Shown here: one piece after another, positions 1-64,000 of the stretch
Layout: each line of letters begins with the position of its first letter
Position numbering within the stretch: the first letter of the stretch is position 1
NCBI GenBank assembly: GCA_965261975.1
Contig: CBDHEC010000050.1
Coordinates: 11,107 to 75,106 of the forward strand
Direction: 5' to 3'
Length of the DNA stretch: 64,000 nucleotides
Source: Alphaproteobacteria bacterium
GTDB lineage: Bacteria; Pseudomonadota; Alphaproteobacteria; UBA6615
Position numbers and translations under genes: made by a program
Notes under the pieces: model-generated
What the model was told of the DNA's origin: nothing
The model's input: the letters and a program-made list of their open reading frames with translations, nothing else
Database searches by the model: none

Positions 1-1721
1 CGTGATCCGCGCCAGGGACGCATCCGCGGCCGATTCCAGAACATCGCGCTGCGCGATAATTTCATCGCGCGTGCGCTGTGCCCGGCTCATGGTCTGGGCG
101 AACTCCTCTTCGACCGCATTCGAGTGATCGCCGAGCGCATCACGCGCCTCCGTAGCGCTCGCGCTCACCTGCACGGTCGACGCCGACAGCGCCGCGGCGG
201 CATCGCGCAATTCCGCCGACAAACGCTCGGCCTCAACGGAAGCATTCCGCGCTACATTCTCCAGCGCGCCGGCCTCGCTCCGGAAGGCATCACCCAGTGT
301 ACGGCCCTTTTCGTCCGCACTCGCGCCCGCCGCCGTCAGATCGTCGGCAAAACCGTGCAGGCGTTCACTCGCGGCATCCACCTGCTCGATGCTGGTGCGC
401 GCGATACCGGCAAACGCGTCGGCCTGCGCGCGCAAATCAGCCGTCATGCTCTCGGTCTGCTGCTGGATTGTCGCGACACTCGCCCCCAGCGCCTGTGCCG
501 TCTGGGCCATCTCCGATGCCGCCGCCTCGGTCATCTCACGGGCCTGCGCGCCTGCATTCTGCGTTACTTGCGCCATCTGGTCGGCCATCGCCGATACCAC
601 CCGGTCCAGCGCGACCCCTGCCTGATCCATCTGGCCGGACATTTCCTGCATCAACCGGTCCGCATGACCAGCGGCATCTTCCGACATCGCGGCCAGCCTG
701 TCCGACGCACGTGCGATCGCCGCCTCGAACGCAGCACCCGCATCGGCGGCGCGCTGCTCCATGTCCTCGCCCAGGGCACGGCTCCGGCTCAACGCGTCAT
801 CGGACGCCTGCTCAATGACACCCGCGGCCTGATTGCCCGCATCGCTGATCGCGACGCTCGCATCGCCGGCCTGCTTGGTGACCGCATCGACCGCCTCCTG
901 GGTCCGATCGAGCACCTGCTCCGTGACTGCGCGTATTTCGCCCGCGGCCGCATCCCCTGCTCCGGCAACACGGCCAACCGTGTTGGAAACGGCATCCTGA
1001 AAGCCGGCTTCGATGGCTTCGATCTGATCCCCCAGCGTGGCGACCAGCTCGCGCACCACATCTGCCGCGCGACGCGACGCATCGTCGATCACCTCGGCCT
1101 CGCCGCGGCCGAGTTCACGGATTTCTTCCAGACTGGCGTTAACCTGCGCGGTCATCTGCGCCAACTGCGCGGCCTGATCGCCGGCCGTCTCGTTGGTTTT
1201 CACCATCAACCCACGAAGCGCTGACGCGATGGCCTCCAGCTCGGCCGCCTCGCGCCCGAACCCGCCGCGCAATTCCTGCAGATGCGCGCGCGCATCGTTG
1301 ACGGATTCCTCCAGCGCCTGCCCATAAAGAACCAGCATTTCGCCGAGCTCGGAGAGCTCCGAATTGGCATGTGTGAAGGGCGCCTCGAGCCGGGCCACCT
1401 GACCCTCAAGCGCAGTCAGCATGTCGCCCAGTCGCTGGCGCCGTGATGTCAGGGACGCCAGGGCAAACAGGATGGCCGGCGGCACCAGCAATCCGGCCAC
1501 ACGCCGCCGATCTCATGGGGCAAAAGTTGCGGGACCAGCGACCAGCCGACGCTGCGCGCAACAAATATGATGAAGAACAACAACCAGGCGATGCCGGAAA
1601 GGGACAACAGCCATCCGGCGTAGTTCAGACGCCGACGTCGTCTGGGCGGGCCCGCATCCGCCTCCTCGTCGGTCCGGTACACGTCCTCTTCGTCTTGCCA
1701 CTCTTCCTGGGTATCTGACAT
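1..1721 (-). CDS. Large membrane-anchored coiled-coil protein (TipN/GPR/apolipoprotein-repeat-like), 3' end outside window, frameshift near 1497
   Basis: ATG at 1721 overlaps the mutase stop (TGATG). It reads MSDTQEEW, an acidic leader, then a TM segment (LNYAGWLLSLSGIAWLLFFIIFV). After a one-base slip at HEIGGV the frame continues AGLLVPPAILFALASL (second TM) into an Ala/Glu/Gln/Arg-rich helical sequence that appears to run to the window edge. Confidence 0.65.
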
Positions 1722-3877
1722 CAGGCCGCTTCGCGCCGGCGCGCCCGGACCATCTCGAGGACCTCCCGCGCGGCAGCCGGAATGTTTGTGCCCGGCCCAT
1801 AGATCGCCGAGACGCCGTTGGCACTCAGGAATTCGTAATCCTTCGCCGGAATGACACCACCGCAAATCACAACGACGTCTTCTGCATGCGCCGCCTTCAA
1901 CGCCGCGACCAGCTGCGGCACCAGGGTCTTGTGCCCCGCCGCCTGGGTCGAAACGCCGACGATATGCACATCGTTCTCGACGGCCTGCTGCGCGGCCTCT
2001 TCAGGGGTTGCGAACAGCGGCCCGACATCCACATCGAAGCCAAGATCCGCAAAAGCCGTCGCGATCACCTTGGCGCCCCGGTCATGCCCGTCCTGGCCGA
2101 GCTTGACGACCAGCATGCGAGGCCGCCGGCCTTCTTCCTCGGCAAACGTCGCGACATCGGCGAGGACCTCGCCAAAGCCCTCGTCACCCTCATAGGCCGC
2201 GGCATAGACGCCGGAAATCGATTTCACGGTCGCCCTGTGTCGGCCAAAGGCCGCTTCCATCGCATCCGACATCTCTCCCACAGTGGCTCGCGCCCGCGCA
2301 GCATCGACACAGGCCGCAAGCAGATTGCCGTCTCCAGATTGCGCGATTCGCGTGATCGCATCGAGTGTCGCCTTGCAACCGGCCGCATCCCGGCCTTCGC
2401 GCACGGTCTTGAGGCGGGCGATCTGTGCTTCCCGCACCCGACTATTGTCGATGTCGAGGACATCGATCTCTTCGGCCGTATCCGGCTGATAGCGATTCAC
2501 GCCAACGATCACATCGTCACCCCGGTCGATCCGCGCCTGACGGCGCGCCGCCGCTTCTTCGATACGCAGTTTCGGCATGCCGGATTCGACGGCCTTCGTC
2601 ATCCCGCCAAGCTCTTCGACTTCATCGATCAGCTTGCGCGCCTCGACAACGAGGGCGTGGGTCAGGCTCTCCACATAATAGGAGCCGGCCATGGGATCGA
2701 CGACCTGGGTAATGCCCGCCTCATGCTGCAAAATCAGCTGGGTATTGCGGGCCACCCGCGAGGACGCGGGCGTCGGCAGCGCGACCGCCTCGTCGAAGGA
2801 ATTGGTGTGCAGCGACTGGGTGCCGCCCAGGGTCGCAGCCAGCGCCTCGATCGTGGTGCGCACGACATTGTTGTAGGGATCCTGTTCGGTCAGGGAAACG
2901 CCGGACGTCTGGCAATGGGTGCGCAGCATCAGCGAACGTTCATCCTGGGCATCGAACAGGTCGCGCATGGCGTGGGACCACAGATAGCGGGCGGCGCGCA
3001 GCTTGGCGATCTCCATGAAGAAGTTCATGCCGATGCCGAAGAAAAACGACAGACGCGGCGCAAACCGGTCCACATCCAGGCCGGTCGCGCTGGCGACGCG
3101 TACATATTCGATCCCGTCGGCGAGCGTAAAGGCGAGCTCCTGGACCGCCGTCGCCCCGGCTTCCTGCATGTGATAGCCGGAGATCGAGATGGAGTTGTAC
3201 CGCGGCATGTACTCGGCGGTGTAGGCGATGATGTCGGCGACGATCCGCATCGATGGGGTCGGCGGATAGATATAGGTGTTGCGGACCATGAACTCCTTGA
3301 GGATGTCGTTCTGGATGGTCCCCGAAAGTTTCTCCGGCCCGACGCCCTGTTCTTCGGCGGCCACGATATAGCTGGCCAGCACCGGCAACACAGCGCCGTT
3401 CATGGTCATCGACACGCTCATCTCATCGAGAGGAATGCCGTCGAAAAGGATCTTCATGTCCTCGACGCTGTCGATCGCGACCCCGGCCTTGCCGACATCA
3501 CCCACGACGCGCGGATGGTCGCTGTCATAGCCACGATGGGTCGCCAGATCGAAGGCCACCGAAAGGCCACGCTGACCGCCCTCGAGCGCCTTGCGATAGA
3601 ATGCGTTCGATTCTTCAGCCGTGGAGAAGCCGGCATACTGGCGCACCGTCCATGGGCGCCCGGCATACATCGTCGCCTTGGGGCCACCGACGAACGGCGC
3701 GAAGCCGGGCATGCTGTCCAGCCACGCGATATCCTCGAGGTCGGCCGCCGAATAGACCGGCTTGATCGCGATTCCCTCGGGGGTCTCGCCGATCAGGTCT
3801 TCGGGTTCGCGGCCGCGCAGTTCCTCGGCGGCACGGGCCGTCCAGTCACCAAGCGTATGTTTCGGGAATTCGGCTAT
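1721..3877 (-). CDS. scpA: Methylmalonyl-CoA mutase (adenosylcobalamin-dependent)
   Basis: [28 protein letters not shown], and the B12 motif GQDGHDRG. The frame extends upstream of the listed ORF (3712) through [11 protein letters not shown] to ATA-GCC-GAA-TTC at 3877, giving 718 aa. Confidence 0.95.
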
Positions 3878-3940
3878 TTTTTCGGCTCTTTGTGCAAATC
3901 CACAGTGGCCGGAAAGTATAGTGCTTGGCCGAGGGCCGGT

Positions 3941-5771
3941 CTATTGATCGCCGGGCGCTTGCTTGTGCATGGCTTCATCGATGCGCAGAAAGCCGACACG
4001 AGCATCGAATCCCCGTAATTCCGCCGATTCTTCGCTGACGCTCCGCTTCGCCAACAACCTGGCGACGGCCGGATCCTCGGCCATGCTCTTCGACACGATG
4101 ATGTCGCCGCCCCGGCTTTGTCCCTGAAGCCGGGCTGTCATGTTCACCGTGCTTCCGAAATAGTCGAGCCTGTCGTTTAACGTGACGGCGATGCAGGCAC
4201 CCTCATGGATACCCACCTTGATCGCCACCAGCCGTCGATGCGTGATCGCGATTGAAATCCGACACGGCCTGCTGGATTTCCAGCGCCGCCGCGAGCGCCT
4301 GCTCCGGTTCGACAAACGCCGCCATCACCGCGTCACCGATTGTCTTCACAACTGCGCCGTCATGCTCGCGCACGATGCCTGTGAGGAAAGCGAAATGATC
4401 GCGCACCAGGCCATAGGCACGGGCATCACCGATCTCTTCATACAGCGCGGTCGATCCGCGCAGATCGGTAAACATCAACGTCACCCGCTGGATCGCGACC
4501 TCGTCACCGGGCCGGAGCAGCTGATCGGAGAACAAATCTCGAAATGCCTGCATCGCGGTCACCCGGTCCGCCGTCAGGGCGTCGCGCTCCCAGGCGCGCT
4601 CCTCGATGACAAAGTTGCGATCATGCGTCGCCCCATTCACCAGGCGCAGTTTTCCGGGCGCCGCGGGCGCACCAACATCGAGGTTTTCGCCATTGATTTG
4701 CACTTCGGGAAACCCGCCGCCCTCATAGTCGAAATCCGCCTCGGGGCCGGCCTCGAGGGTCCGCACCAGGTAATGCCCGTCCGCAAAGGAGACATCGAGC
4801 TCCCGCGTGGCACCTGCGGCGACACAAACCTGCGCGACGATATGGGGCGTACTCATCGGCCCGAACAGACAATATTCACCGAACGAAACGGGGCGTATGC
4901 CGGCGGCCGGCTGAAAGCTCAATTCCACATTGCGTGAGAAATCACGGTCATAGTCGATGTTGCAGGTGCCGCAATGAGCACCTGTCGGCATCTCGTCGAG
5001 ACCCGAAGAGACCGACTTCGCAACCCGGCAACGCGGGCACAGAATGTCCCAACGCAGATCCAGCAAACCGGCTCGGGTCGCCTCGAGGCATACCTCGATC
5101 GCGTCTCGCGGTCGCACGCCCCATCGCCGCGCCATCGCCAGCGGCCGAATTTTAACGACATCGACCTCCTGTCCCGTGGTCGCATGGTTTGCCAGTTTTT
5201 CGGCGAGGCCGTGGGCGTGCGACGTCGCGTTGATCGCCTCGACGGCGCGCGCGATGCGCTGTTTGCCGGCATCGTCAAACTCAGGCGGCGTCGCATCAAA
5301 GGGCGTATCGCGCTCGCCCCTGACAAATTCGGCCGTCGAACCGACCAGCGCCGCGAACGTTTTGTCGACCGATTTAAAGAACACGGTGCGCAGCGCCAGT
5401 TCGCACAACAAATTCGCGGCCTCGGCTTCGAGCACATAAAGAACGCGGCTTTTTGAATCCTCGCGACCCGTCGGTTCGATTTTGAGGGTCGCAAAGAGTG
5501 TCTTCAGGGGCCCCCTGGTAAAGTAGCGGCGATGCTCAAACCATTTGTTGGCAACCCAGTTCACCGGCTCCTCGCGCCAGGCAAGCGTGAATGGCCCTTG
5601 CTTTGCCACGGCGGTGAAAAGCACCGATCCGTCTTCCTGGGGTGTTTCTGTGATGTCGTGTTTCGGCAGACCCGCCGCCTCGTTGAACCGGGCTGTGTCA
5701 GACAGGATCGGCCAGACTTCCGCCGGCGGCGCATCGAAGGACCAGACCCATTCGTGACGATGCACCCGCAT
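3941..5771 (-). CDS. Class III adenylate cyclase with N-terminal SRPBCC-like and DUF5939-like domains, frameshift near 4230
   Basis: TLMFTDLRGST and VKTIGDAVMA lie in ORF 4203..5795. IKVGIHEG and RLDYFGSTVNMTARLQG lie in the shifted frame 3941..4315. CPRC...CGTC cluster present. ATG 5771 is preceded by GGGAG. Confidence 0.85.
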
Positions 5772-5785
5772 GGCTTCGCTCCCAT

Positions 5786-5804
5786 GATATATCAATAATA
5801 TATC
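5786..5804. promoter_or_regulatory. AT-rich inverted repeat GATATAT-N5-ATATATC, candidate operator
   Basis: Perfect 7-bp arms just upstream of the cyclase start in an otherwise GC-rich context. Confidence 0.35.
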
Positions 5805-5867
5805 TTTTAATCCCGCTCTAAACCCGCGGGTCTAACGCCCTCTAATAGATCTTACGCTCTCGGACCG

Positions 5868-6743
5868 TTACCAGATCAAACCCGGCATCGCATATCTCGG
5901 CGCCTGCCCAACGTCTTCGAGCAAGGTTGCAAGCCTATCGGGCGCTGGTAAAGCCCCGGGTGGCGCACCGAGCCGCTCTGCGGCAATCCCCCCGACCATG
6001 AACGCGGCATCGATGCCCGCGACGGCGGCACCCGCAATATCGGTCAGGAGGCCGTCGCCGATCATCAGCACGCGCCGACGGTCCGGATCCCCGAGGTGAC
6101 GCAATACCGCGTCAAACACCGGCCGATAGGGTTTGCCGTGCCAGGCCACATCACCGCCGTATCGGGTCTCGTAGGCTTCGGCCATTGCGCCCGCACAAAT
6201 TTCCCGCACCGCGCCGCGCAACACCTCGCGATCAGGGTTGGTGCAAACCATCGGCAGCCCGGCCGCCGCAGCGCGCTCCAACTCGGGAATGTAGTCTTCC
6301 AGCACATGACCCGGCGCGCGCGGGCCGGTACAGATCACGAAATCCGCATCTTCGATTTCGGCCGGTGCATCGATGCCCGGATTGTCGAGCATAGGTCGAT
6401 GACGATCCGGCCCGATAAACGCGGCCCGTCGACCGAGCTTTGCATGCCAGGGGTCCGTGCGATCGCTGATGGCGTGCCACGCGATTTCGCCCGAACAGAA
6501 GATGTCTTCATAGATCGTGTCCGGAATTCCGATCTGTCCCAGGACGTCACGCACGCCGGACACCCGAAACGGCGCATTGGAAAGCAGGACAATCTTGGCT
6601 CCTGCATCACCGAGTTTCTCGAGGCACGCCACCGCGCCCGGTAGCGGCTCGATGCCGTTATGCAGGGTTCCCCACAGATCGACGATCAGGTGATCGTAGC
6701 GGCCCGCGAGGCTTTCAAAACCGGGAAGAAGTTCTGTTTTCAT
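5868..6743 (-). CDS. HAD-superfamily subfamily IIA hydrolase (TIGR01459-like)
   Basis: DLWGTLHNG motif I, LLSNAP, CTNPD, HGKP, MIGDGLLTDIAGA. Confidence 0.9.
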   Translation of the reverse strand: MKTELLPGFESLAGRYDHLIVDLWGTLHNGIEPLPGAVACLEKLGDAGAKIVLLSNAPFRVSGVRDVLGQIGIPDTIYEDIFCSGEIAWHAISDRTDPWHAKLGRRAAFIGPDRHRPMLDNPGIDAPAEIEDADFVICTGPRAPGHVLEDYIPELERAAAAGLPMVCTNPDREVLRGAVREICAGAMAEAYETRYGGDVAWHGKPYRPVFDAVLRHLGDPDRRRVLMIGDGLLTDIAGAAVAGIDAAFMVGGIAAERLGAPPGALPAPDRLATLLEDVGQAPRYAMPGLIW

Positions 6744-6870
6744 GGGACAGGTTCATAGTCACGCGATGAGACAGGCGTATGCCATGCCCTGCAGCGCGAA
6801 GGAAGGGGATGAATTCTGTTGTTTGAACGAAGGCCTTTTCGTGCGCGCGCGGCGCACCCGCCCGCCGGCC

Positions 6871-8109
6871 TCAGTCGCTTCGGCTCAACCGGGGCTCCCC
6901 GAAGAGGTATCCCTGGCCATAGTCGATCTCGAAATCGAGAAGCTCGACCACCTGTCGTTCGTCTTCGATCTTCTCGACGATCAGGTCAAGACCATCGCGA
7001 TCGAGCATCTTCTTGATGTCCTCGCGCGCAATATCGCCAATCAGCTCATCGTTGCTGTCGAGAAGGAACGCCTCATCGACCTTCACGAAGCGGAAATTCT
7101 TCGCCGAGAGGCCATGAATATCGAGGTTGAGATTGGTTACCTGGTCGAGCGAGAACCGGAAGCCCAGATCGGCAAGCCGCGCGAGATTCCCGATCGTCGC
7201 CGGGGGTGCGGTTTCGATATCGCTTTGCCCAAATTCAAAGAACAGCTTCGGTGCGAGGTCCGGATTCTCGGATACGAAGTCCACGAAGTCACCGATGAAG
7301 GCGGTGTCACCGAGGCTTTCGCGGGAAATATTGCAGAAGAATGCGGTGTCGTAGTTGCGTTTCTGGGTGCGCCGGATCAGCTGCACGCAGCGGAACAACA
7401 GCATGTTGTCGATCGCGCTGACGAGACCTTCGCGTTCGGCGACGCCGATATACTGGCCCGGCCCGATCACCGTGCCGTCTTCGCTGCGGATACGCGTGTA
7501 GCACTCGTAGTAGCGGTTCTTGCGCTGCGGCAGGCTGACGATCGGTTGCAGATAGACATCCACACGGTCGAGACGAAGCGCTTCGCGCACGATATCGATG
7601 ACCTCGGGGTCGTCGACTTCGCCGAAATCCTCTTCCGATGGCGCGCTGATGGCCTTGCCACCCTCGACGGCGACCAGTTTCGGCCGCTCGGAGAGCTGCG
7701 CCTCACCGGCCACCAGGGCGTTCGCCTCCTGCTTGCGCGAGAACACCTCGATCAGACCCTGCAGAACCTTAACCTCGGCGATCACTTCGGATACGCGCTG
7801 CTCGCCAGCCCGGCCCGCCTGATCGACGGTCTGGCGCATTTGCAGCGCCTGGGTCTGGGTGCTGAGCAAATCCTCGGCGATTTCGCGCGTCTGGCGGCGA
7901 ACGACCGTCAATTCCTGCATGAGCCGGCGGTTACGATCCGACTGGGCGAACATGACATGCGCCATCGCGCAGGCGAGGAACACCATTCCCGCGGCCAGCG
8001 GCGCAACATCCCCCGACAACGCCGGCACGAAAGTCGGGGCGACCAGCGCCACGGCCGTTGCAAGCACGAAATAGGACGCGATGATTATGATATGCAGAAT
8101 CAGTGACAT
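6871..8109 (-). CDS. TipF-like degenerate EAL-domain membrane protein
   Basis: Two N-terminal TM segments, a coiled coil, then an EAL domain (YLQPIVSLPQRK..YECYTRIR, FSLDQV, LIVEKIEDE, GQGYLFGEP) with degenerate EAL and DDFGTG motifs. Confidence 0.8.
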   Translation of the reverse strand: MSLILHIIIIASYFVLATAVALVAPTFVPALSGDVAPLAAGMVFLACAMAHVMFAQSDRNRRLMQELTVVRRQTREIAEDLLSTQTQALQMRQTVDQAGRAGEQRVSEVIAEVKVLQGLIEVFSRKQEANALVAGEAQLSERPKLVAVEGGKAISAPSEEDFGEVDDPEVIDIVREALRLDRVDVYLQPIVSLPQRKNRYYECYTRIRSEDGTVIGPGQYIGVAEREGLVSAIDNMLLFRCVQLIRRTQKRNYDTAFFCNISRESLGDTAFIGDFVDFVSENPDLAPKLFFEFGQSDIETAPPATIGNLARLADLGFRFSLDQVTNLNLDIHGLSAKNFRFVKVDEAFLLDSNDELIGDIAREDIKKMLDRDGLDLIVEKIEDERQVVELLDFEIDYGQGYLFGEPRLSRSD

Positions 8110-8146
8110 AGCTTCGAGGCGAAGATTGACGCCGAAGCCTTGCGAT

Positions 8147-8164
8147 ATGGTTAACGCGAGTTAA
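8147..8164 (-). promoter_or_regulatory. Candidate CtrA-type site (TTAA-N6-TTAACCAT)
   Basis: Minus strand reads TTAACTCGCGTTAACCAT about 40 bp upstream of the TipF-like ATG. The spacer is one base shorter than the canonical N7. Confidence 0.45.
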
Positions 8165-8177
8165 GCCTGTTGCGACG

Positions 8178-9356
8178 CTATTCTTCCCGTTCGGCCGGGA
8201 GGGTCTGTTCGACCAGGTTCGACCAGTAGGTCACGCCGATCGGGATGATCTCGTCGTTGAAGTCGTAGCCGGGATTGTGGAGCATGCAGCCGCCCGCGGC
8301 GGCGCCGTTTCCGACCCACACATAACTGCCCGGCTTCTCGCGCAACATGTAGGCGAAGTCCTCCGACCCCATGCTCGGCACCGGGCTCTGATCGATCTTC
8401 GCCTCATCTACGATGGACGCCGCCGCGGCCATGGCATGTTCGGTTTCCTCGACGCTGTTGACCGTGGCCGGATAGCGCCGCTCGTAACGCAGCTCCGCGG
8501 TGCCGCCGAAGGCCGCGCAGACGCCATCGGCGATCCGACGCATCGACGGTTCCACGCTGTCTCGAACAGCCTCGCTGAACGAGCGCACCGTGCCGCGCAA
8601 GACAACCTCGTCCGGGATGACGTTGTAGGCGTCGCCGCCATGGATCTGGGTGACCGAGACGACGAGGGAATCGATCGGGTCGATGTTCCGGCTGGTAATG
8701 CTCTGCAGCGCATCCACGACCTTGGACGCCATGACGATACTGTCGATCCCCTGATGGGGCATCGCCGCGTGGCTGCCCTGTCCCTTGATGACCAGATCAA
8801 AAATATCGAACGCGGCCATCATCGGTCCCGATGCAACCGCAAACTCACCCACCGGCATGCCCGGCCAATTGTGCATGCCGTAGATCGACTCCACCGGGAA
8901 CTTCTCGAACAGGCCTTCGTTGACCATTACCTCGGCGCCGCCTTCCGCTTCCTCCGCGGGTTGGAAAACGAAATACACGGTGCCGTCGAACTGCTTCGTC
9001 TCGGCGAGATATTTGGCCGCCCCCAGCAGCATCGTCGTGTGCCCATCATGGCCGCAGCCATGCATTTTCCCCGGCGTCTTCGAGGCATGCGCGAAATCAT
9101 TGCCCTCTTCCATGGGCAACGCGTCCATGTCCGCGCGCAGTGCGATGGCGCGGTTGCCCGTGCCGACCTTCAGCTGGCCGACGACCCCGGTCTTGGCGAG
9201 GCCGCGATGCACCTCGACGCCGAAACTTTCGAGCCGTTCGGCCACGAGGGCGGATGTGCGCTCCTCTTCGAAGGCCAGCTCCGGATGGGCATGGAAATCC
9301 CGCCGCCATTCGGTCAGCAGCTCATGGTCACGGGCAATCTCTTCCTTGATGTTCAT
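8178..9356 (-). CDS. M20D family amidohydrolase (hippurate hydrolase-like)
   Basis: HAHPELAFEE, LRADMDALP, MHGCGHDGHT, FQPAEE, SEDFAYML. AGAGGA RBS before ATG 9356. Confidence 0.93.
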   Translation of the reverse strand: MNIKEEIARDHELLTEWRRDFHAHPELAFEEERTSALVAERLESFGVEVHRGLAKTGVVGQLKVGTGNRAIALRADMDALPMEEGNDFAHASKTPGKMHGCGHDGHTTMLLGAAKYLAETKQFDGTVYFVFQPAEEAEGGAEVMVNEGLFEKFPVESIYGMHNWPGMPVGEFAVASGPMMAAFDIFDLVIKGQGSHAAMPHQGIDSIVMASKVVDALQSITSRNIDPIDSLVVSVTQIHGGDAYNVIPDEVVLRGTVRSFSEAVRDSVEPSMRRIADGVCAAFGGTAELRYERRYPATVNSVEETEHAMAAAASIVDEAKIDQSPVPSMGSEDFAYMLREKPGSYVWVGNGAAAGGCMLHNPGYDFNDEIIPIGVTYWSNLVEQTLPAEREE

Positions 9357-9391
9357 CGGGGTCCTCTTTTCCATCCGTTCCGACTCAGGCC

Positions 9392-10216
9392 TCAAAGTAC
9401 GCGATGCTGCGCGACGGGAATACGTTGCCGCACCTGCGCCAGGTAATCCAGTTCGACGGTCGCGGTCGTGTGCCCGGCGCCTTCACGGGCCTGGGCCAGC
9501 AGATGCCCCCAGGGATCGATGATCATCGAATGCCCCCAGCTTGCGCGTTCTTCATTGCCTTCGTGATAGGTCCCGGTCTGCGCCGCAGCGACGATGAAGG
9601 TTTGGGTTTCGATCGCACGGGCCCGCAACAGGACCTCCCAATGATCCTTGCCCGTCTGGAGCGTAAAGGCGGCCGGCACCATGATAACGTCGGCGCCCGC
9701 TTCGGCCAGGGCGCGGTAGAGCTCCGCAAAACGCAAATCGTAGCAAATGCTGCAGCCGACCGTGATGTCGTCCGCCTTGTAGGTCACGATCTCCCGTCCG
9801 GCGCCGAAGGTGGCCGATTCCCGATACTCCCTGCCATCCGGTGTCGAGACGTCGAATAGGTGAATCTTGCGGTAACGCGCCAATTCCTGGCCCGCGCGGT
9901 CGAAAGCGACCGTCGTGTTGAAGTAATCATCGCCGGCGCGTTCCACAAAACTGCCGCCATGCACGAACACGCCCTGTCCGCGCGCCATATCACGCAAGGT
10001 TTCGTAGGCGGCCCCACCCGGAGCGCCGAGCGACGGCAGTTCCTCTGCTGCCGCCCGCTTTTCGGCGACCGAACTTCCCATGAAGGCGAAGACCTCGGGC
10101 AAAACCAGCATGTCCGGTGCGTCGGCCTCGATCGCATGCGATGCCAGCATGCGCGCCTGTTCCAGGTTGGCCGCCTTGTCGCTGCGCGTGTTCATTTGCA
10201 GGGTCGTGATCTTCAT
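9392..10216 (-). CDS. Carbon-nitrogen hydrolase family protein (Nit1/deaminated glutathione amidase-like)
   Basis: Catalytic triad motifs LPE, YRKIHLFD, ICYDLRF; HWEVLLRARAIE; GHSMIIDPWG. Confidence 0.92.
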   Translation of the reverse strand: MKITTLQMNTRSDKAANLEQARMLASHAIEADAPDMLVLPEVFAFMGSSVAEKRAAAEELPSLGAPGGAAYETLRDMARGQGVFVHGGSFVERAGDDYFNTTVAFDRAGQELARYRKIHLFDVSTPDGREYRESATFGAGREIVTYKADDITVGCSICYDLRFAELYRALAEAGADVIMVPAAFTLQTGKDHWEVLLRARAIETQTFIVAAAQTGTYHEGNEERASWGHSMIIDPWGHLLAQAREGAGHTTATVELDYLAQVRQRIPVAQHRVL

Positions 10217-10355
10217 ATTCCCATGCTAGCGCAGCGCAATATGCCTGTCTTGCGATCCACAAATTCACGCAAAGGGCGCACAGCGGCGTTGGCCTCGACC
10301 GAAAAGTCGGCTAGCTAGGACACGCAACCCCATTCGCGTTCGAGGGAGATTCAGT

Positions 10356-11771
10356 TTGGCCACCGGTCGCATCACGCCCGTCATCCTGTCCGGGGGCTCC
10401 GGCACGCGCCTGTGGCCGATGAGCCGCCGGGACTATCCCAAGCAGTTTCTGCCGCTCGCAGGCGACCAGACGATGCTCCAGGACACCGCGCTGCGTGTCT
10501 GCGTGCCCCAGAACTTCGCGCCCGTGCTCGTTGTGTGTAACGAAGAACACCGCTTCATGGTCGCCGAGCAGCTGCGCGGACTGGAACAGGAAGCGCAGGG
10601 AATCCTGCTGGAGCCGGTTGGTCGCAACACGGCACCCGCCCTGACCGCCGCCGCGCTTTGGCTGCTCGCCCGCGACCCCGACGCGATCATGCTGGTGCTG
10701 CCGTCGGACCATGTCGTGCAGAACGTGCCCGCGTTTCGCGAGGCCGCCTACACCGCCGCCGAGGCCGCCCAGGCCGGCTGGTTGGTGACGTTCGGCGTTG
10801 CGCCGCGTGCACCCGAAACCGGGTTTGGCTACATCGCGGCCGGGGGACCGGCCGATGGTATTGACGGCGTGCGCGACGTGGACGGCTTCGTCGAGAAACC
10901 GGACCTCGCAACCGCACAGGGCTTCGTTTCGGGCGGCAACCACTTCTGGAACAGCGGCATGTTCGTCTTTCGCGCCGACACGTTGGTTTCGGAAATCGAC
11001 CGTCTGACCCCCGAGACAGGAAACGCCTGCCGGGCCGCACTCGAGAACGGCACCGAGGACCTGGATTTCTTCCGCATGGACGCCGATGCGTTCGGTTCGG
11101 CGCCCGCGACCTCGATCGATTATGCGGTCATGGAGAAGACCGCGCGCGCAGCCGTGGTGCCGGTCGACATCGGTTGGTCCGATGTCGGGTCGTGGCGCGC
11201 GCTCTGGGAGATCGGCGCGAAGGACAATGCCGCCAACGTCGTGGAGGGCGATGTTGTGCAGGTCGGTTCGCGGGATTGCTACCTGCGCAGCGACGGCACC
11301 CTCGTCGCGGCCATCGGGCTGGAGGATTTCGTCGTCGTCGCCTCGACCGACGCGGTGCTGGTGGCCCCCAAGGACGAGGTGCAGCATGTCCGCGATATCG
11401 TCGAGTCACTCGGCAAGTCGGGGCGCAAGGAAGCCGTGACCTTCCCCGAGGTCTACCGACCCTGGGGCTGGTACAAGACCCTCAACACCGGGCCGGGATT
11501 TCACGTCAATCGCATCTCCCTGCATCCCGGCGGGCGCGTGAACCTGCGCCGCCACCGGCACGCTGCCCAGCATTGGATGATCGTCGACGGGACCGCCGAC
11601 GTGACCCTGGAGGGGGAAACCCATCAGCGCGAACCGGGGGAATCAATCTCGATTCCGGCCGGCGCGGCGCACGCGCTGGCCACCGCCGACAATCGCCCCC
11701 TGACCCTCATCGAGGTTCAGGCTGGCCCCAACGCCGGCAAGGACGAGTTCGAACGCCTGGAAAACGGCTGA
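10356..11771 (+). CDS. manC: Mannose-1-phosphate guanylyltransferase / mannose-6-phosphate isomerase
   Basis: ILSGGSGTRLWPMSR..PKQF, LEPVGRNTAPA, FVEKP, WNSGMF, SIDYAVMEK, WSDVGSW, then RPWG and a cupin domain. TTG start after GAGGGAG. Confidence 0.93.
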   Translation: MATGRITPVILSGGSGTRLWPMSRRDYPKQFLPLAGDQTMLQDTALRVCVPQNFAPVLVVCNEEHRFMVAEQLRGLEQEAQGILLEPVGRNTAPALTAAALWLLARDPDAIMLVLPSDHVVQNVPAFREAAYTAAEAAQAGWLVTFGVAPRAPETGFGYIAAGGPADGIDGVRDVDGFVEKPDLATAQGFVSGGNHFWNSGMFVFRADTLVSEIDRLTPETGNACRAALENGTEDLDFFRMDADAFGSAPATSIDYAVMEKTARAAVVPVDIGWSDVGSWRALWEIGAKDNAANVVEGDVVQVGSRDCYLRSDGTLVAAIGLEDFVVVASTDAVLVAPKDEVQHVRDIVESLGKSGRKEAVTFPEVYRPWGWYKTLNTGPGFHVNRISLHPGGRVNLRRHRHAAQHWMIVDGTADVTLEGETHQREPGESISIPAGAAHALATADNRPLTLIEVQAGPNAGKDEFERLENG

Positions 11772-11863
11772 ATACCGGGCGAAATACCCAAAAGCTTGCC
11801 GGGATCGCCCTGTACGCCTAACGTTCGGGTTGAAACGCACGATAACCCGACAAGGCAAGCACC

Positions 11864-13267
11864 ATGGCACCGTCCGACCGGACCCAATTTGCGCCCAATT
11901 CCGCAGCCGCGCGCGACATCGCGTATTACCTGCATCCCTTCACAAACCCGAAGGTGCATGAGGAAAACGGCCCGTTCATCGTCAACGAGGGCAAGGGCAT
12001 CTATGTCTATGACGACCAGGGCAAGGAATATATCGAGGGCATGGCCGGCCTGTGGTGCACCTCGCTCGGCTTCGGCGAGGAACGCCTCGCGAAGGTCGCC
12101 TACGAGCAGATGCTCCGCCTGCCCTACATCCAGGGCTTCACCCACCGCTCGAACGAGGTCGCCATCGATCTGGCCGAGAAGCTGGTCAAGATGGCGCCGG
12201 TGGAGATGGGCAAGGTTTTCTTCACCAACTCCGGCTCCGAGGCCAACGACACGCAAGTGAAGATCGTCTGGTACTACAACAATGCCCGCGGCAAGCCCGA
12301 GAAGAAGAAGATCATCGGCCGCCACAAGGCCTATCACGGCATCACGCTCGCCGCGTCGAGCCTCACCGGCGTCGAATATGCCCAGAAGGGCTTCGACGTA
12401 CCCCTCGACCGGTTCCTGCATGTCACCACCCCGCATTATTGGCGCGAGGGACAGGACGGCGAGAGCGAAGAGGATTTCGCAGGCCGGCTGGCCCAGGAGC
12501 TCGACGACCTGATCGTCAGCGAGGGCCCGGAAACGGTCGCCGCCTTCATCGCCGAGCCGGTGATGGGCGCCGGTGGGCTGATTCCGCCGCCCGCGACCTA
12601 TTTCGAGAAGATCCAGGCCGTGCTGAAGAAACATGATGTTCTGATGATCGCCGATGAGGTGATCACGGGCTTCATGCGGACCGGCAACATGTTTGCCTGC
12701 GAGACCTACAACATCAAACCGGACCTGATGTCGATCGCCAAGGCGCTGTCGTCGGCCTATCTGCCCATCGGCGCTGTCCTGATGACCGACGAGATCTATC
12801 AGGTGCTGCGCGACGGCAGCGACAAGTTCGGCATGTGGAACACCGGCTACACCTACTCCGGACACCCTGTTTCTGCCGCCGTGGCTCTCGAGACGCTGCG
12901 CATCTACGAGGAACGCGACACGCTGGGCCATGTGCGCTCGGTCATGGGCACCTTCCAGGAACAGATGCAGCAATTCGCCGATCACCCGCTGGTCGGCGAG
13001 GTGCGCGGTGTCGGCCTGTTCGCGGCGCTCGAGCTGACGCCGGACAAGGAAAACAAGGGCCTGTTCGACCCGGCGGCCAAGGTGGCACCCGGGATGATGG
13101 CACGGACCCAGGCCCATGGCCTGATTTCCCGCGCGCTGCCGTCCGACGGCATCGCCCTGTGCCCGCCGCTGATCATCACCGAGGATCAGATCGGCGTGTG
13201 CATGGAGCGGTTCTCAGCGGCGCTGGATGAAACCTGGGCCCATGTGCAGGCCGAGGGGCTCGTCTAA
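11864..13267 (+). CDS. Class III (omega-amine) aminotransferase
   Basis: EGMAGLWC, SGSEAND, YHG, FIAEPVMGAGG, IADEVITGFMRTG, PLP lysine in SIAKALSS, TYSGHP. Confidence 0.92.
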   Translation: MAPSDRTQFAPNSAAARDIAYYLHPFTNPKVHEENGPFIVNEGKGIYVYDDQGKEYIEGMAGLWCTSLGFGEERLAKVAYEQMLRLPYIQGFTHRSNEVAIDLAEKLVKMAPVEMGKVFFTNSGSEANDTQVKIVWYYNNARGKPEKKKIIGRHKAYHGITLAASSLTGVEYAQKGFDVPLDRFLHVTTPHYWREGQDGESEEDFAGRLAQELDDLIVSEGPETVAAFIAEPVMGAGGLIPPPATYFEKIQAVLKKHDVLMIADEVITGFMRTGNMFACETYNIKPDLMSIAKALSSAYLPIGAVLMTDEIYQVLRDGSDKFGMWNTGYTYSGHPVSAAVALETLRIYEERDTLGHVRSVMGTFQEQMQQFADHPLVGEVRGVGLFAALELTPDKENKGLFDPAAKVAPGMMARTQAHGLISRALPSDGIALCPPLIITEDQIGVCMERFSAALDETWAHVQAEGLV

Positions 13268-13300
13268 CAGGGCCAAATTGAAACAGAGGGAGCAGGAACA

Positions 13301-13717
13301 ATGAGTGAAGCAGTCGTATTGGAAGACGCGCCGGGCTACGAGGTTCGCCGCAAGGACGAGCCGCAATTCGTCGAGGGTCGCCGTAATTTCTTCGAGTACA
13401 TCGATCTCGGCACACAGGACGCGAGCGACGGCAAGATGCGGGTGCAGATCACCCGCGCGAAGCAGGGCCTCGTGAAACCAACCGGCTGGCATACGCATAT
13501 CTGCGAGGGTCAGTTCGTCTACATGCTCGAGGGCTATCTCGACCTGGCCTTCGCCGATGGGACGGTCCGGCTCGAAGCGGGAGATTCCATCTACATTCCC
13601 GGTGGCGTCCCTCACAACGAGACCGGCACCTCGGACATGTTCGATCTGATCGAAATCTCCATTCCGGCGAAAATGGATACCGAGCCGTGCGATCCCCCGG
13701 CGGGAATGCCCGCCTAG
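13301..13717 (+). CDS. Cupin domain protein
   Basis: GWHTH...Q motif 1 and PGGVPHNE motif 2; RBS present. Confidence 0.85.
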   Translation: MSEAVVLEDAPGYEVRRKDEPQFVEGRRNFFEYIDLGTQDASDGKMRVQITRAKQGLVKPTGWHTHICEGQFVYMLEGYLDLAFADGTVRLEAGDSIYIPGGVPHNETGTSDMFDLIEISIPAKMDTEPCDPPAGMPA

Positions 13718-13877
13718 CCTGGCTTTCGCACGTTCAAGCTGTCGCGAATGCTCGTCGCATATCTGACTGCGGCGAGCTGACGCGATGGAAAAATCCGGCC
13801 TGAATGCTATATTTACGGTGTTATTCGAGCGTCGGCGGCTTGCCCCACCGTCGAGACCGGCTGATGGACCCCGGCTG

Positions 13878-15089
13878 ATGGACTACGAGAAGCATTTTGC
13901 AAACAATCTGAACGGCCTGCGGGCCGAAGGCCGCTATCGCGAATTCGCGGATCTCGAGCGTACTTCGGGCGATTTTCCGCGCGCGGTCCGCTATGTGGAT
14001 GGCGGCACCCAGGACATCACGGTGTGGTGTGCCAACGACTATCTCGGCATGGGTCAGCACCCGGACGTTCTGGCGGCGATGCATGACGCGCTGGAGAAAT
14101 GCGGTGCGGGCGCCGGGGGCACGCGCAATATATCGGGCACCAACCATTACCACGTGCTGCTCGAGGAAGAGCTGGCCGACCTCCATGGCAAGGAAGCCGC
14201 CCTCCTGTTCACCTCGGGCTATGTGGCCAACTGGACGGCGCTGTCGACGCTGGCCTCGATGCTGCCGGAATGCCTCGTCGTTTCCGATGCGCTGAACCAC
14301 AATTCGATGATCGAGGGCATCCGCCACGGACGTTCGGAGAAAGCCATCTTCCGGCACAACGACGCCGCGCATCTGGATGAAATCCTTTCGGGCGTCGACC
14401 CGGACCGCGCCAAGCTTGTGGCGTTTGAATCCGTTTATTCCATGGATGGCGATATCGCGCCGATCGCGGACATCGTCGCGGTGGCCGAGAAACATAACGC
14501 GCTGACCTATCTCGATGAGGTCCACGCCGTGGGCATGTATGGGGAACACGGCGCAGGGGTCGCCGAACGCGACGGTCTGATGGACCGGATCGACGTCGTG
14601 CAGGGAACCCTCGGAAAGGCCTTCGGGAATGTCGGCGGCTACATCGCGGCGTCGGCGAACCTCATCGACTTCGTGCGCTCCAACGGCGCCGGCTTCATTT
14701 TCTCGACCTCGCTGCCCCCGCATGTCGCGGCAGGCGCGCGTGCGGCAATCCAGATCCTCAAGGCCGACAATTCACTCCGCGAACGCCACCAGGAACGGGC
14801 CGCAACCCTTAAACGCCGCCTGAGTGCCGCCGGGATGGAAGTCATGCCGTCGGTCAGCCATATCGTGCCCGTGTTCGTCGGCGATGCGGCGCTGTGCAAG
14901 ATCGCCAGCGATGAGCTGCTCGACCGCCACGGCATCTACGTGCAGCCGATCAACTACCCGACCGTGCCGCGCGGCACGGAACGCTTGCGCATCGCGCCGA
15001 CACCGCTGCATGACGACGACATGATGGATGCGCTGGTCGCGGCGTTCGAGGATGTCTGGACGCGGCTCAACCTGCGTTCGGCGGCCTGA
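13878..15089 (+). CDS. hemA: 5-aminolevulinate synthase
   Basis: MDYEKHF start, [73 protein letters not shown]. Confidence 0.97.
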
Positions 15090-15096
15090 GCGGCAC

Positions 15097-15636
15097 ATGT
15101 ATCGCGACAAGACACTCATCCCAACCGAGGCGCTGCGACTTTGCATGCTCGGCACGCTGGCGGTCCAGCCACACACCTATGGTGAGCTGGCCCGCGAGGT
15201 GCGCGTCTTCGCGAGCCGTATCGTCGGCCCGTCGCTCGATGTGATGGGATTGTCGATCGAGGTCCTGCGTGCCGAAGGTCTGGTGCAACCCGCAACGGAA
15301 TTGCCCGATCCGGCCGATGAGGTCCTGGAACTCACCGACGCGGGCCGCGAAGAACTGCGAACGCTGATGATCTCGAACCTGCGCAGCCCCGTGGATGGCA
15401 ATTCCCAGCTCGTCTTTGCGCTGAAACTACGCTTCCTGCATCTGCTGTCGGACAGCGACGCGCAGGACCAGGTCGAACGGATGCGCGAGATCAGCGAAAC
15501 CGAACACGCACGCCTCGTCGATCTGAAACAGCGTTATGGCAGTGAACCGGGCCAATTCGATGCCTGGCTCGACCTGGAACTGACCCAGGTCGAGGATCGC
15601 CTGCGCTGGCTGGAAACCGTCGGCCCGTCCGACTGA
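15097..15636 (+). CDS. PadR-like winged-helix regulator
   Basis: MYRDKTLIPTEALRLCMLGTL; LELTDAGREEL is the typical PadR wing; helical C-terminus ending LRWLE; begins 7 bp after hemA. Confidence 0.7.
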   Translation: MYRDKTLIPTEALRLCMLGTLAVQPHTYGELAREVRVFASRIVGPSLDVMGLSIEVLRAEGLVQPATELPDPADEVLELTDAGREELRTLMISNLRSPVDGNSQLVFALKLRFLHLLSDSDAQDQVERMREISETEHARLVDLKQRYGSEPGQFDAWLDLELTQVEDRLRWLETVGPSD

Positions 15637-15642
15637 CGCCGG

Positions 15643-16197
15643 TTACTCGGCCGCGTCCGGCCAGGCACCCGCGGCCTTCAGTTCCTCAACCGCCTCCGGC
15701 GACCATTCGACACTCGGTGTATCACCCCCGACGATGGCCATGATCGTGCCGCGCGCTTCACCCTCGCGCGCGCTCACGCACTCGAACCGGCGCTGCATGC
15801 CCGGCGGGAATGACACCACGTCCTTCTCGCCCAGGATCACATGATCATCGCCTTCGTCGCCTTCCCACTCGAACTTCCAGGTGCCCTCGGTCACAACGAA
15901 GGTCTCGTTCGTGTCGTGGACATGCATCATCACCCCCTGGCCGGGGTCTGCGGTCACCCATCCCACGCCGAACCCGGCCTGGAGATGGGAGATTTTCGGC
16001 TTGGCCTCGTCCCCGATGGGGGAGAAGACCTCCTCGCCACCGGCCGGCTGTTCAAAGCCGAGCGCATTGCGGAATGTGCGGTAGTAGCCGTCGACCTTCT
16101 GGTCCGGCAAGCCGCCGTCGACCGCATCGATCTCATCGAAGCGCGCGACGCATTTGAGCACGTCTTCTTTTTTCGGCTTGTAGACAGGAATCGTCAT
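15643..16197 (-). CDS. Cupin domain protein (tandem paralog A)
   Basis: PGQGVMMHVHDTNETF and VSFPPGMQRRFEC; GGAGGAG RBS before MTIPVY. Confidence 0.85.
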   Translation of the reverse strand: MTIPVYKPKKEDVLKCVARFDEIDAVDGGLPDQKVDGYYRTFRNALGFEQPAGGEEVFSPIGDEAKPKISHLQAGFGVGWVTADPGQGVMMHVHDTNETFVVTEGTWKFEWEGDEGDDHVILGEKDVVSFPPGMQRRFECVSAREGEARGTIMAIVGGDTPSVEWSPEAVEELKAAGAWPDAAE

Positions 16198-16295
16198 CGG
16201 CTCGCTCTCCTCCGCGTTGAAATGCCCGAAGAGTATAACAATCACCGCGCGCGGTTTTGCTCTGGATCAATCGCAGACAGGCGTCTGCAGTCGAA

Positions 16296-16847
16296 CTATT
16301 CCGCCGCGTCGGGCCAGGTCCCGGCCGCCTTCAACCGCTCAACAGATTCCGGCGAAAACTCAGCGCCCGGCGTATCGCCGCCGATCACACCGAGAATCAT
16401 GCCCTGTTCCTTGCCATCACGGGCCGACTGGCATTCGAAGCGGCGCTGTATCCCCGGCGGGAAAGACACGATGTCCTGTTCTTCAAGGATGACATGGTCG
16501 TCACCCTGATCGCCTTCCCACTCGAACATCCAGGTCCCCTCCATGACCACGAAACTTTCGTTGGTGTCATGGGTGTGCATCATCACGCCCTGCCCGGGAC
16601 GCGCCGACACATAAGCCATGCCGAAGCCGGCCTGCAGATGGTCGATATGCGGCTTGGCGTCGTCGCCGATCGGCGAATAGGTCTCGCTGCCTTCGGGTTG
16701 CTGGAAACCCAGCACATTGCGGAAGTCACGGTGGTAACCTTCTACCGGTTGGTCGGGCAGGCCCTTGTCGGTCGCGTTCAGATCATCAAAACGCGCGACG
16801 CACTTCAGGACCTCTTCTTTTCTGGGTCGATAAACCTCAATCGGCAT
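16296..16847 (-). CDS. Cupin domain protein (tandem paralog B)
   Basis: PGQGVMMHTHDTNESF and VSFPPGIQRRFEC; colinear with paralog A end to end. Confidence 0.85.
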   Translation of the reverse strand: MPIEVYRPRKEEVLKCVARFDDLNATDKGLPDQPVEGYHRDFRNVLGFQQPEGSETYSPIGDDAKPHIDHLQAGFGMAYVSARPGQGVMMHTHDTNESFVVMEGTWMFEWEGDQGDDHVILEEQDIVSFPPGIQRRFECQSARDGKEQGMILGVIGGDTPGAEFSPESVERLKAAGTWPDAAE

Positions 16848-16875
16848 GGCTCTTGTCTCCTCCGTTTTTCGTCGC

Positions 16876-17664
16876 TCAGTACAAATGCTGACCGCCTGTA
16901 ATGAATATCTCGGTGCCGGTCACATATGAAAAATCCGGATTGCAGAGCTGGAACACCGCCGAGGCGACCTCGCCCGCGCCGCCCATCCGGTGCATGGGAA
17001 TGCGGTTCACAAGCGGCTCATATTCCTCGCCCACCATCTCGGTCTCGATCTCGCCCGGTGCGACGGCGTTTACCCGCACCCCCAACGCCGCAAACTCGAC
17101 CGCCATCTCCCGGGTCAGGGCCGACAACGCCGCCTTCGACGTCGAATAGGCCGAGCCGGCAAACGGGTGAATCGCATGCCCGGCAATCGAGGTAATGTTG
17201 ACGATCGACGCACCACCGTCCGGCCCGACCGGATCCGCGGCGCCCGTGTCGTCACTTTTCCCGGCCTTCGCCAATGCCGGTGCAAAGCCTCGCGCGAGGA
17301 CCAGCGGCGTGAAGAAATTGAGCTGGAACACCTCTCGCCAGTCATCGATCGGGCCGTTCAGGCAACCGAGCCGTTCCTGGAAATTCGTCTTCGGCGACAC
17401 CGCGGCGTTATTCACCAGCGCGTTCAGCGGCGTGTCGCCCAGCAACTCCAACGCCTCACCGATAAACCGCTCGACATCGGCCGGGTCGCTCAGGTCGGTC
17501 GGGATGTGTGACGTCCAGTTCGGGTCGCGCTCGCAATGGGCCGGCACCGGATCGCGAGAACATGTAATGATCTGCCACCCCTCGTCGGAGAAGCGCTTGA
17601 CGGTCGCGTGGCCGATGCCACGGCTGGCACCGGTCAGGATCAGGCTGCGTCGGCTGTCGGTCAT
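16876..17664 (-). CDS. SDR family oxidoreductase
   Basis: TGASRGIG, VNNAA, YSTSK catalytic motif, RVNAVAPG. Confidence 0.92.
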   Translation of the reverse strand: MTDSRRSLILTGASRGIGHATVKRFSDEGWQIITCSRDPVPAHCERDPNWTSHIPTDLSDPADVERFIGEALELLGDTPLNALVNNAAVSPKTNFQERLGCLNGPIDDWREVFQLNFFTPLVLARGFAPALAKAGKSDDTGAADPVGPDGGASIVNITSIAGHAIHPFAGSAYSTSKAALSALTREMAVEFAALGVRVNAVAPGEIETEMVGEEYEPLVNRIPMHRMGGAGEVASAVFQLCNPDFSYVTGTEIFITGGQHLY

Positions 17665-17715
17665 ACCCTTCTAGGTAATCCACCGGGGCGGCGATGGGAA
17701 GCCGTCAATCGAATG

Positions 17716-17976
17716 TCAGCTGTGGGGATGGTGTTCCACGAAGTGCCGCAAGACACCCACCAGTTTCGCCGTATGCGCGATGTTTCCGGCCGAACGAGCG
17801 GCTTTGATGTCGTCGATGATCATCCGCTCTATCCGCGCCTCGCCGTCCGGCGTGTGGCACAGATACTGCCCCATCTCCATGGCAATCATCTCCGGCACGT
17901 GCTCGTGTTCGGCAATTGCCGCGACCTCGCCTTCGGTCAATTCACACAAGGCCAAGCAATCTTCTCGGGTCAGCAT
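17716..17976 (-). CDS. Small hypothetical protein (86 aa)
   Basis: AGGAG RBS, fills the intergenic gap, protein-like composition (DCLALC..EVAAIAEHEHVPE). Confidence 0.75.
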   Translation of the reverse strand: MLTREDCLALCELTEGEVAAIAEHEHVPEMIAMEMGQYLCHTPDGEARIERMIIDDIKAARSAGNIAHTAKLVGVLRHFVEHHPHS

Positions 17977-18030
17977 TCCACTCTCCTGTCCGTGTCTCGC
18001 CGAGAATGACAGGATGCCGCCGGACGGAAA

Positions 18031-18044
18031 TTGGGCTGGATCAA
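18031..18044 (-). promoter_or_regulatory. Candidate FNR/FixK box
   Basis: TTGAT-CCAG-CCCAA on the minus strand matches TTGAT-N4-ATCAA at 8/10. A -41.5 centre puts CATTCT (18008-18003) at the -10 position. Confidence 0.45.
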
Positions 18045-18086
18045 TTGCCGCAGAAAAACGGCACAGGGATCAACATCGCGCGAAAA

Positions 18087-18668
18087 TCAGGGCTGCAGTC
18101 TGGTCTCGCGCCAACCATCGCCGACCCGGTCAAACAGCTGACGGTCATGCAGGCGGTCGGGACGGTCGGTCCAGAATTCGATGCGGGACGGCGCAAGCCG
18201 AAAGCCCGACCAATGCGGCGGACGCGGTACATCGCGACCTTCATATTCTTTCTCGAGACCGTGTACCCGATCTTCGAGAACCGCGCGGCTGTCGACCGGC
18301 GCGGACTGCTCCGACGCCCAGGCACCAATCTGGCTGCCGCGCGGCCGGCTCGCAAAATAGGCATCCGCCTCTTCATCACGCACCGGCACAGCAGGCCCGT
18401 CGATGCGCACCTGGCGTCGCAAAGACTTCCAGTGGAAACACAGCGACGCGTTGGGATTGCCCAGCAACTCAACGCCCTTGGTACTGTTGAAGTTCGTGTA
18501 GAAAACGAAGCCGTCGGGACCGTGTTCTTTCAGCAAGACCATCCGCGTGGATGGATGCCCGTCGGCGGACACGCTGGCCAGGGTCATCGCCTCGGGAAGG
18601 ACCGGCTCGGCGGCGACGGCCTCCCGGAACCATGCGTCAAACTGGGCGAACGGATCAGTCGTGGACAT
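18087..18668 (-). CDS. pdxH: Pyridoxamine 5'-phosphate oxidase
   Basis: DPFAQFDAWF, PSTRMVLLK, FYTN..S.KG, RQVRIDG, SRPRGSQIGAWASEQS, IEFW...RLHDR, C-terminal RLQP. Confidence 0.96.
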   Translation of the reverse strand: MSTTDPFAQFDAWFREAVAAEPVLPEAMTLASVSADGHPSTRMVLLKEHGPDGFVFYTNFNSTKGVELLGNPNASLCFHWKSLRRQVRIDGPAVPVRDEEADAYFASRPRGSQIGAWASEQSAPVDSRAVLEDRVHGLEKEYEGRDVPRPPHWSGFRLAPSRIEFWTDRPDRLHDRQLFDRVGDGWRETRLQP

Positions 18669-18725
18669 AACGAACACATGCCTTCATGGGAATTGGAACC
18701 ATGGGGCGCATCATATCGATGCCGG

Positions 18726-19511
18726 TCACTTTTCGAAAACCGCCTGAACCGCCGAGAGCCGCCCCGCGTCGAAATTTTCCCGCAAGTTGGCAATCATCAC
18801 CGGAAATTCGGGGCCCATGACATCGCGCAACGTCGGCCCGTCGACGCCTTTCGGCGGACGCGCCGCCGCAAGCCAGTCGCGCGCCGCGGCACTCTCGTCG
18901 TGAAAACACCGCGCCGTCCAGCCCGCATTGCATATGACGCGCTGCAGACTGTCGCCATCGACCAGATGACTCCGGGAGGGCTCACTGGCCCAGGGCACCG
19001 GATAGATGAGCGAATGCACCTCCGGGCCGGCCACGACATCATACAACGCCAGCACCCCGCCGGGCCGTGTCACACGCAGAAGCTCGCGATAGAGCATGTC
19101 CCGCTCGCCGATGTTCATCGCCACATGCTCTGTCCAGATCATGTCGAAACTGTTGTCGGCGAACGGCAGATCGAGCGCGTCGGCGGCACAAAACCGTGTG
19201 CTCTCCTCGTATCCGGCGTGGACGGACAGCTGCTGTGCGATCCGGCAAAAACCGGGAGTCAGATCGATTCCGGTGACGTCGACACCGAACTCTCCCGCCA
19301 GCAGGCGCGCCGGCCCGCCCAAACCGGAACCCAGATCGAGGACCGTCAGTCCCTCGCGAATTCCCGCGTGTCCCGCCAGCCTTCTGGAGGCCGCGGCACC
19401 TCCCACATGAAATTGGTCGAGAGCCGCAAGCCGGTCGATTTTATCCGGGTCGAGGTTCGCCAGCACGCGGTCGGCAACATCCGCACCGCCGTAATGATCG
19501 CCGCCGCTCAA
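18726..19511 (-). CDS. Class I SAM-dependent methyltransferase
   Basis: LDQFHVGG, VLDLGSGLGGPAR, GIDLT, LPFADNSFD, TRPGG. Confidence 0.9.
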   Translation of the reverse strand: MSGGDHYGGADVADRVLANLDPDKIDRLAALDQFHVGGAAASRRLAGHAGIREGLTVLDLGSGLGGPARLLAGEFGVDVTGIDLTPGFCRIAQQLSVHAGYEESTRFCAADALDLPFADNSFDMIWTEHVAMNIGERDMLYRELLRVTRPGGVLALYDVVAGPEVHSLIYPVPWASEPSRSHLVDGDSLQRVICNAGWTARCFHDESAAARDWLAAARPPKGVDGPTLRDVMGPEFPVMIANLRENFDAGRLSAVQAVFEK

Positions 19512-20794
19512 CTGCGATCGCTGACGACCCGCGGCCCGCCGTCCCCCGCCATGGCGTCGGCAATCAGGTCCTTGATCAGGGTTCCCATGGTCGCGTCCCG
19601 CGCGGCGTTATACGCGGCGACAAGCTCCGCCAGTGGCGCGGTCCAGCGCGGGTCCTCGTCGTTATCCAGGTAGGGTGCGCCCGGCCCGTATCCGAGCGCG
19701 ATGTATAGATCGGCCACGGTGACACCTTCGAGGTCACGGACCAGCACCGGCTGGTCTTCATCCGTGCGCGCGAGATAGCCCGAGCCCTGCAGCCGTGCCA
19801 GGACCAGCCCAAGGCCCGCGCCGTCGCCACCGGTCGCATCGAGCAACCGGTCCTCATCGACCACCTGGTTTTCGCGAGACGCCGCCAGCAGGCAACCGAT
19901 GGTCTGCAGCGCCCGCAGCAGCGCACGCGCCGGGGTCAACGGTCCGAAATCCTCGGCGCGGCGCGTCGCCAGCCATTCGGGCCGGGTTGCCGCCACGATG
20001 GCCCCAAACAGCACCACCGCCCAGACCAGATACATCCAGATCAGAAAGACCGGCAACGCGGCAAGGGAGCCATAGACACTCTCGAAAGTGCCCGCATTCT
20101 GGAGATAGATACCGAACACCGCCTTCAGCGCCTCGAACAGGATCCCCGCGACGAGCGCGCCCAGCAGGGCGTACCGAACCCCGACACGGCGATTGGGCAG
20201 GGCCAGATAAAGAATTGCGAAGCCGCCCACTGCGAACAGGAAAGGCAGCATGCGGAGGAAGAAATTGCGAATGACACCGAAGTCGAGCCCCAGGGGCATG
20301 AAGTTATTCATCGCGAACGCGGTGCTGACCGACAGGCCCGCACCGAGCAACAACGGCCCGAGGGTCAGCGTTGTCCAGTAGGCGACCAGGCGCATGGCAA
20401 GTGGCCGGGGCTTCTCGATCCGCCAGATGGCATTGAACGCCGTCTCGATCGTCGACAACAGCATGACCGCCGTCACCGCCAGCCAGACCACACCCAGCGT
20501 CGTCAGCTCGCTGGTGTTCGACACGAAGCGATCGACATAGGTCTCCAGCTCGCCGCCGATGTGCGGCGCGGTGTAGCTGAGCACGATCGAGAGCAGCTGC
20601 TGGGTCATGCCGTCGAAGACGGGAAAGGCCATCATCACGGAAAACGCGATCGCGAAGAGGGGGACAATCGCCAGCAGAGAGGTGTAACTCAGGGACGCGG
20701 CGGCCACGAGGACGCGATCTTTAGAAAACCGCCGGACGACCGTCCGCGCGAACTGAAGCTCGTCTGTCAGCCTGTTGAGTCGTTTTTCGTCCAT
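19508..20794 (-). CDS. YihY/BrkB family inner membrane protein with C-terminal extension
   Basis: AASLSYTSLLAIVP, IETAFNAIW, YWTTLTLGPLL, VYGSLAALPVFLIWMY; about six TM segments. Confidence 0.92.
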   Translation of the reverse strand: MDEKRLNRLTDELQFARTVVRRFSKDRVLVAAASLSYTSLLAIVPLFAIAFSVMMAFPVFDGMTQQLLSIVLSYTAPHIGGELETYVDRFVSNTSELTTLGVVWLAVTAVMLLSTIETAFNAIWRIEKPRPLAMRLVAYWTTLTLGPLLLGAGLSVSTAFAMNNFMPLGLDFGVIRNFFLRMLPFLFAVGGFAILYLALPNRRVGVRYALLGALVAGILFEALKAVFGIYLQNAGTFESVYGSLAALPVFLIWMYLVWAVVLFGAIVAATRPEWLATRRAEDFGPLTPARALLRALQTIGCLLAASRENQVVDEDRLLDATGGDGAGLGLVLARLQGSGYLARTDEDQPVLVRDLEGVTVADLYIALGYGPGAPYLDNDEDPRWTAPLAELVAAYNAARDATMGTLIKDLIADAMAGDGGPRVVSDRS

Positions 20795-20938
20795 GCGGGC
20801 CCTCGTTCGAACTTGCTAAGCCTATCAGAACAAACAAGAAATGCCATCCACACCAACCTATCCGCGTGGCCTTGCCGCACCACCCCTTTGGTGTAGGATG
20901 CCGCACAACGCGGCAAGGGGTCGATCAACGGGGTTTTC

Positions 20939-21781
20939 ATGGACGCTGCATCACAATTAATGGCTGGCAAACGCGGCCTCATCATGGGGGTCGCGAACGA
21001 CCGCTCCATCGCCTGGGGTATCGCCAAGATGGCGGCCGACCACGGCGCGGAACTGGCGTTCACCTTTCAGGGTGAAGCGCTGGAGAAACGCGTGCGACCG
21101 CTCGCCGAGTCCGTCGGGGGGTCGATGGTGCTTCCCTGCGACGTCACCGACGAGGCAAGCATGGACGCGGTCTTCGCCGAGATCGAAGCGACCTGGGGCA
21201 AGCTGGACTTCGTCGTCCACGCGATCGCCTATTCCGACAAGGAAGAGCTCAAGGGCAAGTATGTCGAAACCAGCCGCGCGAATTTCCAGCGCTCGCTCGA
21301 CATTTCCTGCTTCTCCTTCACCGACGTGTGCAAGCGCGCTTCGGCGATCATGCCGGACGGCGGCAGCCTGTTGACGCTGACCTACTACGGTGCCGAACGG
21401 GTGATGCCCCATTACAACGTCATGGGTGTTGCCAAGGCCGCGCTCGAGGCCAGCGTGCGTTACCTGGCGGTGGACCTGGGCGGCAACGGCATTCGCGTCA
21501 ACGCGATTTCGGCCGGCCCGATCAAGACCCTGGCCGCGAGCGGTATCGGCGACTTCCGCTACATCCTGAAATGGAACGAGCTGAACGCGCCGCTCAAGCA
21601 GAACGTCACCATCGACCAGGTCGGCGGCGCGGGCCTCTACCTGCTGAGCGACCTCGGTTCGGGCGTGACCGGCGAGACCCATCATGTCGACAGCGGCTAT
21701 AACGTGGTCGGCATGGTCGCGGTGGATGAAGCCGCCGGGGTCGCGGGTCTTCTCTCGGGCCTGAAGCCCGACGACGCATAG
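20939..21781 (+). CDS. fabI: Enoyl-ACP reductase
   Basis: [50 protein letters not shown]. Confidence 0.97.
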
Positions 21782-21813
21782 GCCAGCTTCCAGAAGACGA
21801 AGGAGTCACCGCC

Positions 21814-22932
21814 ATGGCCGGCAACAGCTTCGGCCAGATTTTCCGGTTCACCACCTGGGGCGAGAGCCACGGGCCCGCCATCGGCGTCGTCGTCGATGGT
21901 GTACCGCCGCAGGTGCCGTTTGACGAGACCGACATCCAGGGCTGGCTCGACCGCCGCCGCCCGGGCCAGTCGCGCTTCACGACCCAGCGCCAGGAACCAG
22001 ACGCGGTGAAAATCCTGTCCGGCGTGTTCGAGGGCCAGACGACCGGCGCCCCGGTCTCGATGATGATCGAGAATGTGGACGCGCGCTCGAAAGACTATTC
22101 CGAGATCGCGAGCAAGTACCGGCCGGGTCATGCCGACTACACCTATGACGCCAAATACGGCATCCGCGACTATCGCGGTGGCGGACGCTCCTCGGCGCGT
22201 GAGACCGCGAGCCGCGTGGCGGCCGGCGCCCTTGCCCGAAAAGTCATCGAACATCTCGTGCCCGGCGGAATCACACTCCGCGGCGCGCTGGTACAGGTCG
22301 GCACCATGGCGATCGACCGTGCCAACTGGGACTGGGGCGTGATCGGCGACAACCCGTTCTGGTGCCCGGACCCCGCAATGGCGGGACAGTGGGAGGCCTA
22401 TCTCGACGACATCCGCAAGGCGGGCTCTTCCGTCGGCGCGGTGATCGAGGTCGTCGCCGAGGGCCTGCCGGTCGGGCTCGGCGAACCCATCTACGGCAAG
22501 ATCGATTCCGACCTGGCCGCGGCCATGCTCACGATCAACGCCGTGAAGGGCGTCGAGATCGGTGCGGGCATGGGCGCGGCAGCGCTCACCGGCGAGGAAA
22601 ATGCCGACGAGATGCGCATGGACGGCGACAAGGTCACCTTCGGCTCCAACCATGCAGGCGGCGTGCTCGGCGGCATCACCACCGGACAGGACCTGGTGGT
22701 GCGTTTCGCCGTGAAGCCCACCAGCTCGATCCTGACCCCGCGCGACACGGTCAGCCGCGAGGGCGACGACACGGACATCTCCACCAAGGGCCGCCACGAC
22801 CCGTGCGTGGGCATCCGTGCGGTACCCGTCGGCGAGGCGATGATGGCCTGTGTGATCGCCGACCACCTGCTGCGCCACCGCGCCCAGATCGGCAGCTTCG
22901 AATCCCAGGCGCCCCACGCGAACCACGACTAG
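21814..22932 (+). CDS. aroC: Chorismate synthase
   Basis: [38 protein letters not shown]. Confidence 0.98.
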
Positions 22933-23033
22933 GCCGTGGAATAGCTGCCATGGCCGGCCGGCATGGCCCGCCGAACCGGGCAGCCTTATACTCCTAATCG
23001 ACGAACAACCGCCCGACCTGACGGAGACACCCC

Positions 23034-23660
23034 ATGGCCAAGAAGAAGCGCGAGACCCCCGATCAGCTGCAGCATATTTCGAAACTGCCGATCCCCGATC
23101 CCGACGGGCTGCCGGAGGATCTGCAGAAATACATGCGGATCTGCCAGGAAAAGCTGGGGCTGATCCCCAACGTGATCCGCGCCTTCTCACTCCGGCCCGA
23201 GAAACTCCGGACCTTCATCGGCAAGTACAACGAGCTGATGCTCGGCGAAGACGCCCTGCTGACCAGGCTCGAGCGCGAGATGATCGCCGTCGTGGTGTCC
23301 TCCCACAACCACTGCGTCTACTGCATCACGTCTCACAGCCAGGCGGTGCGTGAGCTGTCGGACGACCCGGTGCTGGGCGACATCCTGATGATCAACTACC
23401 GCGAGGCGAACCTGACCGAGCGCCAGCGCGCGATCCTCGATTACACCTTCAAGTTGACCTCGAACCCGGCCGAGCTGGGCGATGCGGACCGCCAGAAGCT
23501 GACCGATGCGGGGCTGGGCCCGAAGGAGATCTTCGAGGTGACCGACACCACGGCCTATTTCAACTACACCAACCGCATGACCCACGGGCTGGGGATGCTG
23601 CCGAACGAGGAGTATTTCGGCATGAACCGCCTGCCCGATCCGGGCCTGCACGGCAAATAA
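23034..23660 (+). CDS. Peroxidase-related enzyme (AhpD/CMD family)
   Basis: EREMIAVVVSSHNHCVYCITSH, FNYTNR. Confidence 0.9.
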   Translation: MAKKKRETPDQLQHISKLPIPDPDGLPEDLQKYMRICQEKLGLIPNVIRAFSLRPEKLRTFIGKYNELMLGEDALLTRLEREMIAVVVSSHNHCVYCITSHSQAVRELSDDPVLGDILMINYREANLTERQRAILDYTFKLTSNPAELGDADRQKLTDAGLGPKEIFEVTDTTAYFNYTNRMTHGLGMLPNEEYFGMNRLPDPGLHGK

Positions 23661-23752
23661 ACGGACCGAAACGACTTATCGCGCGAAGTTGTTCTCCGGC
23701 CACGCCGACCCCATGTAGGATGCGACGGTCGAAACCCTGCAGGAGGTATCGG

Positions 23753-24394
23753 GTGCGGACGATTTCAGGCTTCCTCGGCGCGTTGGCGCTGATGATCGGG
23801 CTTTCCACCGGCCAGGCCGGTGCGCATCCGCATGTCTGGATCGATCTCGAGACGAAACCCGTCTTCAACGCCGACGGAAACGTGACGGGGCTTGAAGTCG
23901 CCTGGATCTTCGACCCGTTCTACACGGTGTTTGCGATCGAGGAGCAACGGACCGAAGACGGTGTCGACCAGGAAGGGTTGAACCGAATGGTCGCCACGAA
24001 CCTCCAGCGGCTACGGCCATACGACTTCTTCACCGACATCCGGGCCAACGGCGCGAAGGTGAAGCTGGGCCCGGTCGAGACCTTCAACGCCGGGCTGCTG
24101 GACGACAAGCTCTGGATGCATTTCGTCGTCACCTTCGAAACGCCCGTCGATCCGCGTGGCGAGTCATTGTCCTACGCCGTCTACGATCCGACCTTCTATA
24201 TCGAGATCGCCTATGCGGATCGCGCAAAGGCCAATCTCGACGCCGCAAGCATACCCGGCTGCCAGGCGGAACTCGAGGAGGCCAATCCGACGGCCGAGAC
24301 GATCACCCTCGCCCAGTCACTGGACGCTGCCGCGACCGGCCCCGACAACCTCGGCGAATTGTTTGCCCAACGGGTTCGCATCGAATGCAGCTGA
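23753..24394 (+). CDS. DUF1007 family periplasmic protein
   Basis: GTG after AGGAGG; signal peptide then HPHVWID; WIFD; VYDPTFY. Confidence 0.88.
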   Translation: MRTISGFLGALALMIGLSTGQAGAHPHVWIDLETKPVFNADGNVTGLEVAWIFDPFYTVFAIEEQRTEDGVDQEGLNRMVATNLQRLRPYDFFTDIRANGAKVKLGPVETFNAGLLDDKLWMHFVVTFETPVDPRGESLSYAVYDPTFYIEIAYADRAKANLDAASIPGCQAELEEANPTAETITLAQSLDAAATGPDNLGELFAQRVRIECS

Positions 24395-25341
24395 AGACAG
24401 ACTCTGCTGCGCTGCGGGGGTTCGCGGTCCCGCTCCTGCTGGCCGTGGGGATCGTGGCACTCTGGCTGGTCGCCATCTACCTGTTCAATGACACCTGGCG
24501 CCTCGTCCTGTCCGATATCCAGGCCATGCAACGGGACCTGCAGGGCGGCCTCGCCGACGCGACCCGCCTCGTCGCCGAGAACGGCGCCGGCGCGGCCTGG
24601 ACCCTGATCGGGTTGAGTTTCGCCTATGGCGTGCTCCATGCCGCCGGGCCGGGGCACGGCAAGATGGTGATCTCGACCTATCTTTTGACCAACGAGGGCG
24701 CGGTCAGGCGATCTCTGATTCTCTCCGTTTTGGCAGCCTTGATGCAGGGTGTGACCGCGATCGTGATCATCGAGGTGGTGCTGACGATCATCGGCGCCAG
24801 CATGCGCGAGGCGACGGGAATTGCGAACAAGCTCGAGATGACCAGCTACGCGCTGGTCGCCGTGCTCGGGTTGATCCTTGCAGGCGTCACCGCGCGCCGG
24901 CTGGTCCAGCGCACGCGCAATCCCCATGCCCATGACGCTTGCGGCTCCTGCGGGCATAGCCACGCACCCGACATGACCCATATAGGCGACAAGGGATCGC
25001 TGAGTGCGCTCGTCGCGGTCATCTTCTCGATCGGGCTGCGGCCATGCACCGGCGCCATTCTGGTGCTGATTCTGGCGAATGTGCTTGGCCTGCGGTTCAC
25101 CGCCTGGGCGGCCGTCTTTGCCATGTCCGCCGGGACGGCGCTGACCGTGTCCGCCATCGCACTGGCCTCGGTCTATGCCCGTCAGGCGACCTTGCGCGCT
25201 GCCGAACGCTGGCCCCAGAGCTCGGGAAAACTCCCGGTCATGCTCGATGGTATCGCCTTCTGCGGCGGCATCCTGATCATCGCGCTGGGTATATCCCTGC
25301 TGCAAAGCGCGGTGACCATTGCAAATCACCCGCTTCTCTAG
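24385..25341 (+). CDS. Nickel/cobalt transporter (RcnA/NicO family)
   Basis: YGVLHAAGPGHGK, His/Cys loop HAHDACGSCGHSH, GLRPCTGA; usual partner of DUF1007. Confidence 0.9.
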   Translation: MQLKTDSAALRGFAVPLLLAVGIVALWLVAIYLFNDTWRLVLSDIQAMQRDLQGGLADATRLVAENGAGAAWTLIGLSFAYGVLHAAGPGHGKMVISTYLLTNEGAVRRSLILSVLAALMQGVTAIVIIEVVLTIIGASMREATGIANKLEMTSYALVAVLGLILAGVTARRLVQRTRNPHAHDACGSCGHSHAPDMTHIGDKGSLSALVAVIFSIGLRPCTGAILVLILANVLGLRFTAWAAVFAMSAGTALTVSAIALASVYARQATLRAAERWPQSSGKLPVMLDGIAFCGGILIIALGISLLQSAVTIANHPLL

Positions 25342-26633
25342 CGCGAGAACACGGCCACCAGTTCTACATGCCCGGACCAGACGAACTGGTCGACCGGCGT
25401 GACTTGCTCCAGCGTGTAGCCACCCTCGGTCAAGGTCAGCGCATCGCGGGCGAAGGTCGTGGGGTTACACGACACGGCGACGACCCGTGATGCGTCCGAC
25501 TGGGCGATTTCCCCGGCCTGGGCCGGCGCTCCGGCGCGTGGCGGGTCGAACACGATCGTCTCGATACGTTTGAAGTCTGCCGCCGCCATCGGCTGGCGCA
25601 CCAGGTCCCGCACCTCGGCCGTCACCTGACCGCCGAAGCCGGCGGTGCCCGCCGCGCGGGCCAGTGCTGCGATGGCAGCTTCGTCTCCGTCCACCGCCAG
25701 GACATTCGCCCCCGCGGCGGCCAGCGGCAGAGCAAAGGTGCCCACCCCGCAGTAAAGATCGGCCACGCGTGAGCCCTGGCTCGCTCCAACGACAAGGTCT
25801 GCCAGCACCCGCTCAGCCTCCGCGCTCGCCTGCAGGAACACGCCTGGTGGTATTTCGACGGGAATGCCCGAAAGTTCGAGCAACGGTGTTCGATGCAGCG
25901 CCACGGGTTCGATCCCATCCCGGCTGCTTCCCTCCCGCTGCCAGGCGATCCGCGCCAATCCCTGTGCGTCGGCGAACATGGCCAGCGCCATGCTCGCGTC
26001 CGGGCCCGGCTCATGGGCCGCCACGATCAGCACGTCGAACCCGTTGTCGGCGACGGTCACCGAAACATCCCAACGCGCACCCGGCGGCACGATGTCGGCC
26101 AGGGTCTCGCGCAGCTTCGGCACCAGCGCCATCAGTTCCGGGTGCAGGATCAGGCATTCCTCCAGCTCCACCACATGGCGGCTGGCGCGGGTGTGAAACC
26201 CGAAGAAGGTCTTCGCGCCCTTCGCGCGTGGCCGGAACGCCGCGAAGGTCGCGCGGCGTCGACCGGCATGGCCGGTCGGGATCAGCGGCGCGACAAGGTC
26301 GGGATCGAACCCCACCCGCTGGATGGCCGTGGCCACCAGTTCCCGCTTCCAGGCGTGATAAGCGTCCATCCCGAGATGCTGGACGCTGCAGCCGCCGCAG
26401 GTCGCGAAGTGGCGGCATGGCGGTGTGGTTCTTTGATCCGACGGGGTCTCGACCTCCAACAGCTTGGCTTCGAGCCCGTCACCGCGCTTGTTGCCCGGGC
26501 GCACCCGCACCCGCTCGCCCGGCAGCGCGCCGGCGATGTACAGGTGTCCCCGCTCCCGGCCCCCCGGGTTCTTCGCGATCCCGTCGCCGCGCGGGCCGAG
26601 CGTCTCGACCTCGACCGTCACCTCATCCGTCAT
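25338..26633 (-). CDS. rlmD: 23S rRNA m5U methyltransferase (RlmD/TrmA family)
   Basis: TRAM-like N-terminus, CRHFATCGGC Fe-S motif, FLQAS, DLYCGVG, DPPRAG, VSCNPTT, VDQF...HVE. Confidence 0.88.
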   Translation of the reverse strand: MTDEVTVEVETLGPRGDGIAKNPGGRERGHLYIAGALPGERVRVRPGNKRGDGLEAKLLEVETPSDQRTTPPCRHFATCGGCSVQHLGMDAYHAWKRELVATAIQRVGFDPDLVAPLIPTGHAGRRRATFAAFRPRAKGAKTFFGFHTRASRHVVELEECLILHPELMALVPKLRETLADIVPPGARWDVSVTVADNGFDVLIVAAHEPGPDASMALAMFADAQGLARIAWQREGSSRDGIEPVALHRTPLLELSGIPVEIPPGVFLQASAEAERVLADLVVGASQGSRVADLYCGVGTFALPLAAAGANVLAVDGDEAAIAALARAAGTAGFGGQVTAEVRDLVRQPMAAADFKRIETIVFDPPRAGAPAQAGEIAQSDASRVVAVSCNPTTFARDALTLTEGGYTLEQVTPVDQFVWSGHVELVAVFSR

Positions 26634-27396
26634 AAACCGCCCCGATCAGAAATTCCTTGTTGCCTTCGGGGCCCGTGATCGGGCTTTCCGCTAAACCGGT
26701 CACCCGCCAGCCGTCCAACCCGTCGAGCCAGTCGCGAATTCGCGTACAGACCGCCTCGTGCAGGGCCGGGTCGCGCACCACGCCCTTCTTGCCGACATCG
26801 GCCTTGCCGACCTCGAACTGGGGCTTGATCAACGCCACCAGGCGCGCGCCGGGTGCGGCCAGCGCCATGGAAGCCGGCAGCACGACCTCCAGCCCGATGA
26901 AGCTCGCATCGCAGACGATCGCATCCACCGGTTCGGGGACTTGTTCCGCCGTCAGGTGCCGGGCATTGGTCTTCTCCAGCACGACCACGCGGTCGTCGTT
27001 GCGCAGCTTCCAGGCGAACTGCCCGTGCCCCACATCGACGGCGTAGACCCGCGCGGCGCCGCGAGACAGCAATACGTCCGTGAAACCACCCGTGGAGGCG
27101 CCCACATCGATCGCCACGGCACCGGTCATGTCGATCCCAAGTTCGTCCAGCGCGTGGTCCAGTTTGAGCCCACCGCGGCTGACCCAGGGGTGATCCTGGC
27201 CGCGCAGCTCCAGCGGCGCATCTTCGGCGATATTTTCCCCCGCCTTCTCGACCCGGCGCTCGCCGGAGAAAATCTTGCCCGCCAGGATGAGGGCCTGGGC
27301 CCGCGAGCGCGTCTCCACGAGCCCACGCTCGACCAGCGCCACGTCGGCGCGGGTCTTGGCGGATTTCTTCGACGGTGATGTTTTGTGCTGTGCCAC
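26623..27396 (-). CDS. tlyA: TlyA family rRNA 2'-O-methyltransferase
   Basis: S4 domain (RADVALVERGL), WVSRGGLKL, DVGASTGGFTD, LIKPQFE, SPITGPEGNKEF. Confidence 0.96.
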   Translation of the reverse strand: MAQHKTSPSKKSAKTRADVALVERGLVETRSRAQALILAGKIFSGERRVEKAGENIAEDAPLELRGQDHPWVSRGGLKLDHALDELGIDMTGAVAIDVGASTGGFTDVLLSRGAARVYAVDVGHGQFAWKLRNDDRVVVLEKTNARHLTAEQVPEPVDAIVCDASFIGLEVVLPASMALAAPGARLVALIKPQFEVGKADVGKKGVVRDPALHEAVCTRIRDWLDGLDGWRVTGLAESPITGPEGNKEFLIGAVYDG

Positions 27397-27525
27397 CGGA
27401 AGGGATTAGCACGATTATCGGGTAACCTCACCGTCATACGCGGACCCGATCAGGACGTTTGTGGTTGCCTTCCAGGACTGTAAGATCGGCCCCAACAACA
27501 ATATTTCGCGACCGGGGGACAATTC

Positions 27526-28449
27526 ATGACGCAACGTATCGGACTGGTGGGCATGGGCCTGATGGGCCAGGCCTTCATCAAGAACATGCGCGAACGCCAG
27601 TTCATGGTGCAGGGCTTCGACACGGATCCGGCCCGCATGGACCAGCTCGCCGAGGCCGGCGGCCACCCGGCCGACACGCCGGCCGCCGCGGCCAAGGGCG
27701 TGGACCGGGTGATCGTCTCCGTCCCCACCAGCGACATCGCGCGGTCGGTCATCTTCGAGGATGGCAGCGGGCTCGCGGCCGGCGCCGAGGAAGGCCTGAT
27801 CGTCATGGACACGACCACGGCGCGGCCCGAGGACAGCGAACGCACGGCGGCCGAGCTCAAGGAAATGGGCATCGCCTACCTCGACTCCGCCGTGTCCGGC
27901 ACCTCGACCATGGCCCAGGCGGGCGACCTGGTGGTGATCGCCGGCGGCGAGGAAGCCGATTTCGAGGCTTGCCTCGAGGCCTTCGCGGGCTTCTCGCGCG
28001 CCGCCTACTTCATGGGGCCGTCGGGTTCGGGGGCGCGGACAAAGCTGATCATCAACCTCATTCTGGCGGGTAACCGCCTCGCCATGGCCGAGGGCATGCT
28101 GCTGGGCGAGAAGGCCGGGCTCGATTCCAACAACCTCCTGTCGGTGATCCAGGACGGGGCGTCGAGCTCCAAGACCATGGTCGACAAGGGCCCGAAGATG
28201 ATCGATGCCGACTACTCCCAGCAGGGCAAGGTGGCAATCAGCCTCAAGGACTCCCGCCTGATGCAGGACATGGGCCGGGCCCTCGGCGCACCGACCCTGA
28301 TGATCCAGGTCTACTCGCAACTCATGCAGGCGGCGCTCGAGAAGGGCTACGGCCAGAAGGACACGGTCGCCTTCTACGAGATCATGCGCGGCATGGCCGG
28401 GCTCGAGGAACGCGAGGGCATCGACGACGTGCCGATGGAAAAGGGGTGA
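27526..28449 (+). CDS. NAD(P)-dependent oxidoreductase, 3-hydroxyisobutyrate/6-phosphogluconate dehydrogenase family
   Basis: GLVGMGLMG, LDSAVSG, GSGARTKLIIN catalytic Lys, LKD. Confidence 0.9.
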   Translation: MTQRIGLVGMGLMGQAFIKNMRERQFMVQGFDTDPARMDQLAEAGGHPADTPAAAAKGVDRVIVSVPTSDIARSVIFEDGSGLAAGAEEGLIVMDTTTARPEDSERTAAELKEMGIAYLDSAVSGTSTMAQAGDLVVIAGGEEADFEACLEAFAGFSRAAYFMGPSGSGARTKLIINLILAGNRLAMAEGMLLGEKAGLDSNNLLSVIQDGASSSKTMVDKGPKMIDADYSQQGKVAISLKDSRLMQDMGRALGAPTLMIQVYSQLMQAALEKGYGQKDTVAFYEIMRGMAGLEEREGIDDVPMEKG

Positions 28450-28892
28450 TGAGGTCTACGTCGGCAACAATACTTGCCACTTGCCTCTTACTTTTGCCCT
28501 CGTGGGAAGCAAACTCGGATTCGGGAGTATCCACTGTTCACTCTTGTGAGCATGCGCTGACATTCTCTGACGATAGAGGAAATGTGATCCTTCTCGATCG
28601 GAACGGACTAAAAGCACTAGCGGTTGTTCCATCGCCGAAAGGTGAAAACCCGGACAAGAATAACGATACAGTCCGCGTACACATTGGACTTAACGAGGAA
28701 AACGAGCGACGGTTCGAGAACATGACGAGAAGCAACGTCGGAAGAACAATCAAAATAAGTCTCGGAAAAAAGGTGCTGTCAGAACCAAAAGTCGCAATGC
28801 CCATTTTTGGGGGGACAATGGTCATGTTCGGGGTCGATACCCAGACTGCGGAAGAAATGAAACGAGCCTCAAAGCTAAATTGCACGCCTTGA
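28446..28892 (+). CDS. Small secreted protein with SecDF P1 head-like subdomain; low GC
   Basis: Signal-like N-terminus. VHIGLNEENERRFENMTRSNVGRTIKISLGKKVLSEPKVAMPIFGG resembles the SecD F..lT..n.g..laI.lD..v.saP.i...I.gG pattern. Visibly AT-richer than its neighbours. Confidence 0.65.
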   Translation: MMRSTSATILATCLLLLPSWEANSDSGVSTVHSCEHALTFSDDRGNVILLDRNGLKALAVVPSPKGENPDKNNDTVRVHIGLNEENERRFENMTRSNVGRTIKISLGKKVLSEPKVAMPIFGGTMVMFGVDTQTAEEMKRASKLNCTP

Positions 28893-28933
28893 TGATCCCT
28901 CCACGATTTCGATCACCATGACAAACTAGCCAT

Positions 28934-30106
28934 ATGTCTTCCATCTCCGCCGCCCTCAATATCGAAGACCTCCGCCGCCTGGCGAAGAAGCGCCTGACGA
29001 AAGGCCTGTTCGAGTTCTGCGACCGGGGCTCCGAGGACGACGTCGCGCTGCGCCACAACCGCGACGCGCTGGAGCGGATCAAGTTGCGCTCGCGCGTCCT
29101 CAACGACACGTCTTCAAGGCATACCAAGTCCGAGATTTTCGGCCAGCCCGTCGACATGCCCGTGGTCATCGGGCCGACGGGGCCGGCGGGCTTCGTCTGG
29201 TACCGGGGCGAGACGGCGCTGGCCCAGGCGGCGGCCAAGGCGGGCATTCCCTTCACGGTGGCCAGCACGTCGAACACGCCCATGGAGCAGATCGTCGAGA
29301 ATGGCGGCGGCGGGCGGCTGTGGTATCACCTGTATGTCTGGCGCGACATGGAGGCCTCCCTCAAGGCCGTGCCCCGGGCCGAGGCGGCCGGTTTCGAGGC
29401 GCTGGTCCTGACCGTCGATTCGACCATTCCCTATAACCGCGAATTCGACGTGCGCAACGGCACCACCATGCCCGTACGCCTGACCCCGCGGAACATCGCC
29501 GACCTGGCGACCCACCCGCGCTGGCTGTTCGGCACCGTCGGGCGCTACCTGATGGCCGACGGCCACCTGCCCCGCTACCTCAATATCGACATGCCCGAGG
29601 GGCTCTCGTCGACGGGCGTGCGCGACTTCCTGTTCAAGAACGACACGCTGGACTGGGAATTCTTGAAGCGGATTCGCGACATGTGGCCTCGCAAGCTGGT
29701 GGTGAAGGGCATCCTCCACGCCGACGACGCCGCCAAATGCGCCGAATACGGCGTGGATGCGGTGGTGATCTCCAACCATGGGGGCATTTCATCGGATGCG
29801 GCCCTGGCGCCCATCGACGTGCTGCCGTCGGTGGTTCGCGAGGTCGGCGACCGGATGACCGTGATCGTCGATTCAGGTTTCCGGCGCGGCTCCGACATCC
29901 TCAAGGGTCTCGCCCTGGGCGCCGACGCGGTGATCGTCGGCCGCGCGACACTCTATGGAGTCTCGGCCGGCGGCGAGCCCGGTGCGACCCGGGCCCTGGA
30001 AATCCTCCATGCCGAGCTGCGCCGGACCATGGGCGTGCTGGCGCTGAGCGACCTGGCGGACATCACCCGCGATCACGTGGTCATGCCCCACGAACTGCCG
30101 CTCTAG
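28934..30106 (+). CDS. FMN-dependent alpha-hydroxy acid oxidase family protein (atypical active site)
   Basis: NIEDLRRLAKKRL, LTVD, VVKGI, SNHGG, DSGFRRGSDILK, GRATLYG. Confidence 0.92.
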   Translation: MSSISAALNIEDLRRLAKKRLTKGLFEFCDRGSEDDVALRHNRDALERIKLRSRVLNDTSSRHTKSEIFGQPVDMPVVIGPTGPAGFVWYRGETALAQAAAKAGIPFTVASTSNTPMEQIVENGGGGRLWYHLYVWRDMEASLKAVPRAEAAGFEALVLTVDSTIPYNREFDVRNGTTMPVRLTPRNIADLATHPRWLFGTVGRYLMADGHLPRYLNIDMPEGLSSTGVRDFLFKNDTLDWEFLKRIRDMWPRKLVVKGILHADDAAKCAEYGVDAVVISNHGGISSDAALAPIDVLPSVVREVGDRMTVIVDSGFRRGSDILKGLALGADAVIVGRATLYGVSAGGEPGATRALEILHAELRRTMGVLALSDLADITRDHVVMPHELPL

Positions 30107-30144
30107 GCACCGCAAAACATCCGGAGTATTGAGTTCACACCGCG

Positions 30145-30170
30145 CAATTGGGTCAAATTCGATCCAATTG
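30145..30170. promoter_or_regulatory. Inverted repeat CAATTGGGTC-N6-GATCCAATTG, candidate operator
   Basis: Arms are 9/10 complementary; lies upstream of the small ORF at 30238. Confidence 0.4.
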
Positions 30171-30237
30171 ATGACCGGGAATCGCATTCAGACGGTATTA
30201 TGGCGTTCATTTTGTTGAACGCGCTTGGAGTCCCCTG

Positions 30238-30348
30238 ATGCCCCCGGTCCTGACACTCGCCATTGCCGCAACAGCGGCCATCGTCATTGGGGCGGCAATT
30301 CCGGCGCTTGCGGCCGACCGGCGCAAGGACAAGCCCCCACGCAAATAG
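30238..30348 (+). CDS. Unannotated 36-aa hydrophobic peptide MPPVLTLAIAATAAIVIGAAIPALAADRRKDKPPRK
   Basis: GGAG 7 nt before ATG, one hydrophobic segment and a basic tail; fits within an intergenic gap; below the ORF-track size cut-off. Confidence 0.55.
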   Translation: MPPVLTLAIAATAAIVIGAAIPALAADRRKDKPPRK

Positions 30349-30374
30349 GGCCAGCCGGCGCGCTTTGACGCGGG

Positions 30375-31562
30375 CTAGTCCTTGTAGAGGTAGTCCGCCG
30401 CCTTCAGGAACAGGGTCCGGTTCACACCATCGGAATGCAGGAACGCGGCCGCGTCGCGAACTCGTTTCTCCAGCCCGATCTCCTTCATGAAACCGCTGCC
30501 GCCATGGATTTCCATGGCCCAGGTCGCGATCTGCCAGCCGATCTGCGAGGCATAGATTTTTGGCAATGCGCCGAGCGCCGGATCCCAAGGAACCGTCTCT
30601 CGGTTGTCCGCGGCCCAGGTGGCTTTGCGAATATACGTCCGCGCGACGTCGAGCATCATGTGCATCTCGGCCAGCTGGGTACGGATGCCGTCATGCTCGA
30701 TCAGCGGCTTGCCGCCCTGGATGCGGTTCTTCGCCCATTCCAACGTCATCTCGTAGGTCGCCACCGCATTGCCCAGCACGGACGCGCCGGCATAGGCGTT
30801 ACTGGCCGGGAAGAAATCCGCCAGAATCTGGAAGCCGTTGCCGACCTCGCCCACCACGTCGGCGTCGGGCACGAAGCAATCCTGGAAGATCATCTCGGCG
30901 TTGTTGGCCAGCCGCTCGCCCATCTTGTTGTGCACCTGGCCGAGGGAGAATCCCGGGGTCTCGTTCGACAGGATGAAGCAGGTGCTGCCGCTGAACAGGT
31001 CCTTGTCCTTCTCGGTCTGCACGAAGAGCAGGAACACGTTGGCGCGGTTCGAATTGGACACGAAATGCTTCATGCCGTTGATCTTCCAACCGCCATCGAC
31101 CTTCTCGGCGCGGGTATTGAACGACCAGTCGCCATGCACGAAATAGTTCGAGCCGTTCTCGGGCTCGGTAATGCCGATGGCCAGCAGACCGCGTGGGTCG
31201 TCGCGGAAGCGCGGGATGAAGCGCTGCTGCTGGTCCTCCGACAGGGCCTCCATCATGATCTGCGCGATCTTGAGGGTCTGGGCCATGACGACCGAGATGC
31301 CGATGTCGCCCTTGGCCAACTCCTCGACGACCATGCCCGTCGTCAGGTAATCCGCGGCGATACCGCCCCATTCCTCCGGCAGGGTCATCGTGCGGATGCC
31401 CGCCGCGTCCGCCTTCTCCACGATCTCCCAGGAGAAGCTCTCCTCCGGGTCGGCGTTGGCATCGAGATCACCGGCCACCGGCAGGATTTCATCCGTCACG
31501 AAGCGCCGGACCGAATCCAGGATCGCTTCCTGCATTTCATTGATGACGAAGGGTTCACTCAT
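30375..31562 (-). CDS. Acyl-CoA dehydrogenase family protein
   Basis: LPEEWGG, EELAKGD, AIGITEPENGSN, INGMKHFVSN, KMG, RIQGGKPL, EIHGGSGF, RDA. Confidence 0.92.
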   Translation of the reverse strand: MSEPFVINEMQEAILDSVRRFVTDEILPVAGDLDANADPEESFSWEIVEKADAAGIRTMTLPEEWGGIAADYLTTGMVVEELAKGDIGISVVMAQTLKIAQIMMEALSEDQQQRFIPRFRDDPRGLLAIGITEPENGSNYFVHGDWSFNTRAEKVDGGWKINGMKHFVSNSNRANVFLLFVQTEKDKDLFSGSTCFILSNETPGFSLGQVHNKMGERLANNAEMIFQDCFVPDADVVGEVGNGFQILADFFPASNAYAGASVLGNAVATYEMTLEWAKNRIQGGKPLIEHDGIRTQLAEMHMMLDVARTYIRKATWAADNRETVPWDPALGALPKIYASQIGWQIATWAMEIHGGSGFMKEIGLEKRVRDAAAFLHSDGVNRTLFLKAADYLYKD

Positions 31563-31675
31563 AACTTACTCCCAAGGGAACGCGCCGCCAGCGGGCGCGG
31601 GTTTGATCATTTGTTGGCGGAATAGATACCCACGGCAAGCCTGCAGGTCCAGAGGACAGGCGTGCGACGCAATGT

Positions 31676-33598
31676 CTAGGCGCGAACGCCGGTCGCCTCT
31701 TCCTCGCGGCCCAGCGCACACAGAACTTTCGAGACGATCCCCGACGCCGTGAGGCCCGCCTGTTCGTACTGAACTTCCGGCTTTTCATGGTCGATGAATA
31801 TGTCCGGCAATGTCATCGGCCGGAACTTCAGGCCGCCATCCAGCAGGCCCGCATTGGCCAGGTCGGTCATTACCTGGGTCGCAAATCCACCGATCGACCC
31901 CTCTTCCACGGTCACCAGAACCTCGTGCTCGCGGGCCAGACGATGAACGAGATCGGTATCCAGCGGCTTGGCGAAGCGCGCGTCGGCGACCGTCGTGCTC
32001 AACCCGTGGCTGGCCAGGTCCTCAGCCGCAGCCAGACACTCCTGCAGGCGGCCACCATAGGAAAGCAACGCCACGCTCGTGCCCTCGCGCAAGATACGGC
32101 CCTTGCCGATCTCCAGCGGTGTGCCGGTTTCGGGCATTTCGACGCCGACACCCTCGCCGCGCGGATAGCGGAATGCCGATGGACGGTCATCGATCGCCGC
32201 CGCGGTCGCAACCATGTTGACCAGCTCGGCCTCATCGGCCGCGGCCATCAGGACGAAACCCGGCAGGCAACCGAGATAGGCGACATCGAAGGAACCGTGA
32301 TGGGTGGCACCATCGGCACCGACGAGCCCGGCGCGATCGATCGCGAAACGTACCGGAAGTCCCTGGATCGCCACGTCGTGGACGACCTGGTCGTAACCGC
32401 GCTGAAGGAATGTCGAATAGATCGCGACGAAGGGCTTGAAGCCTTCCGAGGCGAGGCCGGCGGCAAATGTCACGCCGTGCTGCTCGGCGATCGCCACGTC
32501 GAAGCAGCGGTCGGGAAATACGTTGCCGAAGATATCCAGGCCCGTGCCCGACGGCATTGCGGCGGTCACCGCGACAATCCTGTCGTCCGCCTCCGCTTCC
32601 TTGACAAGGCTTTCGGCAAACACCTTGGTATAGCTCGGCGCGTTCGACTTCGCCTTCACCTGGGCGCCGGTGACCACATCGAACTTCGACACGGCATGAT
32701 ACTTCTCGTCGCCACCCTTGTCGGATTCGAAGCCCCGACCCTTCTGGGTCACAACATGCACCAGCACCGGAGCGTCCTGCTTGCTGTCGCGTACATTCTT
32801 CAACACCGGCAGCAGATGGTCGATGTTATGTCCGTCGATGGGGCCGATATAGTAGAAGCCCATCTCCTCGAACAGCGTCCCGCCGGTCACGAACCCGCGG
32901 GCATATTCCTCGGCCCGGCGCGCGGCTTCCTCGAAGCTTTTGGGGAACCGGTGGGCCATGTCCTTGGCCACCCGACGCAGGGATCGGTAACTCTTGGACG
33001 AGATCAGGCGCGAGAGATAGGCGCTCATCGCGCCGACCGCCGGGGCGATCGACATGTCGTTGTCGTTCAGCACCACGACGAGGCGCGAATCCATGGAGCC
33101 CGCATTGTTCATGGCCTCATAGGCCATGCCGGCACTCATCGAACCGTCGCCGATGACGGCGACGACATTGTTGTCGTCCTCGGCAAGGTCACGTGCGACA
33201 GCCATGCCGAGCCCGGCCGAGATCGAGGTGGAACTATGCGCGGCACCGAACGGGTCGTACTCGCTCTCGGCGCGGCGGGTGAAGCCGGACAGCCCGCCGC
33301 CTTGGCGCAGGGTGCGGATGCGGTCGCGTCGGTCGGTCAGAATCTTGTGGGGATAGCATTGGTGGCTGACATCCCAGATCAGCCGGTCGCGGGGGGTGTC
33401 GAAAACATGGTGGAGTGCCACCGTCAGCTCGACCACGCCCAGCCCCGCGCCCAGATGGCCGCCGGTGATCGACACGGCATCGATCGTTTCCTGGCGAAGC
33501 TCGTCGGCCAGCTGCTTGAGCTGGTCCGGCGAAAAATCCGTCATATCCGCCGGAATCCGGACGGTATCGAGAAGTGGTGTTTTGCTGTTTTCGCTCAA
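31676..33598 (-). CDS. dxs: 1-deoxy-D-xylulose-5-phosphate synthase
   Basis: [58 protein letters not shown]. Confidence 0.98.
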
Positions 33599-33629
33599 CG
33601 GACGGGTCCAATCGCGGCCCTGAATACAA

Positions 33630-34538
33630 TCACACGCGCCGATCGATCAAGCGTTCGGCAGCGGCCCGCAATAAATCTGCCTTTTCCCCAAAGAAATCAA
33701 GGTTTTCGACGGCCATTCGGACATGTCTTTCTGCGATCGCCCGCGCGCCGTCCAGGCCGTGGCGCGAGACGAAGGTCGCCTTGCCACGCGCGTTGTCCTT
33801 GCCGACGGCTTTTCCGGTCTCAGCGGCGTCGCCGATCTCGTCGAGAATATCGTCAGTGATCTGGAAGGCGAGCCCGAAATCGGCGCCGAAATCCCGGAGG
33901 TGTCGGCGTGCCGCCTCGTCCGCCCCGGCAGCCACCGCACCCGCCTCGCAAGACCAGGCAAACAGGGCGCCGGTCTTCATCGCTTCGAGCTGCATGATTC
34001 CGGCATCGTCTTCAACGGGCTGACGTTCGGCCTGGAGATCGAGCATTTGCCCTCCCACCATGCCGTCAGGGCCGCCGGCGCGTGCCAGGCCGAGCACAAG
34101 TTCGGCGCGGATTGCAGGATCGGCGTGGGTCGCAGGGTCGGCCAGTACCTCGAAGGCCAGGGTCAGCAACGCGTCACCCGAGAGGATCGCCGTCGCTTCA
34201 TCGAATTTCTTGTGCAGGGTCGGCTGGCCCCGGCGCAGATCATCGTCATCCATCGCCGGCAGATCGTCATGCACCAGCGAATAGGTGTGCATCATCTCAA
34301 CCGCAGCCGCCACGCGCAGCGCCACCTGACGGTCACCATCGCAGATCTCCGCCGCAGACAGCACCAGGAACGGCCTCAGTCGCTTGCCACCGGCAAGTGC
34401 CGCATAGCGCATTGCCTCCCAAAGGTTGGCAATTTCGTCGGCCTGGTCGGACGGGCAGTCGAGGAGAGCGGCTATCGTCGCGTCGACTTCAGCCGCGACG
34501 GCAGCCAGCGCGTCGGCATAGCTGGTGGACACGATCAA
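33630..34538 (-). CDS. ispA: Farnesyl diphosphate synthase
   Basis: [46 protein letters not shown]; lies between xseB and dxs. Confidence 0.95.
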
Positions 34539-34798
34539 TCCGAGGCGACCGGTTCGGTGTCCGGTGTGCCGTCCGCGCCGAGCGATATCTTCTCAACCCG
34601 CGCCTGCGCCTGTCGAAGTTTCGATTCGCAGTGGCGCTTCAGCGCCGCGCCGCGCTCATACGCGGCGATCGCGTCATCGAGCGCGCTGTCGCCGCCTTCG
34701 AGATTGCGCACGATTTCCTCGAGCTGCGCCAGCGCATCCTCGAAAGACATCTTCGCGATGTCGGCCGGAATTTCGACCTTTGGTTCTTCCTTCGCCAT
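34535..34798 (-). CDS. xseB: Exodeoxyribonuclease VII small subunit
   Basis: MSFEDALAQLEEIVRNLEGG...YERGAALKRHCESKL. Confidence 0.96.
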   Translation of the reverse strand: MAKEEPKVEIPADIAKMSFEDALAQLEEIVRNLEGGDSALDDAIAAYERGAALKRHCESKLRQAQARVEKISLGADGTPDTEPVASD

Positions 34799-34840
34799 AT
34801 TCAATCCTCTACCGGCAGCAATGCGCGCCGTCAAATCGGT

Positions 34841-35767
34841 TCAGCCCATCAGGGCGCCCACATGGGCAGCCGCAGATTCGCCCAAGGCCGTCAGATCGTA
34901 GCCCCCTTCGAGAGTCGACACGACCCGACCGTCACATACGGCTTCCGCCAAGCGGCGCAGTTCCTCTGTCGCCCAGACAAAGTCCTCCGTCTCAAGCGAC
35001 AGCTGCGCCAGCGGATCTCGGCGATGCGCATCGAAACCGGCCGAGATCAAAATCAGGTCCGGCCCGAAATTCCGCATGGCCGGCAAAACCACGTCACGCA
35101 TCGCGGTCCGAAAATCATCCGACCCCGCGCCGGGCCATAGCGGCGCATTGGCGATATTGCCATGTGCACCGGTTTCATTCTTGTCGCCCGTGCCCGGATA
35201 GAGCGGCCATTGATGGGTCGAGGCGTAGAACAGCCCCGGCTCGTTCCAGAACATGGCCTGGGTGCCGTTGCCATGATGGACGTCGAAATCCATCACGGCG
35301 ACACGTTCCGCCCCATGTGCCACGCGCGCATGCTCGGCACCGATCGCCACGCTGTTGAACAGGCAGAAGCCCATCCCCTGGCTCGGCTCGGCATGGTGCC
35401 CCGGCGGCCGCATGGCGCAGAAGGCATTGTCGGCCGCACCTGACATCACCGCGTCGACCGCCTCCACCATGGCGCCCGCGGCGCGCAGCGCCGCCTCGCC
35501 GGATTTTGGCGACATGAGTGTGTCGGCATCGATCCGGCTAACCCCCTCGGTCGGCACCAGATCGAACACCCTGGCCACATAGTCTTCCGGATGTACCAGG
35601 GTCAGATGTTCGCGCCTCGCCTCAGCGGGAGTGTGGCGTTCGAGACCATCGAAGGCGGGGGCCGCCAGGACCTCGGCGATCGTGCGCAATCGGTCGGGTG
35701 ATTCCGGGTGTCCCGATGCGGGTTCATGTTCGATGCAGACCGGGTGGAAATAGAAGCGGGTCGTCAT
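34841..35767 (-). CDS. Histone deacetylase family protein
   Basis: HPESPDRL, RPPGHHAE, GFCLFN, DFDVHHGNGT, SAGFDAH, LEGGY. Confidence 0.95.
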   Translation of the reverse strand: MTTRFYFHPVCIEHEPASGHPESPDRLRTIAEVLAAPAFDGLERHTPAEARREHLTLVHPEDYVARVFDLVPTEGVSRIDADTLMSPKSGEAALRAAGAMVEAVDAVMSGAADNAFCAMRPPGHHAEPSQGMGFCLFNSVAIGAEHARVAHGAERVAVMDFDVHHGNGTQAMFWNEPGLFYASTHQWPLYPGTGDKNETGAHGNIANAPLWPGAGSDDFRTAMRDVVLPAMRNFGPDLILISAGFDAHRRDPLAQLSLETEDFVWATEELRRLAEAVCDGRVVSTLEGGYDLTALGESAAAHVGALMG

Positions 35768-35893
35768 GCGCCGACTCCGGATTGATTGGGCATGGCGCCA
35801 TTGTAACGGCCGGAACGCCATGGCGACAGGGACGCGATTTGCACCCTAGCCGTTGGCGAAATTGTGACAAACAGCACGGCTATATCGGTCTTA

Positions 35894-35927
35894 GCCAATT
35901 GACATATATTGGCGCGCGGCGTGTTCT
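35894..35927 (+). promoter_or_regulatory. Candidate sigma70 promoter of the RND operon with overlapping palindrome
   Basis: TTGACA at 35899-35904, 17-bp spacer, TGTTCT at 35922-35927. GCCAAT-N8-ATTGGC (35894-35913) overlaps the -35 element. Confidence 0.45.
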
Positions 35928-35986
35928 CCTCGCCAATAGTGCAACCGACGTGTACAGCACCGTATCGTTCCTGGAGATGTTACGTG

Positions 35987-37576
35987 ATGAACGCTCGAAA
36001 ACTTCGAACCGCAACCCTCCCCGGCGCGGCCATATTCGTAGCGGGTGCGTTATTCACCGCGCCCGCCCTGGCCCAGACACCCGAGCTTTCGGGTCCCGCC
36101 CAGGCACTCGATACCAACAGTAACGGGTTGATCGAACGCGCAGAGGCGCGCGGCCCGGCGGCCGCCAATTTCGACACGATCGACCTGGACAAGAGCGACA
36201 CCCTCGACGGCAACGAACTTCGCCACTTCTTCGCCGGTGGCCCCCGGCCCGAACCCAGGACCGCTGCCGCCAGCACGCCCGCCGAACCACTTGCCGGACC
36301 GGCGGTGGCAATGGATGCCAACAGCAACGGAACCATTGAGAAGAACGAGGCCCAGGGGCCGGCTGCATCCAACTTCGATACGATTGATCTCGACAAGAGC
36401 GGCACCCTCGACGGGTCGGAACTGCGCTACTTCTTCCGGGGCGGCGAACGCCCCGGCGGCCCGGCGAAGGCCGACAACGCAGACGCAAAACCCTCGGGCG
36501 GCGCGCCGGGTGGACCGCCACCTGCGCGCGTTGTTCTCGACAAGGTCATCGAAGAGCGGATCGGCCAGACCACCCCCGTCGTGGGCCGTATCGTGGCCCA
36601 ACAATCCGGGCCGATCGCCGCGCGCATCGGCGGCGCGGTTGTGGAAATGCGGGTGGACGTCGGCGACCGGGTCGCGACCGGTGACGTGCTGGCGCAGATC
36701 GACCGCGAACGCATGCAGCTCGAGCGCGACCGTTACGCCGCCATCGTGTCGCAGCAGCGCGCCAACCTGACGGCCGAACGCGCCGACCTCGAGCAGACCC
36801 AGAACGAACTGGACCGCCTGGAGGGCATTCGTAAATCGGCCGCCTTCTCGCAGGCCCGCTTTGAAGATGCGGTCCAGGCCGTTGCGTCCCAGACCGGCTC
36901 GGTCGCCGAAACGCGCGCCCAGTTGGCGCAGGCACAAGCCCAGCTGAAGCGTGCCGACCGAGACCTGACGGACACCGAGATTCGCGCGCCCTACCCCGGG
37001 GTAATCAGCGAGACACACACCGAAATCGGCGCGTATCTGTCGATCGGCAACCCGGTCGCAACCATCATCAACGACCTGAATCTGGAGGTCGAGGCGGACG
37101 TTCCGACCGCCCGGGTCACAAATCTGAGCGACGGGGATGTGGTGAACATCCGAATTCGCGACGGGCAGACCATTCCGGCGACCTTGCGCGCGGTCGTGCC
37201 GGTCGAGAATCCCCGGACCCGGACCCGGCCGGTGCGTTTCACGCCTGATTTTGCCGGCCTGGACGTACCCCTGGCCGACAACCAGAGCGTGACGGTCCTG
37301 CTCCCGGTTGGTGGATCGCGTGATGCCGTCACCGTATCCAAGGATGCGGTCACCCAACGCAACGGACAAAGCATGGTGTTTGTCTCGAACAACGGGCGCG
37401 CCCAGCCGCGCCCCGTGACGACAGGCGAGGCGACCGGCAGCCGGCTCGTCGTGATATCGGGCCTGAAGGTCGGCGACCAGGTCGTGGTGCGCGGCAATGA
37501 GCGGCTGCGTCCCGGCCAGCGCCTCCAGGATGTGGGGGCCAACGGCGGCGCGACGAACGGCAGCGGCGGGGGCTGA
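35987..37576 (+). CDS. RND efflux periplasmic adaptor (MFP) with N-terminal tandem EF-hand pairs
   Basis: GGAG RBS; signal peptide ending PALA-Q; four EF loops; then the MFP: VDVGDRVATGDVLAQID, alpha-hairpin, IRAPYPGVI, VEADVP, TRTRPVR, GLKVGDQVVVRG. Confidence 0.9.
   Translation: MNARKLRTATLPGAAIFVAGALFTAPALAQTPELSGPAQALDTNSNGLIERAEARGPAAANFDTIDLDKSDTLDGNELRHFFAGGPRPEPRTAAASTPAEPLAGPAVAMDANSNGTIEKNEAQGPAASNFDTIDLDKSGTLDGSELRYFFRGGERPGGPAKADNADAKPSGGAPGGPPPARVVLDKVIEERIGQTTPVVGRIVAQQSGPIAARIGGAVVEMRVDVGDRVATGDVLAQIDRERMQLERDRYAAIVSQQRANLTAERADLEQTQNELDRLEGIRKSAAFSQARFEDAVQAVASQTGSVAETRAQLAQAQAQLKRADRDLTDTEIRAPYPGVISETHTEIGAYLSIGNPVATIINDLNLEVEADVPTARVTNLSDGDVVNIRIRDGQTIPATLRAVVPVENPRTRTRPVRFTPDFAGLDVPLADNQSVTVLLPVGGSRDAVTVSKDAVTQRNGQSMVFVSNNGRAQPRPVTTGEATGSRLVVISGLKVGDQVVVRGNERLRPGQRLQDVGANGGATNGSGGG
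36086..36436 (+). repeat. Intragenic direct repeat, 2 x 147 bp (49 aa), at 36086-36232 and 36290-36436
   Basis: LSGPAQALDTNSNGLIERAEARGPAAANFDTIDLDKSDTLDGNELRHFF versus LAGPAVAMDANSNGTIEKNEAQGPAASNFDTIDLDKSGTLDGSELRYFF. Confidence 0.92.
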
Positions 37577-37581
37577 TCGCG

Positions 37582-40500
37582 ATGAACCTGATCTCCGCGT
37601 CCATTCACCGGCCGATCGCGGTTATCGCCGTCGTCATCATGATCATCATGTTCGGCTGGGTGGCGCTGCAGCGCATCCCCATCCAGCTGGCACCGGACGT
37701 ACGCCAGCCGGTGATCATCGTCGACACCTTCTGGCCGGGTGCGTCGCCGCTTGAGGTCGAACGCGAGATCGTCAACCGCCAGGAAGAAGTTCTCAAGGGG
37801 ATCGAGGGTGTGCGCAAGATCGAGAGCCGCGCGCGCACCGGACGCGCGGATATCACGCTCGAGTTTGCGCCGAGCCAGAACATGGACCGCGCGCTTTTGC
37901 TGGTGGCAAACCGGCTCGACCGGGTGAGCGGGTATCCCGAGGAAACCGACGAGCCGACCCTGCGCACGTCGGGCACCGACGACAATCCGATCGCCTGGTT
38001 CGTCCTGCGCCGGCAGGCCGAGAATGACCGGGATCTCCTGACCTATGGCGATTTCCTCGAAGACGTTGTCCAGGAGCGGATCGAACGCATCCCGGGAATC
38101 TCCGGCGTCAACATATTCGGAGAGACCGAACGCGAGATGCGGGTCATCATCGATCCCGAGCAGCTCGCCCAGTTCCGCCTGACAATCGGCGATGTCGTGG
38201 AACGGCTGCGCGCCGAGAATGCTTCGATCTCGGGCGGTGACGTCGAAGAGGGCAAACGCGCCTATGTTGTGCGCACCGAGGGCGATTTCACCACGCCTGA
38301 ACAGGTTCTCGACGTTGTGCTGCGCTCGGATGCCGGGCAGGCGGACGGCCAGATCGGCCGGATCACACTCCGCGATATCGCCCATGTCGAACTCGGTTAC
38401 AAGGAGGCGCGGGCGCTCCCTCACAGGTTTGACGAACGCGCCATGGCATTCAACATGACCCGCGAACAGGGGGCCAACGTCCTGACGGTGATGGACCAGG
38501 TACATCGTGTCGTCGGCGACCTTGCCGAAGGGCCGCTCAACCGGGTCGGCCTGATCGTCGAGAACGTGTTCGACGAGACACTGTATGTGAATTCGGCCAT
38601 CTCCCTGGTGCAGCAAAACATTATCGTCGGCGGCATTCTCGCCGCCCTGATCCTGATGCTGTTCCTGCGATCATGGCGCCCGACCCTCGTTGTTTCGCTT
38701 GCAATTCCGGTCTCGGTGATTGGTTCCTTCGTGGCCATGGCCGCCCTCGGTCGCTCCCTCAACGTCATCAGCCTGGCGGGCATCGCCTTCGCCGTCGGCA
38801 TGGTCGTCGATGCCGCGATCGTCGTGCTCGAGAACATCTTCCGACTGCGCCAGGAGGGTCACTCCCGCGCCGAAGCGGCGCGCCTGGGTGCCTCGCAAGT
38901 GTGGCCGGCCGTGCTCGTGTCGTCCCTGACCACCGTCATGGTGTTCATCCCGATCCTGGTCATGGAGCTCGAGGCCGGACAGCTGTTCCGGGATATCGCG
39001 GTCGCGATCTCCGTCTCCGTCCTTCTGTCGTTGCTGGTCTCGGTGACCGTTATTCCTGCGCTCGCCAACCGCCTGCTCGTGAACAGCGTGGCCGATGGCA
39101 AGAAAGCAACGCGCATCCCCGTCCTCGATGATTTCGCCCACGGGTTCGTGACCTTCTGGCAGGATTTCACCCGGATGGTCGTGCGATCGAAATTGCGTGC
39201 GCTGGTCGTTGTCGGCGCCATCACGCTCGCATCTGGCGCGTTCACCTGGGCCTTCGCACCGAAGCTCGATTACCTGCCGACCGGCAACCGCAATTTCGTG
39301 TTCGGCTTCGTGAACGTGCCGCCGGGATACAATCTCGACACGGTCACCGAGATCACCGAGCGCATCGCGAATCGCACCCGCAGCCTCTGGGCATCGGAGA
39401 CAGGCCCCGAATCCGAGGCCGGTGAACCGCCAAAGTTCCAGCGCTTCATCCGCGTACCCTTTGCCGGCCGCGCCTTCATCGGTGGAACATCCGTCGACCC
39501 GAGCCGTGCCTCGGAGCTGATCCCGGTCCTGCAGAACGCGGGGCGACAGGACCCGGGCGTGCTCACCTTCCCGAGCCAGCCCTCGCTGTTTGGCCGCTCA
39601 CTGGGCAGCGGCCGCACCATCGACGTCGACATTCGCGGGTCGGACCTCGAGCAGATTTACCAAGTCGCCTTCGATGTCTTTATCCGCCTGGCACCCCGCT
39701 TCCCGTTCAGTGACGGCAATCAGGTCCGGCCGATCCCGAGCCTGACCTTGTCCGCACCCGAGGTCCGGGTCGAACCGAACCGCCTGCAACTCGCCGACAA
39801 TGGCCTGTCGGCCCGTGCACTCGGCCAGGCCGTCGACGCCTTCAATGACGGTTTGCGGGTCGCCGAAATAACGGTCGACGGCAAGCGGATTGACCTGACG
39901 CTGACCGGCCCGCCCAACATTATCGATCAAACCCAGGGAATCGGTTCTCTGCCGGTCGTGACCCGGGACGGTCGCATCGTGCCGGTCGAGGGGCTTGCCG
40001 ACGTAAAAATCACCTCGGGCCCGACCGAGGTCAGGCGCGCCGACCGCGCGCGTACGGTACGGCTACAGGTCCGCCCGAACGCGGATACACCGTTACAGGG
40101 CGCATTCGAGCTTATTCAGGAAGAAATCGTCAAACCCATGGAAGAAGCGGGCCTGCCCGAAGGGGTCAGTATCCGGCTGACCGGTACGGCCGACAAGTTG
40201 CTGGAAACCTGGAACGAACTGGTCATCGATCTGATTCTGGCGATCGTGATCGTCTATCTGGTGATGGCCGTCCTGTTCGAGAGCTTTATCTATCCGCTGA
40301 TCATCATGCTCACCGTCCCCGTCGCCGCAGCCGGCGGTATCGCGGGGCTGGCGCTATTGAACATCTGGGTTCTGCAGCCCCTCGACATGCTGACAATGCT
40401 GGGATTCGTAATCCTGACCGGAATCGTCGTGAACAATGCGATTCTGCTCGTCCACCAGACCCTCTATCACATACGCGAAGATGGCATGACGGCAGATGAT

Positions 40501-40764
40501 GCGATCATGCTGGCGACCCAGAACCGGGTCCGGCCGATCTTCATGTCCACGCTCACCTCGGTGTTCGGGATGTTGCCGCTGGTCGTGTTCCCCGGTGCCG
40601 GCTCGGAGCTTTATCGCGGGTTGGGTTCGGTCGTGCTGGGCGGTCTTTCGCTATCGGCCGTCCTCACCCTGGCAATCGTGCCGCCGATGATGTCGATCAC
40701 CGTCGGCTGGCGTGAACGAAACCGTAACAATGAGGTGGACGCGAGCCCGTCGCCCGCATCCTAG
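37582..40764 (+). CDS. RND efflux permease (AcrB/AcrD/AcrF family)
   Basis: 1060 aa; PGASPLEVE, AIPVSVIG, GMVVDAAIVVLENI, LFESFIYPLIIMLTVP, GIVVNNAILLV, RPIFMSTLT. Confidence 0.96.
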   Translation: MNLISASIHRPIAVIAVVIMIIMFGWVALQRIPIQLAPDVRQPVIIVDTFWPGASPLEVEREIVNRQEEVLKGIEGVRKIESRARTGRADITLEFAPSQNMDRALLLVANRLDRVSGYPEETDEPTLRTSGTDDNPIAWFVLRRQAENDRDLLTYGDFLEDVVQERIERIPGISGVNIFGETEREMRVIIDPEQLAQFRLTIGDVVERLRAENASISGGDVEEGKRAYVVRTEGDFTTPEQVLDVVLRSDAGQADGQIGRITLRDIAHVELGYKEARALPHRFDERAMAFNMTREQGANVLTVMDQVHRVVGDLAEGPLNRVGLIVENVFDETLYVNSAISLVQQNIIVGGILAALILMLFLRSWRPTLVVSLAIPVSVIGSFVAMAALGRSLNVISLAGIAFAVGMVVDAAIVVLENIFRLRQEGHSRAEAARLGASQVWPAVLVSSLTTVMVFIPILVMELEAGQLFRDIAVAISVSVLLSLLVSVTVIPALANRLLVNSVADGKKATRIPVLDDFAHGFVTFWQDFTRMVVRSKLRALVVVGAITLASGAFTWAFAPKLDYLPTGNRNFVFGFVNVPPGYNLDTVTEITERIANRTRSLWASETGPESEAGEPPKFQRFIRVPFAGRAFIGGTSVDPSRASELIPVLQNAGRQDPGVLTFPSQPSLFGRSLGSGRTIDVDIRGSDLEQIYQVAFDVFIRLAPRFPFSDGNQVRPIPSLTLSAPEVRVEPNRLQLADNGLSARALGQAVDAFNDGLRVAEITVDGKRIDLTLTGPPNIIDQTQGIGSLPVVTRDGRIVPVEGLADVKITSGPTEVRRADRARTVRLQVRPNADTPLQGAFELIQEEIVKPMEEAGLPEGVSIRLTGTADKLLETWNELVIDLILAIVIVYLVMAVLFESFIYPLIIMLTVPVAAAGGIAGLALLNIWVLQPLDMLTMLGFVILTGIVVNNAILLVHQTLYHIREDGMTADDAIMLATQNRVRPIFMSTLTSVFGMLPLVVFPGAGSELYRGLGSVVLGGLSLSAVLTLAIVPPMMSITVGWRERNRNNEVDASPSPAS

Positions 40765-40809
40765 CAGCGCCTCGCCTTTGATCGGGGACGGCGTTACGAT
40801 GGCACGATC

Positions 40810-41509
40810 ATGAGCGCATCCGGAAACAGCCTCGCAGAAATCCCGTTCCTCGCGCCGCTGAGCGAGTCATCTCGCGCCGCGCTCGAGCAGCGCGCGCGCT
40901 GGGTCCGTTATACGGCCAATGACACAATCATCGACCGCGAGAGCGAATCCCGGGACGTGTTTTTCGTGGTCGAAGGCCGGGTGCGGGTGGTGAATTTCTC
41001 GATTTCCGGACGCGAGATCAGTTTCGACGAAATGGACCCCGGCGGGGTGTTCGGCGAACTCGCCGCACTCGACGGGATGCCGCGATCCGCCGCTGTTGTC
41101 GCACTGGCCGATACCCTCGTCGCGTCTATCTCGCCCGACACGTTCCTGAACCTGCTGCGCGACCACCCGGACCTCGCCATCGGAGTGATGCAGGAACTGG
41201 CAAAGATCGTGCGAGCATCGACCGAACGCATCATGGACCTGAGCACCCTGGGTGCGCTCAACCGGGTGCATTCGGAGATCCTGCGCGAAGCGCGCGCCCA
41301 TGCCGAGGACGGCGCCAACACCGCCCGCATCACGCCCATCCCGGTACATGCGGATATTGCCGCGCGGGTCAGCACGACCCGCGAGACGGTTGCGCGCGTC
41401 CTGACGCGATCTCACCAAACAAGGTTTGGTCAAACGCGAGAAAAATGCCCTCGCCATCCTCGACCTCGAACGTCTCGAGGACCTTGTTGAGGAAGTTCGG
41501 GACTTTTAA
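40810..41509 (+). CDS. Crp/Fnr family cyclic-nucleotide-binding regulator, frameshift near 41405
   Basis: FGELAALDGMPRSA cNMP pocket; HTH HADIAARVSTTRETVARVL. Removing one base restores (S)DLTKQGLVKREKNALAILDLERLEDLVEEVRDF and a stop at 41509. Confidence 0.9.
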
Positions 41510-41549
41510 GCCCCTGACTCAACTGCATTTTCGATTTTTTTCCCCGCCC

Positions 41550-41592
41550 TGTGACGTCCGTCACTGGGGAATGTCCCTTCGCGCATTAAGTT
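41550..41592 (+). promoter_or_regulatory. CRP-type box with class II promoter geometry
   Basis: TGTGA-CGTCCG-TCACT (41550-41565; 9/10 to consensus). TAAGTT at 41587-41592 is the -12 to -7 hexamer if the box centre is at -41.5, giving +1 at A41599. Confidence 0.75.
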
Positions 41593-41643
41593 TGGATCAA
41601 TGGCGACGGATCATCGCCACACACCAACGAAACGGAGCCGACC

Positions 41644-41733
41644 ATGTCACGACAAACCCGCATCAACGTCGCCGCCCTCCTCCTGGCAGCCCCGATGGTG
41701 ATCGTCGGAATGTCGCTGACGTCCGGCTTCTGA
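41644..41733 (+). CDS. Unannotated 29-aa membrane peptide MSRQTRINVAALLLAAPMVIVGMSLTSGF
   Basis: GGAG 7 nt before ATG; basic N-terminus then a hydrophobic helix; upstream promoter and downstream terminator present. Confidence 0.65.
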   Translation: MSRQTRINVAALLLAAPMVIVGMSLTSGF

Positions 41734-41740
41734 TTTCAAC

Positions 41741-41817
41741 CGGTGTGATCTTTTCGCACTGATCCAACCTCCTCCTGGACTTGCGGCCGGCTCTCTCGAG
41801 ACCGGCCGCTTTCTTTT
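41741..41817 (+). ncRNA. Candidate 3'UTR sRNA with CCUCCUCC anti-SD loop (cuckoo/CcsR-like motif)
   Basis: Three successive hairpins: CGGTGTGA/TCGCACTG (41741-41761), TCCA-[ACCTCCTCC]-TGGA (41763-41779), and the terminator. Confidence 0.5.
41783..41817 (+). terminator. Rho-independent terminator
   Basis: GCGGCCGG/CCGGCCGC stem followed by TTTCTTTT. Confidence 0.8.
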
Positions 41818-41851
41818 CCAGCCTTGCAATGCGGACAACCCGCACGAAGGA

Positions 41852-43318
41852 TCAGAATGTCCAGCGGCGGTTGAGCCCGATCGACAACCGATAATTGTTG
41901 TAGGTGTAGTTCGTGATCGATGAGACCTGTCGATACGCCTCACCACCGAATGTGAAGGTGAAAGGCTCCCAGAATTCGCCCGCATCGGTAAACACGCTGC
42001 CCCACGGAATACCGTAGGTCAGCCGTGCACGCCCGCCCTAGTCACGCCGCTTCCGCGAGCTGATCGACGGGTCGCGATCATCATACTGGTCGTAGTTGAC
42101 GGTGAGCGATGTGAGCAAGAAATCGCCACCGCCGAACAACATCGTATGGCTTACCCCGAGGTCGCTCTGTTCGGAGGAATTGAAACTGCGGGCCGCAATA
42201 TTTCGGGTCTGTGTAAACGTGACCCCCTGCCGCTGCCGCGGGGTCAGAATCTGAGACATTCCCAACTTGCCTTCATACTCACGGCCGCTGCGTTCCGTCG
42301 CGGTCAGGCTGTTGGTGATGTTGTTGTAGGACTGATACTTCATCGTCGCACCGGCGAAGACCGACCAGGTGTTGGACAGCGCATAGACCCAGTCGACCGT
42401 CGCGCCCGCCGCCGTCAGATACTTCTCGCGCGAAAGATCAATGCGCTCGTAGAGAAGGCGCGGCGTGATGGTCGACGGCGCAAAGTCCAGTTCGTATCCG
42501 AAGTCCGCGGTGATGGCGCGCAGATCGAGATCATCCTGCTGAATCTGTTCGCCCTGGTACAAAACCAGCCCACCCAGCATCTTGTGCTGCTTCTGCAGGC
42601 CGAGGTCATGCTCGAATGACAGCTGCGCCAAACCGTTCAGCGCCAAATCGTCCTGACGCGAAGAACTGCCGGTCGTGCGGGTCGGCAAATCGGCGGCGAG
42701 GCGAATCTCTGATTTCGGGGACGCGTTGCGGTTCCAGTCATACTGGGTGGCAAAATTCATCGCGAAGGTGAAGATCGTCTTCTTGCGGCGTGACGCGATC
42801 TGATCGAGATACTGATCGATCTGGCGGCGCAGTTTCGGATCCAGTTCAAGTTCCTTCAGCGAGACCAGTTCACGCTCGGCCTCGTCGAGGTTATCGAGAC
42901 GAAAAAGGACGATCGCGAACAGAACCCGCACGACCGCCAGGTCCGGGCGGATCAGAAGAACACGTTCCAGCGTCGCGCCCGCACCGCGCACATTTCCGTC
43001 GCGGATCTGGGTCAACGCATACCGGACATTGAGTTCGATATTGTCGGGGTCTTCCAGGACCTGCTGGTACGTGACCGGTGGCCCTTTGCTGAAGGCCTCC
43101 AGATCGAGTGCGTCCTGGGCCGTGCGGTCGACCTCGCGCTGGGACTCGATCGATTCCCGGACATCGGTTTCACGCGATTCCGTATCCGACTGCTGGGCAT
43201 GCGCAGGCCACGCGATCATGATCGCGCCGACAATCACCCATCCATAGCGGATACCGCACCGCGCGTGCTGAAACACACGCAATGGCAGACTTGGCACTCG
43301 AACCAACGAAACCCCCAA
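41852..43318 (-). CDS. TPR + beta-barrel outer membrane protein (Slam/DUF560/NsrA-like) with internal TAG at 42038-42040
   Basis: Signal peptide (PAHA-QQ), TPR (ATLERVLLIRPD...), YDWNRN, alternating beta-strands. The frame continues past the TAG for 61 codons and ends YRLSIGLNRRWTF, a BAM beta-signal. Start uncertain. Confidence 0.8.
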
Positions 43319-43389
43319 CGTATCGGGGTATTAAGCATGATGCGCCAAATCGGGGCAAGCGCGAGAGGCGTCTCTAACCCCTTGAGAAA

Positions 43390-44711
43390 TCATTTCATTT
43401 CTGCGACGTGAACGCCTTTCCAATCCTCGGGCGGGGGATCGAAGGAGTAGTGGAAAATACGCTCGGCATAGAGATCATAGAAACCCGTAATAGCCCCGGG
43501 CATTTCCACGCAAACATTGAGCAGGTCCTGCGCCTTGTCCCAGTCGCGGGCCCGATAGGCATCGAGCATACGCACATGCTCGCGTTGCAAGGCCTGAAAT
43601 GCCTCGCTGGCCGCCTCGCGGGCATCCCCCACCAACGCATAAATGCGAACCGCCTCTCGCTTGCCCTTTACGGCGATCAGGTCGAGCTCAAGGAAGGCGA
43701 AACTGTCGGCCACCTGAGATTGCGTGGATTCACCGACAATTATCGGCGTCGCATAGGGCTGTGACTGCCCTTCAAGCCGGGCGGCGAGATTGACCGCATC
43801 GCCGAGCACCGAATAGTCGAAACGCTGATCCGACCCCATATTCCCGACAACGCATTCCCCGGTGTTGAGCCCAACCCCAACCGCTATGGCAACCGCATCA
43901 GGATTTTCCGCGAGGCGCGCCTCATTGACCCGATCGAGCGCGTCCAGCATGGCCAACGCGGCATCACAGGCATGGGCGGCGTGTGCCGGATCGTCAATCG
44001 GCGCATTCCAGAACGCCATGATGCAGTCGCCCATATACTTGTCGATGGTGCCGTCGCGATCCAGGATTTCGGCGGTCAGCGGCGTGAGCAGGCGGTTGAT
44101 CAGGGTTGTCAGCGCCTGCGGATCATCACGATGTTCCTCGGAAATGGATGTGAACCCCCGGATATCGCAGAACAGCAATGTCATCTCACGGGTCTCGCCA
44201 CCCAGCCTGAGCCGTTCGGGCTGATCGGCAAGCTGTTCGACCAGCGCCGGCGACAGATACTGCCCGAAGGCCGTGCGAATCTGGCGGCGCTGCGTTTCGG
44301 ATTGCAGATAGGTGATGAGCGAACTCGACAGATAGACCATCAGCACAACCAGCGCCGGAAATACCGGGTCAATCAGAATTCCGGCGCCGGAAAAAGCGAA
44401 CCACCCCGCCGCCACCCCGGCCGTGATCGCCGCCAGGCATACAACCGCACTGGCCGCGACACCGAGTTTGGGAAGCAAAAGCACCAGAAAAATACCCAGC
44501 AGCGCGAATGCCGCCAGTTCCGCACCCAGGGTCCAGTCGGGACGCGTCAGAAAACTGCCGTTCAGGATCTGCTCGACCAGCTCTGCATGGAAATCGACCC
44601 AAACACGATCAGCGTCGTCACGCTCAAACGATCCGTGGCATGATCTGTCTGGGCGGCCGTATCATCCTCCGCGGTCATCTGTTCGCGTTTCGGGACAAAC
44701 CCGTTCCCCAT
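43390..44711 (-). pseudogene. CHASE2-type adenylate cyclase lacking most of the CHASE2 sensor
   Basis: HAELVEQILNGSFLTRPDW (CHASE2 end), three TM segments, RTAFGQYLSPALVEQL, LFCDIRGFT, DKYMGDCIMAFWNAP, RFDYSVLGDAVNLAARLEG. The upstream frame hits a stop, and the plausible N-terminus is out of frame. Confidence 0.8.
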
Positions 44712-44877
44712 CACTTGTCCACTCGACACCCCCGCCGAATTCTAGATATAGCTCTTGGGAAGGCATGTGGCTGTAACGTAATTGTCAACGCGCGTGGCAT
44801 GATGATCCAACGCCCGAACTTGTGAGGGCGCACATAGAACAAGGCCCCAAGAAGATACGAGATCACACACCCGTCGA

Positions 44878-46350
44878 ATGAACACCGTCCCCGCACACGC
44901 ACAAACACTCGAGGCGCTCGAAGCGCGCGTCCGCCATGAGCTGACGCTGCTCGACCACCCGAAAGCCGAATGGGTCCCGCCGCGCAAAGACGCATCGGGA
45001 AAGCATGTCTACGACGTGCTGGTTGTCGGCGCCGGCCAGAGCGGCCTAGGGACCCTGTTCGCGCTGGGTCGCGAGAAAGTGACGAATATTCTGGCTGTGG
45101 ACCGAAGCCCTGCCGGCCGCGAAGGCCCCTGGGTCACTTATGCCCGCATGCACCAGCTGCGCACCCACAAGGACATCACCGGCCCCGCGCAGGGCATCCC
45201 GTCACTGACACCGCGCGCCTGGTACACAGCCAAATACGGCCCCGACGCCTGGGAGGCGTTGGTCCGGATTCCACGCACGGACTGGCAGGAATACCTGAAC
45301 TGGTATCGGCATATCCTCGACCTGCCGGTCTGGAGCGAGACCGAGGTCGGCCCGCTTACCGCGGCCGAACCGGACAATCCCGACAGCCTGATCCGGGTGC
45401 CCCTGACGGCGACAGGGCCGAACGGCCACACCGAAAGCGTCCTCGCGCGTGAAGTCGTGCTCGCCAACGGGCTCGAGGGATGCGGCGAGTGGCACGTCCC
45501 CAAGATCGTGACGGACAACCTGCCCGTCGATCGCTACACCCAGGCCAACACGGAATTCGACCTGTCGCCGCTTCGCGGCAAACGGGTCATCGTGATCGGC
45601 GCGAATGCCGGCGGATTCGATTCCGCCGCGGCGGCGCTGGAAGCCGGCGCGGCATCGGCCGACCTCCTCGTGCGGCGGGACGAAATCACCCGGGTGAACG
45701 CGCATAAACCCATCGATAGCGTTGCCTGGCTCAAGCATTTCGGCGATCTCGACGACGCCACGAAGTGGCGCCTGATGGTGCATGTGATGCGGAACAATCA
45801 ACCGCCGCCGCAGGACACGTTCGACCGAGCCGCGAACATGCCGGGTTTCCGCATGCGCGAAGGTGCGGGGATGACGGCAGCGTATATGGCGGATGACGAG
45901 GTGATTATCGAAACGGCTGCGGGCGACAGGCTGCGGGCGGATTTCGTCATCGCCGCAACCGGCTTCGCCAACGATTTCAGCCTGCGGATCGAAACCTCCG
46001 AGATCGCCGACAAGATCGCGCTCTGGCGCGACAGCTACACGCCGCCGGACGGCGAGGACTGGGCGCCGATGGGGACCTACCCCTATCTCGGAAAATCCTT
46101 CGAGTTCACAGAGAAAACGCCGGGCACCGCGCCTTGGCTGCACCACATCCATTGCTTCTCCCTGGGCACCAAGCCGAGCCTCGGGCTGTCGGCCGCCTCG
46201 GCGACCGCCATGCGCTATGGCGTGCCCCGGCTGGTCCAGGCGCTAACGCGCTGCCTGTTTCTCGACGACGCGGCGCATCACGCCAACGCAATGCTGACCT
46301 TCGATGAGGAAGACCTGATCGTCACCTCCAGAGAGGCCGACAACGCCTAG
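44878..46350 (+). CDS. FAD/NAD(P)-dependent oxidoreductase (HpyO-like flavin monooxygenase)
   Basis: VVGAGQSG, EGPWVTYARMHQLRT, RIPRTDWQEYLNWY, second dinucleotide motif IGANAGGFD, AATGF, PYLG..FEF.EK. Confidence 0.85.
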   Translation: MNTVPAHAQTLEALEARVRHELTLLDHPKAEWVPPRKDASGKHVYDVLVVGAGQSGLGTLFALGREKVTNILAVDRSPAGREGPWVTYARMHQLRTHKDITGPAQGIPSLTPRAWYTAKYGPDAWEALVRIPRTDWQEYLNWYRHILDLPVWSETEVGPLTAAEPDNPDSLIRVPLTATGPNGHTESVLAREVVLANGLEGCGEWHVPKIVTDNLPVDRYTQANTEFDLSPLRGKRVIVIGANAGGFDSAAAALEAGAASADLLVRRDEITRVNAHKPIDSVAWLKHFGDLDDATKWRLMVHVMRNNQPPPQDTFDRAANMPGFRMREGAGMTAAYMADDEVIIETAAGDRLRADFVIAATGFANDFSLRIETSEIADKIALWRDSYTPPDGEDWAPMGTYPYLGKSFEFTEKTPGTAPWLHHIHCFSLGTKPSLGLSAASATAMRYGVPRLVQALTRCLFLDDAAHHANAMLTFDEEDLIVTSREADNA

Positions 46351-46361
46351 CTCTGGTGCCT

Positions 46362-46970
46362 TTAGCCGGGGATATGGGCGAACGCTTCTTCGGGTACGAA
46401 ATCGAGCTGACCCGAGCCGCCGGGCTTGAGCCAGTAGAGCTCCAGGGTCGAGGTGACGCGTTTCTCGAAGTAAAGCAGTTGCAGCGGATACCAACCCGGT
46501 GTCGTGATCTCGACGGGCGTGAGTTCCGAGAAACGGTCGCTGTGGACATCGGGATCATACACGACACGGACGCCGCCGATCTTCAGGTCAACGCCGTCGT
46601 TGGACCGCATGGCGATCGTATATGTGCCCGCCGCGGGAAAGTTGATGTAGCCGCGAATATCCGCGCCGACCTCGTCCGCGCGCCCGCTGGTCAGGACATC
46701 GCCGTCACCCACGAAATAGTCGAGGATCAGGATCGGTTCACCCTTCACCCCGTCCTTGTATTTCGCCCAATCCTCTATCTCGCGCGTGTCGTTGAACACG
46801 CCGAAATAATATGTGACCGCGAGCCCCGGTTTCAGGTCGGCTGCCGCGGGCTGTGGCGTAGCCGGTTGCAGCCCGGACACGAGATCGGCAGCGATCCCGT
46901 TCGACGCGCCAAAACCCAGACTACCGGCCATAAACGCTGCGGCGATGATACCGGTGAAACGAGCCCGCAT
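46362..46970 (-). CDS. Secreted PA14 domain protein
   Basis: Signal peptide, PGLAVTYY, GYINFPAAGTY, SNDGV, GWYPLQLLYFE, LELYW. Confidence 0.85.
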   Translation of the reverse strand: MRARFTGIIAAAFMAGSLGFGASNGIAADLVSGLQPATPQPAAADLKPGLAVTYYFGVFNDTREIEDWAKYKDGVKGEPILILDYFVGDGDVLTSGRADEVGADIRGYINFPAAGTYTIAMRSNDGVDLKIGGVRVVYDPDVHSDRFSELTPVEITTPGWYPLQLLYFEKRVTSTLELYWLKPGGSGQLDFVPEEAFAHIPG

Positions 46971-47272
46971 CAGTGGCCCCCGTCAGGGTTGCCAAACGTC
47001 CAGTTCCAGGGACGAATTTCGACTTCCGTGAACAGACCGGCCAGGGAATAGGGGTCGTCGGCAGCGAAATCACGCGCCTTCTCAATGTCGTCCGCCTCGA
47101 CAACGATGAGCGAACCCGTGACACGCGATCCGTCTTCGCTGGGGGTTGGTCCGGCCAGATGCAGCTTCACGTCCTTGCCGTGTGCACGCAGATAGTCGAG
47201 ATGAGCCTCGCGCGTCTGGTTGCGCAACTCGATGCCGTCTTCCCTGTCGGTATTGACGATGATGAAATGCAT
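46970..47272 (-). CDS. YciI family protein
   Basis: R..TREAHLDYL, LAGP, GSLIVVEA, DDPY..AGLF. Confidence 0.92.
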   Translation of the reverse strand: MHFIIVNTDREDGIELRNQTREAHLDYLRAHGKDVKLHLAGPTPSEDGSRVTGSLIVVEADDIEKARDFAADDPYSLAGLFTEVEIRPWNWTFGNPDGGH

Positions 47273-47310
47273 GAAACCCTCCCTCTCCTGTCTGTCTCGC
47301 TCTCGTCGGT

Positions 47311-48520
47311 TTACTTCACCCGTTCGAGCACGGTCGCGATACCCTGGCCGACACCGATGCACATCGTGCAAAGCGCATACTTGGCATCGCGCTCCTTGAG
47401 CTCGTAGGCCGCCGTGGTCGCCAGACGCGCGCCGCTCGCCCCGAGCGGATGGCCGATCGAAATGGCACCGCCGTTGGGGTTCACGTGCTCTGCATCGTCG
47501 GCGATCCCGAGATCACGGGTGACCGCAAGAGCCTGCGCCGCGAAGGCCTCGTTCAACTCGATCACATCGATATCGCCGATCTTGAGACCGAGACGTTCCA
47601 GCAGCTTGTGGGTTGCCGGTGCCGGCCCAAAGCCCATGATCCGCGGCGGCACACCTGCGGTCGCCGTCCCGACAACGCGGGCGATGGGCGTGAGGCCATA
47701 TTTTTCCACGGCGTCTTCCGACGCGATGATCATGGCGCACGCGCCGTCATTCACGCCAGACGCATTGCCGGCCGTGACGGTCCCGCCTTCGCGGAACGGT
47801 GTCGGCAACTTCTCCAGTCCGGCCATATCCGTGCCGGGTCGCGGATGTTCGTCCGTATCGACCACCACCGGGTCGCCGCGGCGCTGGGGCACCTCGACGG
47901 GCACGATCTCCTGCTCGAAGCGCCCGCGTTCCTGGGCCGCTTTCGTGCGCTGCTGCGACCGGAACGCCAGCGCATCCTGATCGGCGCGCGATACCTGGAA
48001 TTCCTCAGCCACGTTCTCCGCCGTCTCCGGCATCGCATCGATGCCGTATTCCGCCTTCATCTTCGGATTGACGAAACGCCAGCCGATGGTCGTGTCTTCG
48101 ACCTGATTGGTTGCGCGAGAACGCGCTGGTCGCTTTGGGCATCACGAAGGGTGCGCGCGACATGCTCTCCACACCGCCGGCAACGACCAGGTCGGCCTCA
48201 CCGGTACGGATCGCGCGCGACGCCGCCGTCAATGCCTCGAGACCGGAGCCGCAAAGCCTGTTCACCGTCGCGCCCGGAACATCGGATGAATATCCCGCCA
48301 GCAGCAGCGACATCCGCGCCACGTTGCGGTTGTCCTCGCCCGCCTGGTTCACGTTGCCGTAGTAGACCTCGTCGACCTTGTCCCAATCAACGCCGGGATT
48401 GCGGTCGACCAGCGCCTTCATGGGAATCGCGCCCAGATCATCCGTCCTGACGCTCGACAGGGAACCGCCATAGCGTCCGAACGGCGTGCGTACCGCGTCA
48501 CAGATATAGGCTTCCGGCAT
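47311..48520 (-). CDS. pcaF: 3-oxoadipyl-CoA thiolase, frameshift near 48105
   Basis: First half: RTPFGRYGG, NQAGEDNRNVARM, NRLCGSG, VESMSRAPFVMPKA. Second half: DTTIGWRF, MPETAENVA, NEAFAAQ, GHPLGASG, CIGVGQG. Confidence 0.9.
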
Positions 48521-48712
48521 TGTTTCTCTCCTGTTTTCAGCCGCGAAACTATTGCATACGAGAATGCCCATACATAGGCCGCCAGGCCAAGCGCGGCCTG
48601 CCGGGGTTCGCCATGCGAACCCTCGATAATGGCCCTGGTTCCGGTATCTCGCGGTCTTGTGCCCAAGAGAATGTGATCACACGCGGCCCGGTGCCGACCC
48701 TATGTTGAGTAC

Positions 48713-50116
48713 ATGGGAATTGTTTCACGAATGCTGCAGACCGCCGCTCTCGCCGCGGCGATAACGCTCACATCTGCCCCGCCGTCCGTCGCCCAGGGCG
48801 CCAGCTCCCCTGTCCCCGGGTCCGAGCTCAGCAATTCCGAAGTCCAGACCCTCGCGCGCCAGATACTTCAACTCGGCACATTGGAGCGCAACGGCGTGAT
48901 GGCGCGCCTGGTAGACCGGGGAGACACCGACGTGGTCCCCGCATTGATCCAATCCCTGCGGTTTCTGGGCCAGGACCCCTGGTCGATTGTAGACGCATTG
49001 AAGGTCCTGACCGGCGAAGATCATGGCACGCGCTGGTATGACTGGGTCCTGTGGCAGGAAGGACGACCAGACATCACCCCGTTCGAGGGCTTCGATGAGT
49101 ACAAGTCCTGGGTCTACTCGCATATCGACCCGAACCTCGGCGCATTTCTCTATGCCGACATCCCGCACACGATCAGGCTCGAGGAAATCACCTGGGGTGG
49201 CGTCATCAAGGACGGGATCCCGGCGCTGGTCAATCCGACGCTGATTCCGCCTTCAGAGGCCAGCTACCTCACCCCCGACGAGCTGGTGTTCGGCGTCGAA
49301 ATCAACGGCGACGTGCGGGCATACCCGCTTCGCATGATGGACTGGCACGAGATGTTCAACGACGTGATCGGCGGCGTTCCGGTCGCGCTCGCTTATTGCA
49401 CCCTGTGCGGCTCGGGCATTCTGTTCGAGACCGATGTCGCGGGTCGCGAGGCACCGTTCGAATTCGGCTCGTCGGGATTTCTGTACCGGTCCAACAAGCT
49501 GATGTTCGACCGGGAAACGGACACGCTCTGGAACCAGTTCACGGGCAAGCCTGTCGCCGGGGAACTGGTGGGGTCGAATATCGAGCTCAAGGTCCGCCCG
49601 GTGGCCATCACGAGATGGGCCAAATGGTTCGCGCGTCATCCCGACACGACGGTCCTGTCGCTGGATACCGGGTTCGACCGCGACTACACGCCGGGTAGAC
49701 CCTATGCGTCCTATTTCGACAGCCCCGACCTGATGTTCCCGGCCCGCGTCAACGATACCCGCCTTGCGGCCAAGGACTATGTCTTCGCGCTGCGCATGGG
49801 CGACGCAGAGAAGGCCTGGGCGCTCGACCTTTTCAAGGATAAGCCGGTGCTGAACGACACCATCGGCGGCCGCTCGATCGTGCTCGTCGGCGACCCCGAC
49901 TCCCGCACGGTTCGGGCGTATGAGACAGGCGGCAGCAACTTCACGGCCCATGACAGCAGTACCGAGACCCTCGTCTCGCAAGGCAACGACTGGCGCATCA
50001 CCGAAGCCGAACTGATCTCCGGCAGTGGTGAGACTCTCGCCCGTCTGCCTGGGCATATCGCCTATTGGTTCGCCTGGCAGAATCTCCGACCCGGCGCCGA
50101 AACCCGTTTCGAATAA
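48713..50116 (+). CDS. DUF3179 domain secreted protein with helical N-terminal extension
   Basis: Signal peptide; WGGVIKDGIPAL, RAYPLRMMDWHEMFND, YCTLCGSG, SGFLYRSNKLMFDRET.LWNQ, YWFAW. Confidence 0.88.
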   Translation: MGIVSRMLQTAALAAAITLTSAPPSVAQGASSPVPGSELSNSEVQTLARQILQLGTLERNGVMARLVDRGDTDVVPALIQSLRFLGQDPWSIVDALKVLTGEDHGTRWYDWVLWQEGRPDITPFEGFDEYKSWVYSHIDPNLGAFLYADIPHTIRLEEITWGGVIKDGIPALVNPTLIPPSEASYLTPDELVFGVEINGDVRAYPLRMMDWHEMFNDVIGGVPVALAYCTLCGSGILFETDVAGREAPFEFGSSGFLYRSNKLMFDRETDTLWNQFTGKPVAGELVGSNIELKVRPVAITRWAKWFARHPDTTVLSLDTGFDRDYTPGRPYASYFDSPDLMFPARVNDTRLAAKDYVFALRMGDAEKAWALDLFKDKPVLNDTIGGRSIVLVGDPDSRTVRAYETGGSNFTAHDSSTETLVSQGNDWRITEAELISGSGETLARLPGHIAYWFAWQNLRPGAETRFE

Positions 50117-50233
50117 GGGCTGATCACCAGGCAAAACCACATTGCATGGCAGGCCTCGCAGATCGCGACTCCCGCTGACCCAGGCTTTGGTCTAGGCTTT
50201 CCCCCAACGCGATGAAACAAGCGGGGGAAACCC

Positions 50234-50836
50234 ATGAAAACCACGAATTTCACGCCCGAGGAAATGGAGGCGCGGGTCGCGCGCTTCAAGTCGCTCAAGC
50301 CCCAGAGCAGCAGCTACGACGCCGAGGTCGGCATCCCGCAGGAAGTCTACGAGATGATGACCGCGCGCACGCTCTATCTGCTCATGTCACCGGAAAACCA
50401 GGGTGGGCCCATGGCGCAACATCCGGCGGTGACAACGGAAGACAAGATGAGCGTGATCATCGCCGAATGCCCGCCGGGCGACGGCCCCCTGCTCCACGCC
50501 CACCAATTCACCCGCGAGACCTTCTTCTGCCTGAACGGCCGGTTCAAGATTCAGTGGGGCGACGAGGGCGAGAACGAGACTTTCCTCGACCCGCTCGACA
50601 TGATCGCCGTGCCGCCCGGCGTGGTGCGCCGGTTCGAGAATGTCAGCGACGAGACCGCGCGCCTGCTGGTCTGGATCAACGGCGATTCCGAGGAAGCCTT
50701 CAACGACATCGACCACCCGCAGATCGAGGCGGACCGGCTGGCCGAGAAGTTCGGCGACGAGACGCTGGAGAAACTGCGCGGGATCGGCGTCAGTTTCGAG
50801 GCCGGCGTCGAGGATGGGCGCGACGCGGCCGAGTAG
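50234..50836 (+). CDS. Cupin domain protein (same subfamily as the 15.6-16.8 kb pair)
   Basis: RVARF N-terminal motif, PGDGPLLHAHQFTRETF, AVPPGVVRRFEN. Confidence 0.85.
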   Translation: MKTTNFTPEEMEARVARFKSLKPQSSSYDAEVGIPQEVYEMMTARTLYLLMSPENQGGPMAQHPAVTTEDKMSVIIAECPPGDGPLLHAHQFTRETFFCLNGRFKIQWGDEGENETFLDPLDMIAVPPGVVRRFENVSDETARLLVWINGDSEEAFNDIDHPQIEADRLAEKFGDETLEKLRGIGVSFEAGVEDGRDAAE

Positions 50837-50857
50837 CAGCCGCCGGGAACCCAAAAC

Positions 50858-50885
50858 AAAAAAGGGCGCCATATGGCGCCCTTTT
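50858..50885. terminator. Bidirectional intrinsic terminator
   Basis: Perfect palindrome AAAAGGGCGCCATATGGCGCCCTTTT with A/T tails between convergent genes. Confidence 0.85.
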
Positions 50886-50907
50886 CCATATCCACATCAG
50901 GGAATGA

Positions 50908-52083
50908 TCAGCTCTCGACCCCGTCCCGGGCTGCAACCGGCTCCGCCGGAATACCCGTCGGGTTCTCCTTCCAGAAATCCTCATTGCAGTCCAATGTCGC
51001 GAACGGCATCACCATGGCCGGATTGAACGGTACGGGCTCTTCACCGGCGGCGATCTTCTGCGGCCATTCCGGATCGGCCAGCGCGCCCTTGGCGATGGCA
51101 ACGAAGTCCCCCTCTTCCTCGACGATGGCGCGATCGGCCAATGCGGGATCATGCAGCTTGCCGTTGGCGAACACGGGCAGGCCCGAATGGCGTCGCGCGA
51201 GACCCGACAGGGAGTGATCGGTGCCGAACACATGGTCGAGGCCCAGATGGGCGCTGCAGTCGAAGAAGTCGATGCCGGTCGCGGCGATCGACCCGAACAC
51301 CACCTTGGCGTCGTCATCTCCGCCCGGCCAGACATAGGTCAGATCGTTGACCTTGGTCTGTGAAATTCGCACACCCACCGGCACATCCGGGGCCGCATCG
51401 CGCACCGACTGCATCACCTCGCAATGATATCTCACGCGATTCTCGATCGGCCCGCCATATTCGTCCTCGCGCAGGTTGGTGTGCACCGTCAGAAACTGGT
51501 CAGGTAGATAGCCGTTGGCCCCATGGACCTCGATACCGTCAAAACCGACCTCGACCGCGCGCCGCGCGGCATGGCCGAAATCCTCGACCACCTGGGCCAT
51601 CTCCTCGCGGGTGATCTCCCGCGGGGTCTGGAAGCCGGTGCCCGCGCCGCGGTAGCGCGGGATCTGCTCGCCGATGGGGGTCACGGCCGAGGCCGAGATC
51701 GAGCCTTCAACCCAGTTATTGCCCTGGTTGATCGCCCCGCAATGGAAGATCTGCATGAAGATCGGCACGCCCTCGGCATGCACCGCATCGACGACCTTGC
51801 GCCAGCTTTCGGCCTGTTCGTCCGTCGCGATACCCGGCTGGTAGGTGTAGCCCTGGCTGTATTTGAGGTCGATATAGACGCCCTCGGTCATCACCATGCC
51901 CCATCCACCGCGTGCGAAACGGCCGTAATACTCGGCCATCTGGTCGGTGACGATGCCATCTTCCGTCGCGCTGGTGCGCGTCATCGGCGAGACAATACAG
52001 CGGTTCGGAAACTTGACCCCCTTGAGCTCTCCCGCCTCGAAAATATGCGGGTGCTTGTCCACACCCGGTCCACTCAACGTCAT
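50908..52083 (-). CDS. NADH:flavin oxidoreductase (Old Yellow Enzyme family)
   Basis: NRCIVSPMTR, QIFHCG, GFDGIEVHGANGYLPDQFL, NLREDEYGG, ALADPEWP. Confidence 0.92.
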   Translation of the reverse strand: MTLSGPGVDKHPHIFEAGELKGVKFPNRCIVSPMTRTSATEDGIVTDQMAEYYGRFARGGWGMVMTEGVYIDLKYSQGYTYQPGIATDEQAESWRKVVDAVHAEGVPIFMQIFHCGAINQGNNWVEGSISASAVTPIGEQIPRYRGAGTGFQTPREITREEMAQVVEDFGHAARRAVEVGFDGIEVHGANGYLPDQFLTVHTNLREDEYGGPIENRVRYHCEVMQSVRDAAPDVPVGVRISQTKVNDLTYVWPGGDDDAKVVFGSIAATGIDFFDCSAHLGLDHVFGTDHSLSGLARRHSGLPVFANGKLHDPALADRAIVEEEGDFVAIAKGALADPEWPQKIAAGEEPVPFNPAMVMPFATLDCNEDFWKENPTGIPAEPVAARDGVES

Positions 52084-52123
52084 TGTTCGTTCCCTCCGGA
52101 AATCTTCCTTGCGGCCGTTTAGT

Positions 52124-52969
52124 CTACTTTTCGATCGGTACGCCGACGAGGCTGCCCCACTCGGTCCACGAGCCGTCATAGCTGCGCACGCTGTCATAGC
52201 CGAGCAGCTGGGTCATGGTGAAATAGGCCAGGGTCGCACGGTGGCTGAGGCGGCAATAGGAGATCACGTCCTTGTCGGGCGTGGCCCCCCGCTCTTCCAG
52301 CAACGCCCGCAACTCGTCCTCGTCGCGGAACGTCATATCGTCGTTCAGGAACTCGTCGAAAAAGAGATGCTTGGCACCCGGGATACGCCCGGCGCGTTCG
52401 GCCCCCACATTGGGCGCGCCGATCATGTTGACCCGCTCGCCGTTATATTCCTCGGGGGAGCGGTGATCGAGCAATGCGGTCTTGCCGCTGGCCGCGACAT
52501 CATCGAGGCGCTCGATAATCTCGGAGAAGCGCACCCGCATGTGATCGTTGCGGACGGAACCCGGCGTGTAGGCCGCAGGCGTCGGCGTCGGCACTTCGGT
52601 CGTGGTCGGGCGCCCTTCCTTCTCCCACAACACGCGGGCACCATTCAGAAGGCGCACATCCTTGTGACCCAGATAGGTGAAAACCCACCAGCCATAGGTG
52701 CCGAACTGCACCGGGTCGCCGTAACAGACAACGGTCGTGTCGTTGGATATCCCGAGTTCGCCGCAACGTTTTGCAAACAGTTCCGGGGACGGGAAGTCGC
52801 GGATGTCGTCGTCCCACAGAAAATCCTTCCAGAAGAAGCCGTGGGCGCCGGGAATGTGCCAGACGTCATAGGATTCCGTGCCGGTCCAGTTGAACTCCAG
52901 GATCACCACGTTCGGATCGTCGAGATGCTCCTCGAGCCATGCGGGCTCCACCAACCTGTCCGATGCCAT
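52124..52969 (-). CDS. Sulfurtransferase (tandem rhodanese)
   Basis: HIPGA, GISNDTTVVCY, GRIPGA, active loop YCRLSHRA, YDGSWTEW. Confidence 0.94.
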   Translation of the reverse strand: MASDRLVEPAWLEEHLDDPNVVILEFNWTGTESYDVWHIPGAHGFFWKDFLWDDDIRDFPSPELFAKRCGELGISNDTTVVCYGDPVQFGTYGWWVFTYLGHKDVRLLNGARVLWEKEGRPTTTEVPTPTPAAYTPGSVRNDHMRVRFSEIIERLDDVAASGKTALLDHRSPEEYNGERVNMIGAPNVGAERAGRIPGAKHLFFDEFLNDDMTFRDEDELRALLEERGATPDKDVISYCRLSHRATLAYFTMTQLLGYDSVRSYDGSWTEWGSLVGVPIEK

Positions 52970-53076
52970 CGGTCTATCCCTCGTGTATTTGCGCAATGTT
53001 AGACTGAGCGCGATGTAACAGCGCCCGGCGACGAAAATCAATCGCAGCGGCCCCATTGCCTTGAAGGAACATCAAC

Positions 53077-53982
53077 ATGTCGATCCAGACCATCGGACTT
53101 GTCAGCACCGGAGATATGGGCCACGCGGTCGGCCGCACCCTTCGTGAAGGCGGGTTTAGGGTCCTGACCGCACTGGACGGCCGCAGCAAACGGTCACGCG
53201 ACCTGGCCGCACAAGCCGGGATCGAGGATGCCGGCGGCCTTGCCACCCTGGTCGAAGGGGTCGACCTCCTGATGTCGGTGATGCCGCCATCCGTGGCGGT
53301 GGAGTTCGCCACCGAGGTGGCCGAACTGATGACATCCACCGGCGCAACACCCTTGTTCGCCGACTGCAATGCGATCGCACCGGCCACGAGCCGAACCATC
53401 GCCGGCCTCATCACGGGTGCAGGCGCAGACTATCTCGACGCCGGTATCATCGGCATGCCGCCGGGACGCAAAAACCCGCCACGCCTGTATGTCAGCGGCG
53501 ACAACCCGGAACGTCTCGAAATCCTCGACCGCCCGGACATGATTGTTCGCACACTCGACGGCGGGGTCGGCACCGCCTCGGCAATCAAGATGTGTTACGC
53601 GGCCCTGAACAAGGGCGGGATGACCCTGGAGACACTGGTGCTGGTGGGGGCCGCCCAGCTCGGCCTGTCGGCGGAACTCCACCGGGAACTCGCCGACGCC
53701 CAGCCCCAGATGCTGGCGCGGATGGAGGGCCGTGTGCCGTGGCTTGCCGCGGACGCCGGGCGCTGGTCAGGCGAAATGCTGGAAATCGCAAAGACCTTCG
53801 CGGAAGTCGGGCTAACGCCGCTTATCCATGAAGGGGCCGCGGATGTGTTCGAGCTATTAGCCGAATCATCCCTGGCGTCAGAGACCCGTGAGACCGCCGA
53901 TCGGTCACGCAGCCTCGACGAGGCGATCGCCGCGTTTTCGGCTAGCCTTTCCGCCCGCGGCGCGACGGACCAGAACCCTTAG
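53077..53982 (+). CDS. NAD(P)-dependent oxidoreductase with DUF1932
   Basis: STGDMG, DCNAIAP, DAGIIG.PP, ASAIKMCYAALNKG, RWSGEMLEIAKTF. Confidence 0.88.
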   Translation: MSIQTIGLVSTGDMGHAVGRTLREGGFRVLTALDGRSKRSRDLAAQAGIEDAGGLATLVEGVDLLMSVMPPSVAVEFATEVAELMTSTGATPLFADCNAIAPATSRTIAGLITGAGADYLDAGIIGMPPGRKNPPRLYVSGDNPERLEILDRPDMIVRTLDGGVGTASAIKMCYAALNKGGMTLETLVLVGAAQLGLSAELHRELADAQPQMLARMEGRVPWLAADAGRWSGEMLEIAKTFAEVGLTPLIHEGAADVFELLAESSLASETRETADRSRSLDEAIAAFSASLSARGATDQNP

Positions 53983-54460
53983 ACGCCCGCCCGCCGCGCC
54001 CGCCGGCGGCACGTGACGCATTCGCCCGCGCCGCAGCGCCGCCGCGACCCGTCTTGCGCAGGAATTTCAGCAAGGCGTTCATCTCGCGTCGTTCGAAGCG
54101 CAGTTCCTCTTCCGCCTTGGCCTCGCCACGCACCGCGCGGATCTGCTGGTCGAGCTGGTTGATCACATTCTCGATCGCCCGGGTCACTTCATTCACCTGG
54201 CTCTTGTCGCGACAGCGGAGCACGACCTCCTGGTTCATCATCAGGTCGGAAAACGCATCCGCATCACTGTCCGCCAGCCGCGTCAGGGTGCGGTCGATCT
54301 CGGTCCAGGAGGCACGCCAGTCGGCATAGACCGTCGGCGCTTTCGCGCGGCCGCGCGCGCGGGCCACGGTCTCCAGCTGGACCATGATCCGGACAAACTG
54401 CCAGACGACGATGCGCAACTCGTTGGACGAGGCACCACCTTCCGTGTGGGACTTGTTCAT
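53942..54460 (-). CDS. Hypothetical helical protein
   Basis: MNKSHT start overlaps the SprT stop (ATGA) with GAGGA RBS; LRIVVWQFVRIMVQLE; basic Gly/Arg tail. Confidence 0.7.
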   Translation of the reverse strand: MNKSHTEGGASSNELRIVVWQFVRIMVQLETVARARGRAKAPTVYADWRASWTEIDRTLTRLADSDADAFSDLMMNQEVVLRCRDKSQVNEVTRAIENVINQLDQQIRAVRGEAKAEEELRFERREMNALLKFLRKTGRGGAAARANASRAAGGRGGRASKGSGPSRRGRKG

Positions 54461-54978
54461 TCGGGTGTTTCCTCGCGCAGGCGACCCCGGACGGGGCCGC
54501 AGTCGGCGCAGTAGCAATCCTTGAGACGTCGCCGGGGGCGGCGCACATAGTGATAGGCCTGCGCGCAACCGGTGCAGCGCCAGATGATTTTCGCATTGGC
54601 CTCGCGCGACAAATAGGGAATGCGATGGCGCACATTCGGCACTTCGCCGAGAAGACGCATCATCTCGCGCCACGGGGCGCCATGGCGGCACGGGCGTTCA
54701 TGGAAGAGATCCGCCAGCACATGGGCGCATTCATGCAGGAAAGTCGCATCGCGGTCTTCCTCGCAACCATTCTCCAGCAGGCGTGCATTCAACACGATCC
54801 GCCGATCGGCCGCATAGGCGGCCCCGGCCAAAGTCCGGGCGCGCCGGCTGACCACGACCACACAATCAAGCATCTCACGAAACGCCGGCCCCTTGTCGGC
54901 AGCCCGCGAGAGCCGCCCGGCCAGGCCCCAACGCTCGGCGATTTCGCGGACCGTGCCGATCTGGCGATGCCCGTTCAC
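54457..54978 (-). CDS. SprT-like zinc metalloprotease
   Basis: TLAGAA, IVLNARLL, TFLHECAH, HGAPWREMM, C-terminal CTGC...CADC. Start uncertain (GTG 54978; ORF open to 55107). Confidence 0.85.
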   Translation of the reverse strand: MNGHRQIGTVREIAERWGLAGRLSRAADKGPAFREMLDCVVVVSRRARTLAGAAYAADRRIVLNARLLENGCEEDRDATFLHECAHVLADLFHERPCRHGAPWREMMRLLGEVPNVRHRIPYLSREANAKIIWRCTGCAQAYHYVRRPRRRLKDCYCADCGPVRGRLREETPE

Positions 54979-55021
54979 GCGCGCGGCAACGGTCGCCTCA
55001 AGTGCGGCATTGGCGGATGCA

Positions 55022-55528
55022 TTAGCGGACAATGGAAATAACCCTCCCGGCCTGTTCCGGACGCGGCAGTTTATCATGCGTACCCGCGACCGCGTCGAGC
55101 CGCGCAAGCACCGCCTCGGGCATGGGCGCCGACCGCCGCGCGGTCATGTCCACATGCAGGCTGATCAGCTCGTTGGTCGAGGCGAGGTAGCCCTCATCGG
55201 CGTGATACATGAAATGAATGTAATGCAGTCGCTTGGCATCATGGGCCAGCAGTTGGGTTTCAAACCGCATGGGGGAGCCGGCCATAAGCTCGCGGTCATA
55301 CGTGATGTGTCCTTCCAGGGTGAAGGTCGAGGCATTACTGGCTTTCAGATACTCCTCGCCGAGCCCGACAGAGTCGAAGAACGCATCCGTCGCATGGTCG
55401 AAGGCCAGCATGTAGTAGGCCAAATTCATATGGCCGTTATAGTCGATCCAGTCCGACTGCACGCTTTCCCGATGAAGGGCCAGCGGTGCCGGCATGTTCG
55501 CCAGTTCTTCGGGGGTTTGCGCGGTCAT
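55022..55528 (-). CDS. Thioesterase family protein (4HBT/hotdog fold)
   Basis: WIDYNGHMNLAYY..AFD, FTLEGHITYDREL, DAKRLH, LHVDM..RRSAP. Confidence 0.9.
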   Translation of the reverse strand: MTAQTPEELANMPAPLALHRESVQSDWIDYNGHMNLAYYMLAFDHATDAFFDSVGLGEEYLKASNASTFTLEGHITYDRELMAGSPMRFETQLLAHDAKRLHYIHFMYHADEGYLASTNELISLHVDMTARRSAPMPEAVLARLDAVAGTHDKLPRPEQAGRVISIVR

Positions 55529-55591
55529 GGGCGGAGCATAATGGGTTGCTCGCGCTTCGCAAATGCCCGCCATATGCGGGCAAGGTGACGG

Positions 55592-56935
55592 TCACGGATG
55601 CAGGCGCAGCCGCCGCCCCATATCCGATTGGAAACGCCCCTTCGGGTCGATCCGGGCGAGCACGTCGCGGAACTCATCGAGGCGCGGGAACATCGCCGCA
55701 TATGTCTCGGCGGTCATCAGCGCATCCTTGGCGATGTACAGTCGCCCGCCATATTCGAGCGTGACCCGCTCGATCTCCTTGTGCAGGGCCTCGACACCCG
55801 CGCGCCGCGGCAGATCGATGGCATAGGCCATGCCGTCCATCGGAAACGACAAGAGGCCTTCACCCGGCCCGCGCATGGGTTTCATGACCGCGGCGAACGA
55901 GCCAGCCCGCGCAGACGTGATCGCCTCCATCACCGCGACGATCCCCTCGCGCTGGGTCTCGCGCGGAAACCCGGTATGGACCGAATAGAAGCCGCGTCGT
56001 CCATAGACGCGATTGAAACCCTCGATATGGTCGAGCGGAAACAGGTAGGGGCGCAGGTGAAGTCGCGCGTCGCGCCCGCCCGCCGGCATCTTGCGGTATC
56101 GCCGATCGGTGAAACGACGCAGGATCGCCGGGTGGAGGAGGATCGACGGCGGCTGGATGCGAATTCGCTTGGTCACCGGCGCGGCGGCCACCCCGTCGTC
56201 CGACGCGGCCAGGTTGCCCAGTTCCAGAATGCCCCGCCCGAGACCCTTTCCCGTCGCCATCGCATCCACCCAGCCAAACAGGAACTCGTGGGTCTCGCGT
56301 GATGCCTCGATGGTGTCGATCATGGCATCGACGTCGGCCAGTGGCCGGAACTGCGCATCGGCCGAACGGGACGGCACCCGCATCAGCCGGAAACAGACAC
56401 GCAAGATCGTCCCGGTCAGCCCCGCGCCGCCCAGGCTGGCGTGAAAAATATCGGCATTCTCGTCGCGTGAGGCACGAACCAGCTCGCCGTTTGCCAGCAT
56501 GATGTCGATCCAAAGAGCATGGTCGCCGAAACTGCCGACCCGATGATGGTTTTTGGAGTGGATATCATTGGCAAACGCGCCGCCAACCGTGACGCTCGCC
56601 GTCGCCGCAGACACCGGAAAACAGAATCCGGCGGACAAAACCTCGTCGAGAAGCATGGAGAAACTGACGCCCGCCTCGCAAACGATCTCACCGGTATCGC
56701 GATCAAAGGCGACAATGTGATTGAGCGCCGACGTCAGGATCGTCTGGCCGCCGTCATCCAGGGCCGCGTCGCCGTAACAGCGCCCGCCGCCATAGGTGAT
56801 CACACCCCTTGAATGATCGGCGACGACCGCGTCGCGGAGGGATGTCTCGTCGCCCGGCGCGATGGTCGAAGCGCGCGCAAAGCGGGATCGACCCCATGTC
56901 GTCAATGTCGTGTCGGTCCAGCTCAAACCGGTCAC
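55592..56935 (-). CDS. FAD-binding oxidoreductase, DprE1-like
   Basis: WGR, GGGRCYGDAA, VTVGGAFANDIHSKNHH..GSF, YLFPLD, LLSFPMDG, GGRLYIAKD, FQSDMGRRL. Confidence 0.88.
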   Translation of the reverse strand: MTGLSWTDTTLTTWGRSRFARASTIAPGDETSLRDAVVADHSRGVITYGGGRCYGDAALDDGGQTILTSALNHIVAFDRDTGEIVCEAGVSFSMLLDEVLSAGFCFPVSAATASVTVGGAFANDIHSKNHHRVGSFGDHALWIDIMLANGELVRASRDENADIFHASLGGAGLTGTILRVCFRLMRVPSRSADAQFRPLADVDAMIDTIEASRETHEFLFGWVDAMATGKGLGRGILELGNLAASDDGVAAAPVTKRIRIQPPSILLHPAILRRFTDRRYRKMPAGGRDARLHLRPYLFPLDHIEGFNRVYGRRGFYSVHTGFPRETQREGIVAVMEAITSARAGSFAAVMKPMRGPGEGLLSFPMDGMAYAIDLPRRAGVEALHKEIERVTLEYGGRLYIAKDALMTAETYAAMFPRLDEFRDVLARIDPKGRFQSDMGRRLRLHP

Positions 56936-56954
56936 CCTGGTTTCCTTCAGCCGT

Positions 56955-58043
56955 CTAGTCGCGACGCGCAATCACAGGACAGTTTACCAGAATGCCGTCC
57001 GATCCGATTGCCGCTCCCCCGGGCCCGTGCACCTTCCCGGCTGCCGCGAGCATTCGGACCATTTCCTCGCTTGTGATCCTATGCCGCCGATCCAGGCTGT
57101 CCTCGGCCCAAAGCACCGGATGGGAGGCCCAGAGCGGACTGTATCCGTCGCCGAGAGTCGGGATATCACCCGTGATGTTGAGCGGTGGCAGACCGTCGGC
57201 CAACGCACTTGCCAGTCCCTGCCGGGCGGGCTCGGGCTCACCGGTGACACCGTTGATCACCACGTAGATCGGCTCGACCGCGCTCTCGGGGGCATCGTCC
57301 AGGTCCGCGGGTATGTCCGACAGCCGCGGCGCAAGCGTCGCGCCCTCGAGCGCCGCCACGAGCGCCACGTTGGCCTCCGTCGACACATACTCGATCCGCT
57401 TGCCGCGCGCGAAACCGCTGGTCAACCTGAGCGTGACGGTGCCTTCGCGCGGGCAGATTCGGGTCACATTGTCATGGACCAGCGCGTGGTCGACCGACCC
57501 GCCACAAAAGCGGTTCAGCGCCGTTTCGGCGACATCAAACGCCAGGACCGGAGCGTTGTAGACATCGGTGCCGCCAGCGAGCCGTACGAGCGGCGTGTAT
57601 TCTTCATCGGCGATCGACCCAGGGCGCGCCTGCGCCGGTGGAAAGGGTCGCCCTGCGGGTCCGGCTTCAACACGCCGCGCGGGACCGAAGTCGACCGTGC
57701 CCGACGCGAAAACCCACGCCCCGTCCGCGGCGATAGTGGCGGGTCGCGCATCGTCCACGGCGTTGGCCAGCTTCCGCGACCAGTTGATGAGGCGCCGCCG
57801 GGCTTGCGCACGGTCGCTCGTATCGAGGACCACGAACCAGACCGCCTCGCCGCTGGCCATCCGCCCGCGCTCGAGCGGCAGGGTCACCTCGCCCGCGTCA
57901 AGATCAACGCTCGCCGCCGCAACGAGGTTGATTCCCGATTGCTGAGCCGTCGCGGTCGGCCCCGCCAGCAACAGGCCGAGCGTGAGTGCCACGAAAGCCG
58001 ACCATCGTTCTATCCGGGCCGGAAAAATTGAAAGAATGCTCAT
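56955..58043 (-). CDS. Secreted hypothetical protein
   Basis: Signal peptide (ATA-QQ); TLPLERG, WFVVLDTSD, YTPLVR, YVSTEA, YSPLW, C-terminal VNCPVI; codon usage consistent with host. Confidence 0.75.
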   Translation of the reverse strand: MSILSIFPARIERWSAFVALTLGLLLAGPTATAQQSGINLVAAASVDLDAGEVTLPLERGRMASGEAVWFVVLDTSDRAQARRRLINWSRKLANAVDDARPATIAADGAWVFASGTVDFGPARRVEAGPAGRPFPPAQARPGSIADEEYTPLVRLAGGTDVYNAPVLAFDVAETALNRFCGGSVDHALVHDNVTRICPREGTVTLRLTSGFARGKRIEYVSTEANVALVAALEGATLAPRLSDIPADLDDAPESAVEPIYVVINGVTGEPEPARQGLASALADGLPPLNITGDIPTLGDGYSPLWASHPVLWAEDSLDRRHRITSEEMVRMLAAAGKVHGPGGAAIGSDGILVNCPVIARRD

Positions 58044-58146
58044 GGACCGTTCCCCGTTCCGCAGGATCATACGAGCCCAACAGGACATATTCCCTTCGTG
58101 AACACCGGTGGGCGCAAATTGCTTCCCGTCGCGTATGCGCAGCACG

Positions 58147-58617
58147 CTAACGCAGTTCGAAGATAGCCTCGACCTCGGTCGCGACATCAAAGGGCATGAC
58201 AGCCGCCCCCATCGCGGTCCGCGTGTGTTGGCCCGCATCGCCGAAGATGTCGATCAGAAGTTCGGACGCGCCGTTCACAACCGCTGAAATTGCAGTGAAG
58301 TCCGGCACGGCGTTGACGTACCCCTTGACGTTCACGACACGGACAATCCGGTCGAGATCACCATCGAGGGCAGCGCGCGCCTGGGCGAGGACGTTGAGCG
58401 TCGAAAGCCGCGCTGAGGCCTGCCCCTCCTCAAGACTGAACTCCCGGCCCACCTTGCCGATAAAGCGCAACTCACCGTTCCAATCCGGCACCATGCCGGA
58501 AACATAGAGAAGCCGGTCCACGATCATGGTGGGCAGAATCTTCGCCACGCGTGTTTGCTGCGGGGTCGGCAAGACAATTCCAAGGTCTGTCAGACGGGAT
58601 TCAATAGTTCCGGACAC
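58147..58617 (-). CDS. RidA/YjgF family protein
   Basis: IESRL..LGIVLP, LYVSG, GKVG, VNGASELL..IFGDAGQHTRTAMG, EVEAIFE. Confidence 0.9.
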   Translation of the reverse strand: MSGTIESRLTDLGIVLPTPQQTRVAKILPTMIVDRLLYVSGMVPDWNGELRFIGKVGREFSLEEGQASARLSTLNVLAQARAALDGDLDRIVRVVNVKGYVNAVPDFTAISAVVNGASELLIDIFGDAGQHTRTAMGAAVMPFDVATEVEAIFELR

Positions 58618-58680
58618 GGCGCACCTGGCGGTTGTTTGATGCGCCACGTTAGTCAGCCGTCGGAGACCGAACAAGCCAAT

Positions 58681-59715
58681 TCAGACCGCCTCGTCACCAC
58701 GTTCGAACCAGGTGGTGACATTGCCATACTGGCGATTCTCGTCGAGGCGCGTGTCCTCGGCCAGGAGACGGGCCCAGGTGTCGGCGGGCATGAAACGCGG
58801 CGCCAGATATTTGTAGAGGTCCCGCAGAAGGGGAGCCAGGACATAGGGATCGGAAATATTGCCCGGCAGGCGCTCCCAGGCCCCCGTGATCTCGTCCCAG
58901 GGATTCAAACGGGCGAACATCTCATCGCGAATGTCGCGTATCGCAATTCGATGAAACTCGAAATTCTCGAACAGTGAAACGATGCTCGAAAGTCGCGCAT
59001 CGACCTCCGCCAGGCTTCGCCCCATCGCGTGGATGGGGATGGAGATAAGGCGCGCGACAGGATCAACATCGCTGACAATACTCGCATGGTGGGCGAAGTC
59101 ACGGCGCACCTTCTTCAACCGACTCCCGACCTGGCAAACCGCCAGGTAGCGTTCGCGCAATGCCTCGATAAAGGAAATCTCCTCCACGACGGCGTCCATG
59201 ATTTCCGCGATGGCATCGCCGTCGATACAATCTCCAAGTTCAGATGCGATGCGGCCCAAAGCAACGCCGACGGCAACATCGTCCACATGGGCGGCGACAA
59301 AACGTTCGAGCTTGACCGGGTCACTCAATACGACCGGCTGTCCCATCTGCCAGGCGGTGAGACACGCACCTATTTTCTTGAGCGCCACGTCTCTGTGCAG
59401 CCGGCTAGGCTGCCAGGACGCATCTCCGGTCAAAATCTCGGGAGGGATCGGGTCGCCGATACCCAGCAGACTGACGAACCGCAAGCTCCGCTCCACCGTG
59501 TTGAGCATGACGGCGTCATGCCCATATTCACGTATGGCGAACTCGCGCTTGATACCCGCGAAGGTCAAGGTGACATTCTGTGCGCCCAGACCGAAAGAAT
59601 AAACGGGAAAGCCCTCGCTCTCGTCGAGACGAAAATGCGCGTCGGGAAAGGACGTGAAAAAGCGGTGCTCAAACGTAACCAGGTCGGGTGCCTTGAAAGT
59701 TAGAAGCTGGCCCAT
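58681..59715 (-). CDS. Hypothetical protein (344 aa, largely helical)
   Basis: Only long ORF filling the gap. Protein-like sequence (FEHRFF, D..MLNTVERSLRFV..L..GDPIPPEILTGDASW, LYKYLAPRFMP). No recognised family. Confidence 0.75.
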   Translation of the reverse strand: MGQLLTFKAPDLVTFEHRFFTSFPDAHFRLDESEGFPVYSFGLGAQNVTLTFAGIKREFAIREYGHDAVMLNTVERSLRFVSLLGIGDPIPPEILTGDASWQPSRLHRDVALKKIGACLTAWQMGQPVVLSDPVKLERFVAAHVDDVAVGVALGRIASELGDCIDGDAIAEIMDAVVEEISFIEALRERYLAVCQVGSRLKKVRRDFAHHASIVSDVDPVARLISIPIHAMGRSLAEVDARLSSIVSLFENFEFHRIAIRDIRDEMFARLNPWDEITGAWERLPGNISDPYVLAPLLRDLYKYLAPRFMPADTWARLLAEDTRLDENRQYGNVTTWFERGDEAV

Positions 59716-59793
59716 ATTCGATCATCCACAACAGGAAATACGCGCGCGCAACGCCACGCAGGCGTCGCGCCCCAGCATTCTTGCTCTGGTTGT

Positions 59794-59808
59794 TTAATGA
59801 ATCATAAA
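59794..59808 (-). promoter_or_regulatory. Candidate CtrA box containing a GANTC site
   Basis: TTAA-TGAATCA-TAAA matches TTAA-N7-TTAA at 7/8, about 80 bp upstream of ATG 59715; the spacer holds GAATC. Confidence 0.4.
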
Positions 59809-59873
59809 ACCCGTTTTGGGTGTCACCAGGTCATTTGGTCATTCGGCACTGGCGGCACAGTTCGGAGTGACGC

Positions 59874-61565
59874 CTAGGCTTGCGCCAGCATCCCGGCCGA
59901 AATTTTTTCCGCCATCATGATGGTCGGCAAATTGGTATTGCCCCGCGGCAGTGACGGCATCAGCGACGCATCGACCACGCGAAGCCCCTCAACCCCATAG
60001 ACCTGCCCTTGCGGGTTGGTCACCGCTGCGGGGTCATCTTCGGAACCCATTCGACACGTCCCCGCCGGGTGGAACACCCCCGCGATACTTTTGCCGACGA
60101 TTTCATCCAGCGCTTCCGGGTCTCTGGCGAGCGTTGCGATATCGATGCCGGGCTCGGAGAGGCCGGCCAGCACCGGTCGCCCCACAGCCGGCACCGTATC
60201 GAACATCCCCGCCAGGATTTTCGCGCGCAGGCTGTTGAACGCGTTGATGTCGTTGAGGGCGCGCATCTTGTTCGGGCGCGAAACGGGATAGGCACAATGC
60301 CAGAGAGGCCGCACCTCGGGCGACAACAGGATTTCGAGCGCTCGCTGCACACCGCCGGTCAGGCGAAGCCGGTCTCGCGCGTCGTCCAGATAGTTGAATT
60401 CGATGCGCGGACTAATGGCCTCACCATCACGGGCAAGTGTTACATCGCCCGACGACGCCGGCTTGAGCAGGGTCGGCACGAGCGCCCCGACCCGCCGTCC
60501 CAGGGCATGCCAGCCGATCTTGCTCGAAATCGACATGCTCATATCCAGCGGGCCGCAACCCTCGACGCCCGAAGAGAAGCGCTCGGTCGCGGTCGAATGG
60601 GACTTCATCGCAGCCGGCTGGGCGGCATCACGGCGCAGCTGGGCCACGATATAGACCACGGCATGGTTCAACAGGTTGGCACCGACACCCGCTCGATCAA
60701 CCATCACAGGCACCCCGGCTTCGCGCAGCCCGGCTGCGGGACCGATACCTGCGCGCAACAGGATCACCGGTGATTGAAGTGCACCGGCGCAGACGATCAC
60801 CTCGTTGGCAGAAAATTCCTGTGTCGCGCCATCGACCCGGGCTGCCACGCCCGTCACGCGGGCACCCTCCGTGACCAGGCGCTCGACATGCGCGTCGGTT
60901 ACGATGGTCAGGTTTTCGCGCGCGCGTGTCGCCGCGTCGACATAGCAGATCGCCGTGGACGCCCGCTTGTCCGGAAACCGGCTCAACGGCAGCGCACCGA
61001 CACCCTCGCGGAATTCACTGTTCAGGTCATCGATCGGGGCGACCTGACGGTTGCGGCTCCAACTGTCGACGCCGTTCACGAATGGCGGCCATTGTGTACG
61101 CGACACGCGGCGAATGGGGAGCGGACCATCCTTGCCGTGGAGCGGGTTCCCGGCCTCGCTGTCCACATCCGACTCCAGGTTGCGGAAATGCGGCAACACC
61201 GCGTCCCAGTTCCAGCCATCCGCGCCCATGGCGGCCCATTCGTCGTAATCATCGGGCGTCCCGCGGAGCGCGACCATGCCGTTGATCGAAGACGTACCGC
61301 CCATGATCCGGCCCTGGCGGAACGGCCCGGCCGAAGAATTATGGTGTCGGCGCGCATGCCCGCGGATGGCGCCCCAGGCGTAGGCCGGATTGAAGTAGGA
61401 CATGGGATAGGTATCGAGCACATCCGCCGGCTCGCGCCCCGGTGCCGTGTCCTGCCCTGCTTCCAGCAGCAACACCCGATTCCCCGATCTCGCCGAGAGC
61501 CGGCTCGCCATCACGCAACCGGCCGAACCGGCCCCGACGATCACATAGTCGTAAACATTGCCCAT
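59874..61565 (-). CDS. GMC family oxidoreductase
   Basis: DYVIVGAGSAG, GRIMGGTSSINGM, GALQSPVILLRAGIG, FHPAGTCRMG, GLRVVDAS.MP...GNTN. Confidence 0.95.
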   Translation of the reverse strand: MGNVYDYVIVGAGSAGCVMASRLSARSGNRVLLLEAGQDTAPGREPADVLDTYPMSYFNPAYAWGAIRGHARRHHNSSAGPFRQGRIMGGTSSINGMVALRGTPDDYDEWAAMGADGWNWDAVLPHFRNLESDVDSEAGNPLHGKDGPLPIRRVSRTQWPPFVNGVDSWSRNRQVAPIDDLNSEFREGVGALPLSRFPDKRASTAICYVDAATRARENLTIVTDAHVERLVTEGARVTGVAARVDGATQEFSANEVIVCAGALQSPVILLRAGIGPAAGLREAGVPVMVDRAGVGANLLNHAVVYIVAQLRRDAAQPAAMKSHSTATERFSSGVEGCGPLDMSMSISSKIGWHALGRRVGALVPTLLKPASSGDVTLARDGEAISPRIEFNYLDDARDRLRLTGGVQRALEILLSPEVRPLWHCAYPVSRPNKMRALNDINAFNSLRAKILAGMFDTVPAVGRPVLAGLSEPGIDIATLARDPEALDEIVGKSIAGVFHPAGTCRMGSEDDPAAVTNPQGQVYGVEGLRVVDASLMPSLPRGNTNLPTIMMAEKISAGMLAQA

Positions 61566-61741
61566 CACGGGTCCTCGAAAGCACTATTCAACCAACCCGA
61601 TTCATATCAGGAAGCGAACCGGATGTTTATGGCCCGACCGGGAGAAACCACCCGGCGCCGTTTGAACCCCGCCGCCACAGGTCTAGTATGGGCGCAACAG
61701 GAATAGGCGCGCCGAACGCGCAACAGCACGGGGGAACAATC

Positions 61742-63400
61742 ATGCAGAACGACATCACCGGCGCATCGGCCTTCCTGGCATTGCTGCGCGACGAGGGCGT
61801 GACCCATCTGTTCGGCAATCCGGGCACGACCGAATTGCCGATCATGGACGCCATGCCGGATTACACCGACGACATGTCCTATGTGCTGGGCCTCCAGGAA
61901 TCCCTGGTCGTGGCCATGGCCGATGGATACACCCGCGCCTCGGGGCGGCTGGCCGCGTGCAACGTCCATGTGGCGCCGGGCCTCGGCAATGCCATGGGTG
62001 CGCTCTACAACGCACGCTTCACCCACACGCCGATGATCATAACCGCGGGCCAGCAGGAGACCGGCCACGGTCTGACGGAGCCGTTGCTCTATGACCCGTT
62101 GGTTCCCATCGCGACGCCCGTGGTGAAATGGGCAACCGAGGTCACCCGACTGGAAGACCTCCCGCGCATCATGCACCGCGCCGGCAAGGTGGCGATGACC
62201 GCGCCGACGGGGCCCGTGTTCATCTCGCTGCCGGGCGACGTGCTGAACGACCGGAAGGGCATCGATCTTGGGTCGCGCACACGCGTGGACACCGCCATGC
62301 GCCCGACTGATGCAGGCCTCGAGGCGTTGGCCGACCGGCTGCTCGCGGCGAAACGCCCCGCGATCCTCGCGGGTAACGAGGTGGTGACGTCCGACGCGCT
62401 GGACGAGGTCGCGCGTTTCGCCGAGGTGCTGGGAGCGCCCGCGTTCCAGCAAACCACGGCCTATGGGTCCTTCTTCCCCTCCGAACACCCGGCCTTCATG
62501 GGCGCGTTGTCGCGCAACCAGACCGAGGTGCGTGGTATTCTCGCGGACTATGACCTGCTGGTCGTGGTCGGGGCGGATGTCCTGCGCATGTCGGTGATGA
62601 GCGAGACCGAACCCCTGCCCGACGGCATGCCGATCGTTCAGATCGGGCTGTTCGACTGGGAGATGGGCAAGAATTATCCCACCGACACGGCCGTGCGCGG
62701 CGACGTGCGCGAGACCCTGGCGGTCCTGAACCCGGTGATCGAGGCGCGGAGCGACCATGCGGAAACCGCCAAAGCGCGGATCGCAGCGGTGGCCGAGAAC
62801 AACTGGTCGGCCAAGCGCGCCCGGCGCGCCGTCGAGCTTGCCGCCGACGCCGAGGCAACGCCGATCCGGTCGGACTGGCTGATGATGACCATCGCCGACG
62901 CGCTGCCGGCCGGGGCAATCACCGTCAACGAAGGCCTGACCACGACCTGGAACTTGCTCCAGTATCTGCCGTTTCGCGATCGCTACGACTTCCACTCCTT
63001 CGCCAGCGGCGGCATAGGCTGGGCCTTACCCGCAGCCGTCGGCGTACAGATCGCCCAACCCAACCGTCCCGTGGTCGCGCTCGTTGGAGACGGCTCGGCC
63101 ATGTACTCGATCCAGGCGCTGTGGACGGCCGCGCACCTGCGCATCCCCGTCACCTATGTGATCCTCAACAACCAGGGCTACCGGATCATCAAGCAGCGGC
63201 TGAAGGCGTTTCACGGCAACGAAACCTATATAGGCATGGACTTCGAAGACCCCGCCATCGACTTCGTCTCGATGGCCGAGTCCATGGGTGTTTCGGCGAC
63301 CCGCGTGACCGAGCCCGGCGCAGTGCGCGCCGCGCTGGAGGCCGCCGTCGCGAACCCCGGGCCGAACCTGATCGACATCTGCGTGGAGCGCGGCGTCTGA
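61742..63400 (+). CDS. Thiamine-diphosphate enzyme, benzoylformate decarboxylase-like
   Basis: FGNPGTTELP, LQE, HVAPGLGNAMG, AGQQ, GGIGWALPAAVG, GDGSAMYSIQALW...LNNQGY. Confidence 0.9.
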   Translation: MQNDITGASAFLALLRDEGVTHLFGNPGTTELPIMDAMPDYTDDMSYVLGLQESLVVAMADGYTRASGRLAACNVHVAPGLGNAMGALYNARFTHTPMIITAGQQETGHGLTEPLLYDPLVPIATPVVKWATEVTRLEDLPRIMHRAGKVAMTAPTGPVFISLPGDVLNDRKGIDLGSRTRVDTAMRPTDAGLEALADRLLAAKRPAILAGNEVVTSDALDEVARFAEVLGAPAFQQTTAYGSFFPSEHPAFMGALSRNQTEVRGILADYDLLVVVGADVLRMSVMSETEPLPDGMPIVQIGLFDWEMGKNYPTDTAVRGDVRETLAVLNPVIEARSDHAETAKARIAAVAENNWSAKRARRAVELAADAEATPIRSDWLMMTIADALPAGAITVNEGLTTTWNLLQYLPFRDRYDFHSFASGGIGWALPAAVGVQIAQPNRPVVALVGDGSAMYSIQALWTAAHLRIPVTYVILNNQGYRIIKQRLKAFHGNETYIGMDFEDPAIDFVSMAESMGVSATRVTEPGAVRAALEAAVANPGPNLIDICVERGV

Positions 63401-63434
63401 TCATGTTGTCCGGCCGGGCGGAGACACGAGCGCC

Positions 63435-64000
63435 ATGACCGCAGAAAGCCGGCCGTCTGTGCTGGCGCCCTTCTCCGTGCGCAGCTTTCGTTTCCAGTGG
63501 CCGGCGGACCTCGCGACGTCATGGTCGTTCGAAATGGAGACGCCTGATCCTCGGCTGGTATGTGCTGGTCGCGACGGATTCGGTACTGCTGCTGACATTG
63601 TTTGCGGCACTTCAGTATGGCGGCACCCTCGTGGCACCGATGTTCGGCGTCGCCGGAGACCGTGCCGGCGCACGAAGTGTTCTGTGCGCGATGCGGGCCT
63701 TCTACATGGTGCAAGCCGCCATGCTGACGGGCTTCATCTACTTCGACGCGCTGGGCCCCGTGCCGGTGTTCGTCATCGGGGCGATGATGGGAATCGTACG
63801 TCCGTCGGACAACGCCATCCGCTATTCCCTGGTGGGTGAGACCATACCCGCCAAACGCCTGGTCGGAGCGATGGGAATCTCGCGGACCACGACGGATTCC
63901 GCCCGCGTCGCGGGCGCGCTGGCCGGCGCAAGCATGGTCGCCACCCTCGGCATGGCACCGGCCTATACCGCCGTCACGATCCTCTACGCAGTCTCGGTTC
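63435..64000 (+). CDS. MFS transporter, partial, frameshift near 63542
   Basis: FRFQWPADLATSWSFEMET then, after removing one base, LILGWYVLVATDS...FGVAGDRAGAR (MFS motif A-like). Runs off the window. Confidence 0.8.

Follow-up and report, generated by a model that had tools for sequence, protein, structure and literature searches.

What is an array of EF-hand loops doing at the N-terminus of an RND periplasmic adaptor? The question arises from a two-gene locus in the window, by which we mean the whole 64,000-nucleotide stretch of alphaproteobacterial DNA that was analysed and to which all positions below refer. The initial annotation took the loops for a sensing or metal-delivering module fused to an efflux system. 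The adaptor gene is laid out as follows.

35973-35976, forward strand: GGAG, which probably serves the adaptor gene as ribosome-binding site, 10 nt ahead of the ATG at 35987
35987-37576, forward strand: adaptor open reading frame, 529 aa, RND periplasmic adaptor
35987-36076, forward strand: signal peptide, residues 1-30, with a basic start, a 19-residue hydrophobic stretch and ALA-Q
36086-36241, forward strand: first EF-hand pair (unit 1, residues 34-85); loops 36110-36145 and 36182-36217, 12-residue spacer
36242-36289, forward strand: Pro/Ala-rich inter-unit linker, residues 86-101
36290-36445, forward strand: second EF-hand pair (unit 2, residues 102-153); loops 36314-36349 and 36386-36421
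36446-36520, forward strand: Gly/Pro/Ala-rich tether from the EF module to the adaptor core, residues 154-178
36521-37576, forward strand: adaptor core, residues 179-529 plus stop, with membrane-proximal, beta-barrel and lipoyl domains and an alpha-hairpin
36704-36970, forward strand: alpha-hairpin helices 240-280 and 289-328 of the AF2 model, with flanking strands

The start at 35987 is supported by close homologues of the adaptor, which begin with identical residues. The placing of ALA-Q behind the hydrophobic stretch points to a cleavable signal peptide, and this peptide has no lipobox because the entire 529-residue adaptor contains no Cys; the Cys-free signal peptide of the initial annotation is thereby borne out. 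In the AF2 model, pLDDT falls below 50 at residues 1-31, 91-98 and 158-175, which take in the signal peptide and most or part of both linkers, and is mostly above 85 in the adaptor core. Among 23 relatives the tether between EF module and core measures 9-42 residues (median 28), and across the family 58% of linker residues are Ala, Pro or Gly. A Pro/Gly linker to a complete membrane fusion protein had been described; we find Pro/Ala/Gly linkers, followed by a full four-domain adaptor.

The identity of the core is clear. The RND adaptor model TIGR01730 matches residues 186-513 with 196.6 bits (cut-off 94.9), the four-domain architecture is seen in the AF2 model and by Foldseek, and Foldseek with the core retrieves AcrA (1e-26), MacA (7.4e-26) and MexA (5.4e-25). 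The nearest solved sequences are the TriA-TriB fusion (6vej_P, 4.6e-36) and MexJ (20yy_D, 4.5e-23). Moreover, the adaptor adjoins an RND permease across a 5-nt gap, an adjacency found in 78 of the 80 best related loci.

All four of the EF-hand loops that had been read from the DNA are present (residues 42-53, 66-77, 110-121 and 134-145) and fit the 12-residue loop pattern, the ligands occupying positions 1, 3, 5 and 12, Gly position 6 and a hydrophobic residue position 8 of each. A strict 13-position PROSITE-type pattern fits loops 2 and 4 and misses loops 1 and 3 at the 13th position only. Four Pfam families match the adaptor at or above cut-off, namely EF-hand_6 (37.8 bits, cut-off 25), EF-hand_1 (35.3, cut-off 25.4), EF-hand_7 (32.9, cut-off 30) and EF-hand_5 (25.9, cut-off 25.9), with the top stretches at residues 130-151 in unit 2. 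In six-frame translation, a looser loop regex matches the window (127,996 residues) four times, exactly at the four loops, and the whole genome (6.06 million residues) 42 times. Units 1 and 2 align with each other over 55 residues, and at the DNA level two copies of 109 nt, 75% alike, lie 204 nt (68 codons) apart; Tandem Repeats Finder reported no array for this EF-hand repeat. The duplication noted earlier therefore stands, and its size of 49 residues was only approximate, with a repeat core of 52-55 aa and a period of 68 aa.

The AF2 model presents the EF region as two separate lobes, each with the helix-loop-helix pairing of an EF-hand pair. The unit 1 lobe superposes on the EF-hand pair domain 4zcu_A (Z 5.5, rmsd 2.0, 51 residues) and the unit 2 lobe on the polcalcin 5otj_C (Z 5.6, rmsd 2.7, 51 residues); these Z values are modest, none reaching 8. 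With the two-unit model as query, Foldseek returned nothing from the PDB at E <= 0.001, and whole-model alignments were poor because the lobes are not fixed relative to each other. The ESM Atlas returned only generic bacterial EF-hand clusters at 0.76, which is under the trust level.

Could the array reflect a chance motif, or a chimera introduced during assembly? The draft genome comprises 59 contigs, its best-matching metagenomic run, X1, may have been the source of its assembly, and the initial annotation had itself raised an assembly join. Nevertheless, EF loops lie inside the adaptor ORF, in the same architecture, in 35 of the 80 best related loci, which come from many independent assemblies; two studies provide metagenome contigs, one each from runs X2 and X6, that cover 35900-37691 in one gapless piece; and the loop regex has no further match in the window. 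These three lines refute an artefact, to which we assign next to no probability. Searches with the N-terminal part alone matched 42 protein clusters, about 40 of which are EF-plus-adaptor proteins of 433-598 aa. The joining of EF-hands to a complete RND adaptor is a real and conserved fusion.

Record titles and run labels identify the carriers of the fusion as marine.

In an RND tree of 69 rows, a branch with support of 100 splits 33 EF-clade rows from 36 EF-less rows. The dxs-ispA-xseB-deacetylase neighbourhood is kept in both clades (37-43 of the 80 best loci), and in the EF-less orthologues the signal peptide runs directly into the adaptor core. The 35 fused loci comprise one with three units, 22 with two, 11 with one and one cut by a contig end, and on the tree unit number requires 10 changes against a minimum of 3. 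Copy number is labile, ranging from 1 to 3 units and shifting often among close relatives. At the level of the GTDB order, units occur in at least 31 of the 40 genomes that possess the adaptor gene, with G023 (a run of N), G013 and G020 left unassigned; such strict conservation of the EF module over an entire order suggests importance for the pump. Around the 21 loci of a second EF clade we saw only lineage-specific neighbours and no conserved local regulator or metal-related gene. The alternative N-terminal insert of loci L073 and L079 matched no Pfam family.

Which ion would such loops hold? Each is predicted to bind Ca2+ through Asp1, Asn/Asp3, Asn/Ser5, Asp/Glu9 and an invariant bidentate Glu12. 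Among 55 distinct units from relatives, loop A always reads D-x-N with a final E, and loop B always has L at position 8 and E at position 12, with free variation at the variable positions, a conservation that is partly built in because the regex presets the allowed residue sets. Judged from these units, the ligand positions are under strong constraint.

The top PDB sequence matches of the module are nonetheless lanmodulin chains (8fns_A, 3.9e-7; 6mi5_X, 5.4e-7), which align without gaps over the loop pair and its 12-residue spacer, and this raises the reading that a lanmodulin-like lanthanide-binding domain has been joined to an efflux pump. The lanmodulin (LanM) model NF053806 does match the adaptor, although its 55.5 bits lie far under the equivalog cut-off of 135. 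In the excerpted portion of PMC13128445, LanM is defined by a length below 200 residues and four EF-hands, with a separation of under 14 residues in one pair or more; the adaptor has the four loops and the 12-residue spacers and fails on length at 529 residues. This operational filter would also have left out any fused LanM forms, because it demands fewer than 200 residues. The part of PMC13172409 covered describes in vitro binding of Nd and Y by an EF-hand protein whose residue at position 2 is Thr. In the same partial texts, Pro at loop position 2 is named a determinant of selectivity (PMC13172409, PMC13128445), and LanM-like proteins that lack it are said to resemble ordinary Ca(II) EF-hand proteins (PMC13128445). 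Pro2 is absent from all four loops of this adaptor and from all 55 distinct units; spacings of 11-14 residues are common in bacterial EF-hand proteins, with any Pro2 in 3 of the 150 best module representatives; and loop A offers only three carboxylates. The genome has no other match to the LanM model, and its best score with TIGR03075, for XoxF-type dehydrogenases, is 34 bits against a cut-off of 480. Fold cannot separate LanM from ordinary EF-hands, since in the wide VIA structure search lanmodulin ranks 26th (Z 4.3), tied with many EF-hand proteins. We therefore agree with the initial annotation that Ca2+ is likelier than a lanthanide, given the sub-cut-off LanM score, the missing Pro2 and a genome without a LanM or XoxF-type gene, and we hold a lanmodulin-type fusion to be very improbable.

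The module is also found away from this pump. Of its 150 best representatives, 19 have an adaptor core and 131 have none; among them are fusions to a metallo-beta-lactamase-fold protein (P0063, Lactamase_B_2) and to a TRAP binding protein (P0143, DctP), a different adaptor with three units at its C-terminus (P0080), and many stand-alone relatives. By domain architecture the module is portable, occurring on unrelated periplasmic proteins and on its own. Portability argues for a general role, yet it falls short of proving the module inert for this pump.

The rest of the locus bears on what the pump itself transports.

37582-40764, forward strand: RND permease, 1060 aa, beginning 5 nt past the adaptor stop codon and so placed in close translational coupling
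38797-38835, forward strand: TM4 motif of the permease, with a single Asp
40420-40452, forward strand: TM10 motif of the permease, with Asn where the nearest solved pumps differ
40810-41490, forward strand: Crp-like cyclic-nucleotide-binding regulator (cNMP_binding, 73.1 bits), 45 nt past the permease

The permease matches Pfam ACR_tran with 671.7 bits, every NCBIfam permease subfamily model stays below its cut-off, and the nearest PDB chains are 8yr0_A and 7wlv_A. In AcrB the proton relay consists of Asp-Asp in TM4 and a Lys in TM10. Here the Asp-Asp of 8yr0_A and 7wlv_A is replaced in TM4 by Asp-Ala, and in TM10 the first Asn is aligned with an unlike residue in the nearest solved pumps and there is no Lys. 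These TM4 and TM10 motifs are conserved in 75 and 68 of the 80 best loci, respectively, and are shared by the pumps of the EF-less sister clade. Scores on the HAE1-type multidrug permease models stay below cut-off (TIGR00915, 414.9 bits, cut-off 940; NF033617, 577.1, cut-off 1250), and the relay residues differ too; a 'drug-type' label would reflect only relative scores, all of them below cut-off. The Crp-like regulator lies downstream in 7 of the 80 best loci and may be part of the unit in the closest relatives only. As had been remarked, no outer-membrane factor is encoded locally: PF02321 matches in the genome fall on contig C51 only and none on C50, the contig that holds the window. A sigma-70 promoter scan gave no sites, and terminator-like sites occurred at chance level.

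A module that catches Ca2+ or Ca2+-like cations (Cd2+, Pb2+, rare earths) and hands them over to the permease would account for an extension in the topological position it has in CusB, for multiple units on long tethers, which would fit capture, and for the single Asp in TM4, which may resemble CusA. By tblastn, moreover, this is the sole RND permease of its kind in the 3.0-Mb genome (a draft of 59 contigs, 94.6% complete). Sequence models point elsewhere, with the permease scoring 319.8 bits on the heavy-metal RND model TIGR00914 (cut-off 701.45) and the adaptor 121.1 on CzcB/NccB TIGR00999 (cut-off 319.3) and 23.2 on CusB NF007303 (cut-off 390). Of 1060 permease columns, the 18 that are specific to the EF clade include one acidic position, no His or Cys and a single Met (column 1037, outside the two periplasmic ranges compared), and so form no acidic, His or Met cluster. 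Periplasmic loop composition is likewise close in the EF and EF-less clades (D+E 14.6% versus 14.0%; M+H+C 2.3% in each). Finally, sister-clade pumps with the same TM4 and TM10 motifs have no module, and the module is portable. Ion capture and transfer is, in our judgement, quite improbable. The CusB-like sensing or delivery for the pump that the initial annotation proposed is likewise not supported, in view of a sister clade of the same synteny without the module, a unit number of 1 to 3 in close relatives, occurrence on non-efflux proteins, and a permease below the heavy-metal RND cut-off that lacks an EF-clade-specific acidic, His or Met cluster.

Alternatively, the units might fold only with Ca2+, the disorder-to-order change in the tethers tuning pump assembly or activity. 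The ligand residues are strictly conserved, and the units sit on flexible tethers beside the membrane-proximal domain, which touches the permease. Mg2+, Zn2+, Cu+ and Ag+ alter adaptor conformation and efflux in AcrA, ZneB and CusB according to the excerpted text of PMC13328181, and the stand-alone periplasmic EF-hand proteins EfhP and Caulobacter CaBP are described as Ca2+ sensors in the parts of the literature covered. Against a switch stand the varying number of units among close relatives and the presence of the module on proteins unrelated to efflux. The carriers, furthermore, are marine. Seawater holds about 10 mM Ca2+, a level both high and steady, so that a sensor of ordinary affinity would be saturated. 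We regard a Ca2+ switch as unlikely.

We consider it somewhat probable, instead, that a Ca2+-loaded, portable accessory module sits on a TriAB/MexJ-like two-gene pump and is not a pump-specific metal feeder. Two compact EF-hand-pair modules, each on a disordered Pro/Ala/Gly tether, lie between the Sec signal peptide and the core and would sit at the membrane-proximal end of a non-lipidated adaptor. In seawater, with its Ca2+ concentration, they would stay permanently loaded and folded. The module may then act as a general Ca2+-stabilised appendage that provides bulk, solubility, retention or spacing near the inner membrane, and the likely substrates of the pump are amphiphilic or hydrophobic compounds, which would leave through an unlinked TolC-like channel.

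A bolder reading, that this is the first RND adaptor with a built-in receptor of the Ca2+ family, one that gates assembly of the only RND pump of the cell or whose tethered units draw ions from the periplasm and feed them to the permease, strikes us as doubtful. The ions would be Ca2+ or its mimics (Cd2+, rare earths), and the permease relay would be non-canonical, with one Asp in TM4 and no Lys in TM10. If true, a Ca2+-gated or ion-fed pump of this kind would represent a new functional class of tripartite pump in marine alphaproteobacteria; if the module is merely a general appendage, the gain is one of annotation, 'adaptor with EF-hand modules' replacing a generic database name.

To our knowledge, adaptors are the least understood component of tripartite efflux pumps, and the cases of cation control that we know of (AcrA with Mg2+, CusB with Cu+/Ag+) involve no dedicated sensor domain. 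An entire marine alphaproteobacterial order with a Ca2+-type module on the adaptor of its seemingly single RND pump offers a natural and easily dissected system for asking whether periplasmic cations act on pump assembly. The compact, portable and Sec-compatible EF-hand pair may also be of interest as a tag or metal-binding building block. Our literature searches, judged in part by titles, found no paper on an EF-hand module fused to an RND, membrane fusion, HlyD or periplasmic adaptor, and none linking lanmodulin with efflux or a periplasmic adaptor. The term 'EF-hand' is absent from the portion covered of a 2021 Chem Rev review, and neither 'EF-hand' nor 'calcium' appears in a 2026 adaptor review (PMC13328181).

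The nearest solved relatives of the core, TriA/TriB and MexJ of Pseudomonas aeruginosa TriABC and MexJK, share its four domains and long alpha-hairpin, but they have no EF-hand module, and the adaptor described here has no lipobox. The TriABC and MexJK operons, too, are not known to include a gene for an outer-membrane factor, and their pumps work with an unlinked channel. The permease departs from the nearest solved pumps, which have two Asp, in having one Asp in TM4 and Asn in TM10.

CusB of CusCFBA likewise bears a metal-binding extension ahead of the membrane-proximal domain on a non-lipidated RND adaptor, and a CusF-like domain is fused to SilB. CusB, however, uses Met ligands for Cu+/Ag+ and serves a heavy-metal RND permease, whereas the present loops are predicted to be oxygen-based EF-hands in a portable module. 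In the excerpted portion of PMC13328181, the CusB N-terminal tail binds metal and cation binding alters the adaptor. AcrA, in contrast to the non-lipidated, EF-hand-bearing adaptor, is lipid-anchored and is not known to have a dedicated metal-binding domain. Its conformation responds to Mg2+ and pH, according to the part covered of bioRxiv 10.1101/2024.06.10.597921.

Lanmodulin (6mi5, 8fns) resembles the module in its compact EF-hand pairs, 12-residue spacer and periplasmic export, but it is a stand-alone protein of less than 200 aa, whereas here the pairs are fused to an adaptor and form two independent lobes in the model rather than one bundle. EfhP of P. aeruginosa and CaBP of Caulobacter vibrioides are likewise Sec-exported EF-hand proteins, reported as Ca2+ binders in the portions of the sources covered; they are separate signalling proteins, whereas here the EF module is covalently joined to an efflux adaptor.

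The EF-hand/RND adaptor fusion is real and recurs in relatives of the protein. The adaptor gene and its neighbors are arranged as follows.

Features of the pump locus (window coordinates)
34841-35821, reverse strand: histone-deacetylase-family gene, divergent and upstream of the pump (43/80 loci)
10 nt ahead of the adaptor ATG, forward strand: GGAG (direct sequence reading)
35987-37576, forward strand: RND adaptor, 529 aa (ORF translation)
37582-40764, forward strand: RND permease, 1060 aa, starting 5 nt past the adaptor stop codon
40810-41490, forward strand: Crp-like cyclic-nucleotide regulator, directly after the permease and kept downstream in only 7/80 loci
42038-43318, reverse strand: TPR-containing ORF, 426 aa, after the Crp-like regulator
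43390-44484, reverse strand: class III nucleotide cyclase, after the TPR ORF

The adaptor N-terminus is basic, then hydrophobic, and ends in ALA-Q; because the protein has no Cys among its 529 residues, it has no lipobox. All four EF-hand loops described in the initial annotation were found, at residues 42-53, 66-77, 110-121 and 134-145, and four Pfam EF-hand models reach or exceed cut-off for the adaptor. With a strict PROSITE-type pattern, loops 2 and 4 fit and loops 1 and 3 fail at position 13 only. As a chance control, a looser loop expression was run over all six frames of both window and genome: it gave four matches in the 64 kb of the window, exactly the four loops, and 42 in the 3.03 Mb of the genome. 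Past the EF part, the remainder scores 196.6 bits against the RND adaptor model TIGR01730 (cut-off 94.9), and this core is nearest by sequence to the TriA-TriB fusion 6vej_P (4.6e-36) and MexJ (4.5e-23).

The loops form two EF-hand pairs, or units, that are indeed repeats, alignable over 55 residues. The 49 residues first given for them are approximate: the unit DNA consists of two 109-nt copies, 75% alike and 204 nt apart, and the repeat period is therefore 68 residues rather than 49. Across 55 distinct units, drawn from 35 proteins, ligand positions prove invariant or nearly so, a conservation that is partly built in because the expression used to find units restricts the allowed residue sets. 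The consensus is D-x-N-x-N-G-x-[IVL]-[DE]-x-x-E for loop A, A-x-G-P-x-x-x-N-F-D-x-[MI] for the inter-loop spacer and D-x-[DN]-K-[SN]-G-x-L-D-G-x-E for loop B; other positions are variable. The linkers are 58% Ala, Pro and Gly, and the tether to the adaptor core spans 9-42 residues in the 23 relatives where both anchor motifs were found. A second clade of units (module-matching proteins P0011, P0012, P0013, P0026, P0027, P0053, P0063 and P0143; loci L017-L035) has Cys at loop B position 2, a residue present there in 32 of the 55 distinct units, and another Cys after an FF-x-G-x-G motif. This pair may be a periplasmic disulfide stapling the unit; the window's own units, unlike the second clade, have no Cys.

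A model of the N-terminal 143 residues, folded with 22 homologs (pLDDT 77.7), predicts two separate lobes, at fragment residues 7-59 and 76-127, connected by a low-confidence linker. Foldseek returned nothing at E ≤ 0.001 for this two-lobe model. With VIA-align, which compared it with 48,161 chains (seven at Z ≥ 5, none at Z ≥ 8), each predicted lobe aligns to EF-hand pair domains, among them the polcalcin 5otj_C (Z 5.6, rmsd 2.7 over 51 residues) and 4zcu_A (Z 5.5, rmsd 2.0 over 51 residues); lanmodulin 8fns_A ranks 26 (Z 4.3). The full-length model (pLDDT 79.2) is disordered at residues 1-31, 91-98 and 158-175 and has a confident adaptor fold, including a hairpin built from two helices of 40 residues each, that matches AcrA, MacA, TMexC and MexA (E 1e-26 to 5e-25).

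That the fusion is an artefact has negligible probability. Two marine metagenome runs from separate studies each contain one contig that covers 35900-37691, with 194 substitutions and no gaps; a third run, possibly the source of the assembly itself, is identical over this stretch. Among the best 80 of 538 adaptor relatives, taken as one genome per species, 35 loci have loops within the adaptor ORF: one has three units, 22 have two, 11 have one, and one is cut by a contig end. Locus L015 has a run of N where units would sit. The same ORF design in these loci, together with the gap-free contigs, shows that the fusion is not an assembly join. Residues 28-170, searched against proteins of 290-926 aa only, matched 42 clusters, of which about 40 combine EF-hands with an adaptor in a length of 433-598 aa. 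Within the window's GTDB order, the adaptor gene is present at E ≤ 1e-30 in 40 of 46 genomes. The alignment begins at residue 102 or earlier in 22 of the 40, which therefore have at least one unit; one genome (G015) gave only a partial match. Inspection of the DNA around the match in the other 17 allowed 14 to be classified (one left out has a run of N), with one unit in nine and none in five. Thus, units are present in at least 31 of the 40 gene-bearing genomes.

A FastTree phylogeny of the permeases (69 rows: the window and 68 loci, with 12 further loci omitted because no full ORF was found) has a branch of support 100 that splits 33 EF-clade rows, L015 with its assembly gap counted among them, from 36 EF-less rows. 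The tree is unrooted, so it fits either one gain or one loss of the EF module. Unit number needs 10 changes on it versus a possible minimum of three. Both clades have the divergent neighbors dxs (37/80), ispA (40/80), xseB (40/80) and the histone-deacetylase-family gene in common, and the permease adjoins the adaptor in 78 of 80 loci. EF-less orthologs have a similar Cys-free signal peptide and then go directly to the core, and two EF-less loci (L073 7695-9200 and L079 7572-9428) carry at the same position a different insert of short helical, Gln/Arg/Lys-rich repeats with a recurring "..ERQKFF" motif and no Pfam match. This adaptor family thus has a permissive N-terminus, on which the EF module is an accessory. 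Of the second EF clade's 21 loci, seven (L018, L022, L025, L030-L033) have, after the permease, an ORF that looks from its motif like a Sir2-type deacylase. The deacylase families on the two sides of the pump are unrelated, and their co-occurrence may be chance.

The module is also found on other proteins. When 1.84 billion representatives were searched in full with HMMER, 712 matched at E ≤ 0.001, 82 of them at E ≤ 1e-10. Among the best 150, the adaptor core is present in 19 and absent in 131, spacings of 11-14 residues between loops are seen all through the list, and just three proteins contain a loop with Pro in position 2 (Pro2). Two units accompany a metallo-beta-lactamase-fold domain in P0063, and one unit a TRAP DctP binding protein in P0143. 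A distinct HlyD-family adaptor with a membrane anchor, P0080 (617 aa), bears three EF-hand pairs C-terminally, so fusion of EF modules to adaptors has happened two or more times, at opposite ends of the protein. On balance we favor the reading that the EF units are a portable accessory, loaded with Ca2+, on the membrane-proximal end of an adaptor that carries no lipid anchor. Record titles of the related loci and the labels of the metagenome runs point to marine sources, marine Ca2+ is ~10 mM, and at that concentration ordinary EF-hands would be saturated. A portable accessory fits the evidence better than a pump-specific sensor or feeder; a Ca2+ switch seems unlikely and a metal antenna quite improbable. 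No description of an EF-hand-bearing RND adaptor was found in the literature searched, reviews included.

The pump looks like the genome's only one of its kind: tblastn at E ≤ 1e-3 found, for the permease, itself and one weak 103-residue match and, for the EF module, itself only. The permease scores below cut-off with NF033617 (577 bits), the HAE1 model (415 bits) and the heavy-metal model (320 bits). Its TM4 motif (38797-38835) has a single Asp (Asp-Ala) versus Asp-Asp in the nearest solved pumps, 8yr0_A and 7wlv_A, and its TM10 motif (40420-40452) has Asn-Asn, with one Asn opposite an unlike residue of those pumps, presumably the relay Lys of AcrB. Both motifs are conserved (TM4 in 75/80 loci, TM10 in 68/80) whether or not the clade bears EF modules, which points to an RND subfamily of its own. 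EF-clade-specific permease columns number 18 of 1060, with one acidic, no His, no Cys and one Met (column 1037, outside both periplasmic ranges compared), and the periplasmic loops of the two clades do not differ in composition. Only one clear TolC-like gene is present in the genome; it sits on a different contig (C51, locus L083, 1414-2692), beside a gene for a pcm-like methyltransferase. Its ORF runs to 365 aa, and what remains of the second OEP repeat continues in a different frame; the shift, at a short G run, may be genuine or an artefact of assembly.

The best PDB sequence matches of the module are lanmodulin chains (3.9e-7, 5.4e-7), aligned ungapped across loop pair and spacer. Every other test for lanmodulin membership failed: the LanM equivalog model gives 55.5 bits (cut-off 135), and the window's genome lacks both a LanM gene and an XoxF-type dehydrogenase (best score 34 bits versus cut-off 480). 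The initial annotation rightly saw loops without the lanmodulin-typical Pro2, which is absent from all four adaptor loops and from the 55 distinct units. A lanthanide role is very improbable. The module may nevertheless bind lanthanides as such, because an EF-hand protein with Thr2 was reported to retain in vitro binding of Nd and Y (PMC13172409). The operational lanmodulin definition of PMC13128445 asks for fewer than 200 residues, versus 529 in the EF-bearing adaptor, and according to the same paper LanM-like proteins without Pro2 resemble ordinary Ca(II) EF-hand proteins more.

What the first reader, a model, noticed from the sequence alone, without database searches (positions are those of the whole stretch)
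41550..41817. Hidden CRP-controlled transcript: 29-aa membrane peptide plus anti-Shine-Dalgarno 3' RNA
Seen: 40 bp after the CRP-family gene is TGTGA-CGTCCG-TCACT, and TAAGTT sits exactly where the -10 belongs if the box is at -41.5. Then come a GGAG RBS, a 29-codon ORF with one hydrophobic helix, two hairpins (one with loop ACCUCCUCC) and a strong terminator. Known: E. coli CRP reads TGTGA using R180/E181/R185 (RETVGR), and the adjacent regulator has RETVAR. Alphaproteobacterial cuckoo/CcsR sRNAs expose CCUCCUCC loops and can be processed from 3' UTRs of small-protein genes. Inference: this is a dual-output (peptide plus base-pairing sRNA) unit activated by cyclic nucleotide through the neighbouring regulator. 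Standard annotation would miss it.
Basis: partly seen in the sequence, partly recalled or inferred. Interest (0 to 1): 0.85.

Follow-up and report, generated by a model that had tools for sequence, protein, structure and literature searches.

The report
CRP-box small-peptide gene with sRNA tail
Next to a cyclic-nucleotide-type regulator gene lies a small conserved unit, with a regulator binding site, a 29-residue membrane peptide gene and an RNA tail resembling known ribosome-site-mimicking regulatory RNAs, that recurs in several genera of marine alphaproteobacteria, though the regulator is broken in this genome.

Summary
Comparison with relatives shows the unit is conserved and not a chance arrangement.

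- **Distribution:** the same unit follows the orthologous CRP-family gene in 15 species of 5 genera. It has TGTGA-N6-TCACT, exactly 21 nt, then TAnnT(T/G), a hairpin at the predicted 5' end, an SD, a 29-31 codon ORF, a C-rich unpaired stretch and a terminator.
- **ORF:** it evolves like a coding gene.
- **3' RNA:** in one genus the same promoter drives a 69-nt ORF-less sRNA, so the RNA part probably functions on its own.
- **Promoter:** box plus -10 geometry gives 58 hits in 46 family genomes against 0 for the reversed control. Hits track presence of the regulator, 25 of 30 genomes against 3 of 16.
- **Family assignment:** the RNA tail is not a cuckoo/CcsR RNA. Its nearest family is mmgR/alpha-r8, below threshold, and a true mmgR lies elsewhere in this genome.
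- **State in this genome:** the regulator is frameshifted, the neighbouring outer-membrane gene has a stop, and the CHASE2 cyclase has lost its sensor half. Cyclic-nucleotide control here is doubtful.
- **Missing evidence:** no expression data could be obtained.

This looks like a new family of probable dual-output RNAs of a known kind.

The parts
35909..40764 (+). MFP (35909-37576) and RND (37582-40764) efflux genes. They lie upstream of the regulator in every genus examined.
   Evidence: ORFs. Pfam ACR_tran E = 2.1e-201. MFP-RND-regulator synteny holds in g1, g11, g12 and g9; for g5 only the RND part and the regulator lie on the contig.
40810..41509 (+). CRP/FNR-family regulator gene with cNMP_binding and HTH_Crp_2 domains. 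In this genome it is broken by one extra base at 41405, just after the recognition helix RETVARVL.
   Evidence: Two frames. The extra C is seen only in G000, in alignment A1. tblastn splits the gene into residues 1-199 and 200-232. Pfam on the intact orthologue. The X1 contig is identical; a relative's contig (X10) lacks the base.
41550..41565 (+). CRP-type box TGTGA-N6-TCACT.
   Evidence: The half-sites are invariant in 16 of 16 aligned units while the spacer varies.
41587..41592 (+). -10 hexamer TAAGTT, exactly 21 nt after the box. There is no -35.
   Evidence: TAnnT(T/G) sits at the same offset in 15 of 15 full units. Box+N21+TAnnnT gives 58 genomic hits against 0 for the reversed control.
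41599..41600 (+). Predicted transcription start, inferred and not measured.
   Evidence: It lies 7 nt after the -10. A conserved hairpin begins 2-3 nt downstream.
41602..41618 (+). 5'-proximal hairpin GGCGA-CGGAUCA-UCGCC.
   Evidence: RNAalifold consensus pairs, columns 3-8 with 17-22, include both-sides changes (UA 4, CG 4). Other genera have a different-sequence hairpin at the same place.
41634..41637 (+). Shine-Dalgarno GGAG, 6 nt before the ATG.
   Evidence: GGAG is invariant in g1 and g11.
41644..41733 (+). 29-codon ORF for a single-helix membrane peptide, MSRQTRINVAALLLAAPMVIVGMSLTSGF.
   Evidence: Variable columns by codon position are 11/2/24 in six congeners, with the stop (TGA, TAG or TAA) at the same place. 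Across 15 species, pairwise differences are 0.395/0.187/0.559 and the only length difference is an in-frame 2-codon gap. No Pfam or NCBIfam family matches.
41741..41761 (+). Post-stop hairpin CGGUGUGA-UCUUU-UCGCACUG.
   Evidence: A hairpin is predicted at this place in 5 of 6 g1 species, only weakly or in part in g11, and in all of g12, g9 and g33. It is absent in G003.
41752..41782 (+). Conserved, mostly unpaired C/U-rich block UUUCGCACUGAUCCAACCUCCUCCUGGACUU. It holds the anti-SD-like CCUCCUCC at 41768-41775.
   Evidence: TTTCGCACTGAYCCAACCTCC is 20 of 21 invariant in six species. It is unpaired in the MFE and in the alifold consensus. Exact matches occur only in 6 of 46 family genomes.
41783..41817 (+). 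Intrinsic terminator: stem-loop 41783-41809 plus U-tail 41810-41817. It could also serve the convergent gene.
   Evidence: The stem is conserved, with one both-sides change.
41852..43318 (-). TPR plus Slam-like outer-membrane gene. In this genome it is interrupted by an in-frame stop near 42028-42030.
   Evidence: Split ORFs. The gene is a contiguous 466 aa in G010. Pfam TPR_19 and SlipAM, the latter at its cut-off.
43390..44598 (-). Class III nucleotidyl cyclase that has lost its CHASE2 sensor half.
   Evidence: tblastn matches only residues 352-753 of the 753-aa G010 protein. CHASE2 plus Guanylate_cyc are both present in G010.

Best explanation
This is a conserved small transcription unit of about 220 nt.

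**Promoter.** A promoter without a -35 carries a CRP-type site, TGTGA-N6-TCACT, centred near -41.5. It is most likely activated by the CRP-family regulator encoded just upstream when that protein binds a cyclic nucleotide.

**Two outputs.** The transcript starts with a protective hairpin. It encodes a 29-31 aa single-helix membrane peptide. It ends in a 3' module made of a hairpin, an unpaired CCUCC-rich stretch and a terminator, which has the architecture of alpha-proteobacterial anti-Shine-Dalgarno sRNAs such as mmgR. This module probably acts, whole or after processing, as a base-pairing RNA on ribosome-binding sites.

**What is shown by comparison:** the conserved promoter geometry, coding selection on the ORF, sequence selection on the 3' block, and co-occurrence of box and regulator.

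**What is inferred:** the transcription start, binding by this regulator, dependence on cyclic nucleotide, translation, processing, and trans-acting function.

**In this genome** the sensory side is degenerate. The regulator is frameshifted, the cyclase truncated and the outer-membrane gene stopped. The unit is therefore probably no longer inducible, or is expressed only by read-through from the MFP-RND-regulator genes.
For: - **Elements present:**
- **Within the genus:** orthologous units occur in 5 of 11 congeners, with invariant half-sites and a free spacer.
- **Across genera:** 22 of the 30 regulator loci were examined. Of these, 15 (genera g1, g11, g33, g12, g9) have the full unit, with the -10 exactly 21 nt after the box.
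- **ORF-less form:** G015 (g5) has box, N21, CATTAT, then a 69-nt sRNA with no ORF, made of a 5' hairpin, an unpaired UUUUCCUCCCUCUCC and a terminator.
- **Coding signature:**
- **Promoter pattern:** 17 hits against 0 control in 5 genomes and 58 against 0 in 46 genomes. Hits occur in 25 of 30 genomes with the regulator and 3 of 16 without it.
- **Regulon:** orthologous promoter sets also precede a FecR-domain gene beside the CHASE2 cyclase, the speH/speE-like operon, and a secreted-protein gene near a cyclase paralogue.
- **Regulator:** it has cNMP_binding and HTH_Crp_2 domains. The FGEL...PRSA cassette is kept in all 19 orthologues in which that stretch is present. The TTRETVARV helix is invariant in 19 of 20. 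Its best solved relatives are GlxR, Clr, Mycobacterium tuberculosis CRP and E. coli CAP.
- **Paralogues:** the only other HTH_Crp_2 protein over the cut-off that is of the CRP/FNR family carries an IETVSR helix.
- **3' block:** unpaired in every fold and 20 of 21 invariant in g1.
- **Likeness to mmgR:** RF00519 scores 15 to 30.9 bits on the units. Alignment to the genome's own mmgR scores 49 against 35.7 +/- 4.6 for shuffles, and 13 of 1000 shuffles reach it.
Against: - **No expression data.** The one RNA run holding related sequence covers only 40955-41170, inside the regulator gene.
- **Start not measured.** The transcription start is inferred from the -10 alone.
- **Scanner negative.** The consensus scanner reports no promoter and no terminator here.
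- **Broken module.** In this genome the regulator is frameshifted, the cyclase lacks CHASE2, and no other regulator with an RE..R helix was found (the genome is 94.6% complete).
- **Box without an intact regulator.** G003 keeps the unit beside a regulator remnant. G009 and G049, where no regulator was found, still have one box each. The box may therefore be read by another factor.
- **Weak structural covariation.** The RNAalifold covariation term is only -0.33 kcal/mol, and apart from the two terminal hairpins the structure rests on few changes.
- **Below every Rfam threshold**.
- **No validated target.** The best candidate is no stronger than chance in match length.
Confidence: 0.62

Rival explanations
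1. The unit is only a small membrane-protein gene. In this reading it is the last cistron of the MFP-RND-regulator operon, perhaps an AcrZ-like accessory of the pump. The CCUCC region would be no more than a 3' UTR plus terminator with no trans-acting role.
For: - MFP-RND-regulator-unit is the arrangement kept in every genus examined, whereas the outer-membrane, cyclase and FecR genes are kept only in g1 and g11.
- By eye there is no terminator-like hairpin between the RND stop, the regulator gene and the unit, so the unit's terminator may end the whole operon.
- The peptide is conserved and has a coding signature.
- Its nearest language-model neighbours are small membrane proteins (YncL, YoaK, PmrR), all below 0.9, so this is a lead only.
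Against: - G015 has the same promoter and a CCUCC sRNA with no ORF at all.
- The 21-nt 3' block is 20 of 21 invariant in six species whose third codon positions vary in 24 of 29 codons. That is more than a terminator needs.
- The 3' layout matches known anti-SD sRNAs.
- The unit has a dedicated internal promoter of conserved geometry.
Confidence: 0.2
2. It is a pure regulatory RNA. The 29-codon frame is not translated and is conserved only as RNA.
For: - An ORF-less form exists in G015.
- G013 carries a divergent ORF without the MSRQTR N-terminus.
- The transcript is strongly structured, z = -5.04.
Against: - Differences by codon position are 0.395/0.187/0.559 across 15 species.
- Stop codons TGA, TAG and TAA sit at the same place.
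- The only length difference is an in-frame 2-codon gap.
- GGAG lies at a constant distance from the ATG.
- The hydrophobic helix is kept through conservative changes.
Confidence: 0.06
3. In this genome the unit is a decaying relic that no longer functions. The cyclic-nucleotide module around it is being lost, as has already happened in several congeners.
For: - The regulator is frameshifted, the outer-membrane gene stopped, the cyclase truncated and the FecR gene absent in G000.
- G007 deleted the stretch from regulator residue 202 to the 3' end of the cyclase, unit included.
- G006 and G008 have broken regulators and no unit.
- In G001, G005 and G009 neither the regulator nor the unit was found.
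Against: - In G000 the box, -10, SD, ORF, 3' block and terminator all match the consensus, with no disabling change.
- Two other box promoters also persist in G000.
- This rival concerns the state in one genome, not the nature of the element.
Confidence: 0.35
4. It is a type I toxin-like hydrophobic peptide gene with its own RNA control.
For: The peptide is short, with a single hydrophobic helix and a charged N-terminus. The mRNA is highly structured.
Against: - No conserved antisense promoter or RNA was seen.
- The unit is single-copy and syntenic, not mobile.
- It is tied to a transcription-factor regulon.
- PADLOC and toxin libraries were not searched.
Confidence: 0.03

Closest known systems
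MmgR / alpha-r8 family (Rfam RF00519 'suhB'), an Hfq-dependent 77-nt trans-sRNA of Sinorhizobium meliloti with an anti-SD motif (passages of PMC7143759)
   Same: - It has an unpaired C/U-rich CCUCC(C) stretch directly 5' of a G+C-rich terminator, preceded by a hairpin.
- RF00519 is the best Rfam match of the orthologous units (30.9 and 27.9 bits) and among the matches in the window (15 bits).
- The blocks CGGUG..., CCUCC, GACUU and GGCCG are shared with the genome's own mmgR.
- The ORF-less G015 form is the same size class.
   Different: - It scores below the 41-bit gathering score everywhere.
- A true mmgR exists elsewhere in this genome (C27:9868-9938, 44 bits).
- Here the module is the 3' end of a peptide mRNA.
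- The promoter is CRP-type, whereas mmgR is reported to be controlled by NtrC and AniA.
- No TGTGA box precedes the genome's own mmgR.
CcsR1-4 / cuckoo RNAs with ccaF1 in Rhodobacter sphaeroides (passages of PMC8034643)
   Same: A small-protein gene is followed in the same transcript by anti-SD RNA, which is released from the 3' UTR. That is the same working principle as proposed here.
   Different: - Each CcsR has two hairpins, each with CCUCCUCCC in the loop. Here there is one motif and it is unpaired.
- The ORF there is a DUF1127 RNA-binding protein. Here it is a membrane peptide with no family.
- The promoter there is RpoHI/HII-dependent.
- The CcsR1 model scores 13.7 bits against 65.3.
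CRP-linked dual-function RNAs of gammaproteobacteria: AzuCR (164 nt, 28 aa), Spot 42/SpfP and VcdRP (29 aa). Seen as search listing and abstracts only. That these are repressed by CRP is recalled, not read.
   Same: One short transcript carries both a small-protein ORF of about 30 codons and a base-pairing region, and is tied to a cAMP-receptor-type regulator.
   Different: - The phylum-level lineage differs and there is no sequence relation.
- Here the site geometry (-41.5, no -35) predicts activation.
- Here the ORF and the pairing region are separate, not overlapping.
- Nothing here has been tested.
NsrA to CHASE2 cyclases (CyaD1, CyaD2, CyaK) to Clr to smc02178 cascade of S. meliloti (passages of PMC13001267 and PMC5498481)
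   Same: In g1 and g11 the locus combines an outer-membrane beta-barrel gene, a CHASE2 cyclase, a CRP-family regulator and an adjacent target gene with the regulator's box in its promoter.
   Different: - The Clr box is TGTT-N8-AACA, relaxed form HGTYHCNNNNGRWACA. Here it is TGTGA-N6-TCACT.
- The adjacent target here is a peptide/sRNA unit. The words sRNA and small RNA do not occur in the main text of PMC5498481.
- Homology of the outer-membrane protein to NsrA was not tested.
- Genera g9, g12 and g5 lack the cyclase and outer-membrane genes at the locus.

Membership tests
CcsR / cuckoo RNA (Rfam RF02791, alpha-r14 kin) | Covariance-model score at or above the gathering score | tested here: not met
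   13.7 bits against 65.3. Nothing reaches gathering score in the whole window.
CcsR / cuckoo RNA (Rfam RF02791, alpha-r14 kin) | Two hairpins, each with CCUCCUCCC in the loop (PMC8034643 passages) | tested here: not met
   There is one CCUCCUCC, and it is unpaired in the MFE and in the alifold consensus.
CcsR / cuckoo RNA (Rfam RF02791, alpha-r14 kin) | Adjacent ORF with a DUF1127 domain (CIN1 context) | tested here: not met
   The peptide matches no Pfam or NCBIfam family at E up to 1.
CcsR / cuckoo RNA (Rfam RF02791, alpha-r14 kin) | sRNA released from the 3' UTR by RNase E | not testable with these tools
   No RNA reads cover the unit.
MmgR / alpha-r8 (Rfam RF00519) | Covariance-model score at or above 41 bits | tested here: not met
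   15.0 bits in the window and 22.7-30.9 bits for the orthologous units. The genome's true mmgR at C27:9868-9938 scores 44 bits.
MmgR / alpha-r8 (Rfam RF00519) | Unpaired anti-SD C/U-rich motif followed by a Rho-independent terminator | tested here: met
   (all 17 sequences folded).
MmgR / alpha-r8 (Rfam RF00519) | Stand-alone sRNA gene of about 77 nt | tested here: not met
   In G000 the module is the 3' end of a peptide mRNA of about 220 nt. Only G015 has a stand-alone 69-nt form.
Class II CRP-dependent promoter | 16-bp inverted repeat TGTGA-N6-TCACA | tested here: met
   TGTGACGTCCGTCACT matches 9 of 10 half-site positions. The half-sites are invariant in 16 of 16 units.
Class II CRP-dependent promoter | Site centred at -41.5, replacing the -35 | tested here: inconclusive
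   The -10 lies exactly 21 nt after the box in 15 of 15 units. This gives -41.5 if transcription starts 7 nt after the -10. The start is not measured.
Class II CRP-dependent promoter | Cyclic-nucleotide-dependent binding and activation by the regulator | not testable with these tools
   Only indirect support: co-occurrence in 25 of 30 against 3 of 16 genomes, and the invariant RETVAR helix and FGEL..PRSA cassette.
CRP/FNR-family cNMP receptor (the neighbouring gene) | cNMP_binding plus HTH_Crp_2 domains in one intact frame | tested here: not met
   Both domains are present in the intact orthologue. In this genome the frame breaks at 41405, after residue 199.
Dual-function RNA | The ORF is translated | tested here: inconclusive
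   The coding-type substitution pattern and the conserved SD support it. There are no translation data.
Dual-function RNA | The same transcript base-pairs with target mRNAs | not testable with these tools
   There is only a lead. An 11-nt plus 8-nt complementarity to the leader of a Porin_4 gene is conserved in 4 of 6 unit-bearing congeners, but it is also present where the unit is absent.

The most novel reading that the evidence does not exclude
The unit is a two-armed output of a cyclic-nucleotide sensing module that retunes envelope permeability. On signal, the CRP-type regulator fires one short transcript. Its membrane peptide modulates the RND efflux pump encoded just upstream, or feeds back on the CHASE2 cyclase. 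Its mmgR-like tail occludes the ribosome-binding site of the major Porin_4 porin mRNA. The leader of that mRNA (GCAAGUCC...GGAGGUUGGAU) is complementary to GGACUUGC and AUCCAACCUCC of the RNA. This would be the first cNMP-CRP-activated dual-function RNA in alphaproteobacteria, and an example of an sRNA (the G015 form) that acquired a peptide ORF.
Probability: 0.12. Interest if true: 0.8.

Novelty: new variant of a known kind. Interest (0 to 1): 0.6.

Why it matters
Few dual-function RNAs are known, and the named examples met in the listing and passages read are mostly from gammaproteobacteria and Firmicutes. Those passages name two alphaproteobacterial cases, rnTrpL of S. meliloti and the candidate Pos19 of R. 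sphaeroides.

This unit would be a family-wide, comparatively well-defined candidate in uncultured marine alphaproteobacteria. It has a clear and testable regulator, a promoter logic (a CRP-type site at -41.5) and a small regulon. It links cyclic-nucleotide signalling through CHASE2 cyclases, so far studied mainly in rhizobial symbiosis, to RNA-level control.

The series from an ORF-less sRNA (G015) to peptide-bearing forms offers a natural experiment on how an sRNA and a small-protein gene come to share a transcript.

For annotation, the work gives a peptide family (M[SK]RQTR[IL]N...ALP...) and an RNA module that no Pfam, NCBIfam or Rfam model matched in these searches.

For this genome alone the finding is more modest: an intact output next to a broken sensor.

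Tried and rejected
- **Rfam:** no family reaches its gathering score in the window. The weak SorY, CcsR1, toxic-sRNA and mmgR matches reflect the shared 'CCUCC plus terminator' layout.
- **Consensus scanner:** it found no promoter and no terminator. The scanner does not model this kind of promoter or a bulged stem.
- **Expression:** 15 runs were listed. Four were laid (X1, X2, X6, X10), and all are contigs. The RNA run X6 covers only 40955-41170, so nothing can be said about transcription of the unit.
- **Peptide relatives:** the word-based search gave 5 proteins, all near-identical and unnamed. The Atlas gave only scores below 0.9. Pfam and NCBIfam gave nothing.
- **Target search by naive duplex energy:** the whole-genome scan stopped at contig C22 on time and was dominated by G+C-rich chance duplexes. 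The scan over 4826 crude start sites did not even include the porin start, and its top hits look like noise. Both are uninformative and were dropped.
- **Exact-complement search:** about ten hits of 11 nt or more turned up, roughly the chance yield. The porin match is therefore kept only as a lead. Its leader is conserved in unit-less genomes too, so that conservation is not explained by this RNA.
- **13-nt match at C7**: not followed, because that part of the RNA varies within g1.
- **Genome-wide box count without the -10:** 8 sites, against roughly 4 by my own composition estimate, which is not from a tool. This is not convincing alone. The box-plus-10 pattern was used instead.
- **Naming the organism:** the genome-contig scan returned only MAGs labelled Alphaproteobacteria or Rhodospirillaceae, plus one likely chance hit in a Gemmataceae MAG.
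- **NsrA homology of the outer-membrane protein:** not testable. The paper PMC5952392 is not held, and no paper holds both 'NsrA' and 'DUF560'.
- **Complex prediction:** not used. The pump (1060 aa) plus peptide exceeds the size limit, and the cyclase is not a conserved neighbour.
- **Closed resources:** Supplementary tables of the Clr regulon papers could not be seen and may list non-coding targets.
- **Loci dropped before the count:** 8 of the 30 loci. L029, L031 and L032 have broken regulators and were examined separately. L053 has no downstream DNA. L066-L069 are partial hits and were not examined.
Full report
**1. What is in the sequence**

- The CRP-family gene runs from 40810. Its natural C-terminus, in another frame, ends at 41509.
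- The box TGTGACGTCCGTCACT lies at 41550-41565, 40 nt after that stop.
- TAAGTT lies at 41587-41592, 21 nt after the box. An A at 41599 would put the box centre at -41.5.
- GGAG at 41634-41637 lies 6 nt before the ATG of a 29-codon ORF (41644-41733, MSRQTRINVAALLLAAPMVIVGMSLTSGF).
- After the stop come a hairpin (41741-41761), a stretch with CCUCCUCC (41768-41775), and a G+C-rich stem-loop with a U-tail (41783-41817).

The 3' part and the whole transcript fold far better than shuffles, at z = -6.06 and -5.04.

One detail fails. CCUCCUCC is not in a hairpin loop. It sits in an unpaired linker.

The simple scanner reports neither promoter nor terminator here. That fits a promoter without a -35 and a bulged terminator stem. 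The unit is single-copy in the genome.

**2. Conservation within the genus**

A DNA search of 40 relatives found full-length orthologous loci in 5 of 11 congeners, at 68-86% identity. In the six-way alignment:
- The half-sites TGTGA and GTCACTGG are invariant while the 6-nt spacer varies.
- The -10 keeps TAnnTT.
- A hairpin GGCGA...UCGCC follows the predicted start.
- The ORF keeps its frame, with TGA, TAG or TAA at the same place.
- A 21-column block, TTTCGCACTGAYCCAACCTCC, is 20 of 21 invariant.
- The terminator is kept.

Variable columns in the ORF fall 11/2/24 on codon positions 1/2/3, which is the pattern of a translated gene.

**3. Conservation across genera**

The regulator has orthologues in 30 of 46 genomes of the family. 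I examined 22 of the 30 loci returned. The other eight are listed under Tried and rejected.

Fifteen loci, from five genera (g1 x6, g11 x4, g33, g12 x3, g9), have the full unit: box, exactly 21 nt, TAnnT(T/G), a 5' hairpin, an SD, a 29-31 codon ORF, a post-stop hairpin in most, an unpaired C/U-rich stretch, and a terminator.

The peptides align as M[SK]RQTR[IL]N.[AT]AL..A.P.., with one in-frame 2-codon gap. Pairwise differences by codon position are 0.395/0.187/0.559.

The 5' hairpin changes sequence but not place: GGCGA/UCGCC in g1, CCGGC/GCCGG in g12 and g33, with both-sides changes in the alifold table.

In g12, g9 and g33 the C-rich stretch reads GAUUCUCCCUCCCCUC.

Other loci differ:
- In G013 (g3) the stretch reads UUCCUCCCUAG and the ORF is divergent.
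- In G015 (g5) the same kind of promoter (AGTGA-N6-TCACT, N21, CATTAT) drives a 69-nt RNA with no start codon. It consists of a 5' hairpin, 28 unpaired nucleotides including UUUUCCUCCCUCUCC, and a terminator.
- Two further loci (G016, G020) have a box but other downstream sequence.
- Three loci (G057, G018, G058) have no box.

The ORF-less form is the strongest argument that the RNA part has a function of its own.

**4. The box is a regulon motif tied to the regulator**

The pattern TGTGA-N6-TCACW-N21-TAnnnT occurs 17 times in five genomes, against 0 for the reversed control. It occurs 58 times in 28 of 46 family genomes, against 0 control hits in all 46.

Hits fall in 25 of 30 genomes with the regulator and 3 of 16 without it. 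The genomes are kin, so this is not an independent-sample statistic.

Besides the unit, orthologous promoter sets precede three other targets:
- A FecR-domain gene next to the CHASE2 cyclase.
- A speH/speE-like operon.
- A secreted-protein gene near a cyclase paralogue.

The regulator has cNMP_binding and HTH_Crp_2 domains. Its closest solved relatives are GlxR, S. meliloti Clr, M. tuberculosis CRP and E. coli CAP. FGEL...PRSA is kept wherever that stretch is present, and TTRETVARV is invariant in 19 of 20 orthologues. The exception is the G003 remnant.

That R, E and R of RETVAR correspond to CAP R180, E181 and R185 is recalled knowledge, not a call result.

In G000 the only other HTH_Crp_2 protein over the cut-off that belongs to this family has an IETVSR helix.

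**5. Genomic setting**

The best congener assembly, G010, shows the intact locus in this order:
- MFP and RND efflux genes.
- The regulator (232 aa).
- The unit.
- On the opposite strand, an outer-membrane gene (466 aa; TPR plus SlipAM at its cut-off).
- A CHASE2 cyclase (753 aa).
- Divergently, the FecR-domain gene with its own box.

MFP-RND-regulator-unit is kept in g1, g11, g12 and g9; for g5 only the RND part and the regulator lie on the contig. The outer-membrane, cyclase and FecR genes are at the locus only in g1 and g11.

By eye there is no terminator between the RND gene, the regulator gene and the unit. The unit may therefore also be reached by read-through.

The arrangement recalls the S. 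meliloti NsrA / CHASE2 cyclase / Clr / smc02178 cascade (passages). The Clr box there is TGTT-N8-AACA, and homology of the outer-membrane proteins was not tested.

**6. State in this genome**

G000 carries one extra base at 41405, which shifts the regulator frame after residue 199. An independent contig build of the probable source run has the same base, at depth about 7.5. A relative's contig lacks it.

The outer-membrane gene has an in-frame stop near 42028-42030. The cyclase retains only residues 352-753. The FecR gene gave no match in the 20 kb of the window searched.

Three kinds of lesion in three neighbouring genes make real decay more likely than assembly error.

Elsewhere in the genus:
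- G007 deleted the stretch from regulator residue 202 into the cyclase, unit included.
- G006 and G008 have broken regulators and no unit.
- G003 keeps the unit beside a regulator remnant.

The unit itself shows no disabling change in G000.

**7. What family is the RNA?**

It is not a cuckoo/CcsR RNA. The model scores 13.7 bits against 65.3. There is one unpaired motif instead of two loop motifs, and the ORF is not DUF1127.

The nearest family is mmgR/alpha-r8. RF00519 gives 15 bits here and 22.7-30.9 bits on the orthologous units, always under 41. The genome has a true mmgR at C27:9868-9938, scoring 44 bits.

A global alignment of the unit's 3' part with that mmgR scores 49, against 35.7 +/- 4.6 for shuffles; 13 of 1000 shuffles reach it. 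This fits distant kinship or convergence, and I do not file it as a member.

The peptide has no family. It has only five near-identical unnamed relatives in the large protein collection, two of them called as 29 aa. Its Atlas neighbours are weak, all below 0.9.

**8. A target lead**

The only exact 11-nt complement of the invariant core AUCCAACCUCC in G000 lies on the SD, 3 nt before the ATG of a Porin_4 porin gene at C46:44875-46035. The same gene carries it in G004, G010 and G011. Eight nucleotides further upstream, GCAAGUCC is complementary to GGACUUGC of the RNA.

Three things argue against weighing this heavily:
- An 11-mer match is about what chance gives once per genome.
- A CCUCC seed favours SD sites by construction.
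- The porin leader is conserved across the family, including unit-less genomes, and in genera whose RNA has another seed.

The energy-based scans were uninformative. I keep the porin as a lead only.

**9. Verdict**

It is wrong on family (mmgR-like, not cuckoo) and on the loop. It is uncertain for this genome because the sensor side is broken.

Nothing about transcription, translation or pairing has been measured.

In kind, this is a new variant of known things: dual-function or 3'-UTR-derived sRNAs, and CRP regulons. It is also the first such candidate I could find tied to a cNMP regulator in alphaproteobacteria. In the passages read, the words 'sRNA' and 'small RNA' do not occur in PMC5498481, and the phrases 'CRP-activated' and 'activated by CRP' do not occur in the review PMC12612679.

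Noticed in passing
window 41852-44598 (- strand): The sensory genes beside the unit are all damaged in this genome. The TPR/Slam-like outer-membrane gene has an in-frame stop near 42028-42030. The cyclase has lost its CHASE2 half. The FecR-domain gene present in G010, G011, G002 and G052 gave no match in the part of the window searched (30001-50000).
   Followed up: yes
G000 contig C3:70467-70700 (outside the window): A second promoter of identical geometry (TGTGACAGTCGTCACA, N21, TAGATT) precedes a long leader that holds GCCUCCCCUC and a strong hairpin. It lies ahead of a speH/speE-like operon. The gene names are my reading of the translated sequence, not a tool result. Orthologous boxes sharing TCACATCGCG occur in g1, g11, g7 and g34.
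   Followed up: partly
G000 contig C8:30288-30330 (- strand): A third box promoter lies upstream of a 244-aa secreted-looking protein with no Pfam family, near a cyclase paralogue at C8:27805-28614. Orthologous boxes occur in G011 and G007.
   Followed up: partly
G000 contigs C27:9868-9938, C36:2864-2939, C24:19781-19858: C27 holds a bona fide mmgR (RF00519, 44 bits). C36 and C24 hold further CCUCC-type sRNA-like sequences below threshold. C36 shows several C-rich motifs in a row. The genome carries a small population of anti-SD RNAs.
   Followed up: partly
G000 contig C46:44800-44875 and orthologues (L105-L129): The leader of the major Porin_4 gene, CGCGGACGCAAGUCC...GGAGGUUGGAU, is conserved across most of the family. 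It contains a GGAC-GCAA-GUCC tetraloop-type hairpin. In four unit-less congeners the SD-adjacent GGAU reads GAAU.
   Followed up: partly
L057 (G022) 2206-2295 and L052 (G056): Palindromic repeat elements with sub-threshold whalefall-1 matches (24.3 and 23.7 bits against 37) are inserted between the regulator stop and the box. They push the box to +132 and +254, while the unit itself is unchanged.
   Followed up: no
window 41404-41407: In run X2, which holds a relative, two contigs end and begin exactly at the site of the G000 frameshift (41404 and 41407). This may be coincidence or local strain variation.
   Followed up: no
G000 contig C8:52153-52371 (- strand): The only other CRP/FNR-type HTH over the Pfam cut-off (helix IETVSR) lies in a 403-aa open frame. 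Its N-terminal part looks like a membrane permease, so this may be a fusion or a truncated FNR-like gene.
   Followed up: no
L010 (G004) 1937-3414 (- strand): The orthologous outer-membrane gene is also split in G004, as two overlapping frames of 95 and 410 aa. Either the gene is error-prone in assemblies or it is decaying repeatedly.
   Followed up: no
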